Source of the DNA: Utricularia gibba
Lineage: Eukaryota > Plantae > Magnoliophyta
Direction: 5' to 3'
Length of the DNA: 64,000 nucleotides
Assembly: GCA_002189035.1 (NCBI GenBank)
Contig: NEEC01000011.1
Coordinates: 1,550,001 to 1,614,000, forward strand
Below are positions 1 through 64,000 of this stretch, piece after piece. Positions within the stretch are counted from its first letter, which is position 1, and every line of letters starts with the position of its first letter. The position numbers were made by a program, and so were the translations under genes. The notes beneath the pieces are model-generated. The model did not search any database. It was given only the letters and a program-made list of their open reading frames with translations, and had not been told where the DNA came from.

Positions 1-58
1 AATGAGTTATTTATGAATCTGAGTTCAACTCACTTGATCCATTGCTCCAGCTGCCAAC

Positions 59-981
59 CTCGTAAGACATTTCTTCCACATCCAGTCTCAAGTCCTGGTC
101 GGGATCCTCCACCCGCCCCCTGACATTTACAAATCAAGCAACCATTGATCAGAAAGTATATACTAACTACGTGCCTTCTTAGGATTTCGAGATTTTGAGA
201 ACCAAAACCTTGTGAAAGGACTAGGATTTTGTGTCTCCGCAACCCCGAACCACAAATCATCCATATTCCATAGATGGTCATAACATAATCCCCTTCCGGT
301 TAGTAGAGTTTGCGGGGCGTCATCATCTGCCAAACTTGATGTTAAATGATGCATTGCTTTTACAGATCTCAGGTACCAGAGAGTTAGAAGATTATATTAC
401 GTGTCAAACCTCACTTACCTCCTCTTCAGAGTGAGAATCAATCCCAAAAGATGATGATCGAGAGCCAGTCCCATTTCCTCTAGCCAGCTGCAGCGGGACC
501 AGTTGACTAAAAAATAGTGGTTTTTGCAGATGAAACAGGGAAAATGCAGTTCCAATTACCTTCACCCGATCGATTCTTGGAGCTGGGTTTCTGCTTATAG
601 TTGAAAAATCTGAAGAAATTCGGATTCCTGGTGAGGCACAGCTCGAGTGAGGTATATCAATCGCAGCAGTTCTTTCTCCCTTCCTCGTCGTCTTCCTCCT
701 TCGTCCCCCATTTACCTTCTCTTTAGTTCCCCACTCCGCGGCCGACCGGATAATCGCCGGCGCCGACGGGGGATGGAGGAGATGCTCTTGCAACTCATTC
801 CTTCTTTCAGCTTGAGGAACCACAATCTCTTGTTCTCACTGCGGCTATGAAACTTTGATCCCTCGTGTTTTGAGGAGATCCACAAGTGACCCATCCTGCA
901 ATTTATTTCATGGGATGTTCTTCTTCGGGGTCTGTTATGCTCATCATCATCAGCAGTAGCAGCAGCAGCAGCTCGAGGCAT
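59..981 (-). CDS. 5' part of a RING-H2 E3 ubiquitin ligase (CTL/MBR-like, At1g17970/At1g73760-type). Exons 981-560, 487-419, 326-209, 119-59; continues past the left edge. Two 1-nt frameshifts as assembled.
   Basis: GT-AG introns at 559-488, 418-327, 208-120 and a donor at 58. Spliced peptide carries SAPAIIRSAAEW (family VPAVIRSSADW), EEE|MM and DQDLRLDVEEMSYE| (family DMRLDVDNMSYE, just before the ELL..ERIG/RING part). Adding one C at the G5 run 768-772 and one at the G4 run ~314-317 puts all exon phases in register. The RING domain itself is outside the window. Confidence 0.72.
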
Positions 982-1872
982 GGCTGACACCAGTCCCAAA
1001 CACGAGGAGAAAGAAGGAAAATGGGAGATATGAGTCAAGCAGGAGAGACAAAGGAAAGGTAAGAAATCTTCCAAAAAGCGACAACTATCCATTTTCTTCA
1101 AGTTGCTTCATTTTACTGCCTGAACCTCTGCTCTCTCCACCATGTGGCCCTTGTTGATGCCTCTAAGCTACATTCTTTCAGCACCAATTATTTTCCCTGC
1201 ATAATTTGATTCTGTCTTCAATGCACCCGAGACCGGTGTTTCTGAAGCGGGTTCGGTTCCGGATCGGACATCTAACAAGAAATAAAATAAAACATGCGTA
1301 TGCTCACATTGGCATTTTGACAACCAAAAATGTTGAGGATATTTCATATGTAGGGCTTGATATATCACTAGAATTTGTTAAAATAATTTTATTTAAAATT
1401 AAAAATTTAACTTCATCATTAACCTCAAAAACTATCAAATTTATTTATTTTAATGATGAAATAAAAGTTATTTTAAAAAAAATTATATTATACATTTTAT
1501 ATGTTTATAAAACCATATTAAATTATTTCAATGCTATTCAATAATTTAATTTAACACTCTCATTCATCCATCATCAAATTAAGATCCTTTCTTATTTTTA
1601 ATTTACTATTCTAAAGAACTGTAGTTACCTTTTTTATTTATCGTTATTGGACTTCCCTCAATCCTATCATCGAGAACCTTAGGTATTTACAATTCCAACG
1701 ATCAGTGCTTCAGTTGTTCCGCTATGATATGCAAGTCAAACTGATTATGTGGTTGTGATTTATTAAAGTTTTTTATTTTTTAAATTAAAAAAAATCAGAT
1801 AAGCTGTTTGTTTTCATTAAGCACTGTCGAACATTTTTTATAAATTAAAAAAATGCAACGATCGCATACATT

Positions 1873-1999
1873 GCTTATTTTCACTGTACAATTTACTAAA
1901 ATGTACAACCCTGAATAAATATTATTCTGTTTATGATAAATATTTATATTGTTTAAGGATGGGCTATACATTTTAATAAACTGCACAGCGAAAATAAGT
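1873..1999. repeat. Fold-back inverted repeat (39-bp arms 1873-1911 and 1961-1999), probable MITE/TIR remnant
   Basis: Reverse complement of the left arm matches the right arm at 32/39 positions; a related degenerate copy lies near 3290-3340 (caacttattttc core). Confidence 0.65.
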
Positions 2000-4379
2000 T
2001 GAGGTTGCGAGAATTGCTTTTTCGAAATATAATTTTTTTAAAAAAAAATTTTTTTATGTAAGTAACAATACTTTTGACTATTTTTTTACAAATATTATGC
2101 AATAATGAATATAGATATAAATATCGTATAATTTCTATAATATATTTTAAAAGTAAATCTAATTTTAATGTTTTTATTAATATACACATATTTTTAAAAT
2201 TTTAATTTTTGTCTATCAATAAAATATGGTCATTTATCAAACGAGATGATTTAAAAAAAATTAATTTTACGATGGTTATTTTTTTTCAAAATAATTCAAA
2301 AAACAATCATATCATATACTCCATTCGCTCTTAAGAAAATAAGTAAATTGAAAATCTTCCCTTTTCTTTTCTTTTTTTTTAGTTAAAATTGTGGCAGCTA
2401 CTTTGTATGTACAACAGATAAAAAAAAACTTGAAATATGTTTTGATAGAAGGTGTCAACTCTTTTGAGGCAATTTATTTAATGAGTTTTTGTTTTAAATA
2501 AAATCCAAATATCTAACTCGTTTAATTCATGATTCAACTAATTACATCTTTTATCCTAAGTCATTGAATTTGGCTCGTGACCAGGGCTACCCACGTTCCG
2601 CAAAGTGTAGTGTGTGTGGTATGTCAAAAATTTGACTCTCTGGTTAAAGATAGATGCCATAAGACGTCCCCTCCTAAACCCTCAATAATTAAAAAGGCTA
2701 CTAGATAATTCTCCTACCCGAATATTGTATGATTCCCCTCTCCGCATCAAACGGGTGTAGCCATATTTTTTAATACTACGAAAAACTGCCTTTTTTTTGG
2801 GGTGTAGACGGCCGGCCCCCTCTATGCCAAAATCGCCAAGCCTTCTATCCCGTAGGTAGATCGTTGAAAACACACTTTGAAGGCCGCGAATTTGATCTCC
2901 AGAAGCCCAAAACAGTAAAACGAATACTCATTCGCGATGCATATCCGCACCGCAATACGACATCTCCCACAACCTTCAACGACAGAACAAAAACAAAGCA
3001 AATTTTAGGAAATCTATGTTGCTATGGGCATAGTTACGAGATTATTTTGAAAAATAATCATCTTGAGATCATGAAGTTTAAAAAATCTTCTTCTTAAAAG
3101 ATTTGTTTTGAAATAATCATATTTTATTAATAAATATAAATTAAATTATATCATATTGAACAACACAATGTTTTAATATTATTTTACTTAGATAAATAAT
3201 ATGTTTTTTTTATCATTTTTAATTAAAAAAATAATCCCGCACATGCGGTTTGTTTTCACCAACCGATGCCCAAAAATAAATTAAAAATAAAAAGGCAACG
3301 CTCACGGCAACAACTTATTTTCAACGTGTTGTTTGTTAAAGCAAACTACGTGTGTGAGATTTTTTTTCAAAAAAAATAAGAAAAATAAAAATATTTAATA
3401 AATAACAATTTCCTTAATTTTCTTGAGAGTATATTTTCTAGACAAGGCTTCTTATCAGGTTATTGGCTTTTTGGGGGGTGACAGGGGTGTAGGGAGCTTA
3501 GCGTACACTGGCGATGCAGGGGAGTCTTCCTTTGTCCATATTGGGCCAATGAAGGCCTTCGTTAAAGCCTGTTGAAGGGGTTTTCAAAAGTAGGCCCACT
3601 TTTAGTTCCATAATTTACGGGGATCAGGGGACACCCCTTCTAGAAGACCGTGCTTTTTATCTTTAAATATAAAAATAAAAAAATTCACTGATTACACCCT
3701 ATATAAGTAAAGAAACGTTGTAGTTATAATTATGTGGAATCAATTCTATTATGATAGAATTGTTTTTGTTTTTCAAAATTATATCAATTTTACAAGAATT
3801 GAATTTTAAGAATCAATTCAATTTTATGAGAATCATGATATAATAACTTTTTTATGAGATTTAATTTTTTTAAAATAATTTTTTTAAAATAATTTTAATA
3901 TTAAAATTGCATTTATATTTATTTTGTTTTATAAATAATTATAATTAATACTATTATAAATTCTGTAATTATTTTAGTTTTTAAGATATAATTTAATATA
4001 AATATATTTAAATTAAATTAATATAATAAAATATAATTTAAAAGTATATAATTTATAAAACATAATTTATAAATTTATAAAATATAATTATTAATAAATA
4101 TGATTAAATATATTATTTAATTATTAAAATTAATTCTCATTTTTTTATACTTTAAATATGAGTTTATTTTATAATGCTTGTTTTAAAAAGCAATTTTAAA
4201 CATATACTAATTCTTATTTTATTAGAATTTTTAATTATACTAAAATCAATATTAAATTGATTTTTAAAACGTGTTTATTGGTATAAAGTGTTGTTCGACC
4301 ACCTGTTATTATTTTACATGTATAAATCTAACTACTGCATCTACATATAGAAACCTATGATTGGATCCGAATAGGAAAC

Positions 4380-5417
4380 CTATGCAAATAAAAACTGTTT
4401 CACGATCTCTACGCTAGGCTCTACTACCTCCTTTTCCCAAACCTCGCCGGTCCCCTTGCCCTCAAGTTTCGCCTTCATTGCCGCCGTGCCCTCGACCCTT
4501 TTCACATCCCAACCGGCGGCGTCGCGGAGGAGCAGAATCTTAGCCCGTTGACGCGCCGCTAGTCGACAACTGTTATCCTTAATTGCTTTGACAGCCTCTT
4601 CGTATTCACTTCTCTTGACCTGGTTGTCGAGGCGCCAGTTCCCCTGAAACTTATCGAAGTAACTTCGGAATTCCGGCACTCCAATCGCCATGTTTAAGCC
4701 TCGCTCGCTCCGGCGGCGATCTTTATCCGCCATGTACTCGCCGAGTTCCTCAAACATCCCCGAGTCCAGCATGTCGTCGACGCGTTTCTCCAAGTATTCG
4801 TTTAGTGCTTCAGGGGAAACGTCGATGTAGATGAAGCAGCAATCGAATTGGAGCTCCCGGGAGAACATTGAAGCCGATTTGAAAACGTCTATTCCGGGGT
4901 TGTAATCCCGAGCTAATAAGGCGTAGACAAACGAGTTGGAACCTCCGGCGATAATCGGCATGCTCCGTTGAGATAGAATCTTCGAAATTTTCTCTGCTGC
5001 GGCGGTGCGGAAATCGGAAGGAGTGAATTCCGGGTGATCCTCCGAGGAATCAAACTCGCCGATGAGGTGATGGGGGACGTTGTTCCTTTCGGGAACCGGG
5101 ATTTTGTTGGTCGTGATATCGAGGCCTCTGTAAGCCTGAATTTTATCTGAATTGATAATCTCCGAAGGCGAGAAGAATCTCGACGCTAGTTCCACGGAGA
5201 GTTTCGATTTTCCACAGCCAGTCGGTCCCATTACCACCACCACCTTCTTCTTTTCCCCGGCCGCGGTGACAGCCGAAACGGCGAGACGTTTCCCCCACCG
5301 GCAGGATGATCTTTTCGGCGCCCTGAAGAGGAGATCCCCTCGAGCTTCCTTACACAAGCGATGATGAACACCCCCACCACCTCCCCGGGGGAAGTACGCT
5401 GAGGCAAGCCCCTCCAT
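4380..5417 (-). CDS. IPT: Adenylate isopentenyltransferase (cytokinin synthase), IPT1/6/8-like, intronless, 345 aa, probable plastid transit peptide
   Basis: Intact ORF with P-loop GPTGCGKSKLS, EIINSDKIQ.YRGLDITTNK, PHHLIGEF, IIAGGSNSF, RVDDMLDSGMFEEL and AIGVPEF. True ATG at 5417 (the track starts one codon earlier on TTG). Confidence 0.97.
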   Translation of the reverse strand: MEGLASAYFPRGGGGGVHHRLCKEARGDLLFRAPKRSSCRWGKRLAVSAVTAAGEKKKVVVVMGPTGCGKSKLSVELASRFFSPSEIINSDKIQAYRGLDITTNKIPVPERNNVPHHLIGEFDSSEDHPEFTPSDFRTAAAEKISKILSQRSMPIIAGGSNSFVYALLARDYNPGIDVFKSASMFSRELQFDCCFIYIDVSPEALNEYLEKRVDDMLDSGMFEELGEYMADKDRRRSERGLNMAIGVPEFRSYFDKFQGNWRLDNQVKRSEYEEAVKAIKDNSCRLAARQRAKILLLRDAAGWDVKRVEGTAAMKAKLEGKGTGEVWEKEVVEPSVEIVKQFLFA

Positions 5418-6774
5418 CAATCAGGATGACACGACACTTTCGGGCAGTCGAAAATGCTCTATCGTCCTAGAGCTCGACAAGAGTTAGCTGATTTTGAATT
5501 GGAGTAGAGTGTGGATTCCTCTAAATATATATATGGATCTTCGGTTGCAAGTGGAGTGGACTTTTGCAGAATTCATCACCCTATACGTAGATAAGCATTG
5601 AATAACATTGAAATTGAACATGCTTTTCATCCATGCTGTTAAAAAGCTGCACTCCCTTCGGGGGAAACACACCAAAGCAAAAGCGCCTCCATAAGTTCAA
5701 GAATCATGCCAGTTACAGACAGCAATAGTAATTTCTACATAAAAAGAAGGAAATGAAATCATCCTCTCAACACAAAGCAGACGTAAGGGGTTTTGAAGTT
5801 TTGAACTCTGGTCTTTGAGGATCTGAAACAGCATCAGAATGTGCATTTTTTAATAAGAAGTGTAACCTGAAATTGGCTTGAAAAATGGAGAAATTTGACT
5901 TTACAAACCTGGGGTATTTATTAATACACTAAAAGGGGTTTACATCTCCCTCATACTTTCAGGGTTTAGTCATCCCATGGATTTTAATGTACTTAGTTTT
6001 TTAAATCAAGTCAAAGAATAAATAAATGTTTTGAAGTGTGAAGTCATCACATTAGCTTTCCTTTTCTTTAAATGATGCACATTGCATTGCATGGATTCAA
6101 TAGGTTCTCAATTTAGCTCTTTGTCCCCAATGCATTTCGTCGCGTACCATTAAACCTATTTCTACAGTTCATGAGAATGAGAAAGCATGCTGCACGTAGT
6201 GTAATTATTCGGGGCTTTTGTGCAGATGATCTGATACTGAACCCCAACAATAACTACTTTAAGCGACATAATGTTGGATTTGAATGCATGGGTATTGCTT
6301 CTAAAACAGTAGATCGAATTGAGGCCATGTGCAACCAGTAGTAAAACATAAACTGTGTTTTAAAATTTTTTTAGATGTTCATGATAATTATGTTTTTACC
6401 AAAAATAATTTTATACAAAATACTTTTTAATTTTATTTCTATTTTTTATAAAAAAAATTTTGGATGTAATTAAAAATGAGTAAGAAGTAGAAATAATAAA
6501 ACACCTACTTCTAGTTCTCATTTCTAAATTTGCAATCAGATTCTCGAAAATATTTTTCACCCTCACACTTCTGATCTCATTATGCACTTTATTATTAATT
6601 ACTATTTTTATTGCTAAAACATAATTTTTCTAGAACACTATTATACTTAAAAAATATTTTTCGATCTATTTCTGCAATTTTCCTAAAATGCATTATTTCT
6701 ATAAAAAATCTACTTCTAATTTTTATTTTTTCAAAAGTAAAAACAACATTCAAAAATTTTGGATAATAATACTA

Positions 6775-6896
6775 TAGTGTAGACTAAAAGGGGGTCATTT
6801 TTTTTTCTTTGAATTATTCATAAAAAATATTATTATTAATTTTGACTTCATTAAGGGGGGCCATGACCTCCTTTGGTACCCTATGTTCCGCCCTTG
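6775..6896. mobile_element. Possible degenerate hAT-type MITE remnant
   Basis: Right end aggggggccatgacctcc...tgttccgcccttg resembles the GGGGGCCATGGCCCCC...TCCGCCCCTG ends of common dicot hAT MITEs; left end poorly preserved and no TSD found. Confidence 0.3.
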
Positions 6897-8194
6897 TCTA
6901 ACTCTCAATGCATGAGAAGCTGATTACTAGATAAATTGCATGCATTCAGCTTTACCTTTGAGGCAATTGCATGTTATAGAATGCCACACACTCCAATATG
7001 ATATCAAAATTCATGTGTTAGATGAGTCTTCTTAATTTTTAATTCTTTTTTATCTATTCTAAACACAATTATAAAAACCAATCATTATTAAAACATATAC
7101 TTATAATACCTATTCACCTAAATATAATATAATTTAAATACACTATTAATTAAAGAAATATTTAAATAAACTCAACATGTGTGTGGGCATCCTTTTAAAA
7201 ATCGTGGGGACAAGACGAGTACTGTTTTATAGGCATGTGTTACTCACACAAAACATGTCCCGCGTACACGAAATTTAGACAGAAGATTTGTGCGTCGCAC
7301 CGGATTGCCGTTGACTAGGGATCCATAGTCCACCCAGTGGCTGACGCCGGCGTCATATTCATCCTGAATTTATTAATGGCGGCAACGAAACACAGTCTAT
7401 GCTACTCAAGGGTTTTACTTTAACCTTAAAATACACTTCATCGGGAAGACTTCTGCCACATTATTATTATTATTATTACAACAAGTCGCCGCCTTTGTCA
7501 TGATCGAATGAGCCCATGTAACACCTGTTGCGGAATCCAGGAGCTTAGACTTGAACCATTCAACTTTGAAGTGTATGTAATCGATCGAAATGAGTCGAAG
7601 CTATTACAACAATTAATTCTATATCAAATTTGAAAATTGAAATAATCAAGTATACAAGAAATTACAGATCATTATTAATCAGTTGGATGTAATATCTTTT
7701 GATGTGATATTTATTTATTATGTATATGAGTTTAACGTATAATCGTCCGATCCATTAGATACTTAGTTTCAACAAAAGCATGTGGAATAATGTAATTTTT
7801 AGAATCGATTTGTACAGTATAAATTAACCAGTGGTAACGCTATAATAGCCATATTCAGATCTCATGTTTATTTTATTTTGAACGAAGTCTGTTACTACAC
7901 CATCCTTTCAAAATAATTTGAAAAAACTCTAGCTACTACATTTTCACATGGCATAAGCTCTCACCTGTCATAAATTAAATTCTTTACGGTTTGAAGTTAT
8001 TACTCTCTCTTCGCCATACATAAAAAATAATCTTTCTCAACAGTCATCTTTTCCAATTAATACTTTTTGCATCTCGATTGTATCTCATGAAGAGATGTAT
8101 GAAGGATGTCGTGAAGCATGGATAGATTCGTGTCCGAACTTGTGCTTGCAGGATCTACTCATAACATTATTGAGTGTGTCCTCTTTTCTCGTAG

Positions 8195-8241
8195 GTAATT
8201 ATTTGTGTGACAATGGTTATACCAATTCTGACGGGTTTCTA
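8195..8241 (+). mobile_element. PIF/Harbinger transposase fragment (DDE region)
   Basis: After a pyrimidine-rich acceptor (ctcttttctcgtag at 8181-8194) the frame reads GNYLCDNGYTNSDGFL, matching the remembered PIF motif G.YYL.D.GY.N..GFL.PYRG; similarity is lost right after. Confidence 0.55.
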
Positions 8242-8754
8242 AGAAATTATAACAAGCTTGACAAAGGAGCAGGAGCTGCAATATTTGATTTATCGAATGT
8301 CTATGCATCACCAGGTCTTTCAGGATTAAACCCTTGGGTAGTAAACACAGAGGAGAAAGTGGGGGAATTTGGGTTAATGGGAGTTATAAGAAACCTGGAG
8401 GCAAGGTTAGGGTAAATTTTAATTAACTAAGGGTAAACACACGCGGTAAATTAAATTAATTTTGACATCTAGGCCATGCAAACTTTACTGCATCACCTCA
8501 TCTCAAGGCACCATCTTCATTTGACTGACTTTGGCTGGTAGGTTTGAATATTTGACGTAGGGAAGACCCGAGCCCGTCTTCCAATTAATTAAGAATTTAA
8601 TTTATATTAAAAAATGGGCTGACTTTTGCTACTCGAACACGTCGCCCCCAGGTCAGAAAAGTCAAACCAGATAGAACTATTTTCAGCTTTCTTGGCAACA
8701 ACATTCCACGTGTAAGAAAATCCTAGAATCTCACTCCTCTAAAGTATGTGCAAG

Positions 8755-9135
8755 GGCCTCTCGAAATAGAAGAAATTGTAAAATGAATTAAGAAAATTCA
8801 GTAATTATTATTATTTTTAATTTTTAAGGAATATAATTTTTAATTCCTTTATAATAAAATTAGAAATTTAGATTCTGTAAGTAATTTTAAAAAAATATTA
8901 AATCTCTGCTTTAGAGACTAATTAGAGAGAATTATATTATTCACTTTTTATCTATTCTAATATATTTATATTATGATATTAAATTATATAATAATATGAT
9001 ATATTAAATTTTATAGTATACTATTAAATTTTGTAATATAATTTTATGTTATCATATAAAAAAGTTTTACAATATCAAAATGATTTTATTCACATAATAT
9101 TAAAACTAATTTTATTTTACAAAATCTAAAGCAAA
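8755..9135. mobile_element. Degenerate relative of the Tourist-like MITE at 43148-43536
   Basis: Shares internal blocks attatattatt(c/t)acttttt atctattctaat and taatataattttatgttatc with 43320-43435; starts with gggcctc (degenerate TIR). Boundaries approximate. Confidence 0.45.
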
Positions 9136-12100
9136 GCTTTAAATTATAGAACAGCCATTGTATCGAAGAAAAACCAAAAAATTTCGATTTAATATTCGAC
9201 TCCAATTTCCTATGGCAATTCGGGCCTCTGAAATGGGCTTTCTGTGGTCGAAGAAACATGTAATGGTCCATGAACATTGAACCGCAACATAAGTAGAAAT
9301 TATGGCATATTTATTAGTGGAAATGCAGTTTATTTTGTGCAAGATCATCATTCTTATTAAATATTCAGAGTATGAAGGTGATTGTGTAATGATTATAAAG
9401 GAATCATGTAAATGCTAAAAATACCTGAAAATGTGTACAGAATAAGAATAAAAAACGGATTCTAAAAAAACATTTTACATTATATTCTTGATTATTAATG
9501 ATTAAAGTTTACACACGACAACGCCATAAAAATATAAAGCGGGTGCAATAGACTTGAATGAGAAACTTAATTTTTAATTATTATAGAGGATTCTTCGTAT
9601 TTTTATAAAAAATCATGTCATAATTTTATGATATTGTCTATTTCTTACAGTCAATATTCACGATTTTATATTATTTTATTTGAAAAAAAACACACACAAA
9701 ATTTATATAGTCACTCTAATTAATTTCGTCATATTCCTTATCTGTAATTGATTTGGAATTGAGCTAAATTGATTCTACCACCCTTCCTTATCCAGGGACT
9801 TACAATTTTTAAGAACTTTAGATTTTACATGAAACTGCTCTATCTTATTTTACATTAATTTTCTCTACTCGCATTGGAATTGTATGCAAAATAAATGACG
9901 TAAACTTTACAATTAATGAAACAAATTTGATATATTTTAAATTGTACGTGAAATTCTCACCTTTTTCCCCAAACGTAAATTTAATTTTCTTGTACCACTT
10001 TAATGTTGTCTGCACATTTGATGATTTGAATAACCTCGACATATGCTATTGATGATGCATCATTTTTTTCCAGTTGGCAGAGGGTTACAAAAACTATAGT
10101 TTAATTTTACTGCATGTTATCAGGCACGTGAACGTGACGAATACAATTAAGATGTTCACATTTTCCGATGCAGACAGTGGCGTGGTGCGGACACACTTTC
10201 AGGATCGGAGCACTGAATGCTCCACGGCGGCAGTAAACTTTTCCGGCCGTTCAAACATCTCGCAGGGATCGTCATTTGCCACGTACAGTTACACTTGGCA
10301 TCAATCAATATTGAGATATAAAGCTTCAGAAAGTAGATCAGGAATTTATCCTGGAATCTCATCGATCCACACACAGGATGATAGACGATTCCAGTGAAAT
10401 GAGCAATACAAGTACCAAACGTTGTTGAAGGAAGGCATGTGATGTCCACGAGAAGATGAATATTTTACTTTGGATATTCAGCGTGCCCACGCCGAATTTA
10501 AATGTCTGAAACAATTTTATATTCATGACCAAAGAAAAAAATAAGTTATCTGGAAACTGTGACGTGAGTCAGTGTTTTGATTCATTGAAGCATCAAGAAG
10601 GGGGAAACAGTTTTAACCGAGTTACCAGAGTAGGACACTTGCTTTTACCACTTGGCAGATGACATAAATTTGATGCTTGAATGGTTTGAATATGTGGGTG
10701 AAGTACTAAACTCATCTGAGAAATTTATATACTTTGATCGCATGCAGAAAGTTAGTCTTCCATTCTTCTAAGCTTCGGGTTCGGGGCTAGTTTGATGAAC
10801 AAAGTTGGAGATCGTCGCTCTTTCGCCCTGCCTGAACTTTGTACTTAGTCCCTGTATGTAAAGTGCTACACAAGAAAAGTAAAAAAAAAAAAAAAAAATC
10901 AAGGAGAAGAATACATTAAGTAGAATAATCACATAGATATCAAATGAGATATTCTTTTGAGTACCAGCTTCATTCCTTAATATGAACTTGAAAATTCAAT
11001 AGGTTTAGTCTATAGTAATTTTAGAAAGAATTATTTATTAGAAAAGTGTAGCTAGAGATGAAGAGAAAGTAAAATTATGAGCAGTTTAGTTAAAATAATA
11101 CAAAGGGGTATGGGTAGATAGGTATCAAATTGTCATTTATAAGCATTCGTTTTAAATGTGATTTGTGCATGTTTAAAAGTGTCAAGATCTTGGGTTTTTA
11201 CCAAAGTTTGACTTTTGGACATATGGTGTGCGGACAAGGTAGCAAGAAAACATCCCATTAGTCACCTAGGAGTCCTTGAAATCAGATTTCAGCATAAGCA
11301 GCATAAACAAAAGGCACAGAAATGATATGAAAAGCAATTGAAAGCAGATGGGAAAGAAAATGATTTCTACATAAGAAAAGGGGAGTCGTGTCTTGAAGAA
11401 AGGAGGGGGGATACAATTTTAGTTAAGAAAACCAGAGTCGTGAATGAAAGTTGTGTTGGATCCAGTCCCAACAAAGCTTTTCCCATCACTGGTTTTGCAG
11501 TTTTATGGACGGACAGTGATTTCTGTGTACTTGACACGCACTGGTGGATCACCGTTTCGCACTCTCGTTTCTCGTTGCATCTCTACCTTCGATTTCTGAA
11601 TTCCTTCTTCTTCAACCATCAAGGATCAACACCTTGTCTGGATAAAATTAAAGTGAAATATTCAAAATATATGAAAAATTATTGATTATTAGTAATTGTT
11701 TATATCTAATTTTTACTATTATAATTCATGTTTATTATATATTTAGACTTCATGTATGCTTGTCCATTTCATATATGTTCACTCGACCAATCAAATTCTT
11801 AATTGTGACAAAAATTATATAATTTAAAGCTGAACTTGTTCTTTTAATCTATCATTCTTCTTGTGGGTGCCAATCACAAGCGAACCAAGTTACACAACAA
11901 TTGCCATTGAAAACTCAATTTTCTCTGCATGTCTTTTCTTGCTTTTGCATATGTTCTGTGTAAGATAACATACATATCTTGTTGATTTGCATATCTTCTA
12001 TGTGTATAGTTTTCATCACAAACCAACAGTTTATGTTTCTTGAATGCATCTACTTACGAAATAATTTTCAGGCTCCATGTGAATCAACCCCGACTTCCAA

Positions 12101-13761
12101 CTATTTACAAAATGAAGTTCCAATCAACCCTAAATTTGGATTTTGCGTATCATTTCCAAAACGGCTTAAAAATTAAATGATATTAAATAAAGAAAGGGAC
12201 ATGACATATTGATGCATCATGTTTCACAGTTGGCAAAAGGATTAATCAATGAAATGATGCCTGAATTCATTATTAGCAGACAAGTGTGGCCTGACAACTG
12301 CAATTAAGGTATCATATCCCTCGACCCAAATGCTTCATTATTTGCATTTTTTTTTTCTTGTTCGTAGTCGTTTGATATATGCTATGTTATAAATTATAAA
12401 AAAAATCATGAACCATTGGTGTGAGCAGTTCATGGTTCGAACGATTCATGTGCTCTTCACATTGTGATTGAATTGCTCGTTTTTTGAACGGTGTAATCGT
12501 GATCTAAGTATAATTTAATCATAATTGAATTGTGATTTATTTTTATATATTTTAAGACGGTTAAAATTTAGAACTTGCAATCCAAAATATTCAACTATGG
12601 TTTATTTTTTTGGTGATACAACATGAAAAAACCTTAATTACGTGGAAACCGATATAAGCACATGCAACATTTAAGGGTGTATTTAGTTAGGGAAGCTACA
12701 TATGCTAGTAAATGTTTTAATAAAGATATATAAATGGTATAGTAATATATGGATAAAATGAGATATATTTGATTGACTTATTGTGATAGAAAATATCTTT
12801 TCTTTGCAAAAAAAGATAATTATGTACCATTATTTTTGAATGTAAATAAAAAAATAGAGGGTAAACATATCAAATGAGAATTTAGAAATGTGAATTCACC
12901 TATATTGATATTTTGTAATATCAGATTTCTATCCCAATTGACAAATATGAGATTTTGATGTATACATTAACATATTATTTTAATACTACTTATCAAATAT
13001 AATTTATAATTTTAAAACTGATTCTATTTAAAATATGTTTTGTATTTTGATATGTGATTTAGATCATTGACAATAGAATCAATTTAAGATTATAAAACTA
13101 TTTTATAATACATTTACCAAATTATGCTATAAAATTCCATAAAATAAATCATATATTATAAAGTTATATATTAAATTATTATATAATTTAACGTTATGAT
13201 ATAAATATACTTTGAAAACAGATAAAAATGAAATAGTGTAATTTTTTAATTAATATATTGTTTAATCACTAAAATAGAAATTTATGAGGTTAATCACAAA
13301 CATAAGCATTCTAGAAAATTGTATTTACAAAATAAACCCATAATCTGAATCATAACCTCAAATTATACCTCACTCTTTATGTATACATTTCAATTTGAAA
13401 ACACTGCAGAAGGATGAGTATGTCTTTAAGTCTTTGAGTAGTTGGAAGGGAACCAAGTTGATTAAGCAATCTTCTAGTTTATGAGTAATTTATGAGCAAT
13501 GTTAAACCACACCAAGTCAGATGACACATGACAAACCCATAACGTCATCCCCATCTTCATTTCGCCTCGGAGTAGTTTTAAATATTTGTATATGAATCAA
13601 CCTGTCTTTTAATATAATTTGTTCCACATAAAAAAGGACCCCTGCCTCCCAATCCTTATTTTAAAATGATGCCACATATGCATTTAATTGGTGCATTATA
13701 ATATATATGAAACCCCGGCCCTTCATGCCTTTGTTGGGTTGCTCTGCCTTCTCTCTAGAAG

Positions 13762-14608
13762 ATGAGCTGCCATGGCTGCAAGGTGCTTCGCAAGGCTTGC
13801 TCTGAGAACTGCCTTCTCAAGGACTCTCTTCAATGGATTGAATCCCCGCAATCGCAGGCCAACGCCACCGTCTTTCTTGCTAAGTTCTACGGCCGCACCG
13901 GACTCATGAACCTTCTCGCCTGTGCCGCCGCCGATTCCCGCTCCCGTACGCTTCACTGGGCCTTCTTTCTGCACTTTGCAGTTGTACTTGAATATTCCCC
14001 TCCGCCTTTTATATAACTTTTTGCATTTTTCAAATCAGTTCAATCTGTGATTCAAACCCTAATTTCTACGTTCTAATAGAAGGGAATGGCGCTAGATTCA
14101 TTCTCTTTGAAATAAGTCATAGTGAATTAAACTTTTTTTATTTGAGTGAGCAGAAGTATGTCGTTCATTGCTATCTGAAGCCTGTGGAAGGGTAATCAAC
14201 CCGATCGGCGGATCGGTGGGGCTGTATGCCTCCGGCGAGTGGAAGCGCTGCGAGGATGCAGTACAGGCGGTTCTCGATGGTGGCCCGTTGCTAAAGAAGG
14301 TTTCGGAGAACGGCAACGCCGAGTGGCAGTTTCCGGTGTTACCTGACCAGGGATGCGATATCCGCCACGTACCTAAGGACTCCTCCTCGATGAACCGCAG
14401 CAAACAGCGACGGCGTGTGAAAAATGACTCCCCAAGAAGCAATGCTCGTTTACCATCATCAAATTACCCTGGACCGGGATATTTCACCATCGCCGGAACC
14501 CAATACACCGGTGAAGAATGCTTGCTCTCTAGCTGGACGTCAACGTCGGCAGTGGCTGCCCGGGATGGTGATTCCAATGGAGCTCATCTGAGCTTAGGGA
14601 AGCCATAA
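13762..14608 (+). CDS. LBD: Class II LOB-domain protein (LBD40/41/42-like), copy 1. Exons 13762-13945 and 14154-14608, 212 aa.
   Basis: [17 protein letters not shown] (CX2CX6CX3C), [23 protein letters not shown], phase-1 GT-AG intron at the family position, then [14 protein letters not shown]; C-terminal HLSLG. Confidence 0.93.
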
Positions 14609-16639
14609 TCATGGAACTACTTGTTCATTTTCCACTGTAGCTTCGCAAGTGGGACTGTTTTCCGTTTGTCTGTAACTTCACCGTTCAGTGAAATTCGTGT
14701 GGTTCAATAAACACTCCTGAAAAGGGTTGTCGGTTAATCATTTGGGAGAACATCCCAGTCCATAGTACCGGGGAGTACTCTTCATACACATGATATTTAG
14801 ACAACAGAGAGAATGTTGTTAGAAAAATCTCTGTGCGCGATTAGGGTATTCCAACTTCCAAGAATCTTGCAAATCCTTCCACACATTCAGTGCTTGTTTT
14901 TTTCACTCTTTCGTTAAATACAAATTAACCAATTTTTTATTCGGTACTCTAAATATATGTTATTCGTTTCTACATATTTAATGTAATTCGTACATCCTAT
15001 AATGCACAATAAGATTTGTAGAATAGCAGTACAACACTTGTCATTTTATTTCAACTTACGGTTCGCATCAAAATATAAGAAACTTATTCTTATATTTATA
15101 TAGGACACAAGTTAAATGAGTAGGTTACTCAATTTTCGGATCTATTTCTACTTGTATAAATTTCATATAAAAAAATAGCTTTTGAGAACACCCAAAATTT
15201 TATTTTCCATATAGTTACTTAACTTGTGTATTATATAGTAGAATAAATAATACTACATTAGGATTTATATATAAGAAATTGAAGATAATTAATAATCTGT
15301 TTGACATAATCTTTTTTATATATGATTTATACTTCTTGTGTACTTGGATTTTGTGTATAAAAAATTAAAAATAACTTGTAATCAGTTAGATCTAATTTTT
15401 TGTAAATGTGATTTACATTTATTTTGTACTTAGTTTTCACATTTGGTACTCCCGACACATTAAATCTTTAATTTCAACACTATAATAATTTTGAATGTTC
15501 GTTCTTAACCTGAAAATTGAGAATTATTCTTTTTTATATAATATACAATCATACTCAATTTAATTCTGCACAACATATTCTCACATCTAAAGACAAAAAA
15601 AAAGATGAGAATGGTTTTCAAGTCATCATTTTCATACTCTGCAAAATGAAACTTTTGTTATAACTTTCAAACTCTCATTTAATTTCCCTTCTCTACCTCA
15701 TTTATACTGAGATTATTGCAGTAGCCAACAGTATTTGGGTTTTGATGGTTTAGCCCTCCGACAGTCGTTTTGGCAGTTGGCACCAGAGACAAAACACAAC
15801 ATGGGAAATTTACGCATGTAGATTTAGACAGTTACATGCAACCCCATGTTCATTTCCGGAATTCCGCATCATTTGAGATCGGCTACTCGGGAAGCCCCAA
15901 GTACCACAGAGCAAGGGAAGGTTCTGGACATCAAGCGTACCGCGGCGGTACGTTCTCCATAGACAGTCATCTGGTTTCACTGAGGAGCTTCAGACATTTT
16001 CAGTAGAAGGAGCGCTGAAAATTTTCAACCATTCAGCAGCTACTTTTATGGACAGATGTGGACACCTCTTTGGAGAAGTCCTTCTCCACAGTCTGCAGAA
16101 GACAAAATTGTAGCTGAGGGATTTAAGACGCAATTGGGATCGCGACCAGACGAGCTAAATTAGGTCACGCTCAATTGTGTGGATCTAAGCAACATACCAG
16201 TTACTTATCCCACATTCAATTCTGGGTTTGTAACAATGATCCACGTGATTCCGTGTACTCGAGTTCGTCCAAGCACAGGTAAGGACGGAAGCACGGGAAA
16301 CCAAAGTGATTCAGATTAGAAATCTTGACATAAATCACTTGAAGAGTTGGGTTGGTCGACAGTTCTTAGATCGAATGCCATTCTTCTCTCGTGTTGCAAC
16401 TGTGTGTGAACCATCAATGGGCACAGTAAAAACACCCCACAAAATTGTTTTTATTCAATTACACACAGTTAGAAAAAGAAGAATAAATGATTAGAGCAAA
16501 TAATCTTACATAAAAATGAAATAGTCAAGTGTTGTAAATCAATAAGGAAGAATAGGAAAAAATCAAAACATTATACATGTATAATGTTATCTTGAACTAT
16601 TCTCAATAATCTACGATTTAAAAGTCTCTTCAAGAACTG

Positions 16640-16870
16640 TTATCCCAATTTAAAAAATCAATCGAATATATACATAAATTCTAAATCCCAATGATCTAGA
16701 GACAAAACTAAGCAAAATATAGGCTTAGTCCTCACACACACCAGAGGTTTTTGGACTGGGTTTACACCCCGCCCCTACGCATAGCCTAGAACTCTATGTA
16801 TGTGCAAGGCCGACATCAAAGTTAATGGATTGACATCCTAGATAAACTAATTGAAAACTATTTCAACAAA
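16640..16870. repeat. Diverged ~230-bp direct repeat, copy A (copy B at ~18110-18375)
   Basis: Shared blocks aaaaatcaatcgaatatatacataaat, aagcaaaat, catagcc and acatcaaagttaatgg..t.gaaaa in the same order in both copies. Confidence 0.6.
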
Positions 16871-18109
16871 CAATGTGGAATACTTATCTCTTATTCAATA
16901 TCAAGTATATAAGATATTATAGATTATTAGTAATTAATTTAAATTAATCTTTTCTAATATAATTTACATTTTTTATATAGTTAAACTTCCATGTGATCAT
17001 ACTACTCATCAAATCCTTGCATACAAGATAAAGTTTATGAAGATAAATGAGTGGTCGGTGGTGTGGAGGGAGTGTGGCCGGCATGGAGGTTTAGAATCTG
17101 TGGGCGGTCCCAAGAATGCTGCAGTGGGAGCGATGGAGGCCGGAAGGACTAGGACATTAAAGAACGCCACGTGGTGCATGTCAGATGCTAAATATTATAT
17201 TCTAATTGAGTATTGCTTGATAACAGCAAAATTAAATACCAAAACAAAGCAAAGGAGCTGGGATTGGTTCGCCAATCGCCCATCCCTGCAACAAGAGCAT
17301 GTGCCCTACACACTCTGAAATTAAACAACCAATGGTAAGTACATTTCCCCAGCCAAAATAATGAGTTTATCATAACATCAACAATATTTATTTATTTAAA
17401 ATCCACCCCACCCAAATTCCCATTGGGTTTTGCATTTAATTCACTGTGGATAAATCCATAAATACGAAAATAAAATAAATCAGTACAAGGAGATACGTTT
17501 CATGTAAGAAGTGTATCGCGTGCCTGCCCGAAATCCATGACATCAATACCTCACGAATTAAACGAAGCATGTTTGTTACCAATTTGCCTCTCCCAAGGAT
17601 ATAACGAAGCCGACATTGTCCAGATGTCACTAATGGTATGGGAATCGGAGGAGCCATCCCTGATTACGGGGATCTGGTTTGCTTCTTGAATTCGGCCGCG
17701 GTTGGCATCGGAGCATCGTGAGCTCGTTGGAGCGAAGTTCTAGAAAGGGGTTGTCCTTTGAACTTAGATACTATATAGTTGGAAGGTGATTGCCATGTTC
17801 TCATCTACTTTCTTTGATTTACCACAATAGAGTAACGTGAGCAAGAGTATTGGGTTAAGATCACTCCAAGTATCTTATGTTGTTTTGTTAGTGAAATCAA
17901 GTAATAGTCTATGAGAATGTTTGGTAGTATAGTATAGAAGACATATAACCAAGTTTACACTTAAATCATTATTTGATTAACCAATATGTTATTGTGAGTT
18001 GTAAATAAAATACGAAGAAGAAGAAAAGATCAAAAACTTCAAGTATGTAAAATTTTGTCTTAAAAAATTTCTCAATTTCTTAAGATTTAAGAGGTTTTTT
18101 AAGAATTAT

Positions 18110-18375
18110 TTTTTTGGTTTCAAAAATCAATCGAATATATACATAAATACTAAACTCTAGTGAGCTTGAAATAAAACGAAGCAAAATGTGGACTTGAACT
18201 ATACACACGCGAAATGCTTTTAAGGTGAGTTTGTACCCCCTGCACATAGCCTTTTTGGGTTTTGAAGCTCTATGAAAGCCCAAATTAGAGCTTATGTGCA
18301 TAAGATCCAATTCAATCTCAAGTACATCAAAGTTAATGGGTTGGCTTCCCATATAAATTAGTTGAAAATAATTAC
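18110..18375. repeat. Diverged direct repeat, copy B (copy A at ~16640-16870)
   Basis: Same collinear blocks as copy A, about 1.47 kb downstream. Confidence 0.6.
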
Positions 18376-20052
18376 AACTAGCAATGAGAGCGAGCAGTCC
18401 CCTTCTCCAATATTTTTATTCCAACATATGTGTATATCAATGTTATATAACTATATTATTCATATATTTATTTTGTTAAATATGTTAGTACTATACCCAA
18501 ATAGAAATGGGAAGTTGGTGAGATTAATTATATTTAAACTATTCATATATTTAAATTCTATTTACCGATATCAAACATTATATATATGCTAAAACAATCT
18601 CTAGGTGATATAGTTTTGAGTAAGATGTTGTTTATATACCTTTGGCGGTTGTTTGCCACTTCTATTTGAACTATTTGTAAGTTATTTGTTGCTAATTAAA
18701 AAATAATGAAGCAGGCCAGTATCAACTTGGGCCGAACGAATGTAGTATTCGGCCTTGGATGTATATCGCGTTGGGCCTAAAAATAATATGGGTCGGGTTA
18801 CCCTGACGTGGCTGCGGGCCACGCCGAAGCCTTATCAACTAGATACAAAACTGCCCCTTCGTTTCGGATAAGGCGAAGTGGGAAGGGAACAAGAGATAGT
18901 ACTGGCAGAAATTTACACCATGATTGTTTATAATGGAAATAAATATAGACAATGATTTTATATTTTAAAATACGAATAATTTCTCGTAAGTAAATTTTAC
19001 ATAGTGTTATGTTTGACTAGTGGACTCCAGTTATAAGGGATACTTTCTCGATTCGTTTTCGTGGCCTAATCCCTATACCAAAAGCCTCCACTTTAAAGAA
19101 CTAAAGTTGATTGATTCCTCAACCAGAACATCAATACGAGAAAACCAAAAAAGTGATTGACTTGTTGTCCCCCGGGGAAACTTGTGGCCACCAGTGTCCG
19201 AATGCACAAAAGCAGTGAACTATTCCACGTCTGATCCATAAAGAAGTATATTTAAGGTCAATCATGGGAGAAATGGTGTATATTGTGGTCATTCTTTTTG
19301 GTGAACCTTCTTCAAATTCATCCATTTGTGGGACTGCAAGAATGGTGAAGCTTTATAGAGAACCCATCTTGAAGGGTGTGAACCGTAGGGAAACAATATG
19401 GGTAGGGGTGTTGTTTAGATAGAACAAATTAACTTCGTCTTTCACAATATTATTTGATTTGCACATCCAATTTTTACAATTTTATATTTTTATTTTTCAA
19501 AGAAAATACATCATATAAGATTAAAGTGAATTTTCTATTAAAACATGTCTCTTCATCCCTACGTAACTAATGTGGAATACCATCACAATACTTTATTCCT
19601 ATCCTAACGTTGAATCCATTGGATAGTGGGATCTTACACCATACAACCTAGTCAAGTCCCAGATTTTATGGGGGATTGTTTATAAAATTACCCATCCTCC
19701 ATTTTTCTTATACATATTCAGTACAAAAAATTACATATAAAATAGATAATTTTTTCATACAGTTATCACAATTTATTTTTCAAAATCATCCGATTTTATG
19801 GCCAATGAGACTCAATCCGAGTCACACGGTAGATGCACTGTGTGTTACTGGTGAAGAAACACTTGAGATTAACTCCAAATTTGAGGGTGTTAATCAAGTT
19901 GCCAACTTGAATTTTGAGCCCTAATTGTTATTGTCTCTGAAAGGATTGGAGAGAAACTCTTCACATGTACACATACATGGGACAACTGAAAGTACCCCAA
20001 GCCGTGCAATGGAATCTGTCAGTCGGGCTGACATTTTCTTCTTGCGAAGAGG

Positions 20053-21244
20053 CTACACTACTTCTCGGGCCGCCGCAAACAGTGAACTCTTTACGAACCT
20101 CCCTTTTATCCTCGGCCGATTCTGCGCGTTCAGCTTTCGAACTTCGTATCTGTTGTAAGGAAAAGAACTGTAACTTCATCTTGAAAGGTTCTGTAACTTC
20201 TTTCCAAGGTTACCTTATCGTTTTGCTGAACAGCCTCGTTTGCCGCTTTTCTCTGTATCGTGAAACCCTCGCTTCTCTGCTGCCATCCGCCGGAGAAGCA
20301 AGTTCTCCGACGTTATCCATGCTGTTTCTCTCGTTTGCTCCCTGTGAACTTTGATGTTTCACATTATTCGGATTAAAGCAAGTGAACAACGCGAATGTAC
20401 TTTGTTTTTATGACCCGAAGAAGCAATTCGACTTAACTGGCACAGAATTCGTACACGTGAAACTAAAATTTGCATTATCTAACTTGTTGTTTCTACTGCT
20501 TAGTATTTGCTGTATCTTAAGTTGAATTATAGTTTCATTACAGGAGCAATAATGAGCCTGGATATCTGAAATATCAAAGGATGATGAGTTCAGAATGCAT
20601 ACCAAGAAGTCGGAGACGGTGCTAGGCTCCGGTCGTTCTCCGGTGATCCACGGCGACTTCTTGCCGTTCCAGGCTAAGATCACACCGGCGTGATCAAGTT
20701 TCAAGAAGGATTTGTAACCCGAAATTCTCTCTTCTTCAACCTTCATTTTTTCGCATGTTTTGAGTTCATCTCCATTCTTCACATCAAGAAAACCAAATCC
20801 TTCTGAACCCTCGAGCAACCTTTGCAAATCAGCTGCGAACTCAGAAGCATCCACTTCACATCGGAGTAGCTCTTCAAAGTTCATATCTTTGCCGAACATC
20901 GCAAGGATAGGATCGAATTCAGGAACCCTGTAAAGAATCTGCTCTTCGTTCTCCTCCTTCGCGAGCTCAAATTCCGGCACTAGATCGACAGTTTTCCCAT
21001 TCCCCCGATTCTTCGCTTGACGCGGGGTTCGAGTTTTTCGCTTGAAACCATGCTGCCATGAAGGCACCGGGGGGTCCACTCCGGCGGTCTTCAGGCGAAT
21101 TCGGTTGTGCCGGCGGGCCACCGGGTTCGCAGAATGAACAGAAGAATCACAGATTTTGCACAAGAAGGCAGCATCTGCTTCGCAATACCAAGAAGCTTTA
21201 TACTCCATGCAGTTATCACAAGCCCGTGAAACAGCATTCTCCAT
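20053..21244 (-). CDS. COL16: CONSTANS-like group III B-box/CCT protein (COL6/COL16-like). Exons 21244-20603, 20341-20214, 20149-20053, 288 aa.
   Basis: Single B-box CDNC..YC.AD.AFLC..CD.SVHSANP.ARRH.R, PSWQHGFKRKTRTPR, LYRVPEFDP, LKLDHAGVILAW....SPWITGERP. The CCT domain REARVSRYREKRQTRLFSKTIR|YEVRKLNAQNRPRIKGRFVK is restored only by splicing 20213-20150. Exon phases are consistent. The symbol marks the subgroup, not a proven orthologue. Confidence 0.92.
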
Positions 21245-21679
21245 TCTTAACAAGATCGCTGCAGACGCGTGGAAACTGTAGTTTCAATTTGGATGAAAAG
21301 GAAGGAATATAGAAGCTCAGAACATTATTATTGTCCGGTACTCGAACTTTGCTTATTTACAACTCGGTCCCTGAACTTGTATTTAATAATTTTTAAGTTT
21401 TTTTTTTACCGCTGATGCTTTCAATTTCTTTTCCATATTAATATAAAATTAATCAATATGTAGGATGTTACAAATTGATTTTTATAGTAAATAATGTATT
21501 CATTCATAATTACTAATAATTATACCTTATAAATTTAAAATTATGTATTATTATTAATTTATATATTAGTAATATAATATAATTTATAAAATATATTTGT
21601 ATTAATATCATATTTTTAAAAAATGGTGTAACTGTAATTAATATTGATAAAAGATAGGTAGATATATATTTAAAATTAT

Positions 21680-21990
21680 TATTCCACGTCACAGGAGAGG
21701 ATAATGCATATAAAGGAATGCGACTTCCCTCCAAAACACATGTTCGTTGCGTCCGGTACTGACAGCGACGTTTGGCTTCACTGATTCTCGGAGAGACACG
21801 GCGCGCGTTTGTTTGTTTGTTTTCATTCTTGAGCTCCCGTGTCCTTTCCTCGGGACACGATAGGGCGGTTAATGCCACCGTGCCGCTTTTTCATTGGCTG
21901 GAATCCACAACTCTATCCGGATGAGCATCGCTTCGCTTCCTCCTCCTTTGTGGCCCCCACCCCCCACTGGAATGGCGAGAGGACCGGCGT
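21680..21990. promoter_or_regulatory. GC-rich proximal regulatory island upstream of the COL gene
   Basis: GC-rich block in AT-rich flanks with CCACGTCA (ACGT element, ~21683), GGATAA, ATTGG (CCAAT box) and GTGGCCCCC (TCP-like). Motif presence only; no functional data. Confidence 0.4.
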
Positions 21991-23345
21991 TTGGGATGAA
22001 GAATTATTATTCCCAATAATATTATTTTTAATTTTTAATAATATTTATTCGATTTTTAGAAAAAGATAACCATTTTTTCTTACTAAAGACATTTATCATG
22101 TTAAATTCTGTAATGGATCCTGAAGACGCACAAGCGAATGGGGTGAGCGTGTGAACTGGGCCCCAGCCACGGGAACTCGTACCGTGAATGGAAACCATAC
22201 ACGAATTGGGGCGAAAGTGTCACTAAGCTTTCAAATTATGCAAACCATCTCCTTGCAGAACATTCAGACCGTGTTTAGGTTTTAAGCACACTGTAATAAT
22301 ACAACACGTGTTTGATAGACATATTTTAATATTTTTCAAAAAATTCAAATAAACAATGGAGTTGAAAAGTATTTTTATATAGAAAATTAATAATTAAAAT
22401 TATGATATCCTAATATAAATAAAAAAAATATACTTTTATATTATACACTAAGGTATAAAACATATCCATGAAATAAAATACAATAAAAATATTAATAGTC
22501 GCCATAGTAGGTCATAAACTCTAAAATTGAATCTGTACATGTTTTTGAGGAGGATAAGTCTTTGAATTGAATTGATCCTGAGGTCAAAATTGAAGATTTA
22601 TGTATAAATAAAAATAAAATTTATAATTGGTTTTTATTATTAATTATTATAAAACTACGGATTCTCTTAAAAATATTATCATTTTAAATATAAATTTAAA
22701 ATATCTACATACCAAATATAATTTTAATCATATGATAATAAGTATTTCTCAAAATACATTATTAATTAAACTACAAATAAGAGAATCATATGCATCGCTC
22801 GTTTGGGCTTTGTATATCTCTCCGTCTTGGGCTCGTGGTCCGGGCAAAAGGTCCGAATCACTCCAATGGATATCCATCAGTCGGTCGGGTTCGGACTCGG
22901 GTGGAATTCAAATTATTTCACGGAGGATACGTACAAGTAAAGAACCCCTTGCGATTTGTAGAGGACCCGTGGCTCCTTGGGTAACAACTTACGGGTTGCG
23001 TCTAAAACCGCCTTCCTAAAATTCAATGATTTTCACATTGAATATTTCTAATTGAAAGTATTACAATTTTAGTATTTCTAGTAACTTTATTTGATAAAAA
23101 TTCAATTGTAAAATACCCATCTTAGATATATTTTCTTTTTTTTATTAATATTTTCCTGGAGAAGGGTGTTTCAACGAGTGTAATAAATGGAGAATTGAAT
23201 TGGAAGAAGCTTTTGAACATCGATCTGTACAAGGAAAGTGTTACCAGTCGCCTTAAAATTAGCGTATGTACAGACAGGGCATGAGAAAGAAGATGAGACA
23301 ACAACAATCAGACGTCACAAATTCTTTACCTTCGTCGGAATTTGT

Positions 23346-23960
23346 TTACGCGAGGCCGCGAGACATCGCCTCATACTCAGCCGCTGCGCAGATGCTCAGA
23401 TTATCCAGGCGGCTGAAATCTACCCAGCCAAACCCGAATCCGCGGTCTCGCTCGGCCGGGGGTTGCCCGGAGCCGGAATCGTTCGACGAATCCCACGATT
23501 CCGCTTCGAAAACCGACTCGGGTGACTTGTGATTTGGTATAGGAAGGAAACTGGAATCTGGGCTTAGCTTGTTCTTCAGTTTCTCCTCAATTTCACGCTT
23601 CTTCGCCGCGTAGGCCTCCGCCGCCTCCTCGGCGGTGGCGTAGGTTCCAAGCCAAATGCGCTTCCCCTTACGGCCGGGGTCCCTGATCTCCGCCGCGAAT
23701 TTCCCCCATTTCCTCCTCCGTACGCCGACGAAATTGCGATTCTCTTTCGGCAACCGGAAACCCACAAATTGACCGGAAACGGAACCCAATTCCCTTGGGT
23801 CTTTCACCGGCTTCAGGAGGAGAATCTCGTGGATTTTTCTCTTTGAGTTCTTCTGGGGTTCCTCGAATTCGTCGGAAGAAGAATCGGTGGCGTCGGGATC
23901 GGAATACGAAACTCTGATTCTCGAGACGCAGGCTTTCTTCCTCAGCTTCAGATCTCCCAT
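23346..23960 (-). CDS. CRF: Cytokinin response factor-type AP2/ERF (CRF10/11/12-like), intronless, 204 aa
   Basis: CRF domain [27 protein letters not shown]2 domain [19 protein letters not shown]...[17 protein letters not shown] with the KKRE-type shortened helix end, and SPESVFE motif. ATG at 23960; TATA-like sequence at ~24028-24033. Confidence 0.92.
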
Positions 23961-26900
23961 GTAATCAAACAAGCAACAAGAAATTCAAAAAAAATCAAAG
24001 CATGTTTCGAATTCCAGCTTCCGGAGTTTATAAAGGGAATATTACTCGGCCTCCTCTTTCGAGAATATTCCTGCGGCATATCACTATTGCGTAGGCCCAA
24101 TTAAAAATTAAGGAGACGATTCACGATTAACATAATTAAAATTGAGATTATTAAAATTAGAATTTAAATAAAGGCAAAATATTGTCTTTAGTATTAGAAT
24201 TTTTTTTGCATATAATTTCGATATAAGGAAATCACGTCAAAAAATTCTAACGTTGATAAACTTAATAATTAATATAAATTATATATTTCGTCTCAATTAA
24301 TAAAATCGATATTCAACATTCTACGTATCCATTATTTGAATGATGTTTCAACATAATTAACCCCTAATTTTATATTCTAAACGTTTTTTTATTCTTCATT
24401 ATTTGAATGTTGAACATAATTAATTTTCACTATTCAATAAACTAATCATAATGATTTGAGGGTCAAAACTAATTATAACTTATCAAAATAATTTTTTTAA
24501 AAAAAACTGTCTAAAAACACAATTTAGGAGTAAATTTTTTTAACGATGACGATTTTTTTTAAAAAATTATATTTTACAATAATTTAAAACGATAAAGACT
24601 TTTATTTTTTTATCACTAGAAATCAATCCTTAATTAAAAATTTTTGATTGAGTGTATGTAAGAAAATGTGGTTACTTCGGAAGGGGGACGGGGAGTCGTG
24701 CATGTGATGCTTATCTTTAGAACGAAATGCGCAATAAATTTATGCCATTGTTAAGACAAGAACGAGAATCCGGTGAAAAATAGAATATCCTATTTTTTAA
24801 TATGAATTGGTTGGATCGATAATATTTTTTTGTTTAGAAAAAAATATGCAATTGATTAGACATTCATGAACATGATCTTGTGCCCCTTTATTGATTGTTT
24901 TTTTTTGTTTTGGAACAAGTTGGTCATGAACAACTGTACATTTCGGTTTGATAGCACGTCGTTACTTGTCTCTGTTTGTATTTAAGAATCGTACCCCATT
25001 AAAATTTTTTATTTTTTATTGAACGACAGAGACACATTTCGCTATTTTTTTATGTTTTCGTGTTATTAAAATAATCTGGACATTTTCTGCCGGTGCATCG
25101 GCCTAAAGCGTTTTGGGGGGCATATATTTCAGATTGCGGGCATCCGGCCCATAGTTTAACCCAATGGGTTGAGTTTGAGTCATAATCCGGGTCTCGTTTT
25201 CATACACCAAACAATCACATAATGAAAAAATCAAAGTAATATAATTAAATATATAATAAATTACGAATCACTAATAAATGAGAGTGAAGTTAATATTTTC
25301 GAATGAAATTCATGTTTATTATGTACTTAAACTTTAAATTTTGTGTGTTTTTAATTTCAACAGGGGCAATGAAATCCCAGCACGTGCAGCGGAGTCCCTA
25401 ATTCGGTCCAACCGAGCACAATAAGAATGCTTGCCGCCGGCGGATGTCCTCCTGGGCAGGGCATCTTCTTCCTGGAGAGGAAGGTGCAAAGCAATATATT
25501 CTTTCTTTTTTCCTTTTCTGTGTACGCGACGCACGAAATGCATAAATGGGTTGGAACAAATTCCCCAATACATTGTCTTGTTATGTTCCTTTTCATTTCT
25601 TTTGATTCCCTTAGAATTTTATGATCAATCATGTATATTTGAAATATGTTCATCTCTCTCCATCAAAATTTGTTTATCATAAAAAATTTCATTGCAAAAT
25701 AAAAAAATTTATATGCCTAATTAAAAGACTGTATTATTTCATAAAATTTCATTACAATATTTATTTCTTTTAAATTGATATATAGAAGATGATCATTTTA
25801 CAATGAAATTTTTTAGGATAATCATCTTTCAAATTTTGGTGGAGTGATTTGCCCATGTTTCAAATTGGCCCGATTAATAATTGGATACCACTAAAAATTA
25901 TGCATGATGATTTAATTAATAATGTATTTGAATGATTCGTATTTAAATAGCATAATTTATTTTAGTAAAAAGATTTTGTAAATATGTTTGAGCTTTATTT
26001 ACTTATTTAAAATATACAAAAAACTAAACCGAAAAAAAGTATGACACGAGCAATGTCAATTTGTTAAAGGATACACACGATCACGGGTTAACAAATTCAT
26101 ATGATGTACATAATTGTGTAATTAAATATGATAATAAGAGTGCGTGTCGGACATTGATTTATAATTCGATGGGAAAACCGATTAGCCAACAGGCCAACTG
26201 AACCGCTGGTAACATCCATCTCTGATCCATTTTCTGTCGTCTTAGGGCCTACGCAGCGACCTGTCGGTAGTAATAATACATTAGATACAGTCTCGTTCAA
26301 ACAAAGCGACGAAATCTCCTCAGTTGCCTGAATAACACGCCCCAGGAAGTGATTGGGTGCCGTACCAGAAAGTCATCGCCCCTCTTCTCCCACGCCATCA
26401 TCAGTTAGGAATACGTTTCATTACCAGACGTATCCACTTTGGTGACGTGCCCCGCAGAATAAACAATTCATGACGGGGAGTGGGTGGGTTTTCCCATTAT
26501 CCTTTGACTTTGATCGGGTTTGGACCCGATTCGACAACGAGAGATTAGAACCCAAGAAAAGGTGAACGGAAGACAAGGGTTGGTCCGCGGTCGGATTCTA
26601 TCCACTATTTAATATTCTTTATACACGGTTTGAAGTCCCTGCTTCCAGAAACTAGGGTCGCTTTTTCTCACCAAGAAAAAGAAAAAAGAATTCAAGTTTG
26701 CACCTTTTATTCCCCACCCGTCATGGAAACCCTGTGTGTGTGTTTGGACTAATGCGAAAGAAACCCGTCATCTTGTACTACTTACTCCCTTTGTTTCAAT
26801 TATTACAGTAGTTTAATTAAAAAGTAGAAGTTATAACACATACAACTCTTAATGTATAGTCCATATGATTTATTTGTTGACTTATGATTTAAAGGATAAG

Positions 26901-28933
26901 TTCAAATTAATTATTATATACTATCTCAACTTTTAATTATCTATAATTTTTACTTCACCTCTACTTATTTTAAATTTACCAATATTTTTACTTAAAACCT
27001 AACATATTTTATTAGTTAAGTTTATTTTACTTATCAAAATAAGTCACCAACTTTTTCAATAAATACTGTATAGACCATAACTAGTTATTTGAATTCTAAT
27101 TATCTAATAATTTATAAATATAAATTAATTAGAATTTATAAAACAAATCGTAAAAAATATACCCTTAGTTCTTCAATAATTAGAAGTTCAAAGTGTTAAT
27201 CATCCCATTGAAGATATAGATGCACTTGGACAGCACCGGCCCTCGTTCAACATTAGTGGGGTTGATACCTCAGATCATATCTTTGAAATGGATAAAGAAG
27301 AGGACTAAGCACATATTTGACATTCATGGCTACTTAGAGCTTCTTAATAACTAGAGCTTGATCAAACTGCCACATCATACAACTTGTGTGACACATTTTA
27401 AACCCTTGTTTTAAAAATATAATTAAAAATTATATTTTAAGAATCAAATACTTCTACAATTATAAAATTCCCTTTCTATATTTTAACTATACTTATAAAT
27501 TAATTAAAAACATTAATATATGCTTAATCATATTTAATTGCTTCCCATTTACATGTAGATGATGATAATGTTTTTTATGAATATTTTGATTTTAAGTTTC
27601 AAAATTCATCTTTGGAAAATTTTTTCTAATAAAATAAAATTTGAATTTTTATATCTTATTAAAGATGATAAAGAAATTTTCCATATTGCTTACTTTTTTG
27701 AAATATAATTTAATCGTATTTATTAAAAAAAACTAGTTTTATAGTATATTTATAAAAGAAGAAAATATTACGAGCAAATCCTAAAAATATTGCAAAAATT
27801 TTATTGAATTTATTACATTTTCATCTTAATAATTAAATAAAGATTAATTACAAAAATTATATTATTTGCTTTTTACGTATTTCAAAAATATGTTTGTAAT
27901 TAGTCATTTAAAATTTATAATATATAATTTATTCTGTTAAATAATGTAATATAATTTTATACTAAGTCACAAAATAGTTTAGTAATCTCATAATTTATTC
28001 TATTTATTTAATATTAAACTTAATTATATTTTATATAATTAAAAACACAAATTTAAAATGTAGAACATGCCTTAGTTTCCACCGGGGTGGGTATGTATCC
28101 CAATCCTATGTATGTATAGTCGTCGAAATGTTCGGTCAACTTTTTTATGATATTTCAAAATCAATTTGGAATTTTCAAGACGATTTATTGAATATTTAAA
28201 TTCGTAATAATTTAGGATTCCGTGGTGAAGGGACCGGAACCCGCTCACATGTGCGGTGCAATAAAACAAGGGAGGGTTTCGGTGTGGCCCACCGTAACTG
28301 ACTCCGGACTCCAACTCCAATTCCATTCCGCTTAATAGTCCGGAATTCAAATATTCTTCCACCAAATTCTTTAATAAAGAACAAAATCGAAGAAAAGCAA
28401 AAGTCGAGTGCAAGAAATCTCCCGCTTACATTTTTCTAGAAAAAGCCATGTTTTGATTTCTTGTGTGAAAATATCTCGATGCGCCCGGTCCATCCTGTCC
28501 TTGTTTAACCCTTGATTTTTATTTCCAATTAATAAAATTAGCTTTTATTTTTATTTTTTGGGGGCACATCAAATCATGGGATGGCTCGTGTTCAATTAAA
28601 TTAATGACCGTGCCGACAGCGTGCAATTTATGTATGTATAATGAATGAATTTTGTAGTAAAATATTAAAATAATTTGTGGCGAACAATATAAATTGATGT
28701 GATAAATCAGAATTATTAGAAATGATTTTAAAAATTAAAAAATGCTAACCAACCCTAACTCCCATCCAACCTGATTGAAACGCCGCAAAGGGGCGGAGAA
28801 AAGTAGGGGGGAGGCGAGACGATAGACACACGTCAAGGCTAAGGCATATGCCGTGTGGTGTGGACCCCACTTCCACCATGTCGCTTTCACCCGTCTCCCT
28901 GCCATCCCCGATTCCCGAATTGCTTTTCGCTAC

Positions 28934-28940
28934 TATAAAT
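28934..28940 (+). promoter_or_regulatory. TATA box of the At1g13360-like gene
   Basis: CTATAAATA about 90 bp upstream of the ATG at 29031, downstream of an ACACGT element (~28828). Confidence 0.55.
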
Positions 28941-29030
28941 ACTCAATTCTTCAGCCCACCGGCGTTTCCCATACTTTCCGTCGACGGAATTCCCTCCGGC
29001 GATTCTCTGATCATCTTATAGGTTTCTGAA

Positions 29031-29562
29031 ATGGAGTCCTCGAGCGAGAGAAAACGTGTGAGAGATTTGGAAGAGGAGACGGTGCCGCCAGAGGCGAAAC
29101 GATTGCGAGAGAATATTCTCGAAGATTTAGATACGGAGGCGGAGGAAGTCACGGCTGCGGCGGACGAACTCGATCGCTTCGTCGAAAGCTTTGAAAGGGA
29201 GATTACGGCCGCGGAGGTTGTGGATCTGACGTCTGAGAACGGCGAATCTGCGTCAGATCTGTGTTACTTGTTGGGAGCGTCGGACGACGAGCTCGGACTG
29301 CCGCCGACGGCCGATTCTTCTCCGATTGTACTTGATAGGAGTTACGGCTTCGAGGAGGATGAGGTTGGTTTCGATGCGTCGGTTTTCGCGGGCGAGGTTT
29401 GGGATGCGGATTCGTTCGGTTTTGGGTTCGGATACGGGTTGGGGAACCTGTGGATGGTTCAGAGTTCGAATACGTGGCCTTAGATGGGCTGTTCGATTAT
29501 TCGGATATGGGTATCAGGTCGGGTGATGGGTTCGTAGATCCGAGACTCTGCCGGCCCGATAG
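29031..29562 (+). CDS. Uncharacterised acidic plant protein (At1g13360/At3g25870-like), intronless, ~177 aa after correcting two 1-nt frameshifts
   Basis: RKRVRD...PEAKRLR, LDRFVESFEREI and DLCYLLGASDDELGLPP in the track ORF. The family C-terminal motifs EYVALDGLFDYSD and RSETLPAR* continue in two successive shifted frames, ending at TAG 29560-29562. Confidence 0.85.
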
Positions 29563-31863
29563 TCGTTAGAATTTGTCAAATATCGATTACCAAACGTGCA
29601 GCACAGCATGAGGGAATACTCCTAAATATAGAATCTCTTTATTTGTTCTATCTCTATTTTTTTTCATTTCGATTTAAGTCAATTACATTAGCTAATTACC
29701 AAATATGTTGTTTAACTATATTATTTCTACTTGAAAACAACTTGACCTGAGTAGTTTTCATGTGATAACCGAACAAATATATATCTATAAATAGAGTAAC
29801 CTCATTAGTCATTACTAAATAAAATTTTTATTTATAGTATATTAAATACTATTTTATCTTAATTAATATATATTAATTTTGAATTTTTTGAAAATTGATA
29901 ATTCAAATTAGTTATTAAGACAATTTTTATTTAATATTTAATTAATAATTAAACGCAAGCCTATATATTAGTTAATTGTATAGTACAAAATAATATGTTA
30001 TCGTTTTTCATTCCAGTTATCAATTTTTTTTTCTCATGGTTTATTTTTCATATTTTATAAAAACTCGCTTTGATACTCAAAAATAATTTTATTAAATTTA
30101 ACTATTATTAAATATTATAAAATATTAACTATTTTGATTTTTTTATAAAAAAATTTGTTTAATTATTATTATTATTAATTGAATAAATTTTATATAAATT
30201 TAATAACATAAAATTTGTATTAATAATTAAATATGTTGTGAACGATATTTTTAGTATGTGATAGATAACGTAAGAATGATCATATATATAAATGACGTAT
30301 AAAATGTAAATAATTTACTAGGGGTAATGGGTTGTCACTCATTTGAGATTTTTCGAAGACTTGGAGATCGATTTTGGCAAATTTATTTATCTAATAAAAC
30401 GATGATAATGGAAAAGAAAAATTAAACGAAATAAAAGATATTTTCATATTAACTGCGAAATGCCTTTCAATTCGGCATCCCATGTGGCATGGGCACATGA
30501 GGTGGTGTCATGATTTCATTTGTGTCATCTGTCGATGAACCTCCATTGTGACCAAACCAAACTACATGGGGCAGTGTGTCGGGGACATGTTATTAAATGA
30601 ATAATGCACACGTTACACGTATGTTATGAATTTAAAATTATGATGATCGTTGTAACATATAAATTGCTAGTTTTTTTTAATAAAAGGGTTTATTATAGCA
30701 ACATATAAGTTGCTGGCTTTGTAGCCTGATATCAACCACCATCATCACATTTTTTAAAGTGGTGAATTTTGTATTATTATTATTATTAAAAAAATTTGAA
30801 GCCAATTTTTATTTTATGATAAGAAAAGATAAATTAGGTACATCACGCTATTTATTTTTACTTTTAGTTTTTTCTAAAATTAATTTAAAAAATTTCTCTC
30901 ATTTATCATATCTTGTCAAAACTCTCATCATTCTTGTCATTTCATGTAACATGTATGTTTTTAGTTTTATATTTATTTATAGTTAAGTAGTTGAATTAAA
31001 TTTAAACACGACAATTAGGTTTGGTTATCACACAATTAAAGGTTTTGTTTTCAAATCTGAAAATGGGGAGTTTCTTTTGGTGTTAAACTTGTTGGAAATT
31101 TGAGAAATTTTGTCAAATTGTTTTGTTTGCTATTTGTTTGCATGGAATATCTTTTTTTATTATTATTTGGATGTTTGATAAACTGAAATTGAATATATAT
31201 TTGCATTATTTATTTTTATTGTATTTGTTGGTTGTTTGTTTGTTAAGTAACAATATTGAAGTAAAAATATGGCTGTTTCTAATGGAAAAAGGAAGAAGAT
31301 TATGCCATCCATCTAACAAAATATAAATAAGTTATGCCACTAAAATTTTCTTTTTTGAGATTCAAGCACAATTGAGATTTTCTTGCAACTTGACATAAAA
31401 GAGGTAGACAAAAGAGGATTAGTGCATTACATGGAGAACCAGATGCAAGTGTATCATCAAAGTAAAAAATGAAATCTCTCATAGATTTGAGATTCTTCAT
31501 TTTGAATCTTTGTCAAATGAAAAATTTATTAGAATTAATAATTCATATTTCAACTTGAAATTAAATAGTGAAATATATAATAAATTATAAATCAATATTA
31601 ATTGACAAGTTTAATGTTTTCTAATGTGATTCACATTTTCTTATATATTTGAATTTGACATTTACTTGTTCAACCAATTAAATTTTTAATTTCAATAAAA
31701 TCAATATCTCAATGGTAACACTCGAAACCCAACCAACAATTTAAGTCTGTATTTTTATCACATATATGGGGGAAATGAAGGCTCCTTTGTTGTTTTTCTT
31801 TTTTTTTATCATGGGTAACAACATGGATCTCTTTCTATTGTTCAGGTAAAGATGAGTAATGTT

Positions 31864-32245
31864 TGTTGAGACAAATCGATTGGATGACTATCCAAGGTGT
31901 GATGTATAAACTGAAGCGAAAGAAGGAAAGGGGGAGAAGACGAAGATTTCTCCTTTCTGAAGATTGTACCTATCATTCTGGTGTGAACTAGGCCGATTAC
32001 TTTGATCATATGGGCTGCAATGTTCTATTTTCTAATGTTCTTCTTGTTGGGCCTATATAATAGCTCAAACATTAGGTATTTAAATAACAATATTGTAGAA
32101 GTAAACTTTTATTGTTTTGTTTTCTTCATGTAGAAGCGATGATGGTTTATTCTGGCTTCAATTCTTCTTATTTTTCTCTTGTGCTTGGTGCAAATGTTAA
32201 TGTTGATTCATTGCTCATATTTACATTCTGCACACTACATCTACA
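31864..32245 (+). repeat. 5' LTR of the copia element, followed by the tRNA-Met(i) PBS at 32246-32257
   Basis: Starts TGTTG, ends TACA, followed directly by TGGTACCAGAGC (canonical TGGTATCAGAGC); collinear with the 3' LTR. Confidence 0.85.
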
Positions 32246-35200
32246 TGGTACCAGAGCTGTAAAACATGTGGGGTGCAAAGCTAACAACTCTCATTTTATC
32301 TATTATTGTTTGGAAGTGTTTGTTTATTATTAATTGGAAATTATCTGTTGAAAGATGGTGATATATCTGTTTGGAGAACCATCGTATTTGAATATAAATC
32401 TGTGAAGTTTATCACAAATACATATGACACTTAGTTCAAGGGTTATAATTCCACTACCCATATTTGATGGAACCGAATATTATCAATGGGTTCTTCATAT
32501 GACTAACTATCTGAAGACCAAGGAGCTATGGTGGCTTGTTGAAAGAGAGCTTGAATCACTATGGCTTGATAAACCTGCTACACTAGAGCAAATTGTAGCA
32601 TTTGAGAAATATGATTTAAACATGACTACTGGAGTGTGTATTTTGTTTCAAGGACTCACCAAGGACATGTTCAACAAAGTGGAGTACATGACCCTCAAAC
32701 AAATATGGGACAAGTGGAAAGAACTCTATGAGGCAGGCGACTAGTTGAGAATGGTGAATTGCAAAAGCTTGCTCGAAGACTTTGAGAGAATCAAAATGCT
32801 TCCAAATGTATCAATTCAATAATTCTATGAAGTAACATCAAAGATGGTGAGTGATATACTAGCCTTAGTTGGTGATTTGAAGGAAGTAAAAGTGGTTGAA
32901 TGAGTTATGATGAGTATACTGCAACATTTTGAGCTACAACTATGCAATATTGAAGTAGTAGAAGAAATGAAAAAGTTATTTGGAAACAAGATTGAACTTA
33001 CCTATAATGGGTAAACTTCAGTTTTCTGAAAAACGAATTGGTTTGAGAGAACTGGATGCAAATGACATACCCAGAGAGGAAGTTGCTTTGATGACTCGAG
33101 GTGCAAGACCCTACACCAAGAATTCTAAACCTAAAAGATAGGCAACAATTGAAAGCAACGGATCATTAGAAGGGCAAATAAAGTTCTTTTCTGAAGAATA
33201 GTGCCAAGCTTGTGGAAAAAAAAAAATAACATATGCATGCTATACTAAGAAAGTAAATGCATATATGAAGTGTAGTAAAGTCATGCATCTATTAGATTTC
33301 TACTGGTGGCACTCTGATAAGACGTGCAATAAGCGTAAAAGACAAGGACACACTGAGAGAGTATATGTCCAAATATAGGAAACCATAACAACACCAAAGT
33401 GGGAGAAAAGGAACATCAGTCAACCTCCTTCACATATTATGAGGAGGAAAAAGAAATATTTATATACAATGCATCCGATGCGGCTTTAATGACTACACAT
33501 GAAAAAATTGAATGGTGGTTTTTAGATGGTTGCGCTTCACAACACATGTGTAATGATGTAAAGTTTTTAACTGATCTATGGGAATAGAATACCTGGAAAT
33601 GTGGTAGGCTCTATAGGATACATGACAAAAATTTTGGGAAAAATAGCAATACAACTATCAATAAAAAATGGCCTTATACCCATCGACAATGTATGCTATG
33701 CTTCACACCTGGCACAAAATTTCTTAAGTTGGGGCGAGCTAAAACAACAAGGTTTTTTTTTTTTGAATAGCAAAACAATAGTGTTTTAGTGAAATTACCG
33801 AAAAAGGTATAATTCTTCATTACTCAAATTATTGAGAGCAATCTATTCAAGATCAACACTTATGAGTTCTATCATGGTTTTTTTCAGATCATGATTTAGT
33901 GTTATGGCACATGCGATTTGAGCACTATAGTATACCAAACCTCAAGATTCTGCAAAAAAAAAAAAGGTGAATTCAAGGAATTCTCTCATATTAAACTAAC
34001 TAACATAGTGTGTCTAGTATGCTAAAAGGGAAAACAAGCGAGATAACCTTTTAAGCTCAACGACAATAGATCAATGAAAAAGCTGGAGCTAATTCACATG
34101 GATGTTTATGGATCATTTAAAGAACTTTCGTTTGGAGGAAGTAAGTACTTTATACTCTTTGAGCCATTAATGTTGGGTTTATTTCATGAATTCGAAGTCT
34201 CAAACTTATGATATTTTTAGAAAATTCAGAGCTATAGTTGAAAAAAAAAAGTATGAAAATGATAAAAAAAAAATTGAGTTCAAATAATGTAGGAGAATAC
34301 CTCTCAAGTTTCTTAAAGGGCTTATGTGAAAAGAAATGTATTTTGCATAATCTGAGTGCTCCTTACACACCAAAACAAAACAGAGCTAGTGAACATAAAA
34401 ATAGGACGATTCTAGAAATGTTGCGATGCTTATTGATTTAAAAAAAATCTTCCATTAGGTTTTTGGGCTGAAGCACTTAGCACTGCTGTGTTTGTATTGA
34501 ATGTCTTAATTTCTAGAGCCCTGTAAAATATGATATCTTATGAATTGTCGCATGAAAAAAAACTCTCTATAGCCTTAAACAAGCGCCATGAGCATGAAAC
34601 AATAGAATTAATGGTTTCTTATCAAGGAATGGGTTCAATAGGATGAAAGGAGATCACATGTTGTACTACAAACATATCAATGGAGTATACATTTACTTGA
34701 GCATTTATGTAGATAATTTTATCATTAACTCAAAAAATGATTGTGCAGTCAATGATTTCAAAAAAATGTTGATAATTGAATTTTAAATGAAAGACATGGT
34801 ATTGATGCATCATTTTTTAGGAATGGAAATTCATCAAAAGGAAGGTATAGGAATTTTTATTTTGCAAGAAAATATTGATAAAACAAGGTATGCCAGAATT
34901 AAATGCTACCAAAACTCTCTTAGATTGCAAAGTTATGGTGAAAACCGATGAAAAGGAAACTAAGGGAGATGCTCATCTCTATCGAAGTATAGTTGGCTCA
35001 TTGATATACTTGACGCACACTAGACCAGACCTATCTTTCAATGTAAATCTCCTATCAAGATACATAAAACAATCAATGATGAGTCATTTGAAGTGTTCAA
35101 AGAAAATGCTTAGGTATGTTTAGGGAACACACAATTTAGGACTCATGTATCCTAATCATGGTGAAGGTAATAACTTATTACTTAAAGTCTATGTCGATAG

Positions 35201-35716
35201 TGACTTTGCGGGATCAAAAGAATTTTAAAGCACATTCAAATTTGTCATCTATTTGAATGAAGCACCTATTTCTTGGTGCACAAAGAAACAAAGTGTGATA
35301 GCTCAATCTATTGCATAGGTAGAATACATATCTATGTGTTATGCTGGAAATCAAAGTGCGTGGCTTAGACAGGTGCTGGAGGAAATTGGGCTTAAGCAAG
35401 AATATAGTACATAATTTTATGTTGACAACAAAGCTGTCATTGCTATAGCTAAGGAACTAATGCATTTTCGAAAAGCGAAACATATCAAAGTCAAATACTA
35501 TGTAATTAGAGACTATGTTAAGCACAAGATCATTTAACTGAGGTACACTAAAAGTGATAAATCAGCATCCTTATATTCTGAGAGACTGATTAAGGATGAA
35601 AAATTTGAGATTTTTAGGTACATTGGAAGACAAAAATTCAAGATTTTTAGTGTGCAATTGGGTCTGATTTAGGAAGAAAAATACGAAAGATTCACCAAGC
35701 CAATTGCTAGGGGAAG

Positions 35717-36036
35717 TGATGGGATGATTCGACTAGATGGATATCCAAGGTGTGATGTAGAAATTGAAGCGAAAGAAGGAAAGTGGCATTAGACGAAGGT
35801 TTTTCCTTTTTGAAGATTGCACCTATCATTTTGTTGTGAATCAGGTCGATTACTTTGGTCATATGGGCTACTATGTTGTGTTTGATTTTGCCTTGCTTGT
35901 TGGGCCTCTGTAATAGCTCAAACATTAGGTATTTATGTAAGGATGTTGTAAAAGTAAATTTGTACTTTTTTGTTTTCTTATATTGTAGCGACGAGGTTTT
36001 ATTGCTCAGATTTACATCCTGCACACTAAATCTACA
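35717..36036 (+). repeat. 3' LTR of the copia element, preceded by the polypurine tract at 35709-35716
   Basis: AGGGGAAG then TGATG...; ends catcctgcacactaaatctaca like the 5' LTR. 9 mismatches in the first 34 aligned bases. Confidence 0.85.
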
Positions 36037-37225
36037 CTGTCATTTCTTCTTTCAAATGCATGGGATTTTCATGTTAATTTACTTTTTTGGTGAATCTCAA
36101 GGAATCATCAAGTCCCTAGCGATGATAAGTTTGTCAGAAATTGGATGCGAGACCTTTTTGTGGTGGGTGTTGGATTGTAAGTTTCTTATATGAATGGTGA
36201 GCCAAATTTTGTTTAATAGATGTTGTATCAGTTGTAATGATGTGGGGAGTTATGTAAAAGAATGAGAATCGCTTTATGATGCAGCTGTAGTGGGCCGCCC
36301 TCTATGGATCGTATAAACAGGCCCACAACCTGCTGGTCTCACTCCAAGAAACCCACCAAACATAACGGTTACCGTTATGAACCCCTGAAGCTGAAGCCGT
36401 GAAGAAAAGCAAGGGAGATTACTAAGAAAACAGAAGAATTCTTTTCTCCGACGCAGCAGAAAAATGAAAGGCTGGAATGAGCTCTCTCTCTCTAACAGAC
36501 TCATCGAGTGAGTTGGAGCGAAATTTTAGTCATTTTTATCAGTTCTGTTTTCGCTATTACCCTGGTACGGGAATGGGGCAGACTATTAATTTGCTGTGTT
36601 TAGCTTCTTGAACCTGATTGGAACTGTGATTGTTCCTGTAATTCTCAAACGTGATAGTGAGTGAAGCTGTTCAGCCTGGTGTGGAGCACCCGACGTTTTT
36701 CCCGGAAGGATTTTCCTGTTAAAATCTTGAAGTTCTATTTTTGTTGCTGTTTAGTTACACGTTGCAGGCGCAAATTCATTCATTCGCCTGAGAGTGTTCT
36801 TACGGATTTGTCTGGTATTGTTAATATCCTATCAGCAGCAACTCTGTGGGTACTGATTTTTGAACACAGAAAATGGTGATTAGTGACACTTCGATGTTCA
36901 ATGCATTCGAATGTCGGCTGCTTGGCTCCATCTCCCTGTATTTTCCTTGTGTTTTCGTAAAATGGTTTGTCAGACTTTGCTATGAATGCTGGTAATTTCC
37001 TCCGCGCTTCTCTTTTTTGTCGCCTGGGTGTACTTTTGAGCGCTTTCCAGGAATGGTTTATGGTTTTCGTCTTTTCTACCACCCCTGTCTCGAAGTAACG
37101 GAAATGGACGGTTTGATTTGGCGGGTGCAGTATAAAAGAAGACGACACAAAACATTCAGTTCACTTCGCTCCTCTTCTTCTTCTTCTTCAACTGGAAGAC
37201 GCAGAGTTCACACACGGTTTCTCTC

Positions 37226-39071
37226 TTGGATCGTCGGATTCCACAATTGCCCCTCAAACCTCCTCAGCAAGGTAAAACAAACTTGCGATTCTCCTCTGCT
37301 GGAATCCAAGAATTCGCTGCCGGCAATCCAAATGGTAAGGGAATCCAGAGATCGTCCCCACCCACAATCAAGAACCCCCCGCCAGTAACCAAAATGATAG
37401 AAGAAACTGCGCGCCCTCACCTGCCGGAATCCAAGAACACATCCCTGGAAAAGAAAAGATCCCCTGCAGACAAAGGGAAACGACCCATGGAATATCATGA
37501 TGCTTTGGAAGTTAATGAAGATGAAGCAGCTCCGCGTCCCTTTGTAGACAAAGGGAAACGTCCCATGGAATATGATGATGATAGCTTTGGCATGGAAGAA
37601 AACGGAAAACCTCCTGAGTTGAGCTTCATCGATCTCTTTTCTTTCAATTGATTTTCATTGATTCTCTTTTCTTTTGTAGCTACTGACTCCCAATTGTGCA
37701 TACAGTGACGTCGGCGTCGGACCTGATGATCTGAAGTTTCATCGGAAACTGACTGTTTACGACCAACGGGCGCTGCGGATTTCTTGCGAGGAAGCCTGCA
37801 TTCTTACCGGAGATCCGCGTCTGAGAACTCCAATGGTTCAATTCATCCCCATTGATTCATATACAACAATAGTCGGTCTCCGCGATACCTCAGCCCGTCT
37901 ATACGAAATGACGATAACCACCAGAGGAGTCACAGCAAGAAGAAGAGTGTACGATCTTGGTGGGGATTGGGGGAAATTCGTCGAGATCAATCACTTAGCA
38001 CCCAATGATGAAGTCTACTTCTACGTTGTCAGGAATTACAATTGGAGAGGGAGGCCCTACGTTGTCATACATGCAGCGAAAAACACAGATGAATCCCCTG
38101 AAGCCGTAAGTAATCATCGGAGTAGGGAAGCAGGCCTCCACAGAGATGTAGCAGATGATTTCCCGGAGGTTTTCAGTGGTGAGCAGGAAACTGAAGAGCT
38201 GGGAACGTCTGAAATGGACCTGGGTGATGGGATCATTATTCCCAGACTTCCTGATTTCAAGTGCACGCCAACAGAGTTGGCCCTGCACAGAATGGCGTTG
38301 AAGGATACGCTTAATGACCCGCAATTTTCTAGTATGATGTCCAGCGCAGCTGCGTCGAGCGAGTATACAAAGGGGGTGGCGGACGAGATCTGCGAATCGA
38401 TTGTCAAGTCAGAGAGAGCAATCGATTATTTCAAAATGTTAAGCATGTACAGAGAGAAGAATGCGGCGCAGCATGCCAGTTTGAGAACGACGACATCTCC
38501 CAGACAAAAGTTTGCATTTCAATATATTCCTGATGGTGCGACACCGACGGAAAAGGGGATCTGGTAACACTCCTGCTCTAAGTTTTCATTTACAGTATGG
38601 AAAGTTCAACGTTGTAAAAAAAACTGGTTTTTTTGATGGAAAACAGAGGTTTCATATATAAAGCCTACCTTTAAGGTTCTGATGTTGTTTTGCAGCTACT
38701 TCCGGCCACAAGATAGGCGCTTCGTACACCTTCTACAGGAACGCGACATTCCGGACTTGCCGCTTCGTTATGCAGAAGCCTATGCTCTCACTATGGATGA
38801 AGTAATTCTTCGTCGTCCAAGGACGATATACCGAAAGCAATTCACAGGGTATGATCTGAATGGGATGGCATATATTCTGGAGCTCACCAACTGGATAGAC
38901 CCAGATGGACAAATTCACTATGTGCTGAAGAATCAGTGGAAGAACTTCCTCGTTGTGCATTATCTATCGCCAGGGGATGAAATCACTTTCTACCAGCTCC
39001 ATGGCTCTCGTCCCGATGGCGAATTGTGCGTCGCTTTGAGGTTTTTCAAACGGCCAAAAGGCAAGCGATGA
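37226..39071 (+). CDS. Divergent protein with two B3-like domains (REM-like architecture). Exons 37226-37617, 37706-38563, 38696-39071, 541 aa.
   Basis: Two phase-2 GT-AG introns join three track ORFs into one intact frame (1626 nt). B3-like 1: KFHRKLTVYDQRALRI...YDLGGDWGKFVEINHLAPNDEVYFY. B3-like 2: RFVHLLQERDIPDLPL...YVLKNQWKNFLVVHYLSPGDEITFY. The first donor (GA|GTTGAG) is weak. Confidence 0.72.
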
Positions 39072-41516
39072 CCACCATGAAGAGCTCCATTCTTCCGTAT
39101 CAACAGGAGCCTCATGCTTCAGTTGATTCACAACTTTCTCTCAATGCCCACACACTGACTAAATCTGAAAAATAGGTTTCGGAAGGAATTCAAATGCATA
39201 CTGAGTGGGTTTCATACTCGCATTCCTCTCGCCTCATCAATGGGTTCACCAAAACTAAAACTGCCGCGATGCTAATGCCGGAGATGCCAAACCTCGCAAT
39301 CGCCACGGCGGCTCAACCAAACACCGCAATCAGCATTGGAGAAGTCGATAGCCCAAATGAATTGCATTTGGGGCGCTCCTTACGGGGATTGTAATTTGTA
39401 TTATCAGAATGGGCCTGTCCACATTTATCGTCCTCAAAGCCCATTTTAGAATACCCAACAAGGAAAAAGCCCAGGCGAAAAGTTTAAAATATTCACCATT
39501 TTCATGGTTGTGTATTATTTGGAAACATGTCCATTATATGTGTATATTTCACACAATAAGATCAAAAATTAATATACAAGATGATCATTTTTTCATTTTT
39601 ATGCACATATATATGATAAAAATAATTTATTCTTAAAACGTCAAAATATTCATTCTTTATTTGCACGATATTGTATATTTAAGATTTCAAATCTTCATTA
39701 TTTTATATTTTCATCTTTCGATTAAAAAATCTAATACAATATTAATAGACTCTTACTATTTAAGAATATTCTCTTTATTATTCATAATTAATATGAGATA
39801 TCATAACTAGATACTTGATCTTACATTTTAAATAAAACCATTGTGAACAATTTGTGGTTGGAATCATTGGATCCTGTTTTAAATTGCAATTAAATAATTA
39901 TTTTTTATGTTTTTCTTATAACATATTTTTAATATGAGTAGTGGAAACATGGCAACTTTACAGTTATTATTTCTATTTTAGAGATATTACAATTTAATTC
40001 AATCTATAATATTAAGGATTCACGACATCATAATTCAATTATATTTTTATAACAAAGGTCATGATAGTAGAGATAAATATGGCCCCGTATGGAGACTGCT
40101 TGAAAAAACGGGAAAAAGACGCGTCACGTTTGAAACCTGCTGTTAAAATAATATTTCTATGACCACAAATTTGAAACGCAAAAGAAATATTAAATAATTA
40201 ATCAGCAAGTTGAAAGATGACATGGAATATTAATATTCTCAGATATTTTTGTCTTTATTTGAATATCTGCCCGCAAAACCAGCAACGCCTTCTGTATTCC
40301 CCTTGGCGGTTTTTGTTGATTTTCAACAACACAACTCATTTCCCACATGGCTACCCGACGAAAGTGTTATTAAATACTTAATAAATGTTATTAATGGGAA
40401 TAAATAATAAAAAAAGAATTATTCTGAGATATTTTTATAATTAATATTCGGGATAAGGCCCCGAATCCCATCCATTCAGGTGGCCTGCTGTGTTTACTTT
40501 TCTGGGATGGATATTTATTTTAACTGCTGAAGTCACGATCACAGATTGTGCAATTTGGATAAGGATTGGGGGTGTCACTCTATTTTTTATATCCCAAATT
40601 TATCCATTTATTTTATGAAATGTAAAATTATATTATCCAATCATATGCTTTTCTATGAAATATAGTTTTGTTTTCTTATTAGTAATGATATTTATCTTTT
40701 TAAAGATATATTTGAATATTTAATTTATATTTTTTTTAAGAGATTCGTTGAAGTGATTATCCACTAATGCTAATTTAGATTACTAAATAAATTGATTTCT
40801 CGTATTCTTAGATATTGATAGTTTATAATTTTGATTATTAATATTAAAACTGTGTTTTGAAAAAATATTTGGGTGTTGTTTTTATTAAAAATAATGTTGC
40901 ACTAAACAATGTCTACTTATGTTTTTGTTTTTTATATAAATAATTTTGAATATAGTTAAAAATAAAATAAAAGTACAAATAATAAAATATCAATTCGGCT
41001 TCTCATTTTTATTTTTGCTATCAGAGTTTGCAATTTTCGATCTATTTCTAGTTTTTTTAGAATACGCTTTTCTATTTCTAATTTTTGAAAAAAATTATAC
41101 TTATATTTTTTACTTTTTCAAAAGTAAAAATAATATTCTAAAATTTTCTTTAGTTTACTTAAAGTATTTTTTATTCATTCTAACTATATAACCCAGAGTA
41201 TAATATACGAATTAATCTTTATAATTTATACGAGTTTTCGGCCACCTCCAAATCTCATTATGATTCCATTAAGAACATAACATATTAATGTTCTTACTAT
41301 TTTTCTAAATGATCAAAAAAGATTTCATCTTATTGCATTCGACTAAATGATGATAATTACAAAATAAAATTATAATTGTCTATTTTGAAAAATTAGAATG
41401 AAATTTCTTATTTTATAATAAGAAGTGTTAGTTAATATTAATTCTATGAACATTAAATTATATAATTAATCACACCAAAAAAATATACGCTAGGAACGCA
41501 AACACAGGAAATGTTG

Positions 41517-42519
41517 CTACAAGGCATTGATGATTCTCTGTTTCTTGGTACACTGCAACCCCAACGCCTCCATTTCGCGCATCCTTTTTCCTCGGCCGCA
41601 GGCGCCGCCGTCGCCGGCAGGCACCTCGAAGATGTTCACCCCGAAGAGGCGGACCATCTGAATGGGCTGAATCAGCTGCACGGAACCGACGACGTTTCCC
41701 GGTCTCCAGTCGATGAAGAGCTGCCTTTCCTGCCCTGTCGATCTTTGAAAACAGACGATGTCTCCGGGTCGTAAATCCTTCTCTTTTACAAACCTGCTCC
41801 AGCCTTTGGTTAAAACGTAGCTCTGGCTGCTGTTCCAATACGAGTACCTGAATCTCCACACCTTTCCTCCGGCATCTTCGAAATTCAACAGCACCCCTTT
41901 GGAAATGCTCCCGTTTTGTAGAGGGAAGTGCTTCTCAGCTTGCTGCTTCGGAATCACCAGTCTGTGGCAGTATCGTTGTTAATCCTTCTTCTTAGTTGGA
42001 AAAAGTAACAAAATATGCGTCGATACCTATTGAGTTTCCCAACGTCGCTGGGGGTGACGGCTTTCTCGAATAACTGTTCACGGTAGTGCTCCGCGGGTCT
42101 CACGCCGGGGAAGGCGGAGAGGAAGAAGGGTTTTTTGCCGGCGACGAAGCTTTTCCGGCTATGTTGAAACTCATCTTGATACGTATGTTTTCTCAACATA
42201 TCAACGATCTCGTCCTTGGAATGAGCGTTCAGAAACGCGGCCTCCATTTCGTCTTCCGACAAGGCCTTGAAATTGGTGACGGGTCACGGCCGCGGAACTT
42301 CTGCGCCGCAGTGTCGTAGGCTCTCGCCGCCGTGTCCTCCTCGTTAAAAGTACCTAACCAAATCCGGCGATGCCTCTCGTAGATTTGCGCACCCCATCTC
42401 CCGTTCGGCTGCGGGACCACCCCTTTGAACCTCGAAGACGGCAGCTTCCTCGATTCCACCTCCGCTCCAGTTTCAGTCAACAACTGAGACAAACTATCCT
42501 CCACACAACTCCCTTCCAT
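41517..42519 (-). CDS. RAV: RAV/TEMPRANILLO AP2-B3 transcription repressor. Exons 42519-42027 and 41961-41517, 312 aa after correcting one 1-nt frameshift at ~42283.
   Basis: AP2: [39 protein letters not shown]; linker [20 protein letters not shown]; B3: [16 protein letters not shown]|[14 protein letters not shown]...[27 protein letters not shown]; RLFGV repression motif; KKQRII end. Confidence 0.95.
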
Positions 42520-43147
42520 TTCCCAAGCTCAATCCCCCAAAACAGCTGAATAAATAGCCGACTTCAGCCACTTCCACAAACAGATAAAAAAATGGTAAAA
42601 CAGGAAATGGCTGCAGGAAGGGGAGAGAGATACACACAAGCAAGAAACCAGGGAGCGACCGACAAAACAGCGAAAACAGAGCACCGGATGATCCAAACTA
42701 CGATACCATACAATACAACACACGTCTGCAATAATGTTGTCTAGGGGAAAAGGAAAATCCAAAAAACCAGTACATCAGACATGGTCCATTATTCCCTGTG
42801 GAGATGAATCCAGTTTCAGTTAATTCCAGTTTTTCATTCACCCCGTTAAAGGTAACTGCTCTAATTCTACAGATGTTTGAGAGAGATGGGATTCCTTAAA
42901 TTTATGAAATGAGGAGAGACAATGAAAGGTGGGTGGGTGGGTCGGGTCAACTATTGGATAAAAGGGAGGGGTGGACTTCTCTGCTTGGCCTCTTTTTTCT
43001 TTTTCAATTGAAAGCCAATCATTTAATTCATCTCTTTTACTTTATACTACAAAATTATCACATGCATGTGAAAAAATGCCCAATTTTTTAAATGATTCAA
43101 TGATTTTCACAATATCTCACATGTCAGTAGACTTTCTTTTTCTTTAA

Positions 43148-43536
43148 AGGCCTGTTTTGTGTTATGAATTTTTTGAAATGATTCTATTCAATTTTTGAAA
43201 ATTCTAATCTTTAATTGTTCTGTATTAAAATAAGAAATTCAGTTTATGTGATTAACTTCAAAAATTATTGAATTTCTTCAATATCTATTTAAGAAGTTAT
43301 ATAAGATACTAATTAAAAAATTATATTATTTACTTTTTATCTATTCTAATAATACATATATATCATAATATTAATACTAAATTTTATCATATATATTTTA
43401 CTTTATTAACTTTTATAATATAATTTTATGTTATCCCACAATACAATTTCACAATCTAAAGATGATTATATTCAAATAACCTTAAAATTGATTGTATTTT
43501 ATATAATATGAAACACATTAATTACAAAACAGGCTC
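43148..43536. mobile_element. Tourist-like (PIF/Harbinger) MITE in the RAV upstream region
   Basis: TIRs (a)ggcctgttttgt ... acaaaacaggct(c), flanked by TAA and TGA (3-bp TSD with one mismatch); AT-rich interior. Confidence 0.7.
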
Positions 43537-46500
43537 TGAATGAAATAATAGAATCACTTCCACATTAAAGTAATAAATTAATAGTTTAAAACACCTTATG
43601 TTTTTTAAATTACCAGGGATGATGGTATTAGGATGATCAGAATGTTGGATATTTCCCTCTGCTGCCCTGCACTCTTTGAGTTCCCAAAAGGGAGAAGAGA
43701 AGCTCAAGGAAGAAAATCGAGTTGATGGTGATGGCCATTCAAGCAACCTCAATGAGCACCAAACTCAGCAGTTCAGAATTATCAAAAAGAAAGGAACCCC
43801 ACCCTTTATTCTCTTGTTCTGATGCGCCCCTGCTTTTCGGGTCAACCGTAACCCGAATATGGTGCTCCAATTTCCCGGATCTTCCTTCCTTATTCCTCCT
43901 ACTAACATCTGTCGCCATTTCCTCATCCGTTGCCTTTGCTTCCTTATGCTCACTTTACTTTGAATACGAAATCAATTTCAGGGAATTTGAGGACGATTTA
44001 CAAAACTATAGGTTATAATTTTGATCATCTTAAATGATCATTTTTTTGCTTTACGGTAGGAATATTCCTAATGATTGGAAATTAAATCCATTAACATAGC
44101 CAAAAAAATATATTCTAATACATTCTATTTACTAATTAATTACTATATTAAAATGTATTTAATTAAGTAAAAATTGTAATTATAACATTTTTAAACAATC
44201 AAAATCTTTATCCCAATAATATTAAAAAATGAGTAATTACTTTTCGTGTATATTATCTCTCATCTTTCCAAAATCGTTTCTGATAATTAATTTGCAAAAG
44301 TTGCTTTGAGAACCGAATTCATAATTTGGCGATTATGAAATTAGAGTTTGATGATGAGGGTTAATTTCTTTTATTAGACAATATTGTGCATTAATTTTTA
44401 TCTAATTTTAAATGAGTAGGAACCAATTATGCATAGTTTTAGGATTTAGAGTTTTGGGTTAGATATTTAGGGTTTAGGATTCATTATCATAATTTTTCCA
44501 AAAGCCAAGGGGATGTCGAGTTGTTTGACGAGCGAGAGCATCATCAAAAGTTGTGGACCACGTCTCCCTAGCGCACTATACAACTTTTATTATATCTTTT
44601 ATTTCAAACTTTATTGACGTATTCTTCCTCAAAATTGATAACGTTAGTGTGCACATTATGAGATCCATACATGGTACAACAAGTCCTTTTCATTTTGTCG
44701 CTGCGTCTTTACATCTAATTCTTATCTACGTAATACATTCGATGGGATAAGATCACAAAACCTTCTGCTCGTGTTTGACCCGGTCCAACCGGTACTGGAT
44801 CAAGTTTCAAAACCCGGTCCCTGAAATCCACGTTACTCCAGGCTCTCCAGCGTTGACTGGAAATCAAGCGGCAAATAGTTTGTCCGGGTCGGAGGTACCC
44901 ACGTGGTCTCCAGACACGCATAGTTTATGCGTTATTTATTTTTAAAAATATTTTTTTTCTGAGGAGATGGTGTTGAATCACGTTTAATTTACATAATTAA
45001 CTGTAATTTATCACGTTAATTTTGGAGTTAATTTTTGGACATAGATGGGGCGGCTGGAACTGGAAGGCTTGTTGCCGACAGCTGTCATTTGCATCCAGTT
45101 TTATACAAAACTGTCGCTTCGCATCTGCTGTTTCTCGGCACAGTTTTCTTCCAATCATCTCTGTTTACTTCATTTAAATAAATAAATGTAGCAGAGATAC
45201 AGATAATGAATGGGGTGTGTGGGTGTGTAAACAGAAGAAAAGTCGACTTCCAGAAACTGTTCGACTTTTTTTTTTGTGAGCTCCTGTCGTCGGTTGACAC
45301 GTCACGGTCGCCGGTGATGGACATGCACCACCTGATCTCCCCCGCTAAACGTCGTCGTATCTAGCTCACATCATCCGTCCCTTGATTATTGTTTCTCTCT
45401 TTAATATAACCGCCGAGAATGTGTTACATGTATGGAATCATATCTGGTGTGGAAACAGCAATGCGCAAGCCAGGAAACATAAGACTATACTTCCACATTT
45501 AGAAATGATAAAAATATATCAATGTAATGATACGTATTATAATTAAATAAAATCAAAACTCATGTTTGGTGAGATATAAATCAGATTAGGATAATTGGCC
45601 TTTTAAAATCTATCAAAAGATGATCTGACAGTATATTGTCGTCCGACATACCGATATGTGTCAAAGTTACAGTTTGAAAAGTGCCCAAATTACGGCAAAG
45701 TATACGATGATCCGTTGAAAAGTAGAATCATAGTACAAACGCAGAAAGCGATCGACAACCACAGAAGTCGGGATTCGGTCACACCTCTGGGATAAATAGC
45801 AGAAATTCAGAAGGAAAAGAGGTTTGACTCTAAGCCCTCCAATTTATACCTTTCCTCACCATCTTCGTCGAGTGAAGATTTTTCCGACGAGTTCCGACAG
45901 CTCTATGGTTTTTCCGTCTCCTGGCGGTTTCCACGTAAAAAAAGTCTTCCTCCTCTTCTATTTTCGTAAAACGCATCAAGCCAAGCACAAAACTTACACT
46001 CTGGTTCGACGCCTCTAACGAACTCTATAACTCGAAAATCGGTTCTGATCCCAACACCAATTTCCGACCTTAACAATGTTAAATGCTAGAGCAGAGACTA
46101 AGTGGTCAAACTACACCCCTAGGGCTAAGGAAACAACTTGAAGTCAATAACATATATTAATTATATCTATATCATTTACATATTCAGATTTCTATTTTCG
46201 TAAATCAAATTTATATACAATTAAATATATATAATCAATTACATTATACTTAAACATACTAATACTTTACTATCAAACGAAATTTAAGATTTTATTCGAA
46301 TACTACCAAGGGGAATACTGATTATGCAGTCAAACTTGTCATGGGGAATTCCATTATAGATGGAAAAATAGGGTTAAAATGCTAAGAACAAAAATATCAA
46401 AATTGTGGTGCATATTTTCTAAGCACAGGTATTACTTGAATTTAGAAAAAAACCCTGATAAGAGAGGTTAGATATATTTTTACCTGAGCTTTAAATAAAA

Positions 46501-47939
46501 ACCCAATTAAAAATTTAACAACAAACCGAATAATATGTATTATTCAATCCACTTATAGTAGTCTGATACACCACAACAAAACCGTACCAAAAGCAACTCC
46601 ACTATTAGAATGTAAAAGTGTGACGTCTGCTGATAAAGGGAGAAAAGAATCTTCAATGGATAGCGGAGGATGGATAAAGATCGGAGACAAGTCAGAGGAC
46701 TTTGGGGCACAAGAGAAGAGGGGTGCCTGCTGCAATGGTATTGCTTTTCATCTCAGTCTCCTTGACAAGTCTTTCTTTTTATTGAGTGGGAAACCATGAA
46801 ACTTGAAACCCACACTTTTTTTATCAAATTGTTGCGAAAAAGCCAGGGTTTCCTCCCTTTTTTTTCATTCTATTCATAACCTGATTTACCAACAAAATGT
46901 GAACGTTTGAAAATCAGCTCTACTATGCAAAACAAAAGAAAAAAAAGATGCCTGAATTGAAAATGTGTGCAAATGGGAGGTGTTGTCTGGGACTGGTCTG
47001 ACTCGTTGGCCTTTGCTTCTGGTATCCAAAGGACCATTTCTATCTGTATTGGTTTTCTTATTCCTAAGTTAACGTTTTGGGCGTCACAGAGCCAAACATA
47101 CATAAAACTTGATGGAAAGAGGATTATGAATATATAGACCGTTTAATACTAATAGGCTTGAATATATAATCAGGGATCTTCCAAAAACCTAATCCGATCT
47201 AACAAATTAGATCATGCGGACACATGAGGCTCAACTCATTGTTAAGTTCATCAAATCCTCTATAATGTCATCTCATTTAAAGTAGTTATAATATATCTCA
47301 ACTATCAATGTGAGATTACGCATCTCTCTTCGAATACCAAATTTCCAACAGGTTGAAGGGGGCAATACATACCGATCATGAGTAAGAGCCTCCTGTTCCA
47401 AAAACAAATGCAAAATCAGACTTTCCAGTCGCTAGACTGGACCGGCCACACTTAGGATGGGTTCGGCCGCTGCTAGGCCGGGCGGGAGAAACGGTGTGGA
47501 CCAAGATGTGGGCTATGGCATCGTAGCTCGTGGCAGGGCCAACGCATTCGGTGGGTTGGGCCATGAACTATGGGCTTAGTATTCATCTTGTTCAATGGAT
47601 CACATGCCCCGAGACACGCAAGATGGGCTGTTGGTTAGCCAGAGGAGTCCATCTCGTAGGCCTGACGATGCAAGGTTGGCTGGCGGAACTAAGCTGGAAG
47701 ATAATTTATAATAAAAATTAATTATCTTCCCTGCATATCTAACTATGGTTTGGTTCCCAGGGCACATGGTTCGTGCATCTTTGCGTCATGGCTGACAGCA
47801 GTTTAGTGACAATAAACACAGCTCAAAATAAATAACAATAAGATAACAATGTGCAACACGTAATCAGCCTTCACCTAAGCCAACCAGTTTTAATCTTAAC
47901 ACAGTTATCACAATGCATTACGCGAGATACGATATAACT

Positions 47940-48250
47940 GGAGCTCGGCTGGTTTGGAACAGGTACTATATGCCACAACGGTTCCGATCCCAAACCGGAA
48001 CCAAAGAATGGTTCTGAATAATTGAGGAATTGGAACCATTGAGTCGGGAACCGGTGGTTCTTGGAACGGATACTTTGGTTCCGGTTTCGAACTCAAATCG
48101 GTATTTTATTATGAAATATTTTTTCAAAAATATCATTTTTTAAAATTTTTAAATATAGCATTTAAAAAAGGCCTTCAATGGAACCGAACCCGAATTGAGA
48201 ACCGAAATAATAATTGAAAAAGGCCTTCACTAATAATCATTTTATTATTA
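47940..48250. mobile_element. Unit-1-specific insertion rich in GGAACC/GGTTCC motifs, probable non-autonomous TIR element remnant
   Basis: Repeated ggaacc/ggttcc/gaaccg motifs in both orientations, absent from the matching position in unit 2. No TIRs or TSD resolved; boundaries approximate. Confidence 0.4.
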
Positions 48251-49131
48251 TTTTTTCAAAAATATCATTTCTATTATGTGAAAAAATGGACAAAGATTCA
48301 CTTTACTCTTTGATTTTTATAATAATGTTTTGGAATCATTGTAGTGATAGAGATGGGGCAGTGCGCTGATGCCTATTTTCGGCCTTTAGTTAATAGCACT
48401 ATTAGAGGCATTGATGTGAAGACATGAGCATACGTTGTTGTTCTGTGTTATTTCATTCATATTTTCAACAGAGGTTTTACAATGCATTTTATAGAGGAAA
48501 TTTTGTGACCGTTAATCCTATATCCAGAGATAGCCGTTGCCTCCTCCATTTAGCTGTGTATTAGGTTCTCCTTTTCAGCAGTAATCCCGTTGGGCTGCTG
48601 AGTGTTCTTCAGAATTGAGTCTTTGTCTTTCCAGGCCCATTTGAGAATATTCGGGTCAAGGACTATTAGGCCCAGCTCCTTTGTATTCACTCTTTTCTTC
48701 TTGGCTGCAGCTTGGCCCAGATAGCTTTCTCTTGCAGCTTCTTCACCGCATTTCGGCGATTTATCAGATTGGCTGTGTTGCTCAATGTCGCACTGCATCA
48801 TGTCTTCCTGCTTCAAATTTGCGTGAGACATATCGTCATGCACCTTCATTTAGTGATGATAGGCCTAAATGCTGGGATGGAATTCATTTTCATAAGGGTC
48901 AGGAATAGAATAAAAATATTATCTGTAGTACGGAATTAGGGTGCCGCTTGGCATCGGCATAGATCAAGAGCTCTTTAGCCACGCCTTCAGAAGGATCTCA
49001 CATGAAGGATAATGAAGATGCGATTAATTATTGGGAATATTGACTGACCGGAAGACATCAAGACATGACATGATGAGGTTAAAACACGGCGGCAACTTCT
49101 AGTGCTTGGCAACACCAATTGAGGAGTTTAA

Positions 49132-49698
49132 TCAGGTCGGAGAACTGCTCGGCGGACTTCTGGATGAAGACGCGTCACCTTTCACGCGCCGCCGCTGAGT
49201 TTTGTTTCCACTGCCAGGTGAAGAAGTATATCTTCTGATTTCACTACCGACGAGGGGCAGCACCGGGAACTGCCACTCAGACTTGCCATCCTCGGTTACG
49301 CGCTTCAGCAGTGGATTGCCGTCGAGGACAGCTTGTACGGCATCCTCGCAGCGGCGGCCTTCTCCGGAGGCGTACAGCCCGACACATCCATCCACTGGGT
49401 TGATCACCCGCCCGCAGGCTTCCGATAGCAGCGAGCGACAAACTTCTGCAACGTTATATTAACATTTTTTCCTAAACAAGGAAACCATGAAAACCCTATC
49501 ATGAAAACACCTACCCGGACGATATTCTGCAGGGGCTTGGCCGAGGAGGTTGACGAGGGCAGTTCTACCGTAGAATTTCGCAAGAAATCGGGTGGCGTTC
49601 GCCTGAGCGTCTGGGGATTCTATCGACTGAAGCGCGTCCCTGAGGACGCAACTCTCAGCGCAGGCTTTGCGAAGTTCCCGGCAGCCATTGCAACTCAT
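49132..49698 (-). CDS. LBD: Class II LBD, copy 2. Exons 49698-49515 and 49445-49132, 165 aa, short C-terminus.
   Basis: [17 protein letters not shown] zinc-finger motif, 69-nt phase-1 GT-AG intron, [17 protein letters not shown]; TATA (CTATAAAT on -) at 49757-49764. Confidence 0.9.
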
Positions 49699-52600
49699 CT
49701 CGTAGTATTGGAGAGATGGAGGACACTGACGCTTTGGTAAGGCATCAGACCAGGAATTTATAGACCAAATTGGTGACACACAGACAGTGCAGGAATAAAT
49801 GTGCCCAATCAACATTTCCTATTTCTTATCATGTCTTTAATAATTTATTTTAACCAATGAGAGCCCATGAATTTTCAAAAAACAAAAATCAAATAAAACG
49901 ACCCCATTGAAGTAACTGGTTTCCCCATTTGGAGATACTATTTATATATTAAATAAACTTTTCATAGAATATATATGTGATTCATATTTCCTGTAATTTT
50001 TTTTATAATTCTTTTTCTTATCTATTCTATATATATTTACTAAAAAAATATCATTAGGTAAAATGCACTGCTCATTTACCCATGTATGGCAGGCAATTGG
50101 TTGGTGGACTATCTTTGGTATAAAATCTCAAAAACTAATAAAGAAAATATAAAATACTCATAAATTTGGTTTATAAAATTGGGGGTTATTTTGAAAACTA
50201 TCGACTGTGTGTAGTGTGTGTTATCAAATTTAGAAAACTAATCATCATTTAATTTGTATGTAATATATTGTATTATAAATATTTTAATTTGTATTTTTAT
50301 ATATATAACAATGATTTTCTGTAAAATGGTTTTGCTAATTTTTTTTATTTTTTCAAAATTATCTTTTTATGAAAAATTAATCATTAAAATTATTAATATG
50401 ACTATTAATTATAAAAAACGGGTTGATTTTTATTATTGAATAATAATAATATTTTTACGTGTTTAAAATAAGTTTTTACAAAAAAAATTCTTAATTTGTG
50501 ACAATTAATATTTTTTTGTAAAGGATAAGATGTTATGGTAATTTAATGATATAAATATTGACTATTCAAATCAATATTAAATAATATTTTCATATCATGT
50601 ATCAAAACTCAAGCTAATAGAGCTACGGCAACCATAGCTCCTAACTCCTAATCGCTAACTAATCGGTTGCTTCTAAATACAATAATTACAGTAATTTGTT
50701 TTAGTGGAAATAATCCATCTTTAATAATATCAATATTAATAACATATATTTCTCAAAACAAAAAATAATTCTGAAAAATATAAAAATATATATTCAATAA
50801 AAAAATTTTACTTAAAATCATTCTTGTATATTAGAAAAATACAAATTATAATATTCATAATAAAATATATACATAAGAATTTAAAAGATAATTAATTTTC
50901 TAAATTTGAAAATGCACATAGGTATTTTTATAAAGGAAAAAAAACGTTTTTTAAATTACAATATTTTACTTATTTTCATTTTAAAGTCAAACATTTTAAT
51001 TTATGCAAAGTCAATAAGTTTATCAATAAATTCAATTTATGGCATATCAGTCAACTATTTTAAAAATTTTTAAAATTTGAGATAAATATTTTTAAAGAGA
51101 ATTAAACTTTAATATACATTTTTAAAAAATATTGTAAATTTTTAAAAAATTATTCAAGAAATACTAAAAAATTATGAAAAATTATTACATTTTTTTTCTA
51201 GTTTTATTTCTTATAATATCCTATAAAATGATATTATAAAAATAATAATTCTATACACAAAACTTCTTTTATCTCTTCGTATTTCAATTTTAATCAAAGA
51301 CCTTTATGCAAATTAAAATATCAAAATAAAAGGCTTGTTAAGATGTGTGATACATTTGGTGTAATTGAAGAAGAAACATGTGAGAATGACATAATATTTT
51401 AGAGAAATGATAATAAAGCATTATCTATGTTTACGTATTATTATTAAAATGTTTCAATTTTAAAAAAAAATTGAATGATGGAAGTATCATAGAAGAAATA
51501 TTAAAAATTAAAAAAAATAATTTAAAAAAATTTAAAATATTTTTAAAAATATATATTGAATTTTAGTTCTATTTAAAAATATATATATCAAATTATAAAA
51601 AAATTTAAAATATTTTTTGGCCAAAATGCCATGAATTGAGTTTATTTGTAAACTTGTTGATTGAATTTTGATTAAGTTAAAATATTTGACTGTAAAATAA
51701 AAATAACTGAAACATTGTAACTTAAAAAATGATTATTACCTTTTATAAAGTCCATATAGTTGATTGAGTAGTTTTAAATAAATCACAAATTGTACCCTTA
51801 TTCTGGCTAACATGGGAAAGTAAGTGTGTCAGAGGCAACGAATTGGTAAAATAACTGACTTTGGAAAAATATGGTTAAAGTAACCGATTTTTTAAATTTA
51901 AAAATAACTGAATTACAACTTTTTTTGCTAACAATGAAAATTTAAAATTTAATTTAAAAATTGAGTAATTTTTTTATACAAAATTTCATCAATCTTTTTT
52001 TAAAAAAATCAAATAACGTAATTTTTATTTACCCATTATACTTGGATACCAAATATTTTTTTAAAATTTTTTATATATGTTTATTTTAAAAAGTAAAAAC
52101 ATTTAAAAAAATATTAGATCAAATGCAATTTATTTATTATAAAAAAATTTACACAGATTGCAAATAATTAATTTCAACCAATGCAATATTTATTTTAAAA
52201 AGACATATACGATGGTAAAAAAAAAGGCATTAGAGATTGGTATAACTAGATAATTTTTCATATTTCAAAAAGAAAATATCAATGAGATTAGGTAAAAGTC
52301 GGTCACCATATATATTATCCCGTATACTTTCTTGCTTTTCTTATGCACTGTTTGAGATTTTAGGAAAATGGGGATTCTTTTGCTTCATGTACAATTGAGG
52401 ATATTTTTTGTTTTTTGTTTTTCGAAAATTTCATAAGAATGTATGTGATTTTGAAAATCTTTCATAAAATTGGAGTAGTAGAGTGTTAGGAATAAATAAA
52501 TAATAATAGTAATAATAATAAAAAAAATCAAAGTAACTAAATTCCTCGTTTAATTTGTTTACATTGAAACTTAGTTCCTATCATCCAAAATGTTGTAATC

Positions 52601-52987
52601 ATAATATACTTTGTAAAAACATCATCCTAATATTGTGTTTTCGTCAACAATGGTTTCATTTTTTAAAAACTAAATATACATAAGTGAAAGAATTTTGTTG
52701 AAAAAAATATTTTTCATTATTCAACTAGTGGGTGTAAATAAGAATATTTTAATTTATCTAATTTAAATACAATATTTTTCAAAACAATTATAATTTTGAA
52801 AAATTTAAAGCAGATTTCGAAATTAAATGTAAACAATAGTAATCATTAATTTTATTTCGAAAATTGATATCAAATTATTATTTATAAATCTTTGAGTTAT
52901 TTTATAAAATTTATTTGAAAACTGAGTAATGTTTTTCCAAACTGTGTTACTTTACCAATACATTTATTATGACACAGATATTTTACC

Positions 52988-53260
52988 AAATTCCCCCCTT
53001 GTTCGTACAGGTTCCATCAACACGCACAGCCTTTTGGCATGTCTGTGGGCGGGGCATTCACCGGCCAGTCTATCGTGAGGCAACCAATGGGCTGGTCACG
53101 TGGGCGAGGCGCTGCTGGGCCCAGTGGCCTCCTTCGTGTCTGATTGAAGGGAGTGGCGTGCAGGGCGCAGCCAATCCATCCGGCCACGTGGGCGCAGCCC
53201 GATCTCACAAATCGGACATCAAGTGCACAAGTGTTGAAACGAGTGACGTGTTCCATGAAT
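52988..53260. promoter_or_regulatory. Conserved GC-rich distal element upstream of LBD copy 2
   Basis: Near-identical to 59060-59330; two G-boxes (CACGTG 53097-53102, 53185-53190), two CCAAT (53084, 53171), GGGCGGGG and TGGGCCC. Confidence 0.6.
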
Positions 53261-56257
53261 GTTGAGAGGTTGAATTTGAAAAACTGAGGAGGTGTTTCGT
53301 GGTGCATCACAAATGTGTTGCGCAACTTGGTGGTTAATTAGATTACCCCGACCACTGCAACCTGGCCCGGCAAATACGGTTAGATTGTATTTGACCGGTA
53401 TATTTAAATATATTTTAAAAAGATTTTAATATATGAAATAATAATGGGGGTGTTTTACACTATTTATAGGTAATTATAAATAGTTAATTTATTAAATAGG
53501 TGTTTTTCAATTTATAAGTAAATAAATTATTAGGAGATTTCTTTGTTGTTGAGGATGGATATGTTTTGGCAATGAATGGCACCATACTTGTTACCGTGAA
53601 TTAGTGAAACAAAATCATAAGGGGTGTGTTTCTTTAGTAATATTTGTGGGAATTTTCTTAATTTATAAATTCAATAATGTATTTGTTTCGCTTGTACGTG
53701 TTTCATATGTCACTCTTTTCTGAAATTTTCCACCAGGTCAAAGAAGTTGTTTTGATAATAAGAGAGAAAGCAATAGCTTGATCAGCAAACAAGGGTGACC
53801 TTTTCCTGAGTTTTCTACATCCAACATATACCCAAAGAATTAAAGAGAGATTTAATATTTTGAATCACAATAATATGAACAAAAGCAATTAGGAAAAAAA
53901 ATTAAAATTGGTGTACTAATATAATAAGAAGGAAAATTTACTATCAAAACAATCATAGATAGCAGAAAACTAGAGATTGAGTAGATGAAGATTCATATGT
54001 GAGGTGGTAAAATTCAACATTCATACATTATTTACTTCAAAACCTTTGATATCTGTAGAAGGGGGATTGGTTTGGTGATGATTGAAGGAAGGCTTGTGGA
54101 AAAGCTGCGAACCCTAGGTCAAGTGGAACATCATTTATTCGAATTTTAAAAATATTGTATGATACATAAGGGTATTTTTTTAATTATAATAATGTATTAA
54201 ATTATAATATGAAATAAATATATTTTTACTACTTTCAAAACCAATTTTAAGTGATTTAAAAAACACTCTAATTATACAATAATCACAACTAGGTTCAGGG
54301 ATTACATAAAAATGTGTGCAAATGGGAGGTGTTGTCTGGTTTGACTAGTTGGCGTTTTCTTCTGGCATCCAAAGGACCATTTCTATCCACATTGGTTTTG
54401 TTATTCCTAAGTTAACGTTTTGGGTATCACAGAGCCAAACATACATAAAACTTTATGAAAGGAAGATTACGGCTTAGTTGAGTTTTGATTCCTATACATC
54501 GCCTCCTGAGATAGGAGCTGCTGTCCACCGCTTGTTCAGGGGACACCCCTTCAAGAAGATAGTGCTCAAGGTGACAGATTCAGCCACTCTCTGTGATCAG
54601 ATATCACTGGTGGTTGAGGCTCGGTAACCACCCTCTGCTTCTTTGTTTTGGAAAAGGATTGGGATCGTCAAACCTTCCCTGTTGTTGGTTGGCTGGGGCA
54701 ATACATGAGTAAGAGCAATTTGGGTTAAATGAAAAACCCTCCTCCTGTTGCAAAAACAAATGGCAAATTAGACATTCCAGTAGCTAGACTGGACCGGCCA
54801 CACGAAAGGATGGGTTTGGCTGGTACTAGGCCGGATCAGGCCGCAGAAAATATGCGAAGAAATACATTCAAATAAGAAGAATATTGACACCAGAAATCAT
54901 TCAATCTCAAAACTCAAATTAGGGAATGCAGAAGATACCAAAGAGAACATCGAATATTTTAGATATTCGCTAATTGGGATTAAATATATATACACACGCA
55001 CATTGAACGCATCCGAAAAATCATGTACCCGATGTGCATCCGGCTCGTAATTTCCCACAAATCGCAGGGAATCCTGCAACGTTGGATGTGCTTGTGTCAA
55101 TCAAACTGGTGGGCTATGGCCGACGCATTTGGCGGGTTGGGCCATGGACTATGGGCTAAGTACCCATCTTGTTAAATAGATCTCTTGCCCCGAGACCCGC
55201 AAGATGGGCTGTTGGATAACCAGAGGAATCCATCTCGTAGGCCAGACGATGCAAGACTGGCCGGTCTAACGGAGATGGAAGATAATTCATTATAAAAATT
55301 ATTTATCTTTCCTGCATCTCCATCTATTGTTTGGTTCCTAGGGCACATGGTTCGTACAATCTTTGCGTCATGGCTGACAGCAGGGACAATAAACACAGCC
55401 CAAAATAAATAAACGTTAAATAACAATTTGTAACACTAGTCATACCTAATGTAACCAAAATTAATCGATTTTCATTATGATGTTATTATAATGATGCATC
55501 ATGTAAGATATGATATAATTATCGTCACTTTGAATCACACAAGATATGAATACGATAAAATCATTATCAATTCAATTGTACGAGATACAAACACAATATA
55601 ACCCTAACAAAGTATCATTCAATTCACCAAACTTTATATGTGAATGTAAAAAATACAAACACGTAATTTTTTTGGGTTTGGAATCAGATACAATTCACGG
55701 CGTTGTGAATTAGCTCAATTTTTAAAAATTCTAAAAACTACTTAGATATTCATTGCACATTTTTAATAAATTGAAGTATTCATTGCAATTTTGAAACTTA
55801 AATATTATACTCTTTATAATGACCAAAAACTTGAGTTGTTATTTTCACAATTTTTTCCAAAGTTCATTTCTGTGACAAAAATAGACAAACTTAGGTTCAC
55901 TATTTTTTATAATAAAGTTTTGGAATCATTATAGCGATAGAGATAGGGCAGTGTGCTGATGCCTATTTTCGGCCTTTAGGGATGATAGACCTAAATGCTG
56001 GGATGGAAATAATTTTGAAGAGGGTCAGGAAGAGAATAAAAATATATATCTGTAGTACGTAGTTTAGGGTCGCTGCTTGGCATCGGAATAGATCAAGAGC
56101 TCTATAGCCACACTTTCAGAAGGATCTCACCAGAAGGATAATGAAGATGCGATTAATTATTGGGAATATTGACTGAACGGACGACATCAAGACATGAAAT
56201 GATGAGGTTAAAACACAGCGGCAACTTGGAGGTGGTTTGCAACACCAATTGGGGAGT

Positions 56258-56809
56258 TCAATCACGTGGGAGAACTGCTCGGCGAACTGAAGAGGCGTCA
56301 TTTTTCACGCGCCGGCGCTGAAGTTTTTTTCCACTGCTGGGTGAAGAAGTGTATCTTCTGATTTCACTGCCGACGAGGGGCAGCACCGGGAACTGCCACT
56401 CAGACTTGCCATCCTCGGTTACGCGCTTCAGGAGTGGAGTGCCGTCGAGGACCGCTTGAACGGCATCCTCGCAGCGGCGGCCTTCTCCGGAGGCGTACAG
56501 CCCGAAAGATCCGTCCACTGGGTTGATCACCCGCCCGCAGGCTTCCGATAGTAGCGAGCGACAAACTTCTGCAATGAAACATTAACATTTTTTTTTCTGA
56601 ACAATGAAATCATGAAAACACTTACGCGGACGATGTTCTGCTGGGGCTTGGCCGAGGAGGTTGACGAGGCCAGTTCTTCCGTAGAATTTCGCAAGAAACA
56701 GGGTGGCGTTCGCCTGAGCTTCTGGGGAATCTATCGACTGAAGCGCGTCCCTGAGGACGCAACTCTCAGCGCAGGCTTTGCGAAGAGCCCGGCAGCCATT
56801 GCAACTCAT
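56258..56809 (-). CDS. LBD: Class II LBD, copy 3. Exons 56809-56626 and 56568-56258, 164 aa.
   Basis: [17 protein letters not shown], 57-nt phase-1 GT-AG intron (C|GTAAG ... TTGCAG|AA), [17 protein letters not shown]; a 7-nt deletion relative to copy 2 changes the last residues. Confidence 0.88.
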
Positions 56810-57883
56810 CTCGTAGTATTGAAGAGATGGAGGACACTGAGGCTTTGGGAATTTTAACCTGCAATTTGTAAACCAAATTGGTGACAGATAGTGCAGGATT
56901 AAATGTGCCCAATCAACATTTCCTATTTCTTATCGTGTCTTTAAAAATTTATTTTAACCAATGAGAGCTCATTAATTTTTTTTTAAAAAAATCAATTAAA
57001 ACGACTCATTGAAGTAATTGGGTTCCCTATTTGGAGATACAATTTATCTATTTATTTAATAAACGTGTCATACAATATATATGTGATTCATATTGCATGT
57101 AAATTTTTTAATAATTCTTTTTCTTATCTACTTAATATATATTTACTAAAAAAATATCATTAGGTAAAATGTACTGCTCATTTACCCATGTATGGCTGGC
57201 AGTTGGTTGGTGGACTATGTTTGGATATAAAATCTCAACTCATAAATTAAATGGTCTACAAAATTGAGGTTTATTTTGAAAACTACCTATTGTGTGTAGT
57301 ATGTGACGTGTTATCAAATTTAGAAAACTACTCATCATTTGTTTTGTATGTATATGTTGTATTATAAATATTATAATTTGTGTTTTTATATATTAAATAA
57401 TGATTTCAGCAAAATGGGTTTGCTAAACTTTTTTTTATATTTTTCCAGAAATTATTTTGTTTCATGAAATCTATATTATTACTATTACAATTATTAATAA
57501 GATTATTTATCATAAAAAACGGGTTGGTTTTTTTATTCAAAAAAATAATATTTTTACTTGTTTAAAAAAAGTTTTTAGAATTTTTTTTTGTTAATTTGTT
57601 TGGATAAGTAATGTTTTTGTGTAAGCGATAATTTGTTTTACACGGTGTTTAATGATATAAATATTGATTTTTTCAAATCAATATAAAATAATATTTTCAT
57701 ATCATGTAACAAAATACAATAATTACACTTATTTGTTTTAGTTGGAAATAATCCTTCTTTAATAATCTCAATATTAATAATTTACATTTCATAATAAAAA
57801 AATAAATCAAAAAAATATAAAAATACATTCAACAACACCATTATACTAAAAATCATAATTTTACATTAGAAAAATACAAATTA

Positions 57884-57905
57884 ATATATATATATATATA
57901 TATAT
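57884..57905. repeat. (AT)n microsatellite
   Basis: About 11 uninterrupted AT units. Confidence 0.85.
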
Positions 57906-59059
57906 CTATACATACAAATTAAAAAGATGATTAATTTTCTAAATTTGAAAATAGCATTGAGAATTAACGAATTGGAAAAATGACAGACTTCGGAAAAATA
58001 TTATGAAAGTAACCAATTTTTCAAAATAAATTTGAAAAATAATGATTTTTTATTAACAATGAAAATTTATAATTTAATTTAAAAATGTTTTAATTTTTTA
58101 TAAAAAATTTCATCAATTTTTAAAAAATTAAATAATGTTGTATACACCTATTATACTTGGATAAAAAATATTTTTAAAAAAGCTATTTTGATTATGTAAT
58201 TTATTTTTAAAAAGTTAAATAATTCTAAAAAAATATTACATCAAATGCAATTTATTTATTTTAAAAATAAAAATACACAAAGTGCAAATAATTAATTCCA
58301 TCTAATGCGATATTTATTTAAAAAAATAAAAACATATACAATGACAATAATAAAGACAAAAGAGATCACTATAACTGAATAATTTTTCATATCCCAAAGA
58401 GACATTATCAATGAGATTAGGCAAGAGTCTGACATCATATATATTATCGTACATACCCTCTTGCTTTTTCTATGCGTCGTATGAGATTTTAGGAAAATGG
58501 AGATTCTTGTGCTTCATGAAAAGTTTGAATTTTTTTTTTTTTTGAAAATTTCATAAGGAAGAAGGTGATTTTCAAAATCTTTCATAAAAAATAGAGGATG
58601 AGAGTGTTATGAATAAATAATAGTAATAATAATAATCATTAAAGTAACAAAATTCCTCATTGAATTTGTTCAATTTGAGGCTTAGTTCCTATCATTCGAA
58701 ATGTTTTGATTATAATGTTTTACAAAAATATCATCCTAATATTACATTTTTCCCAATGATGGTTTTATTTTTTAAAAAATAAATATACCTAATTACAAGA
58801 ATTTTGTTGAAAAAATATTTTTTATTTATTCAACTAGTGTGTGTAAATAAGAATACTTTAATTTATCTAATTTTAAATAAAATATTTTTCAAAAAATTAT
58901 AATTTTGAAAAATTTAAAGTAGATTATTAAGCAAATTGATATAAAATTATTATTTATAAATCTTTGAGTTACTTTATAAAATTTACTTGAAAACTCATTA
59001 ATATTTTCCCGAACTGGGTTACTTTACCAATACATTTATTGTGACACAGTTATTTTACC

Positions 59060-59330
59060 AAATTCCCCCCTTGTTCGTACAGGTTCCATCAACACGCACA
59101 GCCTTTTGGCATGTCTGAGGGCGGGCATTCACCGGTCAGTCTATCGTGAGGCAACCAATGGGCTGGTCACGTGGGCGAGGCGCTGCTGGGCCCAGTGGCC
59201 TCCTTCATGTCTGATTGAAGGGAGTGGAGTGCAGGGCGCAGCCAATGCATCCGGCCACGTGGGCGCAGCCCGATCTCACAAATCGGACATCAATTGTACA
59301 AGTGTTAGAACGAGTGACGTAGTTCCATGA
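59060..59330. promoter_or_regulatory. Conserved GC-rich distal element upstream of LBD copy 3
   Basis: Paralogue of 52988-53260 with both G-boxes and both CCAAT boxes retained. Confidence 0.6.
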
Positions 59331-59390
59331 GTTTTGAATTATTTCAGAGGTTGAATATTAAAAACTAAGGAACTGCTTCGTGGTGGATGT

Positions 59391-59874
59391 CAGTTTTTAA
59401 AAACGGATTGAATCCAGTTTAACTATAGTTTTGGGTTGAATTATTTTTAAAATGATTTCATTAATTTTGAATTATATTTATCAAAATATTAGAATATAAT
59501 TATAAAATCATAATTTGGTACATCAAAATATTAAAAATATAAAATATAAAAATATATCTCTATACAATAATATTAAAATGTTTTATCAAAATCATATTTG
59601 TAATCTCATATCTCATTCAAATAATATGTAATTTAAATAGAAATGATTATTTTCTACTATCAATACAAATACATATATAAAAATATAACTATTTAGATTT
59701 ATTTAAAATATATATGAAATATATATACATATTTTATATTTATTCTTAAACATTCTCATAAAATATAATAAAAAATTAAGAAATTAAAAATAAAGAGTAA
59801 AGTTGGATCCAACCCACCAAAACATCGGTTCGGATCTAATCTAATTATGGGTCGAACCCATTTTTAAAACACTG
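59391..59874. mobile_element. hAT-type MITE (484 bp)
   Basis: TIRs cagtttttaaaaa ... tttttaaaacactg, 8-bp TSD gtggatgt/gtggatgg, and an empty site in unit 1 (~53296-53325). Confidence 0.85.
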
Positions 59875-62800
59875 GTGGATGGTGAATGTGTTGACCAACT
59901 TGTCGGTTAATTAGATTACTCCCACCGGCAGCCACGTGGCCCACACATCCCGGCAAATAGTAAAAAATATTTTAATACAAGTATATACTTGAAATAATAA
60001 TTGGGGGGGGGGGGTGTTTTCACTATTTATAATTACTTATAAATAGTGTATTTATTAAATGGGTTTTTTTTTCAATTTAATAAGTAGTAAATTCTAAGTG
60101 ATATAATTATGACATAAATAAGTAAAATATAGTGAAATTATGTAACTACCCATATATTCGTATATAAAACTCTGAAATTTATATTTTTTATAATTTCCTT
60201 TGCAAACTTTATTCCCTGCCATGTCTGATTTAGAAATATAAATGGCATTAATAATTCTAAAAATAATAAAATATAATTTATAAATTTAAAATATTCATGT
60301 AAATATAAGAGTATTTTAGATTATATCAGACATTATTAAATTATATTCATAACTTTTACATTAAATTAAATCAGACAATTCCTATTTTTTACTTTTATTT
60401 TAAGTTAACTTTAGTTACTACTACAATTATTTAATTAATTATAACTAGCGCAAAACAGCCTCAATATGTACATTGAATGAAATATATTTAATTGATAAAT
60501 TATAAATAAGATAAAAAATAATAATTATATTCTTATTATTTTTAAATGCAAATAAAAAAAATCAGAGAATTAATATATCAAATAAGCAATGTAAGATTTA
60601 CCTACCTCAAAATTAAAGGATACCAAATCTTAATTTTAATATTTTAAAATCTTATTTCATTTAAAAAATGTTATATTTTGACCTTTTATTAATGTTTTAT
60701 ATCAAATATTAAACATACACTTCAGGGCTTTGATTCACATACATGAAACGAGACATATGTGTCAAATTGAGATTAGGCACTCTAAACTACATGAATAAGT
60801 AAATTACTTGAATTTTCCAACATTTTATGAGCCCAACTATTAGTTTATTCAATTTCAATGGACATGTACGCATTCTAATGAAGGCTTGGTCGTACATGGA
60901 AACACTAGTTATTGATTATTATTCGTTCGATTGGGGACTGGTAAACAGAGGCCATAGTGGAGAGTGGAGGCTTCAGGCGTCCGAGTTCGCAATAGTAAAG
61001 ATGCGAATGAATGTAATGATTTATTCTACTATTGTATGATATTGCTCATTTTATATACTCAATTATTACAGTATATTGATATTTCTTTCTAAAAAAAAGT
61101 CTAATATAATAGTATGAGGATTATTTTATTTGAGAACATCTATTAAATTTTTCATAACTCATTTGAAATATTATCATTATACTTCTAACTTTACATTTTT
61201 CTCCACTCAATCATTCAATATCTTCGTTGAGTGGTCTATATCACTATTGGTATGCCTTCATACTTGACTCTGATACGAAATGTCATGATTTATATTCATC
61301 TTGTATAATATTATTCATTTTTTGTATTTAATTCTCATAGTTTTATATATTTTTTTCAGAAAAAAAATATCATATAATATTAAGAGAATCATTCTATTTA
61401 AGTACATTTTTACGCCTATTCTTAATCAATGGTATTATTGACACTAGGCATCTGACGTGCCTCTCAGAGATATGCTATCACTAGGAAGATTATTTTAAGT
61501 CATAAAAAGATTTATTTGTTTTTGAGGATGGATATGTTTTGGTAATGAATATCCATAATAACTTGATATAGGATTGGATTCACAAGAGAAGGTTCTACAG
61601 GATCCCTTATATTCAACGTCATTTATCATCACTTTTCAATTTATTTTATCATTTAATCACATATAAATATACTTCAAGAAAATTACTTAAGTTTTGAATT
61701 TCATATTTAAATCAATGTAGTGAGTATATGATATTGTTCAAAAGTTTGGATTTGAACCAACTAATGATTATTAGGTTAAAACCAATTTAATCAAAACAAA
61801 AAGGAAATGGGCTTGGAAGTGGGCTTCTACTTCCAGGTGGTTATGTAAGATTTCGGGTCAAACCCGGTTGGTATTGCTTGTTTCACATTTCCAGGTCAAT
61901 GATGGGTGTCATTCCACAAAAAATTTTAAATATTTTTAAAACATATAAAACACAAAAACGTAGTATGGATGTCGAACACATGAAATTGTTTTTCAATGAA
62001 AAGTGAAATTACATCGAATACAACTGTCATGATTTGTAAACGATTTTGTAAAGGTGTGAGAAATGTAAATGATGAAGCTTGAGTAACAAGTAAGAGGGTT
62101 ATAAACAAACAACAAAAATAAACATAAACGATGAATTTTAAATAAAGCAAATGTTCCAAGGTTTGGAATCTTGCCCAATTACGTTCATTGTGTCTCCACT
62201 CTTTTCCGATTTTCTCGTGTACTTGGTAATATGTGTAATGAATTGTCTACTATCCCTTACACTCTCTTGCAAGAAGGCACATGAATAGCCCGATGTTGCT
62301 TCTTCTTGGACAAATGTGAAGATAAGAGGTCCTACCAACATACCTTCACGGTCTAATTGCGCGCGTGAGCTTGAGTGTTGCCAATGACCCAATGAAACCA
62401 GATACGAGGTCACTATCTGTCCATTGATCCGGAGGTACGGCCACAGTCAAAACGTTTCTATCTCTTGCCAAAATGACATGAGTTGATACTCTCCACCTTA
62501 CTCCTCTCCAAAACTCACGGGTAGTGATCAGTTAATCATGAATCTTGAATAAGAAGATAGTTACAGAAATACTATAACATAGTCGCACGAAGACATACAG
62601 AACCCGTTTGGATTCAAAGAAGAGATGAAGATAAACTAATAAAACATAGATTTGGAAGTATACTAACCCAAAAATGGAAGTTTCTTGCCATAAACTTCCA
62701 TATAAACTAAAAAAATAAAGCAGATTCTAGAGAAAAGTTGAAGGAAAATCCTCTAAAGAGATAAACAAAAGTCTAAATTAAACTGGAAGTTCAATCCTTC

Positions 62801-64000
62801 TTGTCTGAACAGAAGTGAACTTCAATGAGAGTCTGAGTTTTCGTGTCCCCTTGGTTCTGTTGTGAATTGGAGTAACTTGCACGAAAGTTCTGCCCTAATA
62901 TTGGTATGCTAATGATTTCGCATGTCAGGGACGCCTGTGTTCTGCACATCAGGGCTCATGATTAGGCGTTTACAGTCTTTTGGAAATCAAGGAGACATCC
63001 GTTCAGGAAGATACATTTTGTTGCCATCCATCGCCTTCTATCTCTCACTTTCTGTCACATTACGCCTTTAGAAAATTTAAATAAAACTAGCAAAAATATT
63101 AGATAGAATACAAGATTTTAGATAATTATCCTAAATTAGATAAAAACCTCAATATTATATTATAGATTCCTAATTAGACAACTTTAATCACGCCTGGACA
63201 TAAAAACAAATTAAAAGAAAGTGAGAAAATGACACTGAACAATCAAGCATTTCCAAACATATTTGAATTCTTTGTCAATTTTGAGCCCAATAAGTTCTGA
63301 TCTGCTTGTTAATGGGCTACTCCTGGTGTCGTTCCTGGATTCTTTGATATGTTTGTTCTTGTACTTGTTGTAAGGATTTTCAGACCAAGTTACAAAAAGG
63401 TTGTCTCATCAATCTTTTTTTTTTTTTAATGATCATCTGATGCAAGCTTTCCCCTTGCAGGATGAGTTTGTGGTAGGGAAGAAGTGTAGGCTGAAAATGA
63501 CAAGAACAATAATAAGAGAATCAAGAAATCACACCTTTGTTAATACAATATTTTAAAGATATTTCTAACTATTCAAATAGATTAATTATATCAAAATTCA
63601 AGTAGTTCATTATAAAAATAAAGACCTCCTTTTATAGTGTAATAAAAACTGGATAAAATACAATCAATTTCGTAATTTTAGAAAACTTGATCAAATACTC
63701 CATTACCTAGTCTTACATAGGACTAGTAATTCGGTTGTAACAACCTAAAACTAAGCCAAGTCTTAGAGTAATGAATTTCCTCTTAATTTTCTTTTCCAAT
63801 AATTAAATCATTGTAATTAATTATTACATCAAGAAATTGGGCGAGGGATAATTTGGAGTTGTTCACAAGGCGACTTTCAGTAAAAAGATTTCATCCAAGG
63901 TATAAGTTTGAGAAAGCATCTCATATTCACAGACTTACAATTAAGTAACACAGACTCTGAGCTTGTTCTTTGATAGACTGTGGAATATAGAATCTGATGG

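Follow-up and report, generated by a model that had tools for sequence, protein, structure and literature searches.

Two genes in the analyzed window (the whole stretch of DNA that was studied, 64 kb) carry, within the coding sequence of a DNA-binding domain, an additional short GT..AG gap that is absent from every relative with which they were compared. One of them is a group II CONSTANS-like (COL) gene and the other a gene of the RAV/TEM type. The two gaps are probably U2-type spliceosomal introns that were gained independently of each other within the Lamiales lineage of this plant.

Structure of the COL gene and its neighborhood

The COL gene (positions 20053–21244, minus strand) encodes one B-box and a CCT domain, as judged from its translation and from Pfam matches to both, and is divided into three coding exons. 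Exon 1 (21244–20603) encodes 214 amino acids, including the B-box (PF00643), and is followed by the canonical group II COL intron located upstream of the CCT domain (intron 1, 20342–20602; 261 nt, GT-AG, phase 0). In the database ORFs P0001 and P0002 the reading frame continues past this exon end, and the COL loci found in metagenomes have the same two-exon layout around this intron. Exon 2 (20341–20214) comprises 42 codons plus AG and is separated from exon 3 by an extra 64-nt GT..AG gap (intron 2, 20150–20213; GTAACC...AACAG), which splits codon 22 of the CCT domain, an Arg codon, as AG|A. Exon 3 begins at 20149 with an A followed by YEVRKLNAQNRPRIKGRFVKS... and ends with a stop codon at 20055–20053; all of these features are read from the minus strand. 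Positions 1–21 of the CCT profile (PF06203) are encoded by exon 2 and positions 23–43 by exon 3.

The presence of one B-box and a C-terminal CCT domain assigns the product to the group II type (COL6/7/8/16). Genes of this group have a single intron, upstream of the CCT domain, whereas here a second one is placed inside it; the departure from group II lies in the structure of the gene, not in the protein. The best named match was a Cucurbita COL16-like protein, and the best protein match of exon 1 showed 53% identity. In an analysis of 29 distinct exon-1 proteins, the gene was placed among the group II COL sequences, at the end of a very long branch, which makes its exact orthology unsure. By synteny it corresponds to the AtCOL6/COL16-type genes.

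A CRF-type ERF gene (23346–23972, minus strand; Pfam AP2), which served as a synteny marker, lies between the COL and RAV genes, and a CRF-like gene was also found upstream of COL, as in the window, in two of the compared loci (L002 and L031). The second marker, used for both synteny and taxonomy, was an adenylate isopentenyltransferase (IPT) gene (4380–5420, minus strand), whose best matches all came from Lamiales (60–65% identity), Genlisea aurea not being the closest; this confirms the order of the plant. According to the sesame gene numbers, LG1 and LG2 each carry, at short distances from one another, a RAV gene, two ERF-B5 genes and a COL gene of group II.

Structure of the RAV gene

The RAV/TEM-type gene (41517–42519, minus strand; Pfam AP2 and B3) contains the AP2, B3 and RLFGV parts expected of this type, but its frame is broken, and as assembled it consists of three reading-frame pieces. 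Reading of the strand and a script revealed a 1-nt loss in a run of C residues (42281–42283), which introduces a frameshift at the end of the AP2 domain (RGRD-x-VTNFK): only 2 nt (42282–42281) are present between the Asp codon (42285–42283) and the Val codon (42280–42278), the first piece runs into a stop, and the second goes on in another frame.

The second discontinuity is an extra 65-nt GT..AG gap (41962–42026; GTATCG...CCACAG) in the B3 domain. The exon upstream of it ends with ...SDVGKLN plus AG (last base 42027), the Arg codon of GKLNR|LVIPK is split as AG|A, and the coding sequence resumes with an A and stays in frame as far as the stop codon at 41519–41517. The gap falls between positions 15 and 16 of the B3 profile, positions 16–99 being encoded downstream of it (Pfam), and the domain is consequently not encoded in one uninterrupted stretch, as it is in other RAV genes. 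The closest relatives of the product were RAV/TEM proteins of Lamiales, with 77% identity between the last piece and a Lamiales RAV.

Features common to both gaps

An earlier note, made from the sequence of this DNA, had reported the COL and RAV gaps with the positions and lengths given above. Reading of both strands and a script check confirmed them, and the translation and Pfam comparisons bore out the further description of their phase (2), of the AG|A split of the Arg codon and of the interruption of conserved peptides. Removal of the gaps restores KTI-R-YEVRK in the COL protein and GKLN-R-LVIPK in the RAV protein, with Pfam positions contiguous across each junction. The A+T content is 63–64% in both, and the G+C fraction is 0.36–0.37, compared with 0.53–0.54 in the flanks. 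The minimal length of plant introns is about 60–70 nt, a value that both gaps reach; the published median for Genlisea aurea is 89 nt. The GT and AG ends, the restored frame, the AU-rich composition and the sufficient length all agree with U2-type introns, while neither donor has a G at +5 and the pyrimidine tract before the RAV acceptor is poor. Judged from these sequence features, both gaps are good candidates for spliceosomal introns, and we infer that they are spliced. Since each is situated in a DNA-binding domain, any failure to splice would yield a null protein.

Other elements of the earlier interpretation did not stand. The shared AG|A split, phase 2 and length of 64–65 nt, to which the note drew attention, are features that any surviving new intron should have. 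Because neither 64 nor 65 is divisible by three, the gene would work only with exact splicing, and this requirement would account for the AG at the exon end, the GT..AG ends, the purine after the acceptor and the near-minimal length. Likewise, the repeat described as resembling a target-site duplication consists of the AG dinucleotide only, that is, the usual AG of the exon end and the AG of the acceptor, and carries no information; no duplication of 3 nt or more was found at the edges of either gap.

It might be argued that one or both gaps are merely insertions in decaying pseudogenes, the 65-nt piece being another lesion in a RAV gene that was already dead. The frameshift in the AP2 domain would fit such a history, and if RAV has recently become a pseudogene, as it may have, splicing of its gap would no longer be required; in addition, protein searches, run exon by exon and not with joined spliced models, revealed no identical or nearly identical product of either gene in the protein collections. 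However, the frameshift is situated in a run of C residues and could stem from an error in the assembly. All three RAV pieces are well conserved and free of stops, their AP2, B3 and RLFGV parts are intact, and the COL gene carries no lesion besides the gap of intron 2. Furthermore, GT..AG ends in a frame-restoring register would arise by chance in approximately 1 of 85 cases (three registers × 1/256), and in both gaps in about 1 of 7000. We therefore regard decay as an unlikely explanation of the gaps.

Internal structure and possible sources of the introns

The two putative introns are built differently. Most of COL intron 2 (20160–20200, minus strand) is composed of two 18-nt direct repeat copies (20160–20177 and 20183–20200) with a spacing of 23 nt and 83% identity (p = 0.002). 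In the RAV intron, the first 57 nt (41970–42026, minus strand) form an imperfect hairpin or inverted repeat with arms at 41976–41988 and 41999–42011; the predicted fold has an energy of −12.2 kcal/mol (z = −3.57), and none of 200 shuffled sequences was as stable. The COL intron has no inverted ends (fold z = +0.66), and no match to Rfam was obtained for either sequence.

An origin of both introns in short MITE- or introner-like mobile elements, whose copies brought or created splice sites on insertion, would accord with the inverted-repeat structure of the RAV intron and with a weak likeness between one intron and the reverse complement of the other (16 of 19 nt). The latter was rejected as a chance match, its p value of 0.006 being uncorrected for 13 tests. 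Against such an origin, the introns show no likeness when compared in the same orientation (p = 0.5), no further copy of either occurs in the 64-kb window, the COL intron is devoid of inverted ends, and no target-site duplication extends beyond AG, which together make this origin quite improbable. The view of the earlier note that the sequences are dissimilar and do not support a single introner family was upheld.

We also searched for DNA from which the introns could have been copied. Alignments and shared k-mers revealed no local template in flanks of 200–1500 nt (COL, p > 0.2; RAV, p about 0.06–0.07 at best). Neither intron was significantly similar to its own flanking exons, and the comparison of COL intron 2 with orthologous exon sequence gave a best p of about 0.04–0.07 among 39 segments (median 0.25). 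Tandem duplication of an AGGT-containing exon segment, listed as a model of intron gain in one of the comparative studies of grasses (PMC1779517, PMC4256211), would find a suitable substrate here, as many COL orthologues read AGG TAY at the site, which constitutes a latent AG|GTA donor; this model was nevertheless rejected, since the intron is not recognizably derived from the adjoining exon or its orthologues. The break-repair (filler DNA) origin put forward in the earlier note was not substantiated either: no flanking direct repeats were found at either intron, and no nearby template was significant.

Absence of the introns from relatives

For both introns the comparison set consisted of relatives outside the plant's own family. 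The genomic comparison of COL was a pattern scan of metagenome DNA, directed at the second half of the CCT motif. The CCT exon was uninterrupted in all 76 plant genomic loci (orthologous or paralogous), which represent 39 distinct CCT segments; a near-complete B-box exon was present in 47 loci, yielding the 29 distinct exon-1 proteins mentioned above, and most of these loci had the usual single intron. This agrees with published gene structures: one intron per group II COL gene in Arabidopsis and sesame, and a two-exon layout in four grasses. In 28 of the 39 distinct segments the codon of Arg22 is AGG or AGA, from which it follows that the proto-splice site of COL existed before the intron.

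The B3 domain of RAV is reported to be intronless in Arabidopsis, rice and moss, all four sesame RAV genes are single-exon genes, and the pepper RAV genes have no introns. The peptide GKLNRLVIPK was unbroken in all fetched relatives whose sequence spans the site, among them ORF-type calls made on short contigs, and none of the fetched relatives had an ORF starting at the position of the RAV intron. With both introns missing from every relative compared, including the neighborhood-matched sesame genes, they look derived in these sequence comparisons; the possibility, named in the earlier note, that they are ancestral or widespread found no confirmation.

The least probable reading, and in our opinion a very improbable one, is that the introns are old, the CCT intron being the intron "after residue 22" of CMF genes, kept here and lost in other group II COL genes or acquired by gene conversion from a CMF paralogue, and the RAV intron having a similar past: many Poaceae and Arabidopsis CMF genes do have that intron (Cockram et al. 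2012, PMC3454399), at a CCT position identical to within a codon, one CMF branch is tied to group II COL genes (PMC3454399), and grass introns were lost over gained by approximately 5.5 to 1, with apparent gains often being repeated losses, but the CMF intron is reported only from genes without B-boxes, with no COL genes in that intron group (PMC3454399), whereas here it would reside in a B-box COL gene whose relatives do not have it (0 of 39 distinct CCT segments interrupted; in grasses, Arabidopsis and sesame, COL genes of group II possess the upstream intron alone), RAV genes from moss to Arabidopsis encode their B3 domain without an intron, and many independent losses would be needed.

The coincidence with the CMF site and the RAV frameshift are two complications that were missing from the earlier note.

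Proposed origin and comparison with known systems

We propose that the two independent gains took place in genes of one conserved neighborhood (IPT–COL–CRF–RAV) and that, in each case, a short, unique, AT-rich piece of DNA (64 or 65 nt) may have arrived at a pre-existing AG|R proto-splice site. The insertion point would in both genes have been an Arg codon within a strongly conserved peptide, and the lengths would be close to the shortest that a plant can splice. The pieces differ in build, with a tandem repeat of 23 nt in the COL gene and an imperfect palindrome in RAV, and are not copies of one element. Such introns would have originated by insertion, through break repair or as a small insertion, and not by copying of neighboring sequence.

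In Daphnia pulex populations, recent intron gains have reportedly been attributed to double-strand-break repair. The resemblance lies in (i) new, short introns of unique sequence within conserved coding sequence, (ii) the lack of a mobile-element family, and (iii) gains that can fall at sites used independently elsewhere. The Daphnia introns, however, typically have short flanking direct repeats, whereas only AG, and no local template, was found here; moreover, our comparison is between species and does not concern polymorphism within one. Introners of algae and other protists are multi-copy families with recognizable ends and target-site duplications. They likewise consist of short inserted sequences that bring splice sites with them or create them, and the RAV intron shares with them an inverted-repeat structure, but the two introns described here are mutually unrelated and single-copy in the window.

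The closest parallels among angiosperms are the isolated gains inferred, as here, by comparison with relatives: about 5 among 3,101 gene pairs of rice, and, across five grass genomes, 118 gains versus 652 losses (PMC1779517, PMC4256211). In contrast to those, the present two are separated by about 22 kb, in a stretch with roughly ten genes. One of these studies, on grass genomes, cautions that what looks like a gain may instead reflect repeated losses (PMC1779517, PMC4256211). In published descriptions of the miniature Genlisea and Utricularia genomes, either no intron loss or a net loss is recorded, but in no case a gain.

As a tentative and rather doubtful extension of these results, this fast-evolving lineage with its compact genome might have created short unique introns (about 64–116 nt) at AG|R sites in genes that are normally intronless or intron-poor, at a rate exceeding that of other angiosperms by one to two orders of magnitude; such introns, the two described here among them, would still be young enough for their origin to be read from the sequence. 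Well-supported recent gains are scarce in flowering plants, in which loss dominates. Two gains at sites that are uninterrupted in relatives would provide clean before-and-after pairs, the ancestral COL site being readable in 39 distinct orthologous or paralogous segments. If the genome-wide count also proved high, the plant would offer a rare system in which to study the birth of introns, and would indicate that genome shrinkage and intron birth can coincide. Since each intron is located in a DNA-binding domain, its retention in the transcript may also provide a further layer of regulation.

Structure of the interrupted genes

Two short gaps, one in a group II CONSTANS-like (COL) gene and the other in a RAV/TEM-type (RAV) gene, look like real introns and, judged from sequence, represent independent, lineage-specific candidate intron gains. 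Sequence reading and Pfam bore out the earlier description of both gaps as being in phase 2 and splitting an Arg codon as AG|A.

The COL gene lies on the minus strand, from its start at 21244 to the stop codon at 20055-20053. Exon 1 (21244-20603; 214 aa with one B-box) is followed by intron 1 (20602-20342; 261 nt, GT-AG, phase 0), exon 2 (20341-20214, ending in ...RLFSKTI + AG), the 64-nt gap or intron 2 (20213-20150; GTAACC...AACAG) and exon 3 (from 20149), which opens with A + YEVRKLNAQNRPRIKGRFVKS... Positions 1-21 of the Pfam CCT profile precede the gap and positions 23-43 follow it. Intron 1 is a canonical intron, since two database ORFs (P0001 and P0002) read on past the same exon-1 end. 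Exon 1, whose closest named relative is a Cucurbita COL16-like protein, is extremely diverged (≤53% identity to any relative found), unlike the CCT motif, which is close to consensus. The exon-1 protein tree placed the gene inside the group II COL set as sister to P0001 (SH-aLRT 94), although its exact position is unsure because the branch leading to it is very long, at 1.83 changes per site.

The RAV gene, also on the minus strand, starts at 42519 with the AP2 domain following, and is coding up to ...SDVGKLN + AG (ending at 42027). After the 65-nt gap (42026-41962; GTATCG...CCACAG), an A, the rest of the B3 domain (Pfam profile positions 16-99) and the RLFGV motif lead to the stop codon at 41519-41517. 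The frame is broken approximately 255 nt upstream of this gap, at the end of the AP2 domain: within RGRD-x-VTNFK only two bases separate the Asp codon (42285-42283) from the Val codon (42280-42278), and the 1-nt loss (at 42281-42283) sits within a C run. The pieces on either side are otherwise stop-free and well conserved, and everything downstream is intact; the frameshift represents either a very recent lesion or an error in the assembly.

In P0005, a plant RAV-like ORF from an ENA contig, an unrelated 22-residue stretch replaces the conserved REQLFEK.VTPS just before DVGKLNR, as compared with its near twin P0006. This may reflect a pair of frameshifts, or some other small rearrangement affecting the same B3 region.

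Intron-like features of the gaps

Both gaps contain 63-64% A+T, and their lengths are not multiples of three. The chance that an arbitrary insert carries a frame-restoring GT..AG is approximately 1/85 (three registers via the repeated AG x 1/256), and by the same arithmetic approximately 1/7000 for the two gaps jointly. Plant introns need AU-richness, and both gaps are AU-rich; in each, sequence reading revealed branch-point-like motifs lying 16-21 nt before the acceptor. Neither donor has G at +5, and the pyrimidine tract of the RAV acceptor is weak. Protein searches were run exon by exon.

Comparison with relatives

JGI metagenome contigs were scanned for the second half of the CCT motif by means of a degenerate DNA pattern. 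Because that half is encoded wholly within exon 3, the pattern matches whether or not a gene carries the intron. This yielded 76 genomic loci from plants (L001-L076; 39 distinct CCT segments). In every one, the motif's first half (...RLF[SAC]K[KTR][IV]R) was found directly upstream and in frame, and none of the 76 was interrupted at the COL intron 2 site. A near-complete B-box exon was present in 47 loci (29 distinct exon-1 proteins), in most of which one intron, as usual, separates the B-box exon from the CCT exon. Five GC-rich (grass-like) loci (L012, L027, L034, L070 and L076) aligned to the query protein without that intron, and represent either contigs derived from transcripts or group II COL genes lacking introns. 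Published group II COL gene structures fit this picture, with a single intron in Arabidopsis and sesame (PMC6288898) and a two-exon layout in rice, Brachypodium, sorghum and Setaria (PMC3454399 Table S2).

The Arg22 codon is AGG in 19, AGA in nine and CGN in 11 of the 39 distinct segments, and an AG|R proto-splice site therefore pre-exists in many of them. Arg22-Tyr23 is encoded as AGG TAY in 19 of the 39, forming a latent AG|GTA donor exactly at the site of the new intron. In many CMF genes (CCT genes without a B-box) of grasses and Arabidopsis, the CCT motif is interrupted by a conserved intron "after residue 22" (Cockram et al., PMC3454399), at a site identical, to within a codon, to that of COL intron 2. 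The CMF intron group includes no COL gene, and none of the group II COL genes sampled has the intron; we therefore read COL intron 2 as a probable second, independent use of the same proto-splice site. That it was instead retained, or acquired by gene conversion from a CMF paralogue, is improbable.

In the case of RAV genes, the B3 domain is intronless throughout the family in Arabidopsis, rice and moss (PMC2688026), the four sesame genes consist of one exon (PMC4967514) and the pepper genes have no introns (PMC11285464). The best relatives in protein collections were Lamiales RAV/TEM proteins, with Phtheirospermum at the top (77% identity). GKLNRLVIPK is unbroken in every relative covering the intron site (ORF-type calls from short contigs with internal Met starts included), and no ORF among them starts at that site. 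The uninterrupted site in all compared relatives (the 76 CCT loci, the RAV proteins and the gene-structure literature) argues, in line with the earlier note, that both introns are derived and not ancestral.

Origin of the inserts

We do not think that the parallels between the two introns are a sign of a shared mechanism. To be tolerated, a new insert whose length is not a multiple of three needs an AG at the exon end, a purine following the acceptor and a size slightly over the plant minimum. Where Arg is encoded by AGR, phase 2 is a consequence of the AG|R site, and the location in the most conserved peptide reflects ascertainment in part, because only there can an insert be placed to the base. 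The repeat that had been called "TSD-like" comprises two bases only. Compared in the same orientation, the introns show no relationship (p=0.5), which agrees with the view that a single introner family is unsupported; a reverse-complement match covers 16/19 nt (p=0.006, uncorrected for 13 tests). No further copy of either intron was detected within the 64-kb window, and neither had an Rfam match. They are also of different build: COL intron 2 consists mostly of two 18-nt repeat copies, 23 nt apart (20160-20177 and 20183-20200; p=0.002), and is unstructured (folding z=+0.66), whereas the first 57 nt of the RAV intron fold into an imperfect hairpin (-12.2 kcal/mol, z=-3.57, with 0/200 shuffles as stable).

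Tandem duplication of an exon as the source of the inserts was unsupported, alignments to their own and orthologous exon sequences being non-significant. These alignments, together with non-significant k-mer sharing with flanks of 200-1500 nt, also left the earlier proposal of break repair without support as regards a local template (the RAV intron versus its flank within 200 nt was marginal, p about 0.06). The internal direct and inverted repeats could be the sort of product left by error-prone break repair.

Rate of gain

Both candidate gains are further cases of a known type of event, not a new kind. Published baselines of five gains among 3,101 rice gene pairs, and of 118 gains versus 652 losses in 25,557 intron groups of five grasses (PMC1779517, PMC4256211), correspond to about one gain in every thousand genes. 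A count of two among approximately ten genes is far above this, but it comes from a window selected from approximately 1,590 read. The published accounts describe a typical intron number, an absence of intron loss and introns with a median of 89 nt in Genlisea aurea, and net intron loss in Utricularia gibba; neither reports intron gain. A genome-wide burst of gain in this genome is possible.

Gene neighbourhood and age of the probable gains

The window is nuclear plant DNA whose spacers are AT-rich and whose genes are richer in GC. The best matches of its IPT gene (4380-5420) are exclusively from Lamiales (60-65% identity; 55-57% to Genlisea aurea), which assigns the window to that order. IPT (4.4-5.4 kb) is followed by COL (20-21 kb), CRF-type ERF (23.3-24 kb) and RAV (41.5-42.5 kb), and a CRF-like gene lies upstream of COL, in the same orientation, at loci L002 and L031 as well. 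Arabidopsis chromosome 1 presumably carries two copies of this order, the first being IPT6, COL16, CRF12 and TEM1, and the second IPT1, COL6, CRF10 and TEM2. The IPT - group II COL - CRF-type ERF - RAV/TEM order (4380-42519) is a conserved neighbourhood. In sesame, judged from gene numbers, RAV, ERF-B5 and group II COL genes are close together on LG1 (SIN_1013634, SIN_1013660/61 and SIN_1013665) and LG2 (SIN_1018312, SIN_1018336/37 and SIN_1018340) (PMC6288898, PMC4967514). The sesame genes of the matching neighbourhood have two exons (COL) and one exon (RAV) (PMC6288898, PMC4967514), and both gains therefore postdate the split from the sesame lineage.

Approximately 2.5 kb from the RAV gene, the plus strand (37226-39071) contains ORFs with divergent B3-like repeats.
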